From contig JAKMXF010000309.1 in assembly GCA_024704765.1 (NCBI GenBank), positions 124,001 through 188,000 on the forward strand: 64,000 bases of DNA, given 5' to 3'. Position numbers and translations under genes: made by a program. A model generated the notes under the pieces. That model made no database searches, had not been told where the DNA came from, and saw nothing but the letters and a program-made list of their open reading frames with translations. The DNA comes from Oopsacas minuta (lineage: Eukaryota; Animalia; Porifera). Shown here one piece after another: positions 1 to 64,000 of this stretch; the stretch's first letter is position 1, and every line of letters starts with the position of its first letter.

Positions 1-313
1 TAGAGCCCTGTAGAAGTAGTGTCCGATTTGTTTTGTATTGTTTTGCTCCATACACCTGAGAGCATAGAACATTTACGTATACACCGAAACCTTCAGCGAT
101 TGGATAAGCTATCAGGCCAATATACACTTGACCGATAAACAAAGAGCTTAACATTAACGCTACATTACTCCCTGATGTTCTTCCAATGAATATATTACTC
201 AATTTTATCTGTAATCCTTCTGTAAAGCATTCTATAGAAGTTGGGAGTGCCAAGGCGAAAAGGAATACTATCTCTTCCAAGATCCAATTCATTTTTAGAA
301 CTTTCACTCCCAT
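1..313 (-). pseudogene. MATE (multidrug and toxic compound extrusion) transporter copy 1, 5' part only, runs off the window start; apparent +1 frameshift
   Basis: Reverse complement of 2333-2645; ATG at 313. The run at ~31-34 has four T where copy 3 has three (gatttgTTTTgtattg vs cttgTTTgtattg), shifting the frame. Could be a sequencing error. Confidence 0.7.
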
Positions 314-2645
314 AACTATTGACTATTCAATAATTTTCCAAATTCTAAGTGATTTTTCTATATACAAATATTCACTATTTGATTCAATTTCTCTTGCGTG
401 CAAAATTCTATTCTAAACTTTATAATTCTTACATTTTATCAGTGCAGATAGTTGGATTTGAAAACTTATTATTTTATTATCTTAAACCCATGAGTTCGAT
501 ACTCAATTACAATTCATTCATTTTATTTCTCCAATGAGTATATTACTCACTTTCATCTGTAGTCATTCTGTAATGCATTCTTTGACACAGGTATTGCTAA
601 TACGAAAAGGAATACTATCTCTTCAAATATTCAATTCGTTTAATGAACATCTAATTTCATGATTGTTACTATATTATCAATTCTAAAATGAACTTTCTTT
701 ATATTTGAACTATTTGATTCAATTATTATGCACATTCCGAGCATTTACGTTCTCTATTCATGTTTCAATTATGCTTGCATTTATTTTAAGGTTCTCGAAC
801 AGCGATGATCGTTCCGAATGATGAGCATTATTTTGTATTGAAATACCCCTGCAACATCAAAAGGATGCTTCAATAATTCTTGAAACTTGACCTTTCTATT
901 AAATTAATACTAATTGGAGTAACATCGAGGTGAACGATCATCGCGCGTCAGACAAACTTGTATTCTATCAGTAACCCATGAGCTCGAAACTCACTGACAA
1001 TACAATCATTTCATTTTTTTCTAACTGATGATTCACACAGGATTCCGGGGCGTATGCATTAGGTCGAATTTCGGTGTTGGCATTAATTCAAATTCTGAGC
1101 GCATGCATTAGGTCGAATTCAATTTAGCTATGTTGTCGATAGATAAATATAGAAAATGGATTTATAGAAACGAGGACGTAATTGGACATTTTATTGTATT
1201 AATTATAAACCCGTACCATTGGGAGGGGATTAAGGATTTTGTTCACTACCTTATCGGTCTGGGAGTTTTCATTTGTACTCGTTATTAAGCTACCTAGGGG
1301 CGGGGATGTGGAGTCCATGCTAATTTTGTGTTTGGATGGACCTTTGTTGGATTAATTATCAGAAAAGTTTGCAAAATGGGGGATCGCTGGATTTTTTGCT
1401 TTTAAAACGTTTGTGCAGGTTTATTAGAAATTTAAGGATGTATTCCGTGTTCCTCCAAAATGAATTAGCCCTAAATGAGATATTCGCAGCTAATATCCAT
1501 TCGCTCTATCGACAACATAGCCAAAATTGAATTCGACCCAATGCATGCGCTCCGAATTTGAATTAATGCCAACACCGAAATTCGACTTAATGCATACGCC
1601 CCGGAATCCTGTGTGAATCATCAGTTAGAAAAAAATGAAATGATTGTATTGTCAGTGAGTTTCGAGCTCATGGGTTACTGATAGAATACGAGTTTGTCTG
1701 ACGCGCGATGATCGTTCACCTCGATGTTACTCCAATTAATATTAGTTTAATAGAAAGGTCACGTTTTAAGAATTATTGAAGTATCCTTTTGATGTTATAG
1801 GAGTATTTCAATACAAAATAATGCTCATCATTCGGAACGATCGAAGCTGATCGAGAACCTTAAAATAAATGCAAATATAATTGAAACACGAACAGAGAAC
1901 GTAAATAGTCTCTATGTGTATGATAATTGAATCAAATAGTTCAAATATAAAGAAAATTCACTTTAGAATTGATAATATAGTAATAATCATGAAACTAAAT
2001 GTTCATTAAACGAATTGAATATCTGAAGAGATAGTATTCCTTTTAGTATTAGTAATACCTGTGTCAAAGAATGCATTACAGAATGACTACAGATGAAAGT
2101 GAGTAATATACTCATTGGAGAAATAAAATGAATGAATTGTAACAGAGTATCGAACTCATGGGTTTAAGATAATAAAATAATAAGTTTTCAAATCCAACTA
2201 TCTGCACTGATAAAATGTAAGAATTTAGAAAGTTTAGAATACAATTTTGCACGCAAGAGAATTTGAATCGAATAGTGAATATATATAGAAAAATCACTTA
2301 GAATTTGGAAAATTATTGAATAGTCAATAGTTATGGGAGTGAAAGTTCTAAAAATGAATTGGATCTTGGAAGAGATAGTATTCCTTTTCGCCTTGGCACT
2401 CCCAACTTCTATAGAATGCTTTACAGAAGGATTACAGATAAAATTGAGTAATATATTCATTGGAAGAACATCAGGGAGTAATGTAGCGTTAATGTTAAGC
2501 TCTTTGTTTATCGGTCAAGTGTATATTGGCCTGATAGCTTATCCAATCGCTGAAGGTTTCGGTGTATACGTAAATGTTCTATGCTCTCAGGCGTATGGAG
2601 CAAAACAATTTAAACAAGTAGGATTCTACTTCTACAGAGCTCTAT
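1..2645. repeat. Large imperfect palindrome: arms ~1-1143 and ~1505-2645, spacer ~360 bp
   Basis: 1021-1143 (ctaactgatgattcacacaggattccggggcg...tgttgtcgataga) is the reverse complement of 1505-1628. Paired coordinates sum to ~2646-2648 throughout. Arms differ by scattered substitutions. Confidence 0.95.
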
Positions 2646-3877
2646 TCATGTCAGCTCTCACCTACATACCAGTATTCACAATTTTGATTAGTATCCGTCC
2701 TATCGTCTACTTGTTATTTCAAGATTGGGAGTTAGCTGAGTATAGTGGTAGCTACACAGATATTCTATGTTTCGGTTATCCTGCGTATTTGTACTACAAA
2801 ATAGGTATTCGTTTCCTTCAGGTATTGAACATAGTTTGGGCTCCAGTATTGTATCTTCTCATAGGAATAACTGTGAATGGAATAATACAGTATATTCTCA
2901 TCTTTCAATACAATACGAGCATGCAAGGTGTAGCAGCTGGTTACGTCATAAGTAATTACTTAATTGCACTTTTAGTATTCTCACACATACAACTCTCTCA
3001 TGTACACAAGACAATTTCACATGAATGGAGTATTGAATTGATTTCTGACTGGTATCATACAGCAAGATACGCCGTAATCGGTATTGTACAATATATGTTT
3101 GGAACAATACCTAGCACTATCATCCCACTTATATTTATTGGGACTATTGCACATGACCAGAAACAGCTAGCTATATACTCAATTCTATTTTCTATCTGGT
3201 GGGTATGCTACCTGACTTCTGCGGGATTCAGCAGTAGTATAACAGTTCGCATAGCTCATTTGTTAGGAGCAAATCAACCAAAACGAGCTAGAAATGCAAC
3301 GATAGTTGACTTAATCTTCGTACAGTTTACATTAGTAATGTGTAATATCATAGTATTTGTAGCTAGTGAACCATTGAGTTATCTCTTCACTACAGACCCC
3401 AATTTTGCCAAAGAGTTAACTTGGAATATTAGGATGTTCTCTTTCGTGCTCAATACTGACATAAAGCTTGTTATACAAGGAGTAATTAACGCGTGTTGTA
3501 AGCAAGGGATACAAATTATATTCAAGTTTATTTTTCAGATAATATTAGGTACTATTTTTGCAGGATTGATCGTTCATTTTGTGAAATGGAAAGCTCTTGG
3601 AATCATCCTGCAATTTGCAATTTGTAACCTGCTTACATTTACTGCTTGTTTTCTCATACTTGCCTGTAGTGACTGGGAGGTTGTTGCACTTTTTGTCAGC
3701 AAAAATACGAAACCATTATCAATTCCTGAGATTATATCATCCCAAACTCCTTCAATAACCTCAAAAACAACCATTTTCTTCACTTCCACGCCCTTTGTAT
3801 TGTTTAAGTATATGATTACTTTTGTACTGAGTTTCTCCTTTCTAACCACTGTTTTCGTTCTCACCCATTATTTGTGA
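2333..3877 (+). CDS. MATE family transporter (SLC47-like), copy 2, intronless, 514 aa
   Basis: About 12 hydrophobic segments; MATE-like motifs LCSQAYGAK and VRIAHLLGANQPKRAR. Confidence 0.9.
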   Translation: MGVKVLKMNWILEEIVFLFALALPTSIECFTEGLQIKLSNIFIGRTSGSNVALMLSSLFIGQVYIGLIAYPIAEGFGVYVNVLCSQAYGAKQFKQVGFYFYRALFMSALTYIPVFTILISIRPIVYLLFQDWELAEYSGSYTDILCFGYPAYLYYKIGIRFLQVLNIVWAPVLYLLIGITVNGIIQYILIFQYNTSMQGVAAGYVISNYLIALLVFSHIQLSHVHKTISHEWSIELISDWYHTARYAVIGIVQYMFGTIPSTIIPLIFIGTIAHDQKQLAIYSILFSIWWVCYLTSAGFSSSITVRIAHLLGANQPKRARNATIVDLIFVQFTLVMCNIIVFVASEPLSYLFTTDPNFAKELTWNIRMFSFVLNTDIKLVIQGVINACCKQGIQIIFKFIFQIILGTIFAGLIVHFVKWKALGIILQFAICNLLTFTACFLILACSDWEVVALFVSKNTKPLSIPEIISSQTPSITSKTTIFFTSTPFVLFKYMITFVLSFSFLTTVFVLTHYL

Positions 3878-4136
3878 AATCAACATCAATGTATGTTATT
3901 CAATCCAAATTGTTGTCTGTAAGTTTGTTTGTTCGTTTGTCGGTTGTGAAGGAAAGGATTTGTGGTATGCAATGCGGATACATTAGCCAATCCCATAAAT
4001 CTATCTTTGTGATATGGGTAGCTGCTAAGGGAGTCTACGATGCCATACTTTATATGAATTCAATATCAAGGCTAATTTAATAGTAGTATTTATTCTACAA
4101 TATATTATTGTTCAGTTTATTTGTTGTTTATGTTCA

Positions 4137-4800
4137 TTACGAAAATACTTGTAGTCCGTAGTTATTATTATTGGACACATTACTAAGTTTTTGATTTTGG
4201 GTTAGAACTATTCCTGTAGAGTATTCTAACGTCCCTGCTTGATCCCCGTATCCTCCAATGGCATGGAGGAGGGTTCCATCTTTAGAGATATTTTCACTTT
4301 ATCATCTCTCCAATTTGATAACCAAATTCTGGTTTGAGTCCATACAGAAGAAGAAAGGGTACATCACCTGCGTAACTAGGGACAGTTTCGAATCTCCTGC
4401 ATTAGAGAACACCTGTATGCAGTGAGACATTTCACATAGCACATACATTTCATCTTATGTCAGCTTAACGTCACAAGGCTTTCTTATTGTTTGATGTCTT
4501 ATGTGAGTTTTGGAGTGTAAGTTTGAGCCTAAGATTTGATTCTGTGGTTGTCATGATCTGCAATGAGCAAATGCCCGTTGTTATTGACGGTGAGACCGTA
4601 AAGTGAATTGAACTTTTCATCAGTAGATCCCTTACCATTCCCAAATGTGGTTACCAGACGGAGGCATGCTTTAAATTTACAATAGAACAATGTGTTCACT
4701 AATGTGTTTTTCACGTACAGATTGTCTCTGTGTATTGCTATACCGTGTGGGTGTCTCATGACTTCATTTTGAAGGTATTTAGCTAGTCCATACCCTGTAT
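4137..4800 (-). pseudogene. NHL-repeat (TRIM71/RING-NHL-like beta-propeller) pseudogene fragment
   Basis: PHGIAIHRDNLYV and LYGLTVNNNGHLLIADHDNHRIK repeats. Continues past the ORF-track stop with in-frame stops to a YGLQVFS* terminus at ~4137. Confidence 0.8.
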
Positions 4801-5464
4801 AATTCAATTGGTCCTGTTTATGCTTTTGAGCCACTCTCCTATGCGTAAATAATTATGAAATACCCAACAACATGATTAAAAGTAATTGACTCAATTGATA
4901 CGATAATTGGATACAGCGCGGTACTTTCCGGACCAGTTATGCCGCCCCTGAACCGTTCCTGTATACAATATTCAATTTATCACATTATCTTTAGAGTATT
5001 TTGCTTTTTTATTGCTGGTTATGCGTTATATTCATGTTTAATTCTTTCAACATTTCATTTTGTTTTTGATATTGAACTTGTATGTAATTCAGTAATAAGT
5101 GATAAGAAATTAATTATGGTCCAAGTTCTAGTTCTAGTCGGAGGTCCAGGAGCGAGACCCCTGAGATATGATAAAATTGCGATTTGATCGGTAATAGAAA
5201 TTCTTTTTCTTATTAATTGGGTAATATTTGTGAAAAATTTGTGGAAATGTCGGAGCAGTTTGGACTTTACGTTTTCCCTCTATATGCTAATGGAGTCTCG
5301 AATCTTAATATTGTCTTTTAATTTCTAACCTTCAACCTTTATCCTAAGCTTAGCTTTAGTGAATACAACTCCTGCAGCTGTCAACATATTTATATGACAT
5401 CCTTAGTCTTTTTCAAGGGGTTGCAGCGGATTAGTTCATATTTGTTTCTAAAGAATAATATTTG

Positions 5465-5536
5465 ACGAATAGTCCAGTATTCGGTTACGCCACTATTCAT
5501 GAATACTGATATTGGGTTGGATCGGTTTCAACCTTG
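5465..5536 (-). mobile_element. Copy of short hAT-like MITE family (CAAGGTTGAAACC...)
   Basis: Reverse-complement match to 51748-51836 and 23905-23983. Confidence 0.6.
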
Positions 5537-5656
5537 GTCTATTTGTATATAGTTTCATATTGAATATTACATGTGAGTTCATTCAATAGATTATATTTGT
5601 ATAAAATTCAAGCCGTAATCATGCATACATAATCTAAATAATATTTTTACTGTGAA

Positions 5657-7144
5657 TTGTGTATTTCCATTATGCAGTTGATAGCAGTTTTTCAAAACTC
5701 CAAATTGGATGTTATTTACTGGTTCTTTGTTATTTGGAATGTTGTACTTACAGTTACATTTTTGCTGATTCCATATCTGTTTTCCAAAGCTGGACTTGTG
5801 TTGAGCATTATTTCCATTGCTTTCTGCGTAATAATGACGATTATTGCAAGCATGTGGTCTTTGGAAATATTATCTCGCTGTAATTTACTCTATACAAATA
5901 CGGAAAACAGCGAATCAAATTGTATTAATCAACCATTATTAGCTGATATTGATCCTAAACGTAAATTTGAATTCAATGAATTATCAGGTATTTTGATGGG
6001 CAAGTTGACAAAAGGTATTTTCACAATTCTCCTCATATTCGTGGGATTAGGCTACATATTGGCTGGTATTGTAAGCAGTTGCCAATCTCTGTCTGTTAAT
6101 ATACCAATCAATACAACTCTGTTTCGAACGTGTAATAGTTCAGAATTTGAGGATAGCATCATCCCTACAGGCAGGTGTCTTAATTGGTATCGAATATTGG
6201 TTGCTGTTTTTGGGATTATTGGCACCTTTTTCGCGAGTTTAAGAGGCCGAGAACAGAAGTATATGAATATCATATTTGCCGTTTCGCGGTTTGGAGTGAT
6301 GTGTTACATGGTATTTTTCGCGATTTTTGTTATGGAAAGAGAATCAAAAATCTCAACTGATTTCATTTTCAGATTTGATTTCAAACAAGGTATGCTTTGT
6401 TTCTCTACAATGTTCACGTTATCTTGTGTCCCAATTTTTATACCAGCATTAAGTCACCTTGTAACGAAAAAGTCAATAATTGCGCCAGTATTAGTAATTT
6501 CTTTCATCGCTGTTCTCATCCATTGTGTCATCTTCGCTGTAGTATTAGTATTCGCCTTCGGTGATAATATACATCCAAATAGTATGCTAAATCTCCAACC
6601 ATTCACAACGGGAAATCATAGTTTTGTTTTGAAAACAATTTCACATATAGCTATTCTATATCCTTGCGTTGATGGATTTTGTGCTTTCGCATTTGGTGTG
6701 ATTCTCTCTTCTAATCAAACTTTCACAATTTTGACTGGAAAAGACTACACTGAGTTTTCAAATAAATGGAAATTCAGAATGGTAAATTTTTCGATATATA
6801 TTTTCTACTCACTGCCAATTACATTAGTGTGTCTTTTCATTTCGAATATTGTCATTATTCAAGCTATATGTGGATGTATATTTTTCGTTTGCAACGTGTT
6901 GTTTCCTTGTCTTCTGCAAATTGTTTCAAGTCTAAAATGTAAAAGGATTATCTCTCGGGAAACATATGTAGCTCCAAATTCTTGTTTAGCACAAAAGACA
7001 TACAATTTCCTTTTCACATCTTCATTTCCTACTCCTTTCTCTGGTTTCTACTCTAACAATTTTGTTGTATTTACTGAAACGATCGTATTTTCCATTATTT
7101 TTGCTATCTCTTTCTATTATCTTTCTAATTCACTTTTCGGATAA
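5657..7144 (+). CDS. Amino-acid/auxin permease (Aa_trans, SLC36/38; TMEM104-like) transporter, intronless
   Basis: About 11 TM segments. N-terminal 'FLLIPYLFSKAGLVLS' resembles the family LxxPYAFxxxG motif. True start uncertain; ATG at 5672 is likely. Confidence 0.7.
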   Translation: MCISIMQLIAVFQNSKLDVIYWFFVIWNVVLTVTFLLIPYLFSKAGLVLSIISIAFCVIMTIIASMWSLEILSRCNLLYTNTENSESNCINQPLLADIDPKRKFEFNELSGILMGKLTKGIFTILLIFVGLGYILAGIVSSCQSLSVNIPINTTLFRTCNSSEFEDSIIPTGRCLNWYRILVAVFGIIGTFFASLRGREQKYMNIIFAVSRFGVMCYMVFFAIFVMERESKISTDFIFRFDFKQGMLCFSTMFTLSCVPIFIPALSHLVTKKSIIAPVLVISFIAVLIHCVIFAVVLVFAFGDNIHPNSMLNLQPFTTGNHSFVLKTISHIAILYPCVDGFCAFAFGVILSSNQTFTILTGKDYTEFSNKWKFRMVNFSIYIFYSLPITLVCLFISNIVIIQAICGCIFFVCNVLFPCLLQIVSSLKCKRIISRETYVAPNSCLAQKTYNFLFTSSFPTPFSGFYSNNFVVFTETIVFSIIFAISFYYLSNSLFG

Positions 7145-7189
7145 ATTGCTATTTTCACACTACACGTGTTTATATTGTGTACTAAAAAA

Positions 7190-8905
7190 ACAGCCTTGAT
7201 ATTGAATTCATATAAAGTATGGCATCGTAGACTCCCTTAGTAGCTACCCATATCACAAAGATAGATTTATGGGATTGACTAATGTATCCGCATTGCATAC
7301 CACAAATCCTTTCCTTGACAACCGACAAACGAACAAACAAATTTACAGACAACAATTGGGATTGAATAACATACATTGATGTTGATTTCACAAATAATGG
7401 GTGAGAACGAAAACAGTGGTTAGAAAGGAGAAACTCAGTACAAAAGTAATAATATACTTAAACAATACAAAGGGCGTGGAAGTGAAGAAAATGGTTGTTT
7501 TTGAGGTTATTGAAGGAGTTTGGGATGATGTAATCTCAGGAATTGATAATGGTTTCGTATTTTTGCTGACAAAAAGTGCAACAACCTCCCAGTCACTACA
7601 GGCAAGTATGAGAAAACAAGCAGTAAATGTAAGCAGGTTACAAATTGCAAATTGCAGGATGATTCCAAGAGCTTTCCATTTCACGAAATGAACGATCAAT
7701 CCTGCAAAAATAGTACCTAATATTATCTGAAAAATAAACTTGAATATAATTTGTATCCCTTGCTTACAACACGCGTTCATTACTCCTTGTATAACAAGCT
7801 TTATGTCAGTACTGAGCACGAAAGAGAACATCCTAATATTCCAAGTTAACTCTTTGGCAAAATTGGGGTCTGTAGTGAAGAGATAACTCAATGGTTCACT
7901 AGCTACAAATACTATGATATTACACATTACTAGTGTAAACTGTGCGAAGATTAAGTCAACTATCGTTGCATTTCTAGCTCGTTTTGGTTGATTTGCTCCT
8001 AACAAATGAGCTATGCGAACTGTTATACTACTGCTGAATCCCGCACAAGTCAGGTAGCATACCCACCAGACAGAATATAGAATTGAGTATATAGCTAGCT
8101 GTTTCTGGTCATGTGCAATAGTCCCAATAAATATAAGTGGGATGATAGTGTTAGGTATTGTTCCAAACATATATTGTACAATACCGATTACGGCGTATCT
8201 TGCTGTATGATACCAGTCAGAAATCAATTCAATACTCCATTCATGTGAAATTGTCTTGTGTACATGAGAGAGTTGTATGTGTGAGAATACTAACAGTGCA
8301 ATTAAGTAATTACTTATGACGTAACCAGCTGCTGCACCTTGCATACTTGTATTGTATTGAAAGATGAGAATATATTGTATTATTCCATTCAGAGTTATTC
8401 CTATGAGAAGATACAATACAGGACCCCAAACTATGTTCAATGCCTGAAGGAAACGAATACCTATTTTGTAGTACAAATACGCAGGATAACCGAAACATAG
8501 AATATCTGTGTAGCTACCACTATACTCAGCTAACTCCCAATCTTGGAATACTAAGTAGACGATAGGACGGATACTAATCAAGATTGTGAATACTGGTATA
8601 CAGGTGATAGCTGACATAAATAGAGCTCTGTAGAAGTAGAGTCCTACTTGTTTGTATTGTTTTGCTCCATACGCCTGAGAGCATAGAACATTTACGTATA
8701 CACCGAAACCTTCAGCGATTGGATAAGCTATCAGGCCAATATACACTTGACCGATAAACAAAGAGCTTAACATTAACGCTACATTACTCCCTGATGTTCT
8801 CCCAATGAATATATTACTCAATTTCATCTGTAATCCTTCTGTAAAGCATTCTATAGAAGTTGGGAGTGCTAAGGCGAAAAGGAATACTATCTCTTCCAAA
8901 ATCCA
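7190..8905. repeat. Inverted duplicate of ~2358-4075 (MATE CDS plus ~200 bp of 3' flank)
   Basis: Near-identical proteins and 3' flanks. Similarity ends at atatcaaggct (4075 vs 7192). Confidence 0.9.
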
Positions 8906-8926
8906 ATGAATCTTTCGAAATTGCAT
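7388..8926 (-). CDS. MATE family transporter, copy 3, intronless, 512 aa
   Basis: Near-identical to the 2333-3877 protein, with a different extreme N-terminus. Confidence 0.9.
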   Translation of the reverse strand: MQFRKIHWILEEIVFLFALALPTSIECFTEGLQMKLSNIFIGRTSGSNVALMLSSLFIGQVYIGLIAYPIAEGFGVYVNVLCSQAYGAKQYKQVGLYFYRALFMSAITCIPVFTILISIRPIVYLVFQDWELAEYSGSYTDILCFGYPAYLYYKIGIRFLQALNIVWGPVLYLLIGITLNGIIQYILIFQYNTSMQGAAAGYVISNYLIALLVFSHIQLSHVHKTISHEWSIELISDWYHTARYAVIGIVQYMFGTIPNTIIPLIFIGTIAHDQKQLAIYSILYSVWWVCYLTCAGFSSSITVRIAHLLGANQPKRARNATIVDLIFAQFTLVMCNIIVFVASEPLSYLFTTDPNFAKELTWNIRMFSFVLSTDIKLVIQGVMNACCKQGIQIIFKFIFQIILGTIFAGLIVHFVKWKALGIILQFAICNLLTFTACFLILACSDWEVVALFVSKNTKPLSIPEITSSQTPSITSKTTIFFTSTPFVLFKYIITFVLSFSFLTTVFVLTHYL

Positions 8927-10079
8927 TTTATTTTGAATATTTGACGGTAATTATATATTTGTATATTATTAGGAAAATAATTGACTCCATATGCTTAAAA
9001 ATTAATTTTTGACGATATTCCTCATGATTAATAGAATACACACACTTCTCTATTGTCTCTCTATTTTATTATTCTAGTAAGTATTATCTTGTGTTGACAT
9101 AACAATAGTCTAATTCTATCACTCAACAATCACTTTTACTCATGATTAGGACTTACAATAGAGATCCCAAGACCTGCCCGAACCCGATGTCTCAGGACCG
9201 GTGGAAGCAAACATAAAAACTGGCAGGCAATTGCCTCACCGTCCTTCCGACATTGGGCGGCCCGTTGCGAACTCTAGCTTACAATTCCGGGGTTCTGATT
9301 TTTTACCTCTGGGATTGAAATATTCTTCATACAGTGGAGTTCGCCTAATACGCGAATTTGTTATTACGTATGTACAGGAATTATTCCAATACAAAATGGG
9401 CTAGAAATCTCTGAAAAAATTGTTATTAGGTGAACACAACTGTATGAAACTATGAATAATTCACACATTTTAGGATTTTCAACTCTACCATGTATCAAAG
9501 GTTTCCGACTTTCCATTATATTCCCACGGGAACCCTGATACGTATACAGGATTCCTCAGACTCCCATGGGCTAAAGTCACACTTGCATTTTGTATAAATT
9601 TTTGTTTACGAGTTTGTGACTACACCCAAGACGACTTGTTAGTTGAGGTTAGATCGTGTTTAGCTATGTTGATCAAGATTCGTCAAGATGGTCATTAATT
9701 TACTTGACAAAAAAGGACAAAAATATTTCTGGGGCCGCAGTATGGTTAAGTTTGGTCATATCAACACATAATGAGAACTCCTAATGACCTAATCTATTAA
9801 ACCGGAAGCTACTTTACGAATAAATCAATGAATTTAAAAAATAAGAGAAAAACATTATTCGAATAATCAATCTGTGCAAATAATGTAATATATACGTAAT
9901 ATCCGCTTGGCAAAATTTGAGAGTTGTCACATTCAGAGAATGTATGCCAGTACTATACCTGTACATAACAAATTTAAATGATTCACTACAGCAAATCTCC
10001 GTAATATTCAACACAGATTGACGATATCGAAGTCTGAATTTGTACAAATATAGTCCCAATTCCCAATCAACTAAACATA

Positions 10080-10328
10080 CACTCCCTGGCCAAAAGTATT
10101 GGAACACTCTGCCACAATTGACACATGGCACAAATGTGTATTGACTTTAGTTGCATAGGCTGAAGATAACTTAAAATATTTTTGAATTAATTCTATCATT
10201 AATTTTGTCACTACAATCGCCTTTTCTGATATATCCACAGACTATTCAATACGTATATCCTCGCAATGTGCCATATGCCACATGTGTCATTAATGGTATG
10301 GTGTTCCAATACTTTTGGCCAGGGAATG
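10080..10328. mobile_element. Tc1/mariner-type MITE, 249 bp, TA target duplication
   Basis: TA-CACTCCCTGGCCAAAAGTATTGGAACAC ... GTGTTCCAATACTTTTGGCCAGGGAATG-TA. Confidence 0.85.
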
Positions 10329-10532
10329 TAGCTTTCATCGGTTATATCAATATCCGTCCGTTGATCTTCGAAACAACAAGAGTTGACTGTACTTTAACCC
10401 CAAATACAGTGAAAAATACAAGTAAGAAATTCTCTATTAAATCCTGTACGTACACAATAAAGGATGTAAATACTGTTTGCAATATATACTATATAGAAAT
10501 ATATATGAACTTAATTAATGCCAAAAAAGAAC

Positions 10533-13500
10533 TCACCAAAATCTTCCAAAGAATAATCGCCAATCAATATATTCCCATCCATTATAGTAGATAGAATAGG
10601 AAATATATACTATAATTATAATAATGACAAATGACAATGTTGATCTTAATCTTTTATATCTGAATTGTGAAAATACTTTCACTGTTGTCATAGCGATTAT
10701 ACTGATAATTAAAATGACCACATTGAGTACTTTAAAGAGTAGTGAACGAAAAAATCCACCACCGTTTGGTGCGAATAATTGTGAAGCTGATTCTTGCATA
10801 TTTGTTCGAACTTCAAGTTCGATTATTTTCCGTTGTAGGATATCTTGACCTTCTTCTAAGTCTTGAACACGACCTACAGAATCGTATTGTATTTGTGCTA
10901 ATTGTTGTTTCAACTCTTGTACTTCATTTTGATGCATTTCAGTGAAATCTGTCAGCATCAGTTCTATACTAGATATGCGATATTGAGAATCATTCAACTT
11001 TCCCTCTACGTCCTATAGCAACAAAATCTAGATAAATAGGGTAATTATTTAATTTAACAAATTACGTATATGTCGGCGGTCTATATTGTCGGAGAGATTA
11101 TTCTATTCACTAATTTGGGTTGATAGGCCATTTTTAGTGCAGCTTCTCCTATAGGGAGATGCCCTAATGGCATGGACGATGTACGACGTCCGTACATCCG
11201 CGCAGCCGTGCGAAATCTGGCAGTTCTATTAACATAAAATTGGCATACATATACATTGTGGATCGAAGATTTGAACCTCGGGTATTAATTTTCTAAAGTG
11301 ACTATTGTACTCTTTGGTGATTAATCATATTTTCACACCTTTCTATGTAAAATACAAAAGCAAGCTTGTGATTATGTTTCAACATTTTGGCAGAGGAAAT
11401 TGGGTGCGTGGAGTCCGATTTTGAGATTTCAGAGCCTGATAGTAACAATTCACAGATTTATCATATGATTAATCATATTTGTATATATTACTCAAAATGT
11501 TGCTAGAATTTCGTTTGAATGGCTAGTTAGGGGTAAACTAGTATGAGTATTCAAATATGAAATTCTCGCCAACAAACAAGTAAACTGAAAAATTTAGTTC
11601 GAAACAGTAAATATTTTCACTTTTGGTTAGGTTGTGTAAGTAATGTAATTGTTTCTCATATCCGCCCGCCAGAAATTTTGTCCCCCTACAGAAAGATTTT
11701 ATTTGTATTTTTTCCAAATTTATGGATAATTCTTTGGTCACAGAGTCCGTGATCCACATTTTACTAGTTGTATAGTTGAAAAATTCAATATTTTTAATTC
11801 CCAGAGAGAATGTGGCGAGATATTTGAAAGGGAAAAATATTTTATATATTAACTGGCCTAGGAAAAATATACATACAATACCGCGCCGCCGTATCATTTT
11901 CCGAAGAAATTCCGGAAGAGAAACAAGTAATATATTTACATGGCCTTACATATCTGCGATATTTTTCCATATATTTTAAGAATTGGGGTTTAGGAAAGCT
12001 AACTTGTAATTTCTGAGAGATATGCATAGGGTTTTTAATACTAAAAATCCAACCAATTATTTCAACTCCTGACATTTAAGTAACTCGTATTTTATACCCA
12101 ACATTACCTCAACAGACTTTCTTAGCTGAGAGTGACCGGTTTTAACTTCCCTAAACTCCCCTTTAACTATCTCCAACTCGGATCTAATCAAGTCTAATAA
12201 CTTTTCCTTATCCTGAGAATGATAAGCTATATTATGCACATTACGATTCTGCATGAATCGAAAATGAGACATATCATCTTCAGAATTGGTATCACTTGGC
12301 ACAAATGAATTCGTTTCACATCCTCTCTCACTGTCAGAATTGGTCAAGAGACCCCCCCTGATATTACCACTACGTGGTCGCATCATGCTTGTTAAATGTC
12401 TGTAGGCATGACTCTCTTTGAGAACATTTTTAGGCTTCAAAAGTAAATCAGTGAATTTAGTGTTTGTAGGGAAATCTGTCTCTGAAGTTTGATGTTGTGT
12501 GATATTTGACAGGTTATCATCTGAGATAGGCAGTTGATCCTCTGGTGAGTGTGGTGTACAATACACAATAGGATGGTCTCGTGTGTTGTAGAATGAATTG
12601 TTAGCAGATGAGTGTGTATCTGTGTGTGAGGCAGCTCTTGAAGGGAGATGATAGGAGCTTTCACTGTAAAAGGAAACACAAATTAATTCTATTAAGAAAA
12701 TATTCGCATTTGTTTGTCAATTGTTCTGTTGCTGGATTTTGCTTGTTTAATTGTTTCTTGTTTGCGTGTTTGATCGGTAGTTAGTTTGTTAGTTAGTTTG
12801 TGAGTTTGTGAGTTTGTTTAGCAATTGGGAAGGATTCCAATTAGATCATAAATACTACTTGCGAATTCCATAGGGTATAGATTCCGCATTGTCAAACAAA
12901 TTTTAAGTAAATATCTATTGAGAAACTCAAGGCTAAATTAAGAAACTTCAGTCAAAGCTATGAGTAAAACATTATATTATACAACCAACATCCGGTAACT
13001 CGAGCCTCAGGTTTAATTAGGATCCGTTCGAGGTAGTGAATATTCGAATTAACGGATTGCCTCTATTTGAGGTCCCAATTTCTCCAGAGACACTTTTTCC
13101 AAAGATAAAGAGCTGAAATCTGTATTGTTTATTCATTTGGTGATGATTCAAGAATGCAACGAAAACATCATATCAAAAATTTTCAAAAATTATGAAAATC
13201 TGCTCGAAAAATCGGATGTTAGAGTTGACGGATGCAATAAGTACTAAAAGTAGTGTACAACGAATGGAAGTGAATATTCGTTCGAGATAGCGAATTTTAA
13301 GTTAACCGGTATTCGAGTTAGGGGATGTTGAGCGTATTTCCAATTGTAAAGATGATGAAATTCTTGGAGAAACCTAACCTATATGAAGAAGCATTCAATC
13401 TCATATCATCAGTAAAATATTTCTTCTTAGAATCAGTTTTAGATTTACGATGTGGAAATCTTTTGATTCTTTCATGTTTAGGTTTAGTATTAGTTTGATG

Positions 13501-13596
13501 ACGTAATGTAGCCTCTAGACTGAGGGTTCGTGAGAATCTGTTTTCGTCAGGTGGAGTGTTTGGAGGGAAAGAAGAAGGAGGAGAATATTCTGTCAT
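10533..13596 (-). CDS. TMCC: Transmembrane and coiled-coil domain protein (TMCC/TEX28 family), 3 exons, ~417 aa
   Basis: Exons 13596-13379, 12663-12108 and 11012-10533, with GT-AG introns and consistent phases (2, 0). 'LTDFTEMHQNEVQELKQQLA' matches the TMCC 'LNDLTELHQNEILNLKQELA' motif. Two C-terminal TM helices. Confidence 0.8.
11152..11192 (+). repeat. Dispersed 40-bp element end, shared in inverted orientation with 63595-63634
   Basis: tagggagatgccctaatggcatggacgatgtacgacgtcc is the reverse complement of ggacgtcgtacatcgtccatgccatcaaggcatctcccta, with 2 mismatches. Confidence 0.75.
12982..13334. mobile_element. pogo/Tc1-like MITE in TMCC intron 1
   Basis: TA flanks and imperfect TIRs (caaccaacatccggtaactcga / tcgagttaggggatgttgagcg). 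Internal gtgaatattcg repeats. Confidence 0.55.
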
Positions 13597-14010
13597 ATTA
13601 ATTCTGCATAAATACAGTTATTGTGAACCATAAATAGGTCTCTTTATAATATTATAGTATAAAACAAATGCAGTGAAAGTAATGCATTGACTGACTTAGT
13701 TCATAAGAGGGAAATCAGAGAATTGTCATAATCTGTGAGAACATAAAAACCATAATTGATTGTAGAAGTTAATCATTGATTAGTGAAATCTCCATTTAAG
13801 GAATGCTAATTTTGTCAGTATACTGCAGTTAAAGAATTGTTATTACCATATTTCTAAAAATATGCAACCAAACTACATTCTTTATTCCCTGTTATAATTC
13901 TATCAAACTGATATATTATGAATAACGGATCAATGTTGAATCATATAGCCAATGCATTAATAGAAAAATCTGAAGGATTTTGAAAGATTCAAATTACTAT
14001 AGTTTGTGTA

Positions 14011-14370
14011 CACTGCCTGCAGGGGCGGTCCTAGGATTTTGCATAGCCCGTGGCCAAGATTTTGAATTCGGGGCAAAATCTTATTATATAATGGGCAGTA
14101 GTGGTCTAAGGATCAAGCAAAACAGGGGCTGGGTCGCAGCAAATGCCTCGTTTGCACCCCCCTCCCTGGGACCGCCACAGACTGTCTGGCCAAAAGTATT
14201 GGAACACCCTGCGATAATTGACACCTGGCACAAAAGGCAACCATAGTTTATAGGCTAAAGATGTTTTCTAACAATTTTTGAACATAAATATATCATAAAC
14301 AACAAATGATAATAAGCTATTGTTATACTTTCTGCTATATCCATAGAAACTTTCAACGTATTCTCGCCCT
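14011..14370 (+). mobile_element. Truncated second copy of the Tc1-type MITE, interrupted in its left TIR
   Basis: ta-c-actgcctg[insert]actgtctg-gccaaaagtattggaacac, then continuing similarity to 10110-10265. Confidence 0.75.
14020..14180. mobile_element. hAT-type MITE, 161 bp, 8-bp TSD
   Basis: TIRs CAGGGGCGGTCC ... GGACCGCCACAG, flanked by ACTGCCTG / ACTGTCTG. Confidence 0.8.
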
Positions 14371-14537
14371 ATACAGTGTATTTGTTAAAAGATCAATAAT
14401 TATGCGTTAGAAATACAAAAGTTAGATTATATTTCACAAAAAAAGTAATTACAATAATTAAATTCTCAATACTAGAAATAACAAACAAATAATACAAATA
14501 GAAACACACACCATTAACAAATTACATATCTCTCGAA

Positions 14538-16322
14538 TCATATATCATTCGCAGAACTAAAAGATTGAAAGCCTCGTATTTTTTGTCTCATCCTTGGTTT
14601 ATACCAGCAACTTATTAGAAAGAAAATTACCAAAGATACAAAAGATGCGACCAGAAGAAGAGTGAAAAAGTACTCGGTAGAATAACAATATCTATTTTCG
14701 ACACAGACAAAATTATAGTTCCAACAACCTGGACAGCCTACACCCATACTACTGCCTTCTTCAACAATCCCCCCGCAAGTCAGAAAATTAACGAATAGAG
14801 ATACTATGAATGGTATCAGAGTGCCGCAACCGATTATAGACTCGAAAATACCGTAAGTGAATGCTCGCAAATATTCAGGACTTTGTGCATACACCCATTC
14901 TATACTTCCCACAGTTACAAATACTTCTGATAAACTCAATAAAATATATTGGATTACTTGTAGATAAGCCAGGTAATCATGACCTGTTGTCAAGGTTGGT
15001 AACGCAGAGGTAGCATTGGTATGCAAACTAGCTGCAATACAAGGAGCTTTATGTATATACTCAAGAATTGTAGCGAATAGTAAACTCAAAATTGCCAAGG
15101 GAAACCCCAATAGAAATCGATGCAAGATTCGAGGCAACACACGATAAAGCTTTCGACCTAATGTTGTGTATTCGAGTAACACAATAAATATCATGGATGT
15201 AAGTGAGCCGATTTTTGAAATTAAAATTGGAGCAGGTGACCTGTATGTATATAAAAATCCATCAGCCTGTAACGAATAGAAATACACAAAAAGATATTCC
15301 TCTGAAAAATACAATGACAAACTTATTAGAACCAAAATCATTGAGAAAAATGTTTTTACATCTTCGACGCGTTCAAAAGTGAATTTTCCACCATTACTAC
15401 GTTTTGCATAGTCAAGTGTTGTTCGCTTCGTTTGGTAAATATCAATTTGATTATGTTTTTCTATACGATTTCCGATTGCATTCCTGACAACACCGTATAT
15501 CTTTCCGACTGGATTGCCTTGTGGTGGTGATGGAAGAAGCCAACCACATATAGACGGAATTTTAAAAAGAAGCAGGGCGATGAAAGAAGTGATTATAGCA
15601 ACGTATATGTTAGAAATTTTCCATAAACGACCCACTAGGGTGTCCGTATATTGTTCAACGCTTCCAAAGGCCAAAAAACTGCCCAGATTAATGAAGAAGT
15701 AATACCAATGGAAGTAGGATGGGATTGTCGTTATAACACTCGCTTCTCTCATTTGATCAACTCCATAAGGGATTATCACAGTATTGAAACTTGAACAACC
15801 AATTACAATGGAAAATAAACTTAAATAGTAAAAGACATAGAAAACAATACAATTTGTTTCGTTGTTAAATATTTGGTTACTGAATATTATTCCCAAAGTG
15901 GAATAGCCAATAAATTGCATTAAAAGACCGAATGAAAATACACGATGTCTGCCAAACTTCCAATCCGCCAAGAGGCCAGCGATCGGAGCAAACAAAAAAC
16001 TACCAGCATACGTCAAAGTTGAATCCTTTTGTCCTGTCCAGTTTGGACGGGAACAAATTTTTCCAAGTAGGCCTGTTTTTATCAAATCAGATTGAAAGTT
16101 CAAAACAGAAAAAAGAGCGAATCTTTGTATAGCTACGAGTATCAATATTAGCTTTAATTGCGGGAATTTCTCACTATCACGTGGTATAGGAATTGTTGAA
16201 AATATACGTTTCACTTTATTAGCTTTCGAATCAAGAGTTCGTTTGTTCACGTTTTCATCTTCTTGTGTGTTGACACGAGAAATTAAGGGAATATTTTTGT
16301 GATCAACCATATAGAATATCAA
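14538..16322 (-). CDS. Proton-dependent oligopeptide transporter (POT/PTR2, SLC15A3/A4-like), intronless
   Basis: 'GLLADWKFGRHR', 'YGVDQM', 'SYFHWYYFFINLGS', 'QYILLSLSEVF' and 'EWVYAQSPEYLRAF' are POT-family motifs. Confidence 0.9.
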   Translation of the reverse strand: MIFYMVDHKNIPLISRVNTQEDENVNKRTLDSKANKVKRIFSTIPIPRDSEKFPQLKLILILVAIQRFALFSVLNFQSDLIKTGLLGKICSRPNWTGQKDSTLTYAGSFLFAPIAGLLADWKFGRHRVFSFGLLMQFIGYSTLGIIFSNQIFNNETNCIVFYVFYYLSLFSIVIGCSSFNTVIIPYGVDQMREASVITTIPSYFHWYYFFINLGSFLAFGSVEQYTDTLVGRLWKISNIYVAIITSFIALLLFKIPSICGWLLPSPPQGNPVGKIYGVVRNAIGNRIEKHNQIDIYQTKRTTLDYAKRSNGGKFTFERVEDVKTFFSMILVLISLSLYFSEEYLFVYFYSLQADGFLYTYRSPAPILISKIGSLTSMIFIVLLEYTTLGRKLYRVLPRILHRFLLGFPLAILSLLFATILEYIHKAPCIAASLHTNATSALPTLTTGHDYLAYLQVIQYILLSLSEVFVTVGSIEWVYAQSPEYLRAFTYGIFESIIGCGTLIPFIVSLFVNFLTCGGIVEEGSSMGVGCPGCWNYNFVCVENRYCYSTEYFFTLLLVASFVSLVIFFLISCWYKPRMRQKIRGFQSFSSANDI

Positions 16323-16899
16323 ATATGATAGAATTATAAATCAGGCTTTAAGCATATATTTATCGTTTGGCGTTTATATCAAATTACCCTAAGTTAATAT
16401 TTGATCCATTATTATTTGTTAATATTATGTAAGAATTATCTGAGAGCGGCAAACCCTCCTCTAGACGTATGATTATTGATGAAATTATATTTGAGAGTGT
16501 GAAATTGAGGATATCTCCCTATACCGTAACATTAATTCGGTGATTTTGGCGTATGTACATTTGGAGGAGCGTTAGGAGCGTACTCAGAATAACCTGTATA
16601 ACTCCCTGAATTTATAAAGAATCTCAGGCTGAGATTGGGCAAATAATTAAGGAACCCTTAAAGAACTTTCTGCAAATAATCAAACTGGAATTTAGCGAAA
16701 TGTTCAGTTGGTTAAATACAAATCATCCGCGACTATTTCGCTCCTGTTGGCTTATAAGGCCCCCAAAAGAGCTTCAACTAAAAATCCCCCACCCACCCAG
16801 TGTCCAAAAACACATACGAACTTGAAAAATTGGAAGTCCACATTTCTTTCCACACGACCTAAAAATTACCTAGATCAAATATTACTGAACTATCTGGCT

Positions 16900-17390
16900 C
16901 ATGTAAATCCGGTGTAACAGTGGATAGTGTTCCCGTGAATAATGTTCTCCCGAACCTGATATATTAGGGGAGGTTACGAATCTGGGGTCCACAGGATCTA
17001 TTGCAGTCTGTGGGAGGGGGCCTACAGAATTTGTTAAAATTAGTATAGAGGGTTCAAGGGTGAAGAAGGTTGGGAATCGCTGCACCAGGGAATATGGTTC
17101 CCCAAATAGTTCGAAGTTGAGCTATTAACAATGCAAATCCGCACGAAGGATAAGTCATAAGTAACTACCTTTGAGGTTTTGAGGGAGGATCAGGGGGCTA
17201 TATTATACCAAACAGGTTGGTTAAATTTGTACAAGTTCCGCATGAGGAATCACTTACCCGCATAGATTTACATACTTTGTATGCAGATTCACATATTTGA
17301 TAGCTCCTAGAACCATGATCCCCTCCCTATAGGTAATAATGTTCAGAGGAACAGTATTCACGGAAACACAATTTACATGGAGCAAATATT
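16900..17390. repeat. Degenerate inverted-repeat element (probable old MITE)
   Basis: gtgttcccgtgaataatgttctcccgaac (~16927) vs the reverse complement of gttcagaggaacagtattcacggaaacac (~17341-17369). Confidence 0.45.
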
Positions 17391-17670
17391 TTGTGAGAGT
17401 GCCTCAAAATAAACGATTCAACTTAGGACAAGAACGAAATGTTGGTATCTAGCAAAATTTTTTAACTTTTCCATTATTAAATAAAATATAAATTTTACAA
17501 GCAGCATGTCGCATCACATTAACTACGATATACGAATGACTTGTATCTGAGTTATAGCCTTGGTAATAAATATTTAATCAAACACAGATTAAGTAATATT
17601 AGAATAGTAAGAGATTGGGTTACAGTAGAATAGGGCTTGATAATATCAGAATAGAAATAGTATATATAGT

Positions 17671-20094
17671 CTATAGCATAGTGCGACCTGTTTTGTTGGA
17701 CATATTCTCAGCTAAATGTTTGTTGAATGTAGTGAGACGTGAGAAATAGTGTGTAGCAGTTATATGCTTATGTTTCACAATTTCGATGAACTTTGTACCG
17801 TAAGATTCATTTATATTATGAACCTGTAAATGAGCGATGGTTTCACTCTCAGATAAAAGTATACAATTCCAAGGTGTGAAATGCCGGGAGTTATCCCACC
17901 GCACTAACCGCAATTCATACAAATCAGTTTCACCACTCAAAACACTCTTAGAATTCCAAATAGACTCAACAATATATCGAATATCTTCATCTTGCATTAA
18001 ATATATAAGTTTGCTACCATCCTTATAGCCATCTTCACTATGACGTAATCGCTTTAACATTAGCCGAAACATAGTATTATCACCACGTTCTCTTGCTCTA
18101 TTCTCCAGCTCTCTACATTGACGACAATGTCCTACCATACGAGCATTACTTGTTAATGGGAAATCTACAGAAGGCAAATATTCACGACAAGACTTACAGA
18201 AGTAGACCTTCCCGGATAATTTTACTGGGTCTTGGGGAACCTTTATCAATCGAGCAGCTTCTGCATTGAATAAAGGTGTTTTGACATACTGTAGATACAG
18301 GTTAATTAACCGATTTCTAAGACCCGTCAAAGCTGATGACCTAGAACCACGAATAAGCAGGTCTGACTCACGATCAATTAACTGTACTATATCACGTGTT
18401 AGATCGCAATCATGCTCACTTACTGTTTGTTTCAATGTCATTAATACATCTAAACGTTCATCACGTGTTATTTCCTGTAGAGATAAGCTATTGTATAGCT
18501 CTTTAAGCTGTGTAGCACGCTGTGTATATGGTGTTTCCATTTCTATAGTTAAGCCGTCTGGAGTTATCCATGATTTGGATGAAGCTGCTTTTTCGAGGAA
18601 TTTCTGTACACGTGCAGTTTCATTGTCTTTATCAGCTATGCTTTTATGTCTGTGTATTGAACCGATTAGCTCAGCTTCTTGTTCTAATAGCGCGCATAAC
18701 GCTGCCTTTCTCTCAGGGCCTTGTAGAGTTGAGTTTATTCGGCCTACTTCTTCCAAACGCCATGATTCCAACGCGTGATAGAGGAGATCAAAATCTGCTT
18801 TAGTTTTAGGGTTTAATCGTCTGTCTAAATCGAATTTATCTCTCAATTCTCGCTGTCTTGCTTTCCTTTCAGATTCCTTCTCAAGCCAAGCTGCTCTGTT
18901 AGCTTTTGTTATTCGCAGAGAATTGACGTCACGAGTAGCTCTCCATCTCCTGAAATGAGTTTGTAGTATCAATACATGACTCTCTATTCGTATCCCTCGT
19001 TCTTCTGCTGTTTCGTATCTACCTGTCAAGACAATGTAAAATATTATTAGGGTACTTATACGAATTGCTAGATTTCGCATTGCAACATGTACCACGTACC
19101 TAGGGACGGAAGTCTTCCATCTCCCTATATGATCGCACTAAAATCCTATAAAATCAACTTACCAGGATACATAACCCTATCTCCCTGCTCAGATATATGT
19201 AGACCTGTCTTACACATCTGTGTGGCAGCATTAGATGAAGTTTGTTGTAATCTATTTCTAGCAGTTATAGTCTGTGTCTCTCTCTCAAACACAGTCTTAG
19301 TACGAGGCAGTCTCTTCTTGGGATCTGTTTGTACAGATGCATGATGATACTCAATCTCTGTATCTTTGTGCTTGTAGCCGCCTAAGAATGGTTTCTTGAA
19401 TGATGTGGGTATTATAGCGATAGGCGTGGAAACAGGAGCTACTGGTTGAGAAGGTGATATTGGTTCAGAATCTTGGGCTTGTTCTGTCTGTATCTCTACT
19501 TCTGTGGGGGTCTAGAAAGAAACAAGGGTAGAGTACAGTTAAAAGATTTCAATGACAGAAGTACCAGTAGATTCTTGAGTATAATTAAATACGAAACACT
19601 GATATGAAGCATTCGATTTCGGTGGTAGGAGCTAGCGACGTGACTCACTTTTCATGAACTTCTGACAAAGCTGAAATGAAGTACACATGAGACATTAATC
19701 TATTTCTCACCTCTTCACTTGGTTCTGGTTTAGATTCAATCTCAATCAATTCTTGTTCCTTTTCCACTTCTTGAGCAGGTTCCTTTTCAATATATCGTAC
19801 TTCCACGCGCTTTTTCTCACTCACATCTATCCCCAGCTGTTTCAAACTCTTTTCAAGATCTACCAACTCTCCATCAACCAAAAGCTCTACATCACCATCG
19901 CGAAATATTTCCGCGGCTTTTGACTGCAAATACGAGAGCGTGTTATGTAAAGGAATTGTAATAGAAGTAGATAACTGTGTGGTATTGTGATATAACTCTA
20001 TTTCAGCACTGGATTCCTTCTCTATAACTTCTGTACGTTCTGATAAGTCTATTTCTTGTGGAGTATCTGTGTTATCGTTATCTACTGGTTCCAT
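17671..20094 (-). CDS. IQUB: IQ motif and ubiquitin-like domain protein (ciliary radial spoke), 3 exons, ~694 aa
   Basis: Exons 20094-19711, 19511-19163 and 19022-17671, phases 0 and 1 consistent. Motifs KPFLGGYKHK, RLNPKTKADF, ERLDVLMTLK and PWNCILL match IQUB. Confidence 0.92.
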
Positions 20095-20552
20095 TGCTAG
20101 TATACAGTGAATACAGATACGTGGTTAACAACAGAACAGGAGTTGATTACTAGTGAGTGATTACGAATACAGGAAAGGTTGTAATCGATTGCAATTTCGA
20201 GTTTAGGATGATTGTTAACGAGAAATTATTTCAATTCTACATGTTGTCCATCTAAGCATGAGGGAGGGGAGACATTTCATTATCAGGGAAGGTATGACAA
20301 GTCTGGATGGCCCAATCCGCGACCGATTTTTGAGTAATTGGCCATAAGTGGACAAATAAAGAACATACCCTTTCATGGAAGAAAGTGAATTGGAAGATAG
20401 CATAGTCTATTAAATATGTATTTTTAATAGACAATTATATAATATAAACAACAAGTAAGAAACACGCAATACATAAAATATATGACTCTATTCCTGTGAA
20501 TAGGCGAATACGAGTCCAGAGGAGCAAATGTAGTAAGGGGAGCATACACAAA

Positions 20553-21428
20553 CTAATTTAGTTTGAAACTCAACAAGATAGAACCTTCCTTTCCCTCTCC
20601 CAATTTTCCATCTAAAGGAAAGCTTTGTTTAACTAATACTCCGTATAATACTGCTGTAGGAATCTCTATATGAGTCCAAGCAATTCGTAGATCATCAGAG
20701 AATACTTTAAGATCGAAAATCTCTATGTCTAATCCTGTTGTGTTAATCTGTAGATCTATGTCAAAACGTATATTCCATTCCGGGGTTTGGCCTATCTCAC
20801 AGCTGGATAGATATTCAACATCATCTATAGTGAGCTTACAGTAAGGACTAGGGAGTACACTGTAGCTTTGATTGAGATCTGCTTTAACTATCGTTATAGC
20901 TAAACACCCTGTATTGTCAGGATCCTTAGAGCTAGTAAGATCCCTTGGTTGTTTGGTACTGGATACTAAAGATGAGATAATCTCTTTGTTTTGTGGTTTA
21001 TCAATTTTGAGAGAATCTTCTGGTCCTGTTACTGATATTTCCCCAAAGGCTTTAATGAGTGTTTGGAGTGATGTAAGTCTGGAATAATTGAAATAAGGGC
21101 ATTGGAGTTTGGTGGGTGTTTCAAGTTGTATCAGACGCTCTTCATAAAGACGAATGGTCTCTTTATGTACATAGATATTAGTGTTATCTTTCAAACTTAA
21201 TTGATCCATAAGTCGTTGTGCAACTACAATTTCTTCAATGGAATTTTTTCGCATCTCCTCTTTATCGGTATAATCAGATTTGAGAATGGAGAGACCTTTT
21301 AAGAGACTGTCTCTCCTCGCGATTAGCTCTGCGATCAGAGGGTTAAAAACATTCATAATTTCAATGGCAACAGAATCGAATTCTGTAATTTCATTGTTCG
21401 TGGAATTTGTTTGTAGTTCAGTAGCCAT
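20553..21428 (-). CDS. Coiled-coil + Tollip-derived C2 protein, copy A (291 aa)
   Basis: C-terminal C2 aligns with the TOLLIP C2 (PYCKLTI, EIFD, RIAWTHIEIP, FPLDGKLGEGKEG). N-terminal helical region; no CUE domain. Confidence 0.8.
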   Translation of the reverse strand: MATELQTNSTNNEITEFDSVAIEIMNVFNPLIAELIARRDSLLKGLSILKSDYTDKEEMRKNSIEEIVVAQRLMDQLSLKDNTNIYVHKETIRLYEERLIQLETPTKLQCPYFNYSRLTSLQTLIKAFGEISVTGPEDSLKIDKPQNKEIISSLVSSTKQPRDLTSSKDPDNTGCLAITIVKADLNQSYSVLPSPYCKLTIDDVEYLSSCEIGQTPEWNIRFDIDLQINTTGLDIEIFDLKVFSDDLRIAWTHIEIPTAVLYGVLVKQSFPLDGKLGEGKEGSILLSFKLN

Positions 21429-21734
21429 CTATCTTTGTAGAATTTATAAATATTTAATACTGCAGAACTCGGTTAGCAGTTGCCCAGCTTCAGACGAACT
21501 TTGGGTTAGTAAGCTATGTTGGGGATAAGTAGTCACAAGTGAACATGGCCATGTATGGAAGAATGAGAATTGGAAGATAGCATAGTCTACGAAATATGTA
21601 TTATTGAATAAACAATTAGAGAATATAAACAACAATTAAGAAACACGCGGGATATAAAAGTATTACAATTGGCTAGTGAATAGGCGAATACAAGTCCAGA
21701 GGAGCAAATGTAGCATGTAGTATACAAAAAACCA

Positions 21735-22545
21735 ATTCAATTGAAAACTCACCAAAATAGTTCCTTCCTTTCCCTCTCCCAATTTCCCATCTGAAGGATA
21801 CCATTCTTTAACGAATTCTCTGTAAAATACTGCTGTAGGAATATCTATATCATCAGAGAATAATTAATCACAGACAATCTCTATATCTAATCCTGTTGTG
21901 TTAATCATTAGATCTATGCCATAAAAAATTGATTCCAACCCGGGTTAGACCCATCCTATAGTTGGTTGTATATTCGTAATTACCTATTGTGAGTCTACAA
22001 TAAAGATTCATTCGAAATCTACCGTAACTCTTATTGAGACGTGCTTCAATTATTGTAACAGATAAACGTCCTATATGATTAGGGTCCTTGGTCTGTTTAG
22101 GTTGTGTGTTACAGGATACTAAGGATGAGATAGTCTCTTCGTTTTGAGGTTTATCATTATTGAGAACATTTTCTGATTCTGATATTTCCCCAAACTCTCT
22201 AATGAGTGTTTTAGTTCTTCTAGTCTGGGGTAATTGAATTCCGGATGTGGGAGTTTGGTAGGTGTTTTCAATTCTTGTATACGCTTCTCATAAACATCAG
22301 TAGCATCTTTATGTGCAGATATATTAGAGTTAACTTTTACACTTAACTGATGTAAAAGTTGTCGTGCAATTTCAATTTTATCAATTGTATTTTTCGCATC
22401 ATCTCTTTATCAGAATAATTGGATTTGAAGTCGGAGAGATCTTTTTTTAAGAGATTGTCTTTCCTCGCGATTAGCTCTGCGGTCAGTAGGTCAAAAACGT
22501 TGTTGATTTCAACGGCAACAGAATCGAATTCAGCAATTAGTGTAA
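21735..22545 (-). pseudogene. Coiled-coil + C2 paralog, disrupted
   Basis: Collinear with copies A and B (AEFDSVAVEINNVF ... PSDGKLGEGKEG) but broken by stops and indels. The start is replaced by repeat-derived sequence at ~22550-22740. Confidence 0.8.
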
Positions 22546-22884
22546 GTGAATGATTGCTAAGACAGTTAAGAATGATTTTACCAAGCTTGAAACTACTCGA
22601 ACAGAATACCAGCCTACTAACCGAATACCGAATATTGATTATTCGCCAAATATTATTCAGTTGAATCGAATATTGAACGATAGTGGACTCTCCAAAAACG
22701 GACAACACCTCTACAACGGACAGGAAATCAATACCTCTTAAATTATAAACATACAGCTGTTCTATTATTGCCCTGTTGCGGTTAAGCCTAGTATGAAATT
22801 AAATATAATACATACAAATTCAATATATAGCTAATAGTCTATATAGCTCAATGAAAATGTCTCCGTAAATGTGTATAATACAAA

Positions 22885-23709
22885 CTAGTTTAATTTAAAA
22901 CTCAAAAAGATAGCACCTTCCTTTCCCTCTCCCAACTTCCCATCTAATGGAAACCATTCTTCAACTAATTCACCATCAAATACTCTTGCAGGAATCTCTA
23001 TATGAGCTTGGGCAATTCGTAGATCAGAAGCAAATGATCTTCGATCAAATATTTCTAAGTCTAATCCTGTTGAATTATTCAGTAGTGCGACGTGGAATAA
23101 TCCATCCCATTTCGGGTCTTTCCCATCGTTCACAGCACAGACAGTTTCATAATCTGTATTACTAATATTTAGCTTACAGTAAGGGTCCATTATGAACCTA
23201 CTGTAGCTCTTATTGAGGCGAGCATGAGATACGGTAAGAGTTAGACGGCCTACATAAGTCTGAGACGGCAGTGATGAAATAGGACTTAGTGTGGATTTGA
23301 TCATTTCTGTTTCTGATATTTCCCCAAACTCTGTGATGAATTTTTGGAGTTCTTCTAGTCTGGGGTAATTAAAGTATGGGTGTGGGAGTTTGGTAGGTGT
23401 TTTCAATTCTTGTAAACGCTTGCTATAAACATCAGTAGCATCTTTGTGTACAGATATGTTAGCGTTTACTTTCAAGCTTAACTGATGCATATGCTGTTGA
23501 GCATTTTCTATCTCTCCAATGGCAGTTATTCGAATCATCTCTTTATCGGCATAATCAGATTTGAGGTTGGAAAGATATTTTAAGAGATTATCCCTCCTCG
23601 CGATTAGCTCTGCGATCAGAGGGTTAAAAACGTTCCTGATTTCAGTTGCCACAGAATCGAATTGTGCAATTTCTTTATTCGTGAAATTCTTCGGTAAATT
23701 AGTAGCCAT
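22885..23709 (-). CDS. Coiled-coil + Tollip-derived C2 protein, copy B (274 aa)
   Basis: YVGRLTLTVSHARLNKSY..MDPYCKL..PKWD..EIFD..EEWFPLDGKLGEGKEG aligns closely with the TOLLIP C2 next door. Confidence 0.85.
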   Translation of the reverse strand: MATNLPKNFTNKEIAQFDSVATEIRNVFNPLIAELIARRDNLLKYLSNLKSDYADKEMIRITAIGEIENAQQHMHQLSLKVNANISVHKDATDVYSKRLQELKTPTKLPHPYFNYPRLEELQKFITEFGEISETEMIKSTLSPISSLPSQTYVGRLTLTVSHARLNKSYSRFIMDPYCKLNISNTDYETVCAVNDGKDPKWDGLFHVALLNNSTGLDLEIFDRRSFASDLRIAQAHIEIPARVFDGELVEEWFPLDGKLGEGKEGAIFLSFKLN

Positions 23710-23904
23710 GTTAGTTTGTATAAAATAGTCTTAATTTCAACCAATCTCTATTTATACCTGTGTAACCTGAGCATACCAAAGTACCTGAATGGTTGCTATC
23801 GTGATACTGGGACTCTATTAAGTGGTTATATTCTTGGTTCTAACTATTCATAGGATTAGTGAATTACACAGCTGTATCCAAGTAAGCTGCTTATTTATGA
23901 AAAG

Positions 23905-23983
23905 CAAGGTTGAAACCGCTCAAACCGAATATCAATATTCATGAATAGTAGCCTAACTGAATACTGATATTCGGTTGGTAACC
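23905..23983 (+). mobile_element. Copy of short hAT-like MITE family
   Basis: caaggttgaaaccgctcaaaccgaatatcaatattcatgaatag...cggttggtaacc matches 51748-51836. Confidence 0.65.
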
Positions 23984-24391
23984 AAACATTGAACTATTTT
24001 GCCAAATAATTTTCGATTGCAAGTTTAATAAAAAGCTAATTTAAAGAAAATTACTAAGAAATATATTACGGATTATGATCGACCGCGAACCAAGTAACCT
24101 TCCTGTTTTACGAAATTAATTGATTACCATATTTCCCTGAATAACCGCGCGCATATATTTATTTCGTGGAGGTGAATACCCTGGCACATATTCAAGCTCC
24201 GGCGAGTATTTAGTAGCATAGCTATGGTCCATGTGGTCCAATATACTTAGCTTAACCTCAACATAACAATCTAATCACAAACAAATATACAAATAACCAA
24301 TAAAATACGAATAGGAGAGGAAGAACACATAAACAATAAATATATACTGTTTTATGAGAATCCAAGCACAAATAAACAACTAAATTAACAA

Positions 24392-25279
24392 TCAAGAAGT
24401 TGACATAGACAACAATGCATTGATAGTATTATCAGTATTATTGTCTTGACTAGCCAACACACTTACGATAATCTCTTCCTCCAAATCAGGGAACATATCT
24501 TTCAGCTGCTTGAATCCCTCCGTAGAAGGTTGGGAGTGTAGTGCAGTACGTTGACTATGCTGGTTCACAGCCATATTAGGCGGATCGTAGGTTATACGAG
24601 GCTCTGGGGGCTGTTGAGGGGGTGAACCGAAATTCGCTCGTTCGAATTTGAAACCTAAAAGCATTGTACCTTCCTTCCCATCGCCTAAGTTCCCATTCAA
24701 TGGAAACCAATCTTCAACTGCCTGACCTTCAAATATAGCAGCAGGTAGTTCAATATGAGCCCATGCTATTCTCTCGTCAACTGAGAATGCTTTCTCATCA
24801 AAAATCTCTATATAGAAGCTTGTTATGCCATTGGGTAATGTAACGTATATACATTTATTCCATTTTGGGTGTTTCGCACCATTAAGTGAGGTAGGAGTCT
24901 CGTATACACCATGACCTATAGTCAGTCTACAATAAGGGTCCATACGTGTTAAACCATAGTTCTTATTCAGACGTGCTTGTGCTAGAGTTATAGCTAGCCG
25001 TCCTACGTATTGTTGGTAGCCTGCGTAAGGATTTTGAGGCTGAGTCGTTGTTGTAGCATAATGTACAGGCTGAAGGTTACCGGGAGTTTGGGTTGGCAGC
25101 TGTAGACGTAGAAACCCATCTGGTACATCTAGCATTGCTTTCTTCTTTAACTGTTCTCTCCAGTCTGGTTCTAGCTGTTGTTTCCTTACTGGAGATGAGT
25201 GGATGAAGTCTGTGAGACGAGTAGTCTCTGTAGTATCTGTTTCTGATGAGTTATCAGTATCGAGCACTATACTAGCCAT
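24392..25279 (-). CDS. TOLLIP: Toll-interacting protein (TBD-C2-CUE), intronless, ~295 aa
   Basis: Tom1-binding-like 'VPDGFLRL'; C2 'GRLAITLAQARLNKNYGLTRMDPY'; CUE 'LKDMFPDLEEEIIVSVL...NALLSM'. The ATG at 25279 is preferred over the upstream non-ATG start. Confidence 0.93.
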   Translation of the reverse strand: MASIVLDTDNSSETDTTETTRLTDFIHSSPVRKQQLEPDWREQLKKKAMLDVPDGFLRLQLPTQTPGNLQPVHYATTTTQPQNPYAGYQQYVGRLAITLAQARLNKNYGLTRMDPYCRLTIGHGVYETPTSLNGAKHPKWNKCIYVTLPNGITSFYIEIFDEKAFSVDERIAWAHIELPAAIFEGQAVEDWFPLNGNLGDGKEGTMLLGFKFERANFGSPPQQPPEPRITYDPPNMAVNQHSQRTALHSQPSTEGFKQLKDMFPDLEEEIIVSVLASQDNNTDNTINALLSMSTS

Positions 25280-26293
25280 ATATTCACTACCGTAGAATCT
25301 CGTTAATACGAATTCCGGATAATATGCACAGAGCTGTGGATTTGATTTTATATGAGAAATGATTTGATGAAATCCACAACTCAGCGAACAAATATTCACA
25401 CAAAATCAAGTCCCTACAATAGTTTTCAAGTCATAGGAACCGGAACTGCTACCCAAACTTTGCGATTATGGCAGGTGAGACCCCAAAGTAAATAGCTAAG
25501 CGCTGCGAGGTTGTAGGAACATGGGAATTTGAGGTAGGATCATGATCCTAATCCTAGAGAATATACGTAAAATAATATCTGCATGACTAAATTGTAAAAT
25601 ACAAAAATGTGTGTCTGATTCAGAGTGTAATATGCCTGGAGAATTCATTAAAGAACAGCAGACGTAGGTGAATAGAAAAGTAATTTGTTGGTACTATGGA
25701 TTAAGAAGGGCTTTCTTAATTCTCGGAACGGGACTGACAAATTTTTTTGATGAAGTATCAAATTACATTTGGACATGAAAATCACAGAATATTAAATCAT
25801 GACGGTTGTAAAGCAAATGTTTCCAATTTTGTAGAGAAATCTGTAAAATATCTAATAATACCTCTTGGACAACTTTTCATCATTCAAAACCGCGAATATA
25901 TTATTGTCCACCAATCGTTTGGATTGGATAACTACCTCCTTCTAGCCAAGAAATTGAGATCGAAAATATCGAAGGAATGTTTCTAGGCGAAATTACTTTA
26001 ATATTATACAAATGCATGCAAATACGACAAATTGATTTCCATAGAAGTGAAATCTCATTTCAAATATAATATTCTGTAATTTTTATAAGAACATTCATAC
26101 AAGAAAAGTACAAAATTGAAATTCCACAATAAATTTGTCTGTTCCGTTCCGTGAATTAGGGAAGCTCGATTAGGAACTACTATGAGTTGTTGGCGAGTAG
26201 AGTAAAGTAGGGGAAAATTTCATTATCGGTACAACATGACAAGCATTTAAAAGAAAAAAGTGGACAATTCAAAAGAGTAAACATTGAATTGTT

Positions 26294-26960
26294 TTAGATT
26301 ATCTGTAGAGAACTCTGTTCAGAACAACTCACAACAATAATTCTATCTCTATCATCTACTGCGACTCCTGCTGGTTCAGAATCATAGTTATATATTTGGT
26401 GGATACAATCAAATTCAGAATTTAGAATATGAATTATATTAGAAGTGTCATCTGAGATTAGAATATTATTAGAGCGAATTGAAAGAAGAACCAGGGATAT
26501 ATCACTTGCTGTCCTTCTCCTCTATAAATGATATTCTTCTGTAGGACTAGATCTTTATTGAAAATGTGTAGACAAGAATATGATCCATCCAAGATAAAAA
26601 TGTTGTCTCTAGTGGGTAGGATATCAACAGGTTCTGTGAGAATATCTTTACCATACTGAGACTTGTAATGAAGGTTTTCTGAGAGTATTTGAATGCGATT
26701 GTTAGATACATCACAAATGTAAACATCTCCATTTGATTTATCAATCGTAATACCCCAAGGATCCTTAAACTCTAACTCTCCGTCTCCAGGTACACCAACT
26801 CTGGAAATAAACTTTCCATCTAGCTGATAGTTCAGGATACAGTGGTTTTGAGAAATGAAAACTCTATTCCTACAAATAGCTAAACACATCGGGTAGTATA
26901 TTTGATCATTACCATTACTATCTCCGAATTTGAATAAATACTTTAGTAGTACTAATATTA
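26294..26960 (-). pseudogene. NHL-repeat pseudogene, 5'-truncated
   Basis: Close relative of the 55-57 kb NHL pair (MCLAICRNR..PWGITID.SNGDVYICD), with frameshifts in the 3' part. Confidence 0.8.
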
Positions 26961-27150
26961 GATCTGATTAATGTTCAAGATTCAAATTTTGAATATTTCT
27001 TATTATTTTGTAAGTATTCTAAATGTGTTTAAGAGCATGCAGATATAAGCTATTTGATACTAAATATGCACTCAATAATATATAATTTCTATTGAACATA
27101 TATTCACTGTGTAATAAATCTGGGAATTACAAGCAGATCTGCCAGAAAGA

Positions 27151-28446
27151 ATGCCAAGGAAAAATTCACTTTTCCTATATATTTCTGTTTGCATTCTATA
27201 TATAACAGCTATGGTACTATTTATAGGCAATACTGGTACTTATGAAGATGTAACAGAAATTGTGTTTGGAAACACAACCACTAGAAACTTAGCTAAAACA
27301 GAGGTAGAATCAGAATTCAAATCTTTCTTACAATGTGAGAAATCTACTGGAGAGAATATACAAAATTTCTATCTCATCAAATCATACAAAGCAGCGAGTA
27401 GCACGCTCTCTAATGTGTTATATCGTTATGGTTTGAAGCATGGTTTGTCTTTTGTAGAACCATATTCGTTAAAAACGAACCAAATATTTCCATTTTCACA
27501 TTTGGACACTGTTTCGAAGTACCCATTGATACCTTCGTGTGGTAAAACATACAATCTGAGTACAATTCATAGTAGATATGAAGGGAAGGAGTTACTTGAA
27601 AAAACTATGCCAAAAGGCACGAGGATATTTGCTAGTGTTCGTAATCCGATCAGTCAACTACAATCGTCTTACAATTATCTGCGATTCGGAGATACACTTA
27701 AGAAGAATGGAATTACTTTCGATCATTTCATTGAAAGCCCTTTGGAATATTCTAGAAAATATTTAGATTTCCCAAACGAAATGAAGGTTCAGAATAGGCC
27801 GTTGAATTTAGTTTTCTGGAATCAGCAATCTCAGGTTTTCGGTCTCTATGATTATAAAATACCTGCTGGAGTTGGCCGTAAACAAATTCTAGAAAATGTG
27901 ATTTACCAACAAGAAATCGATAAATTCTTAGAAAGAGTAGATAGAGAAGTTGAATTCGTATTTATAGCAGAACACTTTATTGAGTCAATGGCGATTTTCA
28001 GGAAAATGTTCCAACTAGATTATAGTGACGTAGCTCATTTCCAAATAAACTCAGCAGTAAAGAATAATAGCAAAGATGAATTAACCGAACAACAACAAGA
28101 TCTTATAATAGAATGGAGTTATATTGATTGGCTTTTGTACCAGAGAATGCTTGATAAATTTGGATCCATCAAGTCAAGTCTGAAATATGACTTAAGTCAC
28201 GAGGTTGATATTTTAGAAAGATTGAATTCAAGAATTTCACAATTATGTTTAACCTCAAGACAGTATAAAACATTGAAATCAGCATTTTGTCAAGTAAGAA
28301 AATTAGAATTAAGTGAAGAAGGAGAAAATAATGTTTGTTGTCAGAGGATAGCAGAGGGAGAAGGAATATTCAACAAATCACTCAAGGATATTATGAAAAA
28401 AAGATTTGATAATTGTACTCTACATATACCCTATACAGGTATATAA
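27151..28446 (+). CDS. Galactose-3-O-sulfotransferase family (GAL3ST-like), type II membrane protein
   Basis: N-terminal TM; 5'-PSB-like 'IKSYKAASSTLSNVLYRYG'; 3'-PB-like 'SVRNPISQLQSSYNY'; 'FIAEHFIESM'. Confidence 0.85.
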   Translation: MPRKNSLFLYISVCILYITAMVLFIGNTGTYEDVTEIVFGNTTTRNLAKTEVESEFKSFLQCEKSTGENIQNFYLIKSYKAASSTLSNVLYRYGLKHGLSFVEPYSLKTNQIFPFSHLDTVSKYPLIPSCGKTYNLSTIHSRYEGKELLEKTMPKGTRIFASVRNPISQLQSSYNYLRFGDTLKKNGITFDHFIESPLEYSRKYLDFPNEMKVQNRPLNLVFWNQQSQVFGLYDYKIPAGVGRKQILENVIYQQEIDKFLERVDREVEFVFIAEHFIESMAIFRKMFQLDYSDVAHFQINSAVKNNSKDELTEQQQDLIIEWSYIDWLLYQRMLDKFGSIKSSLKYDLSHEVDILERLNSRISQLCLTSRQYKTLKSAFCQVRKLELSEEGENNVCCQRIAEGEGIFNKSLKDIMKKRFDNCTLHIPYTGI

Positions 28447-29329
28447 ATTCTTATAATTTGTTATATTAAATATAAATGAGGCCAATCTTGATGTATAAAA
28501 TTCCACAAATTCAAAATTTCAATATTTGCAAGAATACAGTATTACTTTCGGTAAATCGCCATTTCCCCTATAATTTGATATACTTACTGTATGCTAGGAT
28601 AAAGACCCATTATCGCCCAGAGGAATACGGTGATTATTAGCAAGCTCTGATTTTCCCTAAAGCCAATCAAATTGGAAGGCATTACGCATACAATGGATCT
28701 CCAAAATCCGGAAGACCTCTCTATAATGTAGATACAAACCATTACGTAACTTGTACATTCCATTCAACCAATATTAGTATAATAATATCGCCATACACAT
28801 AATGGCAAACACTGATATATGATACTGGTAGAGGTAAAAATTGGTCAAATATTTCAAGGAGAGTTTATGAGATATCGCTTTGAAATTTGTAATTGTTCCT
28901 AGACATATCACATTCCACATACTTCCCTTTCATTAGTTTGTAGCTCTTAGTCTCTTACCAATATCTACTGCCATCGTTAACACGAAAACGTTTAATTAAT
29001 ACGAATTTCCGGATGAGGGTCATAGGACGAACAATATTTACTTAAAATCAGGTCCCTACTATTGAAATACTCCGGTTAATACGAACTCTAGATAAGGGTA
29101 ACAAATATTGACCGTCAGTTGATGTTCGTATTAACGAGATTCCACTATAGAGATTAAAATATCAATCTTAATGACATTCCTTGAATAAGAACTTGAGCTA
29201 GATATTCTCAATAATAATTGAAACTATCATCACTAGAGACTATACATAACTTGCGTGGCAAATAAATATACATCTATTACCATAAATAACCTAAGTAAAT
29301 ATGATACAAACAGAATACGAGTATAGAAT

Positions 29330-30523
29330 TTATTTCATTTTCTGCTGTGTTTGAAGCAAAAAGTCAATATATACAATTTCATGTCGAATTCGACAAATTT
29401 CGTCAACTCCTTGAATCGCGAACATCGTCATGAATAAACATATTAAAATCTTTATCAGAAGTGCAGTAAGGTAAAATAGGAATTTTGTTAAAACAGAAGA
29501 AGTATCAAAGAAGATAGAGAGAAGAACAAAAATAGCAATTGAAGAAAGGAAGATCACGGCTAATACACACAATGTTAAGAACATGAAATGAGCTGTTGGG
29601 AAATTTGCGATTTTGGAACGTTTTTTCACACTTTTTTGTAAAATATTCTTTGCTGCTATTAATGCATCAGAGCCTGAATTTGACAAAAACCGCGAGTTTT
29701 GTACATCAGGTGTACCGAGTTGGAGTTGGACTCCGAGACCAGAATGATCTGAATACCAAACAGTTTTGTCATTCGTTTCTTGAAAAACAAATTTCTTTTC
29801 TATAGCTTCGCAATTATTCCCATTCGGTATCATGACGTAATCAATTCGAAGCGGTGGAGACTTAACAATTCTAAATGGGTTATTCGCGACATTGAAAGTG
29901 AAGGCATTTTTCTCGTCTTTCCATATATCATTTAATCCACCAAACTTTGTGATAATTTCATACTCAATCGAATCTGGGGTGAAGTTTAAATCGCCGAGTA
30001 GTATTACATGGCCTTTCTTAGTACGTTGAATAAACTTGACAAGTTCAATTACTTGTATAATTCGATGTTCAACATAGAAACTAAGAAAATAATCAGCAAC
30101 CAAATGCGTATTATACACACTGAGCATACCAACTGAACTTTCGATATAACAAACGCCTACTCCTTTCCCTCCGTACCAATCGCCATGGTCAACACGGAAT
30201 GGTGAACCACACAACGAAAACCGAAAAAAATCGACACCAACTATGGGGTATTTAGAATACGTCACAAGACCACTGCCAACTACACCTGACCGGAAATAGT
30301 GAAAATATCCGAAGTTTTTCGAAAAATTTTCCGGATTCAAAATAGTTTGTTTGAATAAACCAGGTATCCAAACTTCCTGTAGAGCTAATACGTCATGATC
30401 ACATGTGGAAATCGCTTCTGTAATGAAATTTGTTCGTTGGATTACTTTGCTAGAACCGTGCATTAGTCCAGGCAATAACCAAGTATTCAGTGTTGCGAAT
30501 TTTAAGCAATTTTTTCCTTCCAT
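29330..30523 (-). CDS. SMPD2: Neutral sphingomyelinase / ISC1-like phospholipase C (EEP fold)
   Basis: TLNTW, LQEVW, GSGL..SKYPI, KGVG, NTHL, GDLN, RIDY and SDH motifs, plus two C-terminal TM helices. Confidence 0.85.
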   Translation of the reverse strand: MEGKNCLKFATLNTWLLPGLMHGSSKVIQRTNFITEAISTCDHDVLALQEVWIPGLFKQTILNPENFSKNFGYFHYFRSGVVGSGLVTYSKYPIVGVDFFRFSLCGSPFRVDHGDWYGGKGVGVCYIESSVGMLSVYNTHLVADYFLSFYVEHRIIQVIELVKFIQRTKKGHVILLGDLNFTPDSIEYEIITKFGGLNDIWKDEKNAFTFNVANNPFRIVKSPPLRIDYVMIPNGNNCEAIEKKFVFQETNDKTVWYSDHSGLGVQLQLGTPDVQNSRFLSNSGSDALIAAKNILQKSVKKRSKIANFPTAHFMFLTLCVLAVIFLSSIAIFVLLSIFFDTSSVLTKFLFYLTALLIKILICLFMTMFAIQGVDEICRIRHEIVYIDFLLQTQQKMK

Positions 30524-31762
30524 TGTGCGAATTGACAGGATTGTGTATGGGAATTCAGCTATGAAATTTAAAACATGCATATATATACGTGTATAGAATT
30601 AAGAAACTATTTGATTATGTGAATAATGAAAATTGGATTCAGAATCCAGAATCTGGATTTTAGAATATAATAGATGAAAGGGAATTTCTATGTGATTATA
30701 TGAAACTAATGTGATTTCATAAGCATAAACTGAATGTAAAAGTATTCGCTTCATATTGTTTCGGTTGATGAATGCATCAACAAAATAAGATCTTTCCAAT
30801 CATGCCTTGTCCTTGTTAAAACTGATAGTTTATTCTATCTTCATTTCATTTTCATTCCAAGTATATACCGAAAGTTCGTAAGAAAGTTCATGGTTCCTGT
30901 CATAAGTCAAAAGTTTCTGTCAAAGCCAAAATCTAAGAACTTTGTTCTTGATCTGACAACACTGGGTAACGAATTATGAAGCTAGGTAACGTCCATGTCC
31001 GTACGTCCGCGCGCGAAAGTGAAATTACATACATAGCTCAAAGTTACTCTTTATTGCATATCAGGAAAGTTTTGAAATTCTCACTAAAGGACAAAATAAG
31101 TCGAACAGATTTTCAATTGTTTACACCATCATATAGACAAAATCATTATTTTATATGGAAAGTTCTGATAAACAATATATCCACTGACTTGACGACAAAA
31201 AACCCGATTCAACTGTATAAGTGGATTGCACAATCTGTGATCAAAGAATTATCCATAAATTTGTAAAAAATTTGGAACGGGGGGATGAGAAACAAGTATC
31301 TTACTTTACATGTTCTTAGCAATTTGTAAATTACGGATTCTCCCTTGCTAATAGAAACGCTAATCGGGAACACCTCCATACAGACTAGATGTACAGTAGA
31401 GTTCATTTATTAGCAACTCATATTTTGAACGAATTTCCGTTGCTAATAAGGGAACGTGAACATAATCAATACAAAATCTACGCTTAGAACCTGAGAATAG
31501 GCTGCTAATATGTAGTATCGTGATCTACTTTCGATAATATCACATCACGATCTAATTTATGGTTCATAATTGTATCTCATATCACACACATAAATCGAAT
31601 AATATATATATATTCAATGAAGAACTATAGCAAGTATATACATCTACGCTCATATATACATACATACATCCCTAAATACCTGCTGGAGTAATTATGCAAA
31701 TACTCATAAAGTACACAAAAATAACGACCAAAAATAAACAAACATTCATATCTTTACGGGAC

Positions 31763-34700
31763 TCAATAAACATCCTTCTCTTCTTCAGAAATTAGTTTCT
31801 TGGTCAATTTGATCAGCATTGATTCAATATTCTCTTCTCTACTTTCTACTTTTCGGAGTAAGCGTTTCATTTGAAACAAATTCTTTTCCATTGTCAGTGT
31901 CCGATTCGACAGAACGTCAATCCTATCTTTCTTTAAACCAAGTGCTTCTACGATATCTTGTATAAGTTCACTGCGTTGACCGCCAAAAACATACGAAATC
32001 CTCTCAAAAATCGATTTTTTATTGGGAAACAATGTTTTCCTTTTAATCAAATTCTTTTTACGTTGAGAATAAGTCGAGAATGGGAAAGTTTCCTCGAAAT
32101 TCAACACCAATTCGACGTGGAGCGCTAATCGTTTCAAGACAGCAGTTTCTTGTACGCCTTTAATATCATCAACAGCCAATCCCACAAGCAAATTCGCGAG
32201 TATAATCGGAATTAATATCACGAATATGAGCCATAGAACAGAACTAGAGATTGGATGATCCAAAGTATTAGATATGTCGTTGAACAAACCATCGAATTCA
32301 AATTCACCTGCCATCATGACAACGGTTTTAAGGAATGTACTAAATGGGTTACGATACTGGTTACAGAGATCACCTTGTCTGAATACCATGTAGAATGATA
32401 CTGAGAAACCAATAATGAAAATGAGACCTAGAAGCATAATACGGAAAAATGTTACTATCACATGTAGTAACATGAGAATATATATACCTAATAGTGGTAA
32501 TTTCCGCAGAAAGACAGCCAAATTAAACCAAGCCAACAGAACAACAAATGCACCTAATTCCCAGATGTAGGAACGTTGATAGCCGCATGCTCCGGACTCC
32601 TGTCTATTCGAGAAAACATCAGATACGAAAACAATCGCTCCAATGTATATGAACCATTCAATATAGTTGTCTAAACTAGTAAAGTAATTTTTGATATCAC
32701 CGATAATCTGTCCAGATTCGAAAAGCAACCGAAAAATCGCGAATAATATGATTAACGCTGCGAAAATAATGGAGGTAATAACTCTACCGGTATCGCAACC
32801 ATCACAACCATACGTATCACCATACCATCTTCCAGGTCCAGGACTTGATATACAAACCTGTGGCGAGCGAGTTCTATTCATTTCAATATCGCATGAAGGC
32901 ACTATATACGTGAATAGAGTTAGCAATAGTACGAATATAACGTATATTAATAGATTCCCGTAGTACAAGTATCTAGCGTGTGTTTTCCACTTCTGACGTA
33001 TCATGGTACGTATCAGCGGGTGTTTCAATAGGTCCAAACGAGCGTGGTCAACCATAATAGACAATGGATGGAATTCTTTCTTCAAACGGCCTTTTTCGTA
33101 GAGGTTCGAAAGCAGTGGTTGTTTTATATTATTTTCTTCCTCATATTTCACGATGAACTCTTGAAAAGGAATCACATCATCCAATATTTCAAAGTTGAAA
33201 TCTACTTTGACCTTTACATCATCAGTATGACCAATTTCCTTAATGTTATCTCTCATGTATAGAGATAATACCTTATGAGCTTGTAAGGGCATTTTAGTGA
33301 TTAGTTTCCTCAATGGAGTAGTCGGTTTCTCATTCGTTCCGGTGTAATTATTCAATGCTTTACGTATATCATGATGTTGTATTAAAATCTCAACTACCTC
33401 TTCGTTACCAGCGTCTATAGCTAGATCTAATGCATTATTACCTATCTCAGCTCCATCTTCATGCTTACAAATATCAGCACCGTGCTTTAATAGTGATGTT
33501 ACTGTTAATGTATGACCAGCTTGGCAAGCCAAAAGTAATGGAGTAGATACTTTGTTTTTCTCGTCTCCGTCTATCGGTGCTTCTTCTTGAATGAGATATT
33601 CAGCGACTTGGACATGACCTGAGGCAGCAGCGAGATGCAACGGAGTGTATTTGTTCGAATTTATTGTAGTAATACTCGCCTGGTATTCAATCAATATTTC
33701 AACTACATCAAATTGACCCTCTTGACATGCCAAATGCAATGCATGGTTGCTATACTCGTCTTCATCCCATAGAAGATCTGGAGTTTTCTCTCCTGCATAT
33801 TCTAATAGTCTACGTACTATTGCAGCATTTCCATGTAAAGCAGCTACATGCAATGGAGTTTGTTCTTCATCATTTTGCGAAAAAATTTCGCAATTGTCAG
33901 TTTTTAGCAGTAAATTAAGAATATCAACATCTCCCTGTTTGGCTACAGCATGGAGCGGAGTCATGTCTTCATTTGTTTTTTCGTTTACAAGTTGCTTACC
34001 GAATTGATTGTTTAGTATTTCAGCTACTACGAGATCCTCATCCTTTTCAATGGCATGAAATAGCGCAGTTTTACCGTATCTGTCTGCTATATCAATTTTA
34101 CAGTTTGCATGTTTCAGGAATTCTTTCACTGCAAGTACATTGCCGAAAGAAGCGGCGACCATAAATGGAGTATTTGAATCAAGATTCTGAGCGTTTGGAT
34201 CAGAACCACGTCTTAACAAAAACTTAATCATATTCTCACGGTTGTATCGGGCTGCGTAATGCAACGGTGTGTTCTGCGAACGATCAATCGAACTCAAATC
34301 CTGTCGCTTAGTCGATAGAAGAATTTCCGCGATATTCACGCGACCTAATTGTGCCGCGAGGTGAATACACTGTGCGCCATCATTATCCTCTTCATCCAGT
34401 CTAAATCCAAGTCTTAAGCATTGGTTTACACAGCTCTTATTACCTCCCAATACTGCTGTATGTAATACAGTGTGACCATCTGAATCTTTATTATTCCGTA
34501 AACAATCGATTTGTTCGCTCGTACCTGTGACCAACTTTTTACAGAGTATTTGAAATATGTCTTCCGAAGCAGCAACAGTGGCTAAATGGAATGGTGTGCT
34601 ACCTTCGAAATCTTCCAAAAGAATGTTGGTTTTCTCGACAAGTAATTTCACGATAGTTGTGTAACCACGTTCGCACGCGAAATGCAACGCAGTAGAATTT

Positions 34701-35431
34701 TGGTTATCAGTTTTGTCAACATCAACATCATGTTTCAAAAGTTCTTCCACGGCGAAATAGTTACCACGTAAGCAAGCATGATGCAATGCAGTTTGGTCAT
34801 ATTTATCTGTCGCGTTTATATCAAAATCATGGCTTTCCTTTGTTCCGTAGTCAATCAACATTTTAATTGATGCAACACTACAATAATCTGGGTTATCAGA
34901 AAAGTTCTGTAAATCCTCTTCACTCATTTCCGGGATGACTATGTTATTTTGTTCAACTGAAATATATCTAGCAGCGTAATGAAGTGGGGTATAACCTTCG
35001 TCTGTTTTTGCATCAATTTCTAATACGAATTTGTCCGTGCGTAGCAGTGCTAATAGGATCTTAAACCTATTGAACCTAGCAGCGTAATGTAGAATTGTAT
35101 GTTGGGTATCATCCACTGTATTTAACAGATCGTTTACGTCACATATTACCACACGTTTAGTAGCACCATATGAAGTTACTCCTCTGTTACCACGGGACCA
35201 TTTTATGTTTTGGCTATTTCCAATGAATTGCAAGAGTTCACCGAATTTCTCATGCCAACCGTCGCGCGCAGCTTGTAACAACTCTCTACGGAGAACCTTG
35301 GGATCGGTTAAACGCGAAATATGACTTGGTTGTTGTTCGAACTTAAATTCAGATGTTGAATGAGTTAGTGGGGATAGTTCTATATCATTGTTTTGCGGCA
35401 GTCCGGAATAGCTCTGGCGTCCTTCTACCAT
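31763..35431 (-). CDS. TRPA1: TRPA-like ankyrin-repeat ion channel, copy A, intronless, 1222 aa
   Basis: Long ankyrin array, 'LLKHPL..KW', 6 TM segments, pore 'MMAGEFEF', TRP-like 'NLLVGLAVDDIKGVQETA'. Confidence 0.9.
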   Translation of the reverse strand: MVEGRQSYSGLPQNNDIELSPLTHSTSEFKFEQQPSHISRLTDPKVLRRELLQAARDGWHEKFGELLQFIGNSQNIKWSRGNRGVTSYGATKRVVICDVNDLLNTVDDTQHTILHYAARFNRFKILLALLRTDKFVLEIDAKTDEGYTPLHYAARYISVEQNNIVIPEMSEEDLQNFSDNPDYCSVASIKMLIDYGTKESHDFDINATDKYDQTALHHACLRGNYFAVEELLKHDVDVDKTDNQNSTALHFACERGYTTIVKLLVEKTNILLEDFEGSTPFHLATVAASEDIFQILCKKLVTGTSEQIDCLRNNKDSDGHTVLHTAVLGGNKSCVNQCLRLGFRLDEEDNDGAQCIHLAAQLGRVNIAEILLSTKRQDLSSIDRSQNTPLHYAARYNRENMIKFLLRRGSDPNAQNLDSNTPFMVAASFGNVLAVKEFLKHANCKIDIADRYGKTALFHAIEKDEDLVVAEILNNQFGKQLVNEKTNEDMTPLHAVAKQGDVDILNLLLKTDNCEIFSQNDEEQTPLHVAALHGNAAIVRRLLEYAGEKTPDLLWDEDEYSNHALHLACQEGQFDVVEILIEYQASITTINSNKYTPLHLAAASGHVQVAEYLIQEEAPIDGDEKNKVSTPLLLACQAGHTLTVTSLLKHGADICKHEDGAEIGNNALDLAIDAGNEEVVEILIQHHDIRKALNNYTGTNEKPTTPLRKLITKMPLQAHKVLSLYMRDNIKEIGHTDDVKVKVDFNFEILDDVIPFQEFIVKYEEENNIKQPLLSNLYEKGRLKKEFHPLSIMVDHARLDLLKHPLIRTMIRQKWKTHARYLYYGNLLIYVIFVLLLTLFTYIVPSCDIEMNRTRSPQVCISSPGPGRWYGDTYGCDGCDTGRVITSIIFAALIILFAIFRLLFESGQIIGDIKNYFTSLDNYIEWFIYIGAIVFVSDVFSNRQESGACGYQRSYIWELGAFVVLLAWFNLAVFLRKLPLLGIYILMLLHVIVTFFRIMLLGLIFIIGFSVSFYMVFRQGDLCNQYRNPFSTFLKTVVMMAGEFEFDGLFNDISNTLDHPISSSVLWLIFVILIPIILANLLVGLAVDDIKGVQETAVLKRLALHVELVLNFEETFPFSTYSQRKKNLIKRKTLFPNKKSIFERISYVFGGQRSELIQDIVEALGLKKDRIDVLSNRTLTMEKNLFQMKRLLRKVESREENIESMLIKLTKKLISEEEKDVY

Positions 35432-35509
35432 CCCTCTAAATTGATAGATAATTTTATAGTCATAGATAACTAGGTAAGGACCACCCGTTGAAATACAATA
35501 TTCTATATA

Positions 35510-35749
35510 CAGTGGAGTTCGCCTATTAGCAAATCCTATTTGTATGAATTTCCTTACAAATAATTTTATATATATTATCTGAAAATTCGTGAATTCAGGA
35601 TAAAGTGAACAGATCGTGACCGTCTGTCAGTGTCAGTATTAAAGAGATTCCACTGATTTTACAATACAAAATGCACTTATGGCTATGATCAGAGTTGATA
35701 AAAGTAGACAGATTTTGCTATCAGACGAATCGCGAATAGGCGAACACCG
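35510..35749. mobile_element. pogo-like MITE ~80 bp upstream of the TRPA copy A start
   Basis: TA-CAGTGGAGTTCGCCTATT ... AATAGGCGAACACCG-TA. The same left end occurs at 9332. Confidence 0.65.
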
Positions 35750-36561
35750 TACCTAAAAACTTCTGTCAAATTTAGTTGGCTCGTATAGATGATGAGTATA
35801 AAGGAAGAAATTATTCGGACAATAATTACAGAGAAACTATTGAAGAATATATATTTTGGTAAATCATAGCTGTACTAATTTTTAAGGAACGTATTTCTCG
35901 GAAAATTTTTCGATAATTATCACTTACACGATGTGTTATAAGGTCAAACAAAAATAGTCGAATGTTACTACGTATAAGAAACAGAAATAAAGTAGAAGAA
36001 TTGGTAAGGAATGAATTAAATAAATTTCTAACTGATGGGTTGTATATTACAGAGCCTATATCAATTTTGGAAGGACGATATAGTTTATCTAATTAGCTCA
36101 AATATGAATTCTAAGAATATACTAATAATTAATTGATAAAACCTTATATATATATTTCCTAGGAAGATGATACTTGTAATTTACTATGGAGCTGTGTATT
36201 AACACTGTTTTAAAAGTATTAGACAAAATCATGGGTTGTTCAAACGTGTTCAAATGTACGTACATCGTTTCAATGCACTATTTAATAGTCTTAAGCTACA
36301 GTAAAATTTCGTGAATTAGATGTACATCGCATAAGGGAATGGTAGAAAACTAGAAATATACGCTTTATTAAAGAGACATCAAAAAAACAGGAGAAAAACG
36401 CTTTGCGTTCTTAATACGTAATTAAGTTGTCAGTAGAGTAAATTACTCTTATTTCTAATTGGAGACATATAACTGCACCTCTATCAACATCAGATGCTAC
36501 TGGGATGTTCCTCTCCTCTTCAATCGTTCTCTTTAAAAGGAGGACTCATAAAGGTTGATGC

Positions 36562-36834
36562 TCACAGAGGATCAGATAGTAGAAGCAATACAACTTTTTC
36601 GTTCATGCGAGAATGATATTTTCGTGATAGATGGATAGGTAATTTGGTTGTTTTGCTATCTGGGCCTTTGCGAGCAACTAGGTGGCTTGGTTTAACTTTC
36701 TCTATCGTATATGGTCCCAAATATTTCTTTGCATCTTTTGTTCCTGGGAGTAACTTGGCTTTCTTAATATTATGTACAAGTACTTCATCTCCTTCCACAA
36801 ATTCTGATCTAAAGTTAAAACAATAATTATACAA
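36562..36834 (-). mobile_element. Integrase C-terminal GPY/F-domain fragment (Ginger or Gypsy-like remnant)
   Basis: 'FVEGDEVLVHN...KYLGPYTIEKV' is the GPY/F signature. Preceded by an acceptor-like ttttaactttag at 36809. Confidence 0.6.
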
Positions 36835-37465
36835 AGTTTTCTTATTATTTCATATGTGTTGTTCAATTAATCCCAAATGATAGTGATTAGTGTATTTAAG
36901 CGTATTATTGGGCTATTCAGGTAAAATACAGCCACAAACCAAATATGTACTTCACTCTCGTTCTTAGAACTGCGATCTTAACTAATAAATAGGGAGAATT
37001 TAATGTACAGAGGATCAGAGACATTTGTACCTTGGATGTAGTTCAATACACTATTCGAGTGGTTGTCGAGCGTATTTGCGTTTTTGGTTTATGGCCGTTT
37101 TGACAATAAATCATTCAGGGTACACCTTTCAAATGTCCTAACAAGGGTTAAGTGGCCTTTCCCAACGCGGAAAGCAAGATACCAACTCTCACGCCTTACC
37201 CGTGAGTCTCAGAGGTCAAAATGTGAAATCTGAGCCATTTTAGGATTCTTCGCTATACATTTTGATGCTGAATGCCAAATCTCACAGCTTGTGGCGATAT
37301 CCAGGTCTGCGTCTATGGAAAAGTACGTACAAAATCTCTCCATCATATAAATATAAGTAAAGAGTTAAAAATATATCAAAAATGTATTGTTAATACTAAC
37401 AGAAAATAGTACAAGTAAATTTCTTTACAAACTCAACGAACTATCACAATAGCTAATCCGTAAAA

Positions 37466-38719
37466 TTATTTAAAGTAGATTTCAAAGTCAACAGAATCTT
37501 GATAGCTCACTACTTTATCAGTAACCAATGGCAATGGAATTGTAGCAATATTGTACACAATCTGTTTTATACAATGAAGGAAATTTTTCACTACAGACTG
37601 GTTCTTGTTTTCTGGGTAATATTCCGCGATAAACTCAAAATGAGAATTGGCTTTCTTTGTATTGTGACACATCAAAAATGTACAAAACTTAACAGTGAAA
37701 TAATTCGTATATTTAAGTATAACAGATATGCCAATTACGATACAAGACTTTTCTAGTTTATATTGAATACGAAAACTATGCGATTGATGCTTGAAAGTGG
37801 GTCCTTTCACCCATTCACTGTCAATTAGCGATAATCCAGTTAATGTCCAAAAATGTGAAGAATCGTAAGAACTTTGACAAATAAAATGATAGACACTAGC
37901 TGGATCCGCGACCATAGTTACTAAGTTATTAACTATGTCTTGTTGGAATTTGCTATTAGTTCGAAGCGATTGGTTTTCTTCCAACAAGAATTCAGTTTTC
38001 ATCTCCAAATGCTCAACTCTGAACTCTTTACAATGTGTATCTACATCCTTACGTAAGACTTTTACATTTTCACAACATCCATACGAAATAAAAGGACAAC
38101 CAACATTCAAATTGACACAAATATCATTAACATGGTCCTGCAGTCTACCTCTTTGAATCCATTCCTCACAAGCCAAAGGACAATGTACCAACGCTTCCAA
38201 ACAATTCAACTCGTGTATATTGTCATCACCGAATGAATAAAACTCATTACAAAATTCACAACATACTTTTCGTAGAGAACATTCATTTTCCAAATGGGAA
38301 GTCAATTCGCCACGTTCCACAATACAACCACAATCGTTATCACATTCAACTTTGTAACAAGGACATATTTCTAAATGTCCTTCCAATTCTGTCAAAATAC
38401 CTTGCCAAACACAACCTCGCTCTTTTAAAGGACAATTAGCTTGAAGCTGAGCTACTACGTCACGATCAGGGCTAAGCGGATTCCCTTTATCTTCCTTAGA
38501 ACAATCAGAACACACGAATGTCTGTGGATTTCCTATACCGCATGGATTTCTCATTACTCCCTCACAATATGCGCATATAATAAATGATCTTACATACGAA
38601 GCTATGTCATCTATCAATAAGGAAGATTTATACCCACCAAACTTGCCTTCAAACCTTACATAAATCAATTCATTAATGTTATGAATTTTATCGACAATTA
38701 TTGAGTGCTTTTCAGCCAT
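37466..38719 (-). CDS. TRAF-like protein (degenerate RING, TRAF-type zinc fingers, coiled coil, divergent MATH-like C-terminus)
   Basis: 'CPLKERGCVWQGILTELEGHLEIC', 'CDNDC..RGELTSHLENEC', 'CPFISYGC' and 'H.K....EHL' motifs. Confidence 0.8.
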   Translation of the reverse strand: MAEKHSIIVDKIHNINELIYVRFEGKFGGYKSSLLIDDIASYVRSFIICAYCEGVMRNPCGIGNPQTFVCSDCSKEDKGNPLSPDRDVVAQLQANCPLKERGCVWQGILTELEGHLEICPCYKVECDNDCGCIVERGELTSHLENECSLRKVCCEFCNEFYSFGDDNIHELNCLEALVHCPLACEEWIQRGRLQDHVNDICVNLNVGCPFISYGCCENVKVLRKDVDTHCKEFRVEHLEMKTEFLLEENQSLRTNSKFQQDIVNNLVTMVADPASVYHFICQSSYDSSHFWTLTGLSLIDSEWVKGPTFKHQSHSFRIQYKLEKSCIVIGISVILKYTNYFTVKFCTFLMCHNTKKANSHFEFIAEYYPENKNQSVVKNFLHCIKQIVYNIATIPLPLVTDKVVSYQDSVDFEIYFK

Positions 38720-39848
38720 TTTTACAGAAGTAAATAAACGTGAATTCAAATGTAAAATTTTGTTATGCATAACGTAAGGTTGTTACTATAACTAGTTGTA
38801 ACTACCAAATGATATTTGATCCCAAAATAATATACACTCAAAGATCAAGGGCAGGTACCATGCAGGACATGGTTTAATGGTTGTATTCAATCATAAGGGC
38901 TGAGTTCATGAGTCGGATTTATATTTTGGTACACGATTTGCGATATATGTTCGTAACATTAAAATTTACTGTTATCAATATAGTATATCGCGAAATCAAA
39001 TACAGGGATCCTGGGAGCTTGGTATCATGTTCCGCTTCGGCTAGCAAGTTATATTATCAGAACTCAACCATCAGCAAAGGAAATTAATACTCGCATGCAT
39101 TCAAATATTGTCTACGGTTACGTCACCAATTAAAATAAAGCTAGGGAAATTCCGATTATTAGAGGTATTTACAGGGACATTAGGGATCAAGAATCTATTC
39201 AACAAAATGTCGACTAAAATATAGTCTGGTCAGGTTAAACACTCATATTATAGAACTCACTTTCTGGGAATTAAGAAAACTACAGCCAAACTGGCATTTA
39301 AAACATCTGACTGATATATAATAGCACAGTCGGAATTGTTAATAATGGCTACCCAAGGGACTGTCACAGGTGGACTTTATGAGCGGTGAAAGATTTATAT
39401 AGTTGAAGTTATATAAGGTAGTGGTCGTTAGGAACAGGTTTGACGTCAGTAAGGGATCAAAAATGGTGGCTGCTGGCCTCGTTGAGATGACTATACAGAG
39501 GTCATTATAATGGAAAGTCGGAGGGGACTACTCTTATGGGCCGATATGACTGTTATACAGAGGTAGCCGTTAAGCAGGCTATTTCAATTTCATAAAAACA
39601 TAATCCTCGATAGAAAGGTCCCGAACTCCATATATGTGCTCTTATTCTATCAACTATAATTCCCATAAACTCGTACACTCAAATATATATTCAAATAAAA
39701 TTAGACAATAAACAGTCAATAAAGTTCCTCTAAACCTACATCTAACACAAACTATAATCTATTGATCTCTACAATAGGATTACAATATTAGAAATGAATA
39801 CATCTAGCCTATTAAAATATTCCATACGGTCTTAGCATTACGAAAAGT

Positions 39849-40691
39849 TCATTTCATCTCAACGGAAAGTGTCATTGATGCGTTGAATTCTTGGTTTGGC
39901 TCTAAGCATACACGGTTCGAGACAAACCCTGGCTCTACGCATACCATATGCGCAAACTCGTCGTCACCGAAATCACTCATTTTCTTCGCGCCTTCAGTCC
40001 AAGGATTCCAAACAACAGTGTCAGGGAAATTCTCCTTGTGTATCACGACAACTCTATTTTTATTCGGGTCTAATAACGCATGTGGTCCTATAACATTTGG
40101 AAATATCTTATCAGTAGCAGATGTGATTTTCACTTCATTTTCTTTCTGAACAAACTTAGCTCCATCTTTGTTCTTATCAAAGTAATGGGAATTTTCGAAA
40201 CCAGTAACAGAGATAGCTTCTACGTTGGATACAGAGAAGTATGGGTGTAATAGTATAGTGAAATCAAAGGGTTTAGGACTATTATTCTCTACTCCGACTT
40301 TCAATTCAAGAGTTGTATGAGTTAGCGTTATAGAGTATAGTAGTGTAAACTTGTATCCCCAAGCATTATCAGTTTGTTGATCGTTCAGTTCTAATATCGC
40401 GGTTATTGTCCCTTCATCTAGTGATGTAGGCGGGTGGTAGACAGACCAACGTGCGGTTCTTGCGAACCCATGCTGGGGCCCTAAATCCCAGGGGCCGAAC
40501 TGCGGGAAACAAATAGGTACTCCACCTCTGATAGCTTTCACATTATCAAATACAGCTTTAGAACTTAGAAATAATATTTCTTCACCTTTATGTCGCCATG
40601 ACGTCACAGTAGCACCGTGTCGACTGACAGAGACACTGTTATTTGCGTCTAGTTCTAGCATTACAAGATCATCTACTGTAGCAGATGCCAT
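39849..40691 (-). CDS. Glucose-6-phosphate 1-epimerase / D-hexose-6-phosphate mutarotase (aldose 1-epimerase fold)
   Basis: 'KAIRGGVPICFPQFG', 'QHGFAR', 'LHPYF', 'VVWNPW' and 'MVCVEPG'. Confidence 0.92.
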   Translation of the reverse strand: MASATVDDLVMLELDANNSVSVSRHGATVTSWRHKGEEILFLSSKAVFDNVKAIRGGVPICFPQFGPWDLGPQHGFARTARWSVYHPPTSLDEGTITAILELNDQQTDNAWGYKFTLLYSITLTHTTLELKVGVENNSPKPFDFTILLHPYFSVSNVEAISVTGFENSHYFDKNKDGAKFVQKENEVKITSATDKIFPNVIGPHALLDPNKNRVVVIHKENFPDTVVWNPWTEGAKKMSDFGDDEFAHMVCVEPGFVSNRVCLEPNQEFNASMTLSVEMK

Positions 40692-41774
40692 TGTGTTCTA
40701 TTGGTTACTAAGATCGGAAAATATCAGATGTATTGTTACGGTTGTTAAATGATACGAGAATGGATATGGAAAGATTAAAATAGTTTCAAAAAAATTATGA
40801 TGAAATATATTGAAACGGTGGGATAACGAATATTAACCTACCATCAGGGGTGACCACAGGATCTAGCAGACCCAGGCCGGGACCAGAATTTAAAATCCGG
40901 GGCAAATAAATCTAAATGTAGTATGAATTATATTATCCTGATTCAAAATTGAGTATTAGAGAAATGCAAAAAGTGAGCTTCAAGTTAGACCCAAATGACA
41001 AAAGCAGCAGGTGAGAGAGTTAACCAATTCAATCTGTAGAGAGTAATAGACGAGATTCCCATATATATATAGCTGAGCTATAGTGTAGTATAGTTTTCGC
41101 AATACAAAAAACCCATACCCTCATTCGAAAAGGTGACTTTCATTAATCCGAAAAATGACCTTTCCTCGAAGATAGAAAAGCTAATACACACAACTGTACT
41201 ATAGTATAGCTGAGCTATATATGTTATTTGCAAGGAAAACTAAAGTCTCGAACGAGATGTAAGAAATTAGATATCAATATTGTTTTTGTATCAGGCATGA
41301 TTAGATAATAAATCTTGCGGGTCAATGGCTCACAATCTTTCTCCTCTTCGAAACAAGAAATATTTCACATTTTAACTGGCCTATGACTTCCATTGGACAA
41401 TAATACATATTTTCTGTGTCTAACTTTAACCAATTACCATTTACGAAATACAAATGGACCCAAGTTCAAGGACCCGAGAATGAGCGTCTACACAGCTACG
41501 TACATATGCAGTCCTTATCTGAATGAATCTATGATGCATGATATATCTATATAATGAGAGTTGATTCCGTTCATCTGCATCCGAAAAGCGAATAGACTAA
41601 ACTTTCAGTTCCATTAACCGACCATATCTCTTACTACAAAAGATAAATACAATTTGAATATTACAAAAATACAATTACTTACAATTGTTCCCGAGTCAAT
41701 AGTATTTGTATAGTTAAAAAAACACGTACGTATATGCAAAGGTCAATCAATTAATGCAAAAACTTCCTCTTCTC

Positions 41775-44700
41775 TCAGTCACTTTGAATATCTTCCGCTT
41801 GCGCTGGGATTAACTTGTTTGTAAGTTGGGTCAACATTTTTTCAATATTCTGTTCTCGGATTTCAAGTTCTTGTTCTCTTTTTTCAATCCTATGTTCCCT
41901 TATCTCAATTCTTCGTAAAGATCTTCTGATTTGAAGATTGTCATTCTCAAGTTTTTGTTTCCAATTCGGGGTATTTATTTTGACATTTGTTTGTTTCGTT
42001 TCCAAAGCTTTCAAAACATCTTTCATCTTGATTAAGGCCTTGAAACCGAAAGTAATTAAAATTCTAGAAATAATAGATTTCTGATTTGGGTATAATTTAA
42101 CGGTTTTCAGCGCAGATCTTTTACGCAGCGAGTAAATCGAAAAGGGAAAAGTTTCTTCGAAAAATAACAACAAATCTATCTTAAGGACGATTCGTTTCAA
42201 AGTAGCAGATTCTTGTACACCCTTGATATCATCGACTGCCAAACCAACAAGCAAATTCGCAAGAATAATCGAAACGAAAACAATGAAAACCAGGAACAGA
42301 ATGTAACTTGATATTGGATGATCGAGTCTCCTCGTAATATCATTGAATATATTATCGTATTCAAATTCCCCAGTTAGCATGACAGTAGTTTTTAGCAATG
42401 TACTGAATGGGTTACGATATTGACTACAGAAATTTTGTTGCCTAAAAACCATGTAAAACGAGACAGAAAACCCAATAAGAAACGCAAGAGCGAGTAGAAT
42501 AACGCGAAAAAATGTTTCTATCACATGCAGAAACATTAATATGTATATACCAAGATGTGGAAGTTTGCCAAGAAATACGACCAAGTTGAACCAAGAAAGC
42601 AGAACCACAAATGCACCTAGCTCCCAGATTAGAGAATTTTCAAAACCACATGCGCCTACTTCCTGTCGAATCTTGAATACATCTGATACATACACGATTG
42701 AACCAACATAAATAAACCATTCGAGATAATTTTCAATGCTTAGGAAATAGCCTTTTATGTCACCAAATATTTGAAGAGATTCGAATAAAAGTCGGAAAAA
42801 TGCGAACATTATTATAAAAGCAGCCATGACGATAGAACTAATCACACGACCTTCATTGCATCTGGTTGAAGAACAACCATATGTATCTACATACCAGTTA
42901 GAAGCCCCTGGGTCAGAACCACAATAGTTGGAATTACGATTATTATCGAAACCGAGCTCGTGATCAAACCTAAGATCACAGGAAGGAACAACATACGTGA
43001 ATATAGTTAATAGAAACACAAACGTGAAGTATGATATAAGATTCCCGTAGTACAAGTAACTAGCTCTTGTACTCCATTTTAACCTCATCATTGTCAAAAC
43101 TAGCGGATGGTTTAAGAGATCAATTCTAGAGTGTTGTACCATAAACGAAAATGGATGAGATTTCTTCTTGAGGCGCGAGGCATCGTAAAGATGAGATGCG
43201 AGTGGTTTCTTAAGTTTATATTTATCTTCATTGTGTAAGTAGAAAGTTTGAAATGCTTCTACGTCATCTAGCAGTTCAAAATTAAATTCTACGGCTACCG
43301 CTGGATTTTCTGGTGAATCAAATTGATTGAAATTACAATTAATATACAAGGACATTACCTTGTACGCTTGAGTTGGCATTTTTGGTATCATTTTTCGCAA
43401 TGGAGTAAGTACTTTACCGTGAATGAAAGTGTAATTTTTCAATGCTTTACGTATATCATGATGTTGTATTAAAATCTCAACTACCTCTTCGTTACCAGCG
43501 TCAATAGCTAGATCTAGTGCATTATTACCTATCTCAGCTCTATCTTCATGCTTACAAATATCAGCACCGTGTTTTAAGAGTAATTTTACCATTAAAAGAT
43601 GACCGGCTTGGCAAGCCAAAAGTAATGGAGTAGAAGCAGTGACGTCACTGTCTATAGGTGCTTCCTCTTGGATGAGGTACTCGGCGACCTGGACATGGCC
43701 AGCGGCAGCTGCGAGATGTAACGGAGACCTGTTATTGAAATTAATAGCATTGATATTAGCCCGAGCCTTCATTAACAATTCAACTACTTCCAGCTGTCCT
43801 TGTTCACAAGCTAAATGTAATGCAGTATTCCCGTACATATCTTCATCACCCAACATTTCTATTGAAACTTCTTCCAAATAGTCTAACAATCTCTGAACGA
43901 TTGTAGCTTTACCACTAAACGCAGCCACGTGTAATGGGGTCTCTTTAAATGAATTCAGTGCTACGACGTCACAATTCTTCGTGTCTAATAGGAGATCTAG
44001 TATTTCAACGTAGCCGTGTTTGGCTACCACGTGTAGTGGTGTTTTATCCTCATCATCTTTCTCATTTACTAACCATCTACCTCTCCGATGGTTCAGTATC
44101 TCTGTTACAACTAGTTTTTCGTTCTTCTCGATTGCAATAGATAGAGCATTTCTCCCTAGTCTATCTCTTAACTCTACTTGACAATTCGTGTGTTTGAGTA
44201 TTTCCATTACTCCCATTGCTGATCCGTAGTAGACAGCCAACATGAGTGGAGAATAGGAATTTAGATTTTTTGTGTTAATACATGCGCCTGTATTCAATAG
44301 GAATTCTATCATAGAATATCTACAGTTTCTCGCTGCGTAGTGTAACGGTGTATTTTGAGTTCTATCAATCGCACTGATGCACTCAGGATCTGTTTCCAGT
44401 AGCAGAGCAGCGATAGATACCTTACCCTGTTGTGCAGCCAAATGAATTGGTTTTGCTCCATCCGTATTCTCACTGTCGAGTGTAATTCCTATCTCAATAC
44501 AGAGTGTAACACACTTCTCATTGCCACCAAGGCAAGCAGAATGCAAGATTGAATTACCTTTAACGTCATTACACACAGTTAATAGGTGTAAATTATTGGG
44601 ATCAATGCTAATGAATTTGGTATATAGGATACTGAATATCTTCTCCGAGCCAACGAATGCGGCTAGATGGAATGGAGTTAATCCGTGCATGTTACATGAA

Positions 44701-45509
44701 AATATGTCACATTTCTCTACCAACAGAGATACAATGTTAGAATATCTCCTCTCACAGGCAAAGTACAAAGCTGTAGACCATTGACAGTCAATTGCATTAG
44801 TAGAAATTCCCTGTTTTAACAATTCAATTACTCCAAAGTAATTGCCTCTAACACAAGCATGATGTAGTGCAGTTTGTTCGAAAGAATCAGTTTTATTTAA
44901 CAGTTTATCACCTCCGAATTCTATTAAAAATCTCAATGATGCTACACTGCATTTGTTTGAATCCTGTGAAAAGCTCTGTATTTCCTCCTCACTTAACTTT
45001 TCAATATCTAAGTTTTCTTGTTCTACAGATATATATCTAGCTGCGTAATGTAATGGTGTATAGCCTATATCAGTTTCAACATTCAAATCTACATTATACT
45101 TTCCCCCGTTCTTTAGGAGAGCAGTCAATATGTTGAATCGATTATAACGAGCTGCATAGTGTAATATAGTGTGTTGTTTGTTGTCAAATGAATTCAAGAG
45201 ATGATCAATATCGTAGAATCCAATCTTTTCAACAGTTGAAATACTACTACGAGTCCATTTCATCTGTTTGCTAGTACAAATGAACTCTAGCAGTTCACTG
45301 AATTTCTCATCCATGCCATCACGTGCGGCTTGTAACAACTCGTTACGGAGAGATATATGGTCAGAGGAGCGCATACCGTGGGTAATAGGACGATTCGCCT
45401 CACTAATTGAATCTTGTTTACCTTTCAAAGGAAATAATTCAAGTCCCTCTGCTGAGCCTGTGGTATCCAGTTCAGAGTAAACAGGTATACCATCTTCTAT
45501 ACTAGCCAT
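41775..45509 (-). CDS. TRPA1: TRPA-like ankyrin-repeat ion channel, copy B, intronless, ~1244 aa
   Basis: Same architecture as copy A, pore 'MLTGEFEY'. ATG at 45509 (MASIEDG); the further upstream in-frame extension crosses (TA)n and a repeat. Confidence 0.9.
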   Translation of the reverse strand: MASIEDGIPVYSELDTTGSAEGLELFPLKGKQDSISEANRPITHGMRSSDHISLRNELLQAARDGMDEKFSELLEFICTSKQMKWTRSSISTVEKIGFYDIDHLLNSFDNKQHTILHYAARYNRFNILTALLKNGGKYNVDLNVETDIGYTPLHYAARYISVEQENLDIEKLSEEEIQSFSQDSNKCSVASLRFLIEFGGDKLLNKTDSFEQTALHHACVRGNYFGVIELLKQGISTNAIDCQWSTALYFACERRYSNIVSLLVEKCDIFSCNMHGLTPFHLAAFVGSEKIFSILYTKFISIDPNNLHLLTVCNDVKGNSILHSACLGGNEKCVTLCIEIGITLDSENTDGAKPIHLAAQQGKVSIAALLLETDPECISAIDRTQNTPLHYAARNCRYSMIEFLLNTGACINTKNLNSYSPLMLAVYYGSAMGVMEILKHTNCQVELRDRLGRNALSIAIEKNEKLVVTEILNHRRGRWLVNEKDDEDKTPLHVVAKHGYVEILDLLLDTKNCDVVALNSFKETPLHVAAFSGKATIVQRLLDYLEEVSIEMLGDEDMYGNTALHLACEQGQLEVVELLMKARANINAINFNNRSPLHLAAAAGHVQVAEYLIQEEAPIDSDVTASTPLLLACQAGHLLMVKLLLKHGADICKHEDRAEIGNNALDLAIDAGNEEVVEILIQHHDIRKALKNYTFIHGKVLTPLRKMIPKMPTQAYKVMSLYINCNFNQFDSPENPAVAVEFNFELLDDVEAFQTFYLHNEDKYKLKKPLASHLYDASRLKKKSHPFSFMVQHSRIDLLNHPLVLTMMRLKWSTRASYLYYGNLISYFTFVFLLTIFTYVVPSCDLRFDHELGFDNNRNSNYCGSDPGASNWYVDTYGCSSTRCNEGRVISSIVMAAFIIMFAFFRLLFESLQIFGDIKGYFLSIENYLEWFIYVGSIVYVSDVFKIRQEVGACGFENSLIWELGAFVVLLSWFNLVVFLGKLPHLGIYILMFLHVIETFFRVILLALAFLIGFSVSFYMVFRQQNFCSQYRNPFSTLLKTTVMLTGEFEYDNIFNDITRRLDHPISSYILFLVFIVFVSIILANLLVGLAVDDIKGVQESATLKRIVLKIDLLLFFEETFPFSIYSLRKRSALKTVKLYPNQKSIISRILITFGFKALIKMKDVLKALETKQTNVKINTPNWKQKLENDNLQIRRSLRRIEIREHRIEKREQELEIREQNIEKMLTQLTNKLIPAQAEDIQSD

Positions 45510-45562
45510 ACTAATATTTATTATCAAATAAATATATATATATATATATACATACAATACTA

Positions 45563-45905
45563 ATGACGGAAAGATGGTCGCGGGGAAAATTAGTTGTGGA
45601 AAATTGGTCGCGGGGAAATTTCGCCGCGAGGAAATATAGTCATTTACTTTTGTTGTTTTGATTCTAAATACTCTCAGCAACTCTCAGCCTGCTCCAGATC
45701 CAACGATAATCCAATCAAACACCACACCAGTTAACCAAATAGTCTACTGAAATGCTCATCTTCTCAGCTCAAGCCATTCTAGCTAGACAATCCAGAAAAT
45801 GCCAATTCTAGCACCTTCCAACGTGAGTTCTAAATACTCATAAATTCCCGCGACCAATTTCCTGGCGACGAAATTTCCTCGATCATTTTTCCGTCAACGA
45901 TACAA
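45563..45905. mobile_element. Foldback-like element whose inverted ends are built from short tandem motifs (aaaattggtcgcggggaaa)
   Basis: 45563-45640 and 45842-45900 are inverted, imperfect arrays of the same motif. Confidence 0.55.
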
Positions 45906-46443
45906 TACAGTGAAGTTAGCCTTTTAGGAGTTGTAACTTAATAAGAATTTGGATTTAGAAATTTACCCTCAAGAATACTGAAAATTGGGTAAAGGGCCGC
46001 TCAGTTTCATAGTTGCCTGGAGCAGCAAAATTTGAAATCGCTCCAGACTCCAAGGGCAGGCACTGTATACGCATCACATCTTAGAAGATATAGTGAAACC
46101 CCGTTTAATAGTCAAATGAATTGAATAAAAATAAATGTAAAGATCTGCTAGGACAACTTGCCGAAGGACATTGTGCCTTCTACAGAATGTATATGCTTGA
46201 TACTGTAAATATATAATTCATATTGTAGTATCATAGAAATAATACATTCCGTATATGGTGTCGGAAAGATATCCTTTCGGCAAGATGTCATATCGACAAG
46301 GTAGGCGGACAGGTGTAAAAGATAAAAACAAGAAGGAATAGCTACGAATAGACAAAGGATAATATCACTAATGTAATGAGTAAATTCAATCTGTAAATTA
46401 GTAAAATAGTATAGAATACATGGAAAGAAGATAGAATGAAAAA

Positions 46444-47344
46444 TTAGAATATTTGTAGGTAGCAGTTACTCTTCTGGGATTGACAGACTACTATAATTCT
46501 ATCTTGATTATCTAATGTGATTCCTGCTGGTTGATCAGAAACTGTAATCTTGTGAATAGATTGAAATCAGTATTGAAAATAGAAATAGAATCAGAAGCAC
46601 CATCTGAAATTATAATATTTCCATGTCTGTCTATAAAAAAGAAGCAAGGATGAATAACTTGCATTCCTTCCCCTCGAGTATAACACTCTTAAGTAGAATG
46701 AGATTTTGCTCAAAGATATGAAGACAAGGATTAGATTCATCTATAATGTAAATGTATTTTTTGAATACTTTTACATCAAGTGGGTATTTGAGTATATCTC
46801 TTCCAGATTGAGATTTGAAGTGAAAGTCTTTGGTGAGTATCTGAACTATATTGCTATAATAGTCACAAATGTAAATATCTTCATTAGATTCATTCATCGT
46901 TAGACTGAAAGGATAGCTGAATTCTAATTCTCCGTTTCCATATTTACCAATTTTGGAAATGAACAGTCCATCGAGTGTATAGTTCAGGATACAGTGGTTA
47001 TATAGAGAAATAAGAATCCTATTCCCACAAATAGCTAAACCAGACGGATGGTTCATCTCTCCTTTACCATTGCTATCTCCGAATCTGAATAGGTACTTAG
47101 CAGTACTGTCAAATACCATGACACTTTTTTCCCGATAATCTGCTATGTAAATATTCCCGGTTTGGTGATCTATTGTAACACCAAATGGAGAATCAAGTTC
47201 CACATTTGCATATCCTTTCCTACTAACATTCACTATAGGTTGTTTCTTTCTTGTATAATCGATTGTTTTCACTTCCTCAACTTTGTTATTGACACGTTTT
47301 CGATTCAATCCCAGCTCGAAATTGTCTTCTCCAATAGTAGCCAT
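46444..47344 (-). pseudogene. NHL-repeat gene with short N-terminus; two apparent 1-nt frameshifts near the C-terminus
   Basis: NHL repeats are intact to ~46680. The family-typical tail (GEGMQVIHPCFFFID ... YLQIF*) continues in shifted frames to the TAA at 46444-46446. Confidence 0.75.
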
Positions 47345-47991
47345 TACCTTAGTTATCTAACAAATAAGATATTCAATACAAATCAAAATATATACATGTG
47401 AGCTCTCAACAAAGTAGCAAGGCATATAGGACAGCTACTATTATGAAAGTAGATATCAAATAACATATTAGCTGTCAGTATTTCAACGGGAACGCGAAAT
47501 TTGACACACAACTTGGGATTTCGGATTTTGACCAAAGATTCTGGGTGTACGAAATCCAATTTTCTTTTTGGGTCAAACTGTACTCGTATTCCTTAATTCT
47601 CATTGAAAGCATTGGATGGGACTGAAAATTAAATGATTTCAATACTGGGGCCACTAAACTATCAGTAAAATCTTACCCAGAATAGACTAAATCCAGTGTC
47701 GCGATATATAGAGAAAGTTCGTAGATTTGACTTGGGCATGATTATGAAATTTGACATATGACAATAATATGGCAAGAAGTTCGTGAACTTTGGTATGAAC
47801 ATGGGATGAACTATCATTGTGAATAATTAACTAAATATTTACGAGTGAGAGAAGAAATAATAATGAAAGAGTACATACACAACAAAACAACATGCTACAA
47901 ATAATTAAAGTCTACCAATATGAATGTTGGGTAATCAATGTTAAATCAAATCACTGTTTCACTTTTTATGTTTGAAAATGTACTGTGAGAA

Positions 47992-48920
47992 TTATAATAT
48001 ACTATTTTCTATTAAACTTTTTTCTTGAGCGAGTTCAACTGGTGTTTGTTGAGAAGTTTCCGATTCATTTTGTTGAATTCCAATTGGCGCAGATGGTTGC
48101 TCGCTAGCTTCATTGTCATCCTTTCCCTCAATAAAGTCTTGTAAATTCCGTATACCGTTAAGTGTTGTGGAATCAGCTTCACTAACGGAACATTCTGTAT
48201 CTTGCTCACAATCAGGGGACGAAGAATCTTGCGCTTTTTCACATATTTTCTCAACTTTTCCCAAATCAACTGAAACTTCTTCAGGGAAAAAAGAGCTAGT
48301 CCTCTCACTAGAAGATGTCGAATCGCTACTAAATACTATCGTCGATGCAGTGCTGATTTCGTGTTTCATACGCTTTGCAGGAGGAGAAAATTTCGAATCA
48401 GGAGTATATGAAGATTGTTGTGGTGGCGAAGCACAAGTCACTTTCGCATGAGAAATAACAGTCATTACTTTCTCAAAAGCGCGAATATATTTCAATTTTG
48501 AATAATAATATTTTTTGGGTTCTGAAAGTAAATCGCAGATTCGTTGTAACGTGAATGGCGGAGCTTTTGTAAATCTTTGTATGAGTAGTGAATCGATATT
48601 TTTCAAAATTACACTCTGTTCTTCGCTTTTTTCCGTATTTGGGCCTTCAAAATCACTTAAAACTTCCGTCAATTTGACTATTATAACTGTAGATAAGTAT
48701 CGCCATGGGTAGAGCACTTTACCATTCCTCGAAATTTGTAATATATCTCAGAAAGTTCACTTGGTAAAGCAGGAAATTCTTTGCCAATTATAAGTGAGAT
48801 TTCTCCTAACTTAGTTACATACTCTCTGAGAATATTCAAATATTCTTCCGGATCAGTATCAGGTAAAGGCACTGTTAATTCACGAGTTAATCTGCTTGTC
48901 TGACTGCTGTCATTAGACAT
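47992..48920 (-). CDS. PPP4R2: Protein phosphatase 4 regulatory subunit 2, with an apparent 1-nt frameshift at ~48740
   Basis: 'PPFTLQRICDLLSEPKKYY...YIRAFEKV' is the PPP4R2 core, followed by an acidic tail. The N-terminal ORF 48681-48920 joins in frame if one base is added. Confidence 0.75.
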
Positions 48921-49584
48921 TTGTAAGTTGAAATATGCTATATAAGAAAAGCAGATTTAGAATATATTATTGAGATATTTAATGTTTCGGCAGCCATGAA
49001 GGACACAAAGCGCCGACTGTGAGGTTTAATATGCGCGTAATCAATAGGTTACAGTCCAAAACAGAGCCAGAAACCTCTACAATAGAACAATAATGAATAT
49101 AAGGGAAGTAGTGTAGTCTATGGGAGAGGGTGTGGTGGTAATTGTATACATGACAACACTCGCTGGATTTTACAAAAATCCGAATATATTCAAATTTTGT
49201 GCCTTTTCCCTCAATTATCGCCTGAAAACAGGTATCCTGAGCACTTAGTTATAACGAGAGTTTTGCTGCAGGGGTTGCCAACCTATACCATCTGTGGACC
49301 CTCTCCCATATAATGTAAATGTCATATGGACTTCGGTACCACCAAGAGGTGTATGTATATAAATTTACAATGCCAGAAGAGTCTAATAATTACAAAAACA
49401 ACAAACAAATGTTCCAATCAGCAAACAATAATAATATTATTAGAAATATGAATATGCCTATAACATAAATAAACAATTAAGCTCTTCTAAGAGAAGTAAA
49501 CAAACTAGTAAACAACTAAAGTAATTCTAAACACAAATATTTTAGCTCAGTTTTGAACTTCATTCTTAGAGTATTTCAACACAA

Positions 49585-52500
49585 TTATGCCCAATACATA
49601 GTACCTAGGTCTGTTTTCACTTCTTTACGGAACTGATCCCAATTACCATTAGGGGGGATTAACTGATTGCGATCTCTATCCGGATCGCCGTAGCCAGCAG
49701 ATTTGTTATAACGAAATGCTACCCAGTGACTGTAATAAACTGGTGTGGGATAGGAGACAGATTTCGCGCATCTAGCATATGTATGACATAGTTGAAAAGT
49801 AATAGCTTGTAGTGAATCAGAATTGAAGCCGTTTTCATCCCATAGAACGTGATATAAAGCGCATTTTGCAGTGCCTTGTAGTGCAAAATGACTGTTTAGG
49901 TAGAAATTGAATTCCACTTGGTGGGTAACTGTGTGATCTAGTGTAGTGCCTGGAGGGATATTCTGCGCTTTTCCACACGCGTCTCTAGGGTTACTCGGGA
50001 ACATTCGCAGATGGTGACGTTTTTGTACTATGATTATAGTCATGGTAGGTTTGTATTCGGGATCTATTTCTAGACAAGCAGCTCGTAGAGCTAATAGCTC
50101 GTGTTCTAGAACGTGTTGGAATTGACCTTCTGATACTCCGTCTCTATAGAGATGGGATATGTAATTTTACTGGATTTTGAGAGAAATAACTTTAAAAATA
50201 TATGTTTCGTATTTGAAGTATATTGTAAAATGCTCCCCAATATGATTATCAAATACTTAACCATGGTTGGTGGATTTAGTATATCCGACCCCTCCCTTTG
50301 TTGGTTGGGGTATCTCCCCTAGATTAGTGATTACACATGTTTGGATGTTGTTCAGGGAGTTTTTGATGCGGAATTGGAGGAGGAGTTTATATAAAAGGTA
50401 AATAAACGAAAGACACCATCCATGGTTCAATACCTAATAAGCATATAGACCGGAGCCTCTCTTTGCTATGGCAACTACCGCACTGTGTAATAACACAGCA
50501 ATAACCAAGATTACTCTTCTATAACCGATCACGACTGATTTCTACGTTCGTAATGAAAAAGAACACTAAAATTTTACCAATCCTCGCACCAAACACGTGA
50601 ATTTACAACCTTTTGAGGTCATAAATGACACATTTTCCTGGTTAATATAAGCGTATACTTTTAAAAATTGGAATATTGATTAATTTTGTTTGTTTTCCAT
50701 CGTCATTTTGTTAGAAATTTGCCTTACAGCGCAGGGCAATTAATTTAATTTATTAAGTTATTCGTAAATATATGGCAGCGAATGGAGAAAAGTTTCATGT
50801 ATACTACGTACAGTCAAATCCCGATATTTTGAAGCTCAAGGGGCTGCGATAATTCCTTCGATTTATAATTATCGATGAAAACAATGTAACTTTGACGGTT
50901 TGAGACAATATTTATACAATTTCATATTTTGACATATATCCGTGTTCGATGTAACAGGAGTTGACTGTGTTTAATAAGTATTAAACAAACCTGTAGTATA
51001 TTATCTTTTGCGGTCTTCTTCCCTTGTTATACAGAATAAATGCATTTATCAATTCTTTAGCCATAGCCTTGAATTCTATAATAATCTCTTTCCGATAATG
51101 TCTTTTGGTGCCAGTTGTCGTGTCAGCATCTGCTCGCTCATGTTGCTGAAAACGACAAGAACTCGCGTATTTTGCGAGTCTTCTATCTATTGTGGCAACT
51201 GCTGCAGCGATTGAAGGGGTGTATCTATCTGTTCCTGGTTTAGGATGGTTCACATCTGCACCCATAAACATTGTAGGGTCCTTCATTAGTTGAGCTGTAG
51301 GAGTACCTGAAAATGTAAATTCAGCTAATCGGTAAAATCTGATACGGGTGTTTCTCAACATATGGTTATATGACTGAACTTAGCCAAACTGTAGGCGGCC
51401 AATGATGGATAATATGGTTGATTTTTTCCAATTATAACATTATCAAATCAATTTGATTTACACTTGATATATATTTGTAGAAATATTGTTAATTATCCTT
51501 TGTATAAACTTATATTTTAAGGTAAACTGATCATTTCTGTTTCAACTCTTCGCGGTATACATATAATATAATTGAGAGTATGTTGATTCAAATTATTGAT
51601 TTATTTCACTTGAAAACAATACAAAATCATACATTTTCATCTCTGCAGAGATTTTTAACTCATTAGAAGTTCACGGCCATTATTACAAAACCTGATCAAG
51701 CAGCTGATCAGAGTGTGGTCAGGATACAAATTAATTAATAGTTTAATCAAGGTTGAAACCGATCAAACTGAATATCAGTATTCATGAATAGCAACCTAAC
51801 CGAATACTGAATACTGATATCCGGTTGGTAACCTTGAGTTAAATACACTTTAAAATTATCCCAGGACTTCAAAATTTATATGCAAATATTATGAACTGTC
51901 CCCTCTTTTATGAGAAAAAATCCAGAATAACCAATGTTTTCCCTGAACGGTTGACAGGTAAGCAAATTCATACCATATGTGGCCATAGCTGAGTTTTAAA
52001 AACAGTAATATAGGCTTAAACTCACCTTCCATTATAATACTATGATTAACTCCACCCAATTTAGCATTGATCTTTAAACATATATTCCCTACAGTACTAC
52101 CGTTAGCCTTATTCACATTAAACTGCTTTACACACTGTGTGGGTACTCCTATCTCTGTGTCACCAACTTTCTTAACTTCTCTATACACAACTGAACTGAA
52201 TTTCCTTGGCTGCATCTTTTCATCAAGTATAACTACAATCATCTGTAACACACCGAAATACTGTTTCAATTCGATTAGTAGTTTACGGATTTCGGTATCT
52301 GTTTTCGGTTGACGTTGGATAATTTCACGAGGAGGTTTTATAACCATTCCTTTACTCCCACCTTGATGTATTAGCTCGCGGACAAAATTGGAAATGTTCC
52401 TATCATCTGTCCGACAAAAATCTATTACAATCCAACTATCCATTGGTTTAGCTTGTAGCAATTTGTACCGGGTGATGTCCCATTGGCCTCGTGAGGGTTC

Positions 52501-55500
52501 AGCTCGAGCCTCTTGGTCGTACAGGATCTGAGGGGGCTGTAGGACACGTCCATCAACACGAAGCATTTCTGGTTTGGTACTTACACCGTAATGAGCTTGT
52601 ACCTAGGAGAGATCTCAATCTCTAAATATGATCATATGAAAGCAATATTACCATCGTAAATACACAGTTAATACCAAATATTATAATATATATAAACACT
52701 TAATCATTCCTATTTAATGAGGTATGCTACATCACCCAGCGCACAAAATTATTCACCTGTGGAATGTGGACCCCCTCCCATAGACAGCAATACAAATTAT
52801 GTTGACACCTTGCTATCGTCCTTGGAACTTGGGAACAGCTGCACTACATATATATATATCCCGTCAAATATGTTCTATACACTCTGGCCATATATAGGAA
52901 TAGTTAAGTGTTCATAGCATAAGGCGAAATCACTCATAACACATAATAGCTAGCCAATTCTGATTTAATGACGTCACAAACCATAACACAAGCGAAAGTT
53001 TGCGCCTTTTGCTAATACAGTAAATTCCCGTTAAAACGAAGTGATTCATTACTCCCTTATAATGAGAGATTTCGCATTTGCTTGTAACATATATTATCAG
53101 ATATTGAATATTAACTGTGTATAAACTAACGATAGCATAGTTGGTATATATCCATATATTACGATACCTCATCAGTTCGTCCTAGTACATTCCTAGCAAT
53201 CTCATTTATCATATCTCTCCTTTCAGGTGCAGGCCTTGCTGCGAATTTTAACATTTTTGTAGTTTGTTCAGATTCTAATTCCTGACCACTTCTCTGGGCA
53301 TCTTTAATCAGACATAATTCTATTGGTAATGCTACTCTCTTGCCGGCAGAATTAGCTGTGGGAGGTTTTCCTAAAATATAATTAATTCCAGTAGATCAAA
53401 GTTAAGAGTACTGACGTCATGAGATGCGTCATAACGAGGGTATCAGGGTTTTAAAGTTAATATTGCCTGAGACTGGGTAAGGTAACTTTCGGATATTTCT
53501 AAAGTTGAATATTAAGTCATAATTGTGAATTTTCGGAAAGACTTGGACCAGTCTGAATCAAGCCCAAATATCCCAGGGGTCTTCCAGTTTGTTCAATGAA
53601 TTCTGGACACTTTTTAATAGGATATGTCCTCAGATGCGAATCGATGTGGATGGATAACAAATTTTACTGAGGTTTAGAAGATGCATAAAATGAGTAATTT
53701 AAGATAGTGTGATATATGCATTTTCAAACAATCGAATTCGAGTCCTTTCTGCAGAAATGCCAACTCTTACGGTTATTCTGTGAGTTCCACGGATTTCTCA
53801 CATATTTCAGAAGGTTACTCACGGATTGTTGAGACGCTAGGTTGGCATCTCTGCTTTTTATGACGCGATCATGATTGAACTATTCATAAGAATGAACCAT
53901 TCTTCAACGAACAGTGAATATCAGGCGAAAACACTTCAAATTTACAAACAAACAAACTTAAGACTTACCGACATTAATACAAGGTATGTGTGGATGTTTA
54001 AGGCGTATTTTATACTGCTGTAAGAAATATTGCTCCACACTAATTTTGTTACCGTCTTTTTCAAATATTTCATCTCTAGCTGATTTCAATAGCACACTAC
54101 CTCTACTCACAATCCTACTTCTCTTTGGGTATTGTAAGTGAGATGAAATAACATGTAAACTATTGAGATGATCACTAATTTTGTGTGAATATTTCCGGTT
54201 ATTCGGGTCAAATGCCAAGTTTATATCCTTAGTGTCTAGCATGTTTAGGATAAATTCGAGTAGTGGCAGGGGTTTAACGAATACTCCACATGTCTTATCA
54301 ATATTTATATATGGTTTCCACTGGCCAGGACGGACTGATTGGGAGAAACCATCCCAAATCCAACGGCCACGTCCAATGTCATTGAATTCTTCAAATCTCT
54401 GTGGTTTGTAAAAGAAACTTCGACCCATTGAAACTGCTTGCGATTTAGGGAGTTCCTTTAGGATTATGTCAATTGCAGTTATTGCTTCTTGTAAGAGATC
54501 GAGTTCATGTTCTCGTTCTACTCCAGTTTTATAGTTTTCAGTTCTGTTAACGAAATGTTGCAGGATTGAGAGATCCACTCTAAAATAGAAAAAATATATA
54601 AATACGTCACACGCTGTATAATCCAACCTCAGGGTTCAAACGAGGTATTAGGGGTGCCGATAATCGCTACTCAGTTTCCCTGTTTCTAGCAAATTCCCCG
54701 TTTGTGGAGGTTCATTTGTCTGGGTCAAGGAATTTGCTCTATTAGAAGTTCCTCGTTTTCTACAGGCCCTGATCATGGAGCTTACACGGTATTGTAACAT
54801 TTCGTAAGCGACGGCGCCATTCAATGCTTAATATGTCAATTGGAATATGTTACTAATAATTACGTATATTAGAATGTCCTGGATTTGTCCTAACTTGTAA
54901 TTGAAATTTTGGAGAATCTCTGTCAAGAGACCGGAAATAATGCTTTGGGTCTTCCCCTAACTACCATGACAGAACTTGGAACCCAAATATGATTGAGTTT
55001 AGATGTAACTTGTAACAGATACACGTTTGATATTAAATTTATACAGAAAACAGTATAATATCAGACATATAATAGAATATCTGTAGACAATACTCACTAG
55101 CATAACTCACAACAATAATTCTATCTTTATCATCTATTGTAATACCAGTTGGATCAGGAGTAGAGATTTTGTGGATACATTCATATTTAGAATTGAAAAT
55201 ATGAATAGAATCAGAATCATAATCTGAGAATAGAATATTATCAGAATTGTCTAGAAAGAAGAACCAGGGAGATATCACTTGCTGTCCTTCTCCTCTAGAA
55301 ATGATATTCTTCTGTAGAACTAGATCTTTATTGAAAATGTGTATACAAGGATTTGATCATCCAGGATAAAAATGTTGTCTCGATTAAGTTTGATATCAAG
55401 TGGTTCTGTGAGAATATCTTTACCAAACTGAGACTTGTAATGAAGGCTATCTGAGAGTATTTGAATGCGATTGTTACTACTATCACAAATGTAAACATCT

Positions 55501-58500
55501 CCATTTGATTCATCGATTGTTATACCCCAAGGATAATTAAACTCTAACTCTCCGTCTCCAGATACACCAACTCTGGAAATAAACTTTCCATCTAGCTGAT
55601 AGTTCATTATACAGTGGCTAGATTGAGAAATAAGAATTCTATTCCTACAAATAGCTAAACACATCGGGTAGTTCATTTGACCATTACCATTACTATCTCC
55701 GAATTTGAATAAATACTTAGCAGTACTGTCAAACACTTTAACACAATGATTCCATTGATCTGCTACATAAATATTTCCAGTTTGGTTATCGATTTTAACA
55801 CCAAGTGGATTGTAAAGTTTTTCATTTCCACTTCCTTTCTTACAAACACTCACTAGAGGTTGTTTCTTGCTTGTATAATCAATTCCTCTTACTTTATTAA
55901 CAAAATCTCCCAACTTGTTTACTTCACCAAATGTTGATTGTATTTCCTTCCTTACTCGACCCAATTCTAACTCAAAAGTATCTTCCGAATTTTCTCTATT
56001 CTCTTTATCTCTCGGAGGATTAGCTGTAGCCATTCGCTTTACTTTTCCCAGTTGTAACTTACAAATTTGTATAAATTCAATAATTCCAATTCAATTAAAA
56101 TACACTAAATGATATGACTAATAAGTTCGTAATAATTAATTATATCGTAATAGGAAAATCCTCTAATTGTATTAACACACAGGTATAACGAATCTAATAT
56201 AAATGAATTATGCTATTAATAGATTATTCCTAATATTAGAGATATAATTACGAACTTATTAGTCATATCATTTAGTGTATTTTAATTGAATTGGAATTAT
56301 TGAATTTATACAAATTTGTAAGTTACAACTGGAAAAGTAAAGCGAATGGCTACAGTAATCCTCCGAGAGATAAAGAGAATAGAGAAAATCGGAAGATACT
56401 TTTGAGTTAGAATTGGGTCGAGTAAGGGAGGAAATACAATCAACATTTGGTGAAGTAAACAAGTTGGGAGATTTTGTTGATAAAGTAAGAGGAATTGATT
56501 ATACAAGCAAGAAACAACCTCTAGTGAGTGTTTGTAAGAAAGGAAGTGGAAATGAAAAACTTTACAATCCACTTGATGTTAAAATCGATAACCAAACTGG
56601 AAATATTTATGTAGCAGATCAATGGAATCATTGTGTTAAAGTGTTTGACAGTACTACTAAGTATTTATTCAAATTCGGAGATAGTAATGGTAATGGTCAA
56701 ATGAACTACCCGATGTGTTTAGCTATTTGTAGGAATAGAGTTTTCATTTCTGAATTTAGACACTTATAATGAACTATCAGCTAGATGGAAAGTTTATTTC
56801 CAGAGTTGGTGTATCTGGAGACGGAGAGTTAGAGTTTAATTATCCTTGGGGCATGACAATCGATGAATCAAATGGAGATGTTTACATTTGTGATAATAGT
56901 AACAATCGCATTCAAATACTCTCAGATAACCTTCATTACAAGTCTCAGTTTGGTAAAGATATTCTCACAGAACCACTTGGTATCAAACTTAATCGAAACA
57001 ACATTTTTATCCTGGATCGATCAAATCCTTGTATACACATTTTCAATAAAGATCTAGTCCTACAGAAGAATATCATTTCTAGAGGAGAAGAACAGCAAGT
57101 GATATCTCCCTGGTTCTTCTTTCTAGACAATTCTGATAATATTCTATTCTCAGATTATGATTATGATTCTATTCATATTTTCAATTCTAAATATGAATGT
57201 ATCCACAAAATCTCTATCACTACCCATCAGGTGGATAACAATAGATGATAAAATAGAATTATTGTTGTATCTGGGAATTGTGTACGCATATTCTAATACT
57301 TTGCTAACTATGGATTGAATTTTGTTTGTTTAATTAAACTTTAGAAGATCATTGAATTAGAGAATGAATTATTACATATGTCATACATTTCTATAGAAAA
57401 GTATAGAGGCAGTGTTTCCCCCAAAGCGAGTTAAGCGTGTCAAATAACGCGATATAATATCTAGTTGTGTTAAAAATGAACACTATGCAAAGGATTTAAT
57501 AAGTATATAAGCGACAGAGCACCACACAATCCCAACATGAGCTCTTTCCAAAAATTCTATGGGAAACACACTGATAGTGGGGGTGGTGAATAATTTATGG
57601 GCCGGGACCGGACCGCTGCAATTCTATTAATGTAGTAGTAATTGAATTCAATAATATTTAGATCATTTCATCATATTTGGATTCAAAGTTCAGTCATAGA
57701 CATGGATCGGAAAGTTACACCTTTTCCAGAAGATCTCGAAGTGGGGAGATTGAGCCCAGGCCTAATATTAGGTTCTTCGTCGTCCCGATTCTTCGCTTTC
57801 AGAGGTAGTTCAAAATACCCGCTTATATCAAAGTTGAAATTGTATAAATATAGTCTCAAACAGTCAAAGGAACCTAATTTTATCTCTGGATTTTCAATAT
57901 TTACCCTGGAGAATAAAAAACTAACTTGTTTGCAGGTTTGAGAATTACATGAGCTTTCCTTTTAACTCCATTCCTTCCATCCTCTGGATCTCTCCATTCT
58001 ACTACATGTTTCAATAAGGGAGATGATCCCATTAACTGTCGTTTTGTGTACATGATAGCTCTACCATCATATATTGGATGTTCGTTAGGATAGATTGATT
58101 TACATTCATCGAGAAACATATTCATAACGTAACGTTTCTCGTCTCTATCCGTCATACCGTTTCCTTCATAACCTTTTGGAAAATATAGGATAAGAATAGC
58201 TGAAACGTATAAGAGTGTTGTTTCGACAAAGTAGACCTCTCTATATACTTTTTAGATAATTAACCATGGATGGTGGATTTAACGTATTTTTAGTTAGGCC
58301 ACTGTTAATGAGAAACTTGTTTCAGCTCCACATGAGATCCACCTGACTATGTATACGGGCGCGCGACTCATTATCTTTATCTCATTATTTTGTGACGTAA
58401 CAGCGGGAAAAATGGTTCATTCATAAAAATATGAAAATGACTGAAGTTGATATTGTACGCTGGACGACAAAAAGTGACCTACATTGTACTATTGATGTTC

Positions 58501-59648
58501 GACGTTTGTGCATAGGTCCGCGGGTCTTATCATATCATTTATCAAATTTACACACGTTTTGGTATGTAGATATTTCAAAGTAATGCTAAATTCATTGTTT
58601 CCAAGGCTAATTAGGGATAATCGAGTATACAGATATCCAAAATTTGATATTTTTAACATTCTTTCTACAAATTTTTGGAAGATTTTGTCATACGTAATAA
58701 GATCCAATAAATTGCAATAATTTCCTTATATGGAAGTGACATGGCCATTGCCTGTGTTGAAGGAATCTGGTATAGAATAATTCCTAATTATTTAAAACAC
58801 ACCTTTTCTCTGCACCATTTCCTCAGTGAATACCTTAACATCATATTGTATTATTTCTCTGCATTTAACTTCTAACTGAAAGAAGTTTACTAGTAATGGT
58901 ATTTTCCTTCCAATCTTTCCAAAGTCTGGCCTTTTTGGTGGAAAGAAATTCTTCTCTGTTTGCACAATAGAAATTTGGATACAGGTGTAGCACCAGGTGA
59001 ACCTCTTGCTATAGACAGAAAATGGTAAATTAAAAAATACATAGTAATTTCAAGATTTTGCTTATGGTATGAACATGATCTATGAAACATGATCAATGAA
59101 TTTAACTTTTGACATTAAATTTTGACTTTTGGCATGAATTATGAACTTTTGAATGAAAATAGCATGGAATTTTAACTTTTGACAATAATATTTTGCTTAT
59201 GACATGAACTTTCGTTTTGGCAGGAATATAGCATGAACTTTCGAGTTTGTGAAATGAACACTGTGGGTATATCATCTGGCAACGCTGCCATGAAGATTTC
59301 GAAATTATATAAATAGTTATATACTATGATATCATAGCTTAATATTGGAGCAAATATATATTTTCGAGTTATCTTACCAGGTAGAGCAGGTTCAGAAGGT
59401 ACAGCAATTTCCCCGGTAGGCATAGAACTTGTGATAGTAGGTTCTAGCTGTAATTGCTGTAGCGAAGCAGTAGGTAATTGAGAGCTTGATGTAGGGTCAC
59501 TCAGTGAGGAGGTAGAAGGTGACCCACCCCCAGAGTTAGGACTTGAGCTATCGGATGATGGGGGAGAGCTGTTTTTTCCACGCCTTCCGCGCCTCTTTCT
59601 CCCACCATTTCCACCAGTTGCACCATCTTGTTGATTAGGCTGATCCAT
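49585..59648 (-). CDS. AGO: Argonaute (AGO clade), 8 exons, ~978 aa
   Basis: Exons 59648-59378, 58955-58803, 58172-57926, 54579-53969, 53370-53168, 52602-52026, 51306-50991 and 50143-49585; all GT-AG with consistent phases. Motifs PPKRPDFG, PIYDGR, LPIELC, TQCV, KINAKLGG, GADVNHP, RDGVSEGQF, VQKRH, YYSHWVA and TMYWA*. Confidence 0.95.
50261..50425. mobile_element. piggyBac-like MITE in AGO intron 7
   Basis: TTAA-CCATGGTTGGTG ... CACCATCCATGG-TTCA. The same left end (ttaaccatggatggtgg) occurs at ~58260. Confidence 0.5.
51748..51836. mobile_element. hAT-type MITE, 89 bp, in AGO intron 6
   Basis: TIR CAAGGTT...AACCTTG with 8-bp flanks AGTTTAAT / AGTTAAAT. Related copies at 5465, 22594 and 23905. 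Confidence 0.75.
55039..56033 (-). pseudogene. NHL-repeat gene, left arm of the intronic inverted repeat; frameshift at ~55358
   Basis: ORFs 55320-56033 and 55039-55278 are one gene split by a missing base (ctggat-gatc vs ctggatCgatc in the right arm). Confidence 0.85.
55111..57268. repeat. Inverted repeat, arms ~55111-56133 and ~56247-57268, 113-bp spacer, inside AGO intron 3 (54580-57925)
   Basis: tacactaaatgatatgactaataagttcgtaat (56101-56133) is the exact reverse complement of 56247-56279. Similarity extends ~1 kb outward. Confidence 0.95.
56346..57296 (+). pseudogene. NHL-repeat gene, right arm; frameshifts at ~56355, ~56763 and ~57215-57240
   Basis: atggctacag-taatcc vs atggctacagCtaatcc, and cact-tataatg vs cactGtataatg in the left arm. 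Confidence 0.85.
57410..57573. mobile_element. hAT-like MITE in AGO intron 3
   Basis: CAGTGTTTCCC ... GGGAAACACACTG; TSD imperfect. Confidence 0.5.
59080..59260. repeat. Degenerate AT-rich tandem array (catgaacttt-like motif) in AGO intron 1
   Basis: Repeated atgaacttt/taactttt units; similar sequence at ~47720-47820. Confidence 0.45.
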
Positions 59649-60889
59649 GACACAGTAGTAAATATTTAAGCTAGGCTTGATCTTGAATAAATTTCAAAAT
59701 AGGTTCCCATACTTTTGTAGCTTGGGATATGACAATGGGGGTGAAGTCTTTAAAAAAATATTGTGAACATGAATTCATTACTAGTGAGCCCTAGAAGTGT
59801 CGAAATCGAGTGTTTTTGCCGCTGCAAAATGTATGAAGAAAAATACTAAAAAACATTATTTCTACTAGTGAAGTTATGGTGTGACGAATTGTCTTGAGAT
59901 ACAATTTTCCGAGAAGAGGGCTGTCTAACCTACATTCATGCAATTTTGGGCATATAAACAGACTCATAGTTTTTGAGATATGTCCATGCAAAGTGGTTGC
60001 GCATGAACAATGTGGCACACTGTATTTTGTTAAATTTCAAGTTTCCATTGTAAATACCTCTAGAGATTATTCTTAGGGTCTACATGTAAATAATTGTCGA
60101 TTGGGTGGGGAGGTTATACGAGGATCCAAATTTACTCTAATGACTATTAATAGTATTCTAAGGAACTGATTTACTTATCTGGAAACTCTTATAAGTACGA
60201 GAATTCCTTCAGCGACTATTGAATAAGAATAGCAATTACCTGTGGCTAAATCCTTATAAGTTAAAAATAGCTTAAATACAAATTGCAATGGTTAATCTAC
60301 GTATATAAGATTGGAATGATTGAAAATCACGCAATAAGTCACAAAGACAAACAAGAAGCCAAATATACGTTTGGCATACATCATAGCAATAAGCAAAAAT
60401 TTGGCTGAATAATACTTACCATTCCAGCTATTCGGCAAAAAGTAGTAATGGAGTCTTATAATATAAAATCTTAAATCACCGTCTGTGCCGACGTGAAATT
60501 TTACCGAATTAATTCTAGTGGATTATTGAAACTATATTATTCTAGTAAATTTCCGTTTTAGCAAAGAAAGATAAAATTGAATTTTACTAATCTTATTAGG
60601 CATAGAAAATGTTGAAATCGAATTCTATTTTAACAAGTGGAAGCTAATCTCTATGAAAATGTAGCTAATGACATGAATTCCCTCAAAACACACTTTTGGG
60701 ACAATTTGTTGTAATTTAGCTTTTAGGCTTGCGGACTAGCAATTAAAGGGTTCGTCTAACGGGCAATTATCGTTTCGAACGATGAACACGGTTACCATGG
60801 AAATACCCAATACATACAACATTGAAAGGTCATTTTCAAAGAATCCTGAAAAATGTACCTTTGATGTTATTAAAATAATTCTTCCAGAT

Positions 60890-60970
60890 CAGTGGTCCTT
60901 AACCTGTGGTCCGCGAAGGCTTGAATTTTATATTAAATGACCCGCGAGCGAAAAACGCCAAGAACCACTA
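60890..60970. mobile_element. hAT-type MITE, 81 bp, 8-bp TSD
   Basis: CAGTGGTCCTTAACC ... CCAAGAACCACTA, flanked by TTCCAGAT / TTCTAGAT. Confidence 0.7.
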
Positions 60971-61308
60971 TTCTAGATGGTGGTGGCAAATTCTTATTCA
61001 CAAGTCTTGGAGCATTTTCTACCCCAGGCGCCTATCCAAGCCGCCAGGTATATTCAGGGAAAAATGGTATTTAAAATAACCAAATTAGATATTACTTAAT
61101 ATGACCAAAATTGTGATAAATACATAAACATTCACCATAATCAACAACAACAACACACACACACAAAATGGATGTACAACAATAATAGTAATGTACTGCT
61201 ACAGTTTTGAATAGCATGCACTCTTAGTGTCTATCTTTACAAACCTTATCTCACTATAATATCTATACACAAAATAATTAGAGAATATATTTTTAATTAC
61301 TTTTTTGG

Positions 61309-63429
61309 CTACTTTTGAACTTCAAAACTGCGTTCATCAACTGAATACTTCGTTCCTAAAAGTTGTTCATGGAGTTCTGGTTCATCTCGTAAGATGCGAG
61401 ACATCTTATCACGCAATTCTGGTTTCTGTATTAGCTCATTACTGAAATTCGCCTTTACTTGTGGGTTAGTTTTTAACGCATGTACCATACTAGATCTTAA
61501 ACGTTCGTCATTTAATACTGCACCCAGTTTGAGTTGGCTGCCAACTGGGTTGGCGCTTCCTTTTTCATGAGCACGCCTAGCCGGATGGTTAAGAGGGAGG
61601 CCAGCTATATTTCCACGAACCTTAAGTGCTTCATCCGGCAATTCAAAAAGCGTAAAATAATTGATATCTCTTGGGCTTATAAATGGACAAAATTTAATAC
61701 CATACATGTCAATAAAATTGCCCATTATTCCGTTATGAAAATAGCTCCTTGACTCGTTATAATTCGCGCGTAATGTATACTTATGTCTGTTCATATATTC
61801 GTTAGTTGTCTGACCGATGACTAGGTTAGCGACTAGTTGACCAACCAAAAGAAAAACTACCCAAACACACATAATCGAGGTTAATAATATCATCCAAAAT
61901 GCCCATGGTGAACACATACCAGCTTCATGCAAAGTTGGGAAATATCCTTCCGCGTTTTTAACACCATCACATTCTTGGAGGAAAAACATTACACCGTTAT
62001 AGAATAATATGCATAACATGACCGAACCACTGGTCAGGAAGGTAATGAAATAATGATGGTTCTGTACACCAATACAGTTGTCAACCCACGGACAATGATG
62101 GTCAAATTTGGCTACACAATGGTTACAAACAGGGCAGTGCTTTGATCGTAATGGTTTTCGTATTAGACAGGTTGTACAGAAATTTGAATACTTGAATTCG
62201 TTCGCTTCACACATCTGGATCACCTCAGCATATGGATCACTTTTTGATGCATGAATTATCCCAGGCGAACTCGTAGTTGATTTATAAAAGGACCACAACA
62301 TTATCACAGAAGTTGTCCATATCGTGAGTTGCCATGGCAACGTGATTGCTATGCCATTAGCAAATCCGTAAAAGAATGTTGTGAAATATGCGTAGAATAT
62401 GTAACTAGCAACGAATGAAACAAAGTATGGGAAATGTGGATAAACTGTGGGTAAAAGTAGGCTTGCAGTGAAGCATGTAAAACCGGAAATTAAGAAGAAA
62501 AACGCGAAGAATAACAGTAATTGTGTTGACATACTTGCTACGTATCCGACACTACCAATAAATAGAAACGGCAATAAACACATAAAATTTCGTGCGAAAG
62601 TTGGATTTTTTGTGATACGCTTGAAGAGGGTTGATTTGTCTTGAAATTTTATTCGCTTTTGAATTCCATCTATAACTGCCAAATGTTTGAACTCAAAAGC
62701 ATAGTCCAATGCATTTTGATTCTCTTCATTATACACGTGTAATGAAGCTTTTCCCGTTTCAATAAGAACTTCTATTGCAAGATGGTTTGCTAGCCGAATT
62801 GCATGGTGTAATGCAGTGTTACCATGGATGTCTTTCTCATTTACAGGTGAACCGAGTTTAACTAATAACCGTGTGGGATCGTAGCCGAACGAACGCGACA
62901 CGCCTAATATCAAAGGGGTCTGACCACTCACATCCTTTGAATCGAGTAATTCCGGCACTTTGGCGCCTAAATACGCGATTATATCAATGAAAGAGAACTG
63001 AGAAGCAACATGCAAGCTATTCTTCCCTTCTATATCAGCTGATCCAGCATTTGCACCATATTTTAACAGTAAAACTACCATTTTTAGATGTCCCTCCCTC
63101 GTAGCCCAATGTAACGGCGATGCGTGTAATTGTCCACCTACTGCGTTGACGTCAGCACCTTTGTGTATGAAATATTCCGCGATTTCAATGCGGTTATTAA
63201 TAGCAGCCCAATGGAGTAATGTTATACCCTCAGCATCACCAATAGTTACATCAACTCGTTGTTTTTCTATTATATCAGCACACCTTATTAGATATCCGTA
63301 TTGAGTTGCTTGGATTATATCCATAGTTGCTGGATCAGGTTTTTGAGGAGGAGGTGGGGGCTTTGAGGTTGTTGGCTTTGGAAGGGAATCGTCATCAGAT
63401 TGGTGTGTGTCTGTTTGATCATCAGACAT
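61309..63429 (-). CDS. ZDHHC17: Ankyrin-repeat DHHC palmitoyltransferase (HIP14/ZDHHC17-like), intronless, 706 aa
   Basis: '[10 protein letters not shown]' and '[10 protein letters not shown]' ankyrins; '[27 protein letters not shown]' with intact DHHC; 'TTNE' motif. Confidence 0.92.
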
Positions 63430-63725
63430 TTGGAAATTTTGTCAATATAGCTCTAATTAGTTTGATAAATACAGTAGAATGGTTAGTACTTACTATTCTC
63501 CAAAACGAAGTATCAATCCTACACTAATTTGTATGGGAAGAAAATTGGATAAGACGTAATTTTCGTTTCCCGTGCGGGTACGTCTTTTCCGAGTGGACGT
63601 CGTACATCGTCCATGCCATCAAGGCATCTCCCTATCCCCCTTGGATACGCCCTGATATTGAACGTTTTGGTAAATCAGATAAGAAATGTACCATTAACAA
63701 ACATGTAAAATTGAAGACAAACAAA

Positions 63726-64000
63726 TCAATTCTTCACACTAGAATCTCTACTCCGATACCTTATTCCAGCATCCCTTAATTCTTCAACTTTTGTACTCGG
63801 TAATTCACCTGTCACAGATATCGCATAACAACCTGGTACGAATCCCTCCAAACGTTTCCACTTACCAACCCAACTGTCCTTCGGTGACATTAATGAGATA
63901 ATCCCATCATATGTATTACTAGTGAAATCATCAACCAATGCTTTGTTTTTACGCATTTTGAGTAAATGTTCACAATTATCACATCCATAGTATAGGAAAT
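63726..64000 (-). CDS. SUPT4H1: Transcription elongation factor Spt4, 3' part; the 5' end lies beyond the window
   Basis: 'GCDNC...TSNTYDGIISLMSPKDSWVGKW...PGCYAISVTGELP...YRSRD'. Confidence 0.93.
   Translation of the reverse strand, partial: FLYYGCDNCEHLLKMRKNKALVDDFTSNTYDGIISLMSPKDSWVGKWKRLEGFVPGCYAISVTGELPSTKVEELRDAGIRYRSRDSSVKN

Follow-up and report, generated by a model that had tools for sequence, protein, structure and literature searches.

The window analysed here (the whole 64-kb stretch of Oopsacas minuta DNA) contains, on its minus strand, an Argonaute gene whose exons encode ArgoN, ArgoL1, PAZ, ArgoL2, ArgoMid and Piwi domains in order (Pfam, exon by exon). We assign the gene to the AGO clade from its exon translations: among solved structures, human AGO4/3/1/2 and Arabidopsis AGO10 match best (E, 2e-27 to 9e-21), and no PIWI-clade chain occurs among the matches listed. 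The exon translations contain motifs like those of human AGO2, which are candidates for the DEDH tetrad of a putative slicer, and the gene is one of several Argonautes in the genome. Its third intron encloses a long palindrome made of two NHL-gene copies, with the following features.

53969..54579, minus strand: Argonaute exon 4, linker L1 and PAZ start (Pfam ArgoL1, PAZ)
54580..57925, minus strand: Argonaute model intron 3, 3346 nt, GT..AG, with the whole palindrome inside
54650..54745, no strand: copy of a short dispersed repeat, within the intron's 3' part and outside the palindrome
55039..56033, minus strand: predicted left NHL pseudogene frame, ATG at 56033, ORFs 55320-56033 and 55039-55278
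55109..56133, minus strand: left arm, an NHL copy plus about 100 nt upstream of its ATG
56134..56246, no strand: spacer, the would-be hairpin loop, 113 nt, AT-rich
56247..57268, plus strand: right arm, an inverted NHL copy ending 36 nt before the family stop codon
57926..58172, minus strand: Argonaute exon 3, N domain (Pfam ArgoN), with an X2 loose end that continues at 58808

Read support came from four runs of one study (X1 to X4), used as contigs only; none is recorded as RNA, but X2 is RNA-like by its behaviour, and X3 and X4 are DNA-like. An X2 contig (depth, 2015) joins 54579 exactly to 57926, where CT..AC on the plus strand reads GT..AG on the minus strand; the intron begins GTTAGT and finishes TTTTAG. 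Introns 2 and 4 were likewise confirmed from X2 loose ends, with the exon 4 boundary set by the donor GTAAGT and a loose end continuing at 53345-53369. Because the exons on either side are joined in RNA, both arms must be contained in every Argonaute pre-mRNA. Exon contigs in X2 have depths of 2000-5800 and intron contigs 4.5-21 (per-contig means, to which DNA carry-over could contribute and which cannot reveal cleavage), so maturation of the Argonaute transcript is not visibly limited.

The inverted repeat was first detected as four collinear blocks and resolves into a single alignment of 55109-56133 with 57268-56247 (1029 columns, 96.7% identity, 23 mismatches, 10 gap openings). NHL repeats (Pfam PF01436) occur in each of the arms, which are arranged head-to-head, the left copy on the minus strand, which is that of the host Argonaute, and the right copy on the plus strand. 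The alignment thus bears out the initial annotation, made from the sequence, of two head-to-head NHL copies in intron 3 of an AGO gene with arms of about 1.02 kb and a 113-bp spacer. The spacer is single-copy in the genome except for one 53-nt partial match, and TATA-like GATATAAT motifs stand at its edge on each arm side. When folded, the intron forms 1003 arm-to-arm base pairs; its longest uninterrupted helix measures 260 bp and its minimum free energy is -1685 kcal/mol, against about -440 for shuffled sequences. Together with the exon joint, which spans both arms, this agrees with the earlier suggestion of a stem of about 1 kb in each Argonaute pre-mRNA, and we infer that the hairpin would also fold in vivo.

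The palindrome is present in the reads as well as in the assembly. The 64-kb window contains no N, and short-read contigs bridge the palindrome's centre and both outer junctions; the spacer is crossed in four of four runs by contigs of 177-193 nt reaching at least 31 nt into each arm, and the outer junction of the right arm is bridged by an X2 contig (57190-57955). The spacer-bridging contigs include two different allelic variant pairs, with X3 and X4 each having its own spacer variants. Spacer depth was 72 in X3 and 51 in X4 (flanks, 50-70), and the inner arm at 56334 had depths of 121 and 100, roughly double the spacer; a single-copy spacer beside an approximately doubled inner arm argues that the palindrome is not the assembly artefact that the initial annotation had allowed for. 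The dispersed repeat at 54650..54745 has at least 40 genome copies at 77-92% identity. A candidate deletion allele, taken from an X1 joint of 54719 to 58296, was rejected, both of its ends lying in dispersed repeats of at least 40 copies.

Beyond the NHL repeats, the arms match a six-bladed-propeller model, and they belong to an expanded TRIM-NHL-like family with at least 42 copies, 13 of the 42 listed matches being on this contig. The nearest solved structures of the propeller are Thin, TRIM71, TRIM2/3 and Brat (E, 1e-32 to 1e-16), and these relatives are known Argonaute and miRISC partners. Arms and paralogs share the propeller with TRIM-NHL proteins (Thin/TRIM32, TRIM71/LIN-41, TRIM2/3, Brat), but here the family is strongly expanded, its single-exon proteins are 303-429 aa long, and no RING or B-box Pfam match was found in single-exon paralog ORFs of 319 and 429 aa. 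In longer paralogs the propeller is preceded by a segment that, on visual inspection, resembles a coiled coil. The family is fast-evolving, with 29 nonsynonymous and 5 synonymous codon differences to the nearest paralog.

The two arms are each other's closest relatives (97.25% substitution identity, versus 93.4% between the left arm and the paralog L003), and each carries its own frameshifts, as proposed from the sequence and now seen in the arm alignment and the paralog comparison. The left arm has a 1-bp deletion near 55359, and its family stop TAA has become TAT, adding 11 codons; X1 and X3 contigs that lack an inserted base at 55356 support the deletion state. The right arm has 1-bp deletions near 56331 (5' of the ATG), 56356, 56390 and 56765, with further indels near its 3' end, and lacks the last 12 codons; its frameshift sites are covered by short paralog contigs, so these frameshifts rest on the assembly sequence. 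The same assembly also contains intact paralogs of 303-319 aa, ending CLQIF, and these speak against a general background of indel errors. Since the duplication the left arm has acquired 5 derived changes and the right arm 18, an asymmetry that is no more than suggestive as to which is the parent copy (P = 0.01 when indels are counted, P = 0.10 when substitutions alone are). Nonsynonymous-to-synonymous changes number 6:1 in the left arm and, as raw counts, 12:3 in the right arm (about 9:2 after our removal of four codons past the repeat end), with no sign of purifying selection in either arm by this comparison. Judged by sequence, both arms are pseudogenes.

Six related assemblies have the same gene order (DHHC-Ank, Ago, PPP4R2, NHL, NHL). 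In all six, the orthologous intron between exons 3 and 4 contains a same-strand ORF of 790-807 aa, which is missing from this genome, and neither an NHL copy nor an inverted repeat as long as 100 nt; the orthologous Argonaute introns therefore lack the palindrome and host a different nested gene. These are distant relatives (identity of 69-73% in exon 3 and 61-74% in exon 4), and the palindrome's absence from them leaves room for a young, lineage-specific function. The sequence comparison identifies the palindrome as a young, lineage-specific inverted duplication, and such duplications are frequent in this region as well as in the genome. The 64-kb window has two more, one of which consists of two intact MatE genes (97%). 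The contig also carries another head-to-head NHL pair (L012, 92%), in which an 'n' stands precisely where the two copies meet; as this suggests a scaffold join, the pair was left out of the count.

A mobile-element origin was considered and rejected, as the palindrome is not flanked by direct repeats of at least 20 nt. The 5' homology limit is shared with the paralogs L003 and L004 at or near the TATA-like motif, a position more readily explained by conserved core promoters or by gene conversion than by the end of a transposon. No Rfam family was found within 54000-58800.

Our preferred reading is that the palindrome arose recently from a nested NHL gene by inverted duplication and is probably neutral, a passenger without selected function. 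A single-exon TRIM-NHL-like gene of the large, locally clustered family would have entered the third intron of the AGO-clade Argonaute, and a 1.02-kb segment, reaching from the core-promoter region to a point 36 nt short of the stop codon, would have been recopied in inverted orientation 113 bp upstream, probably by fold-back or template-switch repair. Both copies then decayed to pseudogenes. The palindrome is passively transcribed with each Argonaute pre-mRNA, where it can form the near-perfect stem of about 1 kb, and normal GT-AG splicing excises it with Argonaute expression not visibly hindered; its layout is that of a hairpin-RNA (hpRNA) locus, and it may leak some Dicer or ADAR products. 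The initial annotation had offered neutral duplication as its alternative. That alternative is now favoured by the lack of purifying selection, the absence from six relatives and the other inverted duplications in the window; neutrality itself is the most likely case as a default assumption.

A functional hpRNA locus is possible, if unlikely. On this account the hairpin, in the excised intron or still in the pre-mRNA, would be diced to endo-siRNAs, loaded on an Argonaute and used to silence expressed NHL paralogs in trans, chiefly L003 (C309:220082-221108), and the dosage of the hpRNA would be coupled to Argonaute transcription. The stem is nearly perfect, with helices to 260 bp and the low folding energy given above, and transcription of both arms on one strand follows from the splice joint. 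RNAi genes are present in the genome: two or more long ORFs with RNase III domains in pairs (Dicer-like), eight RdRP genes and ADAR-like genes, in addition to the several Argonautes. L003 is intact, lies about 40 kb beyond the window and is 93% identical to the arms; 425 of its 21-mer positions match the stem perfectly, other paralogs have 60-164 such positions, and an L003-type mRNA contig has depth 228 in the RNA-like run X2. As for the copy at 26.3-27.0 kb, named at first as a related target, it does share 126 21-mer positions with the stem (86% identity), but L003 is the better candidate.

Precedents exist in other animals. Drosophila hpRNAs originate likewise, through inverted duplication of target genes (PMC10317233), and the loci hp-CG4068 and, in Drosophila simulans, Nmy/Tmy resemble the palindrome in being long inverted repeats derived from a gene-family fragment, young, lineage-specific, close to paralogous potential targets and part of a Pol II transcript (PMC10317233). 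The palindrome differs from them in lying in a spliced intron of a sponge Argonaute and in being known from its sequence and splice joint. Clusters resembling hpRNAs have been reported in the sponge Amphimedon (PMC6211395). The pseudogene inverted repeats that feed endo-siRNAs in mouse oocytes (Tam et al. 2008, cited in PMC6211395) likewise have arms that are pseudogenes of an expressed family, so any siRNAs from arms of this kind would act on functional paralogs; for the mouse loci there is support from small-RNA reads as well as from knockouts of Dicer and Ago2, whereas the palindrome is a matter of sequence geometry. Against an hpRNA function stand the absence of the palindrome from the six relatives, the continued expression of L003 and the underrepresentation of Drosophila unique endo-siRNA clusters in introns (PMC6211395). 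The frequency of inverted duplications in the region and the genome also makes the architecture alone weak evidence.

The X2 contigs over the palindrome include the spacer and flanks but have paralog letters at all diagnostic arm positions listed; the depth-228 contig over the right arm has the letters that mark L003, along with a single base found only in a paralog. Dicing could explain the missing arm letters, and so could inefficient cDNA synthesis across the stem, as has been reported for Drosophila hpRNAs (PMC10317233); they may also be missing just because depth was low. X2 changes show no excess of A>G or T>C (4 and 4 of 23), a count that is uninformative against editing since contigs drop rare variants. 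A stronger version of the hpRNA account, in which the Argonaute pre-mRNA contains a newborn hpRNA gene whose double-stranded RNA of about 1 kb gives rise to siRNAs against the fast-evolving TRIM-NHL-like family, C309:220082-221108 included, is more doubtful again.

Self-regulating hairpins are known from silencing genes, namely that of Arabidopsis DCL1 intron 14 (MIR838) and that cleaved by Drosha on DGCR8 mRNA; both are short and miRNA-like, and their cleavage has been demonstrated. The palindrome is similar in placing a structured substrate of the Dicer or Drosha type in the pre-mRNA of an RNA-silencing factor, but its stem is about 1 kb long and comes from an unrelated gene, and the spliced mRNA is abundant. 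We regard it as highly unlikely that Argonaute limits itself in such a loop, with hairpin cleavage in the unspliced pre-mRNA destroying a share of its transcripts. The location within the pre-mRNA of an RNAi effector would suit a loop of this kind, as would the fall in X2 intron contig depth from 21 on the palindrome's 5' side to about 5 at the spacer and 3' side, although these per-contig means could reflect DNA carry-over. The spliced joint and exons are, however, 100-1000 times deeper than the intron contigs, the stem has no match of 15 nt or longer to the Argonaute exons tested, and several other Argonautes are encoded in the genome.

It is harder still to credit that the arms are a divergent pair of working NHL genes on a bidirectional promoter, with the frameshifts being assembly errors or private alleles. 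About 100 nt, including the TATA-like motif, are kept 5' of each ATG, palindromic multi-copy sequence is hard to polish given the assembly method (PMC10280926), and contigs could not confirm the right-arm frameshifts. Nevertheless, the final 12 codons are structurally absent from the right arm, X1 and X3 contigs show the deletion in the left arm, both arms have a neutral-like nonsynonymous-to-synonymous ratio, and the exact ORF products of either arm have no record in other assemblies. Least credible of all is an assembly artefact, whether a long read made chimeric by fold-back or a mistaken scaffold join: the source assembly is a PacBio and Illumina hybrid with scaffolding (PMC10280926), the L012 pair on the same contig has its junction 'n', and X1 spacer depth is 14.8 against about 200 in the flanks, but the sequence is bridged and N-free, X3 and X4 show the depths and spacer variants given above, and the 3% arm divergence and the unique 113-nt spacer are unlike a chimeric read.

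If the palindrome is silent, it is a clean case of nested-gene turnover, in which an intron that hosts one nested gene in at least six related sponges has here had it replaced by another that duplicates. Flies and plants have so far supplied most of the documented cases of hpRNA genes born by inverted duplication of their targets; should the hairpin be processed, this mode of origin would reach one of the earliest-branching animal lineages, and an Argonaute gene would be physically coupled to a guide precursor. If its siRNAs also acted against the NHL family, this would be the first sponge example of an hpRNA with its target, and the first in which guide precursor and effector come from one transcript. 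With eight RdRP genes, at least two Dicer-like genes and many young inverted duplications in the genome, the locus offers a concrete place at which to begin with a first glass-sponge small-RNA library.

Domain searches run exon by exon placed ArgoN, ArgoL1, PAZ, ArgoL2, ArgoMid, and Piwi in order on minus-strand open reading frames (ORFs) from 59648 down to 49585. The best matches of exon 4 were human AGO4/3/1/2 (E 2e-27), with no PIWI-clade chain among the structure matches listed. Contigs of four public runs from one study (X1 to X4; X3 and X4 DNA-like) were compared with 53400-58600. X2 behaves like RNA-seq, since its exon contigs reach depths of 2000-5800 versus 4.5-21 for intron contigs. 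In one X2 contig 54579 is directly followed by 57926; the 3346 nt left out have the ends CT..AC (minus strand, GT..AG), so that the intron bounds are exactly those of the initial annotation (54580-57925). This palindrome-bearing intron, roughly 10 times the species' mean intron length (341 bp; PMC10280926), is the third in a gene model in which introns 2-4 are contig-based and intron 1 comes from the model only. The neighboring introns are as follows.

58173-58802, minus strand: Argonaute intron 2, GT..AG, from X2 loose ends
53371-53968, minus strand: Argonaute intron 4, GT..AG, from X2 loose ends

Dispersed short repeats lie at 58295-58440 (intron 2) and 54650-54745 (intron 3), each with at least 40 genome copies at 77-92% identity; contigs of the former are 5000-17000 deep in the DNA-like runs.

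An inverted-repeat search of the third intron found four collinear blocks, which a single alignment joined (55109-56133 versus 57268-56247; 1029 columns, 96.7% identity, 23 mismatches, 10 gap openings) around one spacer.

56134-56246: unique spacer, 113 nt

NHL repeats (PF01436, E 1e-21 to 7e-9) are encoded in both arms. The inverted NHL repeat described initially is real. The copies lie head to head (left minus strand, right plus strand), complementarity is 98% over the 93 nt adjoining the spacer, each arm contains approximately 100 nt upstream of the ATG, and the spacer edges carry TATA-like motifs. A 1-kb repeat at 97% could not have arisen by chance.

The assembly (61.46 Mb, 365 contigs) is a scaffolded and polished PacBio/Illumina hybrid (PMC10280926), and an assembly artefact is very unlikely. 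The spacer is crossed in all four runs by contigs of 177-193 nt reaching at least 31 nt into each arm. Its depth (X3, 72; X4, 51) is near that of the flanks (50-70) and that of the inner arm at 56334, in words common to both arms, is 121 and 100, respectively, as a true palindrome should give. The pair of single-base spacer variants in X1/X2 differs from that in X3/X4, placing the structure in more than one haplotype. The left outer junction is bridged by an X4 contig (54691-55131) and the right by an X2 contig (57190-57955). Depth in X1 drops toward the palindrome center (14.8 versus approximately 200), presumably through loss of snap-back fragments in library preparation. The arm interiors and the right-arm frameshift sites are covered by short paralog contigs, and both are read from the assembly.

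The NHL family has at least 42 genome copies, 13 of those listed being on the same contig as the window (C309). In intact copies a single-exon ORF encodes 303-319 amino acids (aa), with CLQIF at the C-terminus; in two longer forms (411 and 429 aa) an additional stretch, coiled-coil-like by eye, lies at the N-terminus. Among solved structures, the TRIM-NHL propellers of Thin, TRIM71, TRIM2/3, and Brat are nearest, and a domain search of the NHL ORFs found no RING or B-box. The arms are mutually nearest (97.25% substitution identity) and are 93.4% and 92.9% identical to the next copy, L003, an intact 319-aa gene approximately 40 kb past the window (C309:220082-221108). The left arm, complete at its 3′ end, has a 1-bp deletion near 55359, and its TAA stop has become TAT; four 1-bp deletions occur in the right arm, which terminates 36 nt short of the family stop. 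Nonsynonymous to synonymous codon changes since duplication were 6:1 in the left arm and computed as 12:3 in the right (approximately 9:2 by our adjustment, without four codons past the repeat end), and purifying selection has acted on neither arm over that time. Derived changes number 18 in the right arm versus 5 in the left, an asymmetry significant only with indels counted, which fits the left arm as the parent copy. Between the arms' common ancestor and L003 (L003:1468-2427 versus 55039-56033) there are 29 nonsynonymous and 5 synonymous codon differences, a possible sign of diversifying selection, or of relaxed constraint, in the family. Another head-to-head pair of 5′-truncated NHL copies (639-nt arms, 92%) occurs at a second C309 locus (L012:854-2365; C309 ~23270-24780); with a single "n" exactly at its junction (L012:1493), it is probably a scaffold join and was not counted as a real palindrome.

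The 64-kb window holds two further young inverted duplications, one being a tail-to-tail MatE pair with 1746-nt arms (97%).

2333-3877, plus strand: intact MatE-family gene, 514 aa
7388-8926, minus strand: intact MatE-family gene, 512 aa
32-1125 and 1524-2614: inverted repeat, ~1.1-kb arms, 95-99%, 398-nt spacer

An unrelated 495-aa membrane-protein ORF sits between the MatE genes. No ORF reaches 100 aa in the repeat at 32-2614, whose outer part overlaps a MatE gene at the gene's 5′ end. Inverted duplication seems to be a frequent mutation in this genome.

A protein search with exon 4 identified orthologs in six relatives (61-74% identity, on long contigs), and seven contigs from six assemblies were compared. 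As far as the contigs extend, the order around Argonaute is conserved (DHHC-ankyrin gene, Argonaute, PPP4R2, one or two NHL genes), with a large ankyrin-repeat gene after the NHL genes on the far-reaching contig L028. The window's minus strand has the same order (41775-59648), including a 1301-aa ankyrin-repeat ORF at 41775-45680. This shared order makes NHL genes long-standing neighbors of this Argonaute. The interval between exons 3 and 4 is 2.7-7.2 kb in the five assemblies with both exons on one contig, and every relative carries there an ORF of 790-807 aa on the Argonaute strand.

L025:6893-9301, same strand as Argonaute: nested ORF
L027:6662-9079, same strand: nested ORF
L028:7360-9732, same strand: nested ORF
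L029:6901-9324, same strand: nested ORF
L030:6916-9324, same strand: nested ORF
L031:3-1514, same strand: nested ORF, 3′ part only on this short contig

This ORF, 40-78% identical among relatives, has internal repeats, a hydrophobic N-terminus (signal-peptide-like by eye), and no Pfam match; it is absent from the window and effectively from the genome (best match elsewhere, E = 1e-4). The orthologous introns of the six assemblies contain no NHL sequence and no inverted repeat longer than 86 nt, so the comparison proposed initially finds a different nested ORF in place of the palindrome. The palindrome is young and specific to this lineage: its arms differ by approximately 3%, whereas haplotypes of the flanking intron sequence differ by 1-1.6%.

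The stem of about 1 kb anticipated initially in the Argonaute pre-mRNA is borne out by predicted folding of the intron: 1003 arm-to-arm pairs, unbroken helices of up to 260 bp, and −1685 kcal/mol for the hairpin alone versus approximately −440 for shuffles. The inference of a long hairpin is supported. As to its origin, a neutral, recent inverted duplication, initially named as the alternative, is now favored and is probably the best explanation, because both arms have decayed, relatives lack the palindrome, and inverted duplications are locally abundant.

A young source of small interfering RNAs of the hairpin RNA type is a live, if rather unlikely, alternative. In its favor, the stem folds and the genome encodes paired RNase III domains in at least two long ORFs, further RNase III loci, ADAR-like genes, six Argonaute/Piwi loci that look complete, along with many fragments, and eight genes with RNA-dependent RNA polymerase (RdRP) domains (uninterrupted ORFs of 2061-2671 aa). 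The RdRP genes and five apparently intronless Argonaute/Piwi ORFs (383-1030 aa) make up a large RNA interference gene set undiscussed in the genome paper (PMC10280926). The RdRP genes lie at the following positions of this genome's assembly (G000).

C33:574315
C348:19916
C177:475376
C313:331930
C321:1103114
C221:206891
C354:294141
C66:496832

Perfect 21-mer positions shared with the stem number 425 in L003 and 126 in the NHL copy at 26.3 kb; the potential target L003 is expressed, as its specific letters occur in an X2 contig of depth 228. The stem had no perfect match, even at 15 nt, to the tested Argonaute exons. No editing signature was visible in the run contigs, which would mask one. Against a small RNA source, inverted duplications are frequent here, so architecture alone carries less weight. 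Strong self-limitation of Argonaute is opposed by X2, in which the depth of spliced exons exceeds that of intron contigs by a factor of 100-1000.

A nested ORF occurs in every relative and is missing here, so this Argonaute intron has long housed a nested gene; the present lineage has lost the older one, and an NHL gene now lies in the intron and has undergone inverted duplication.
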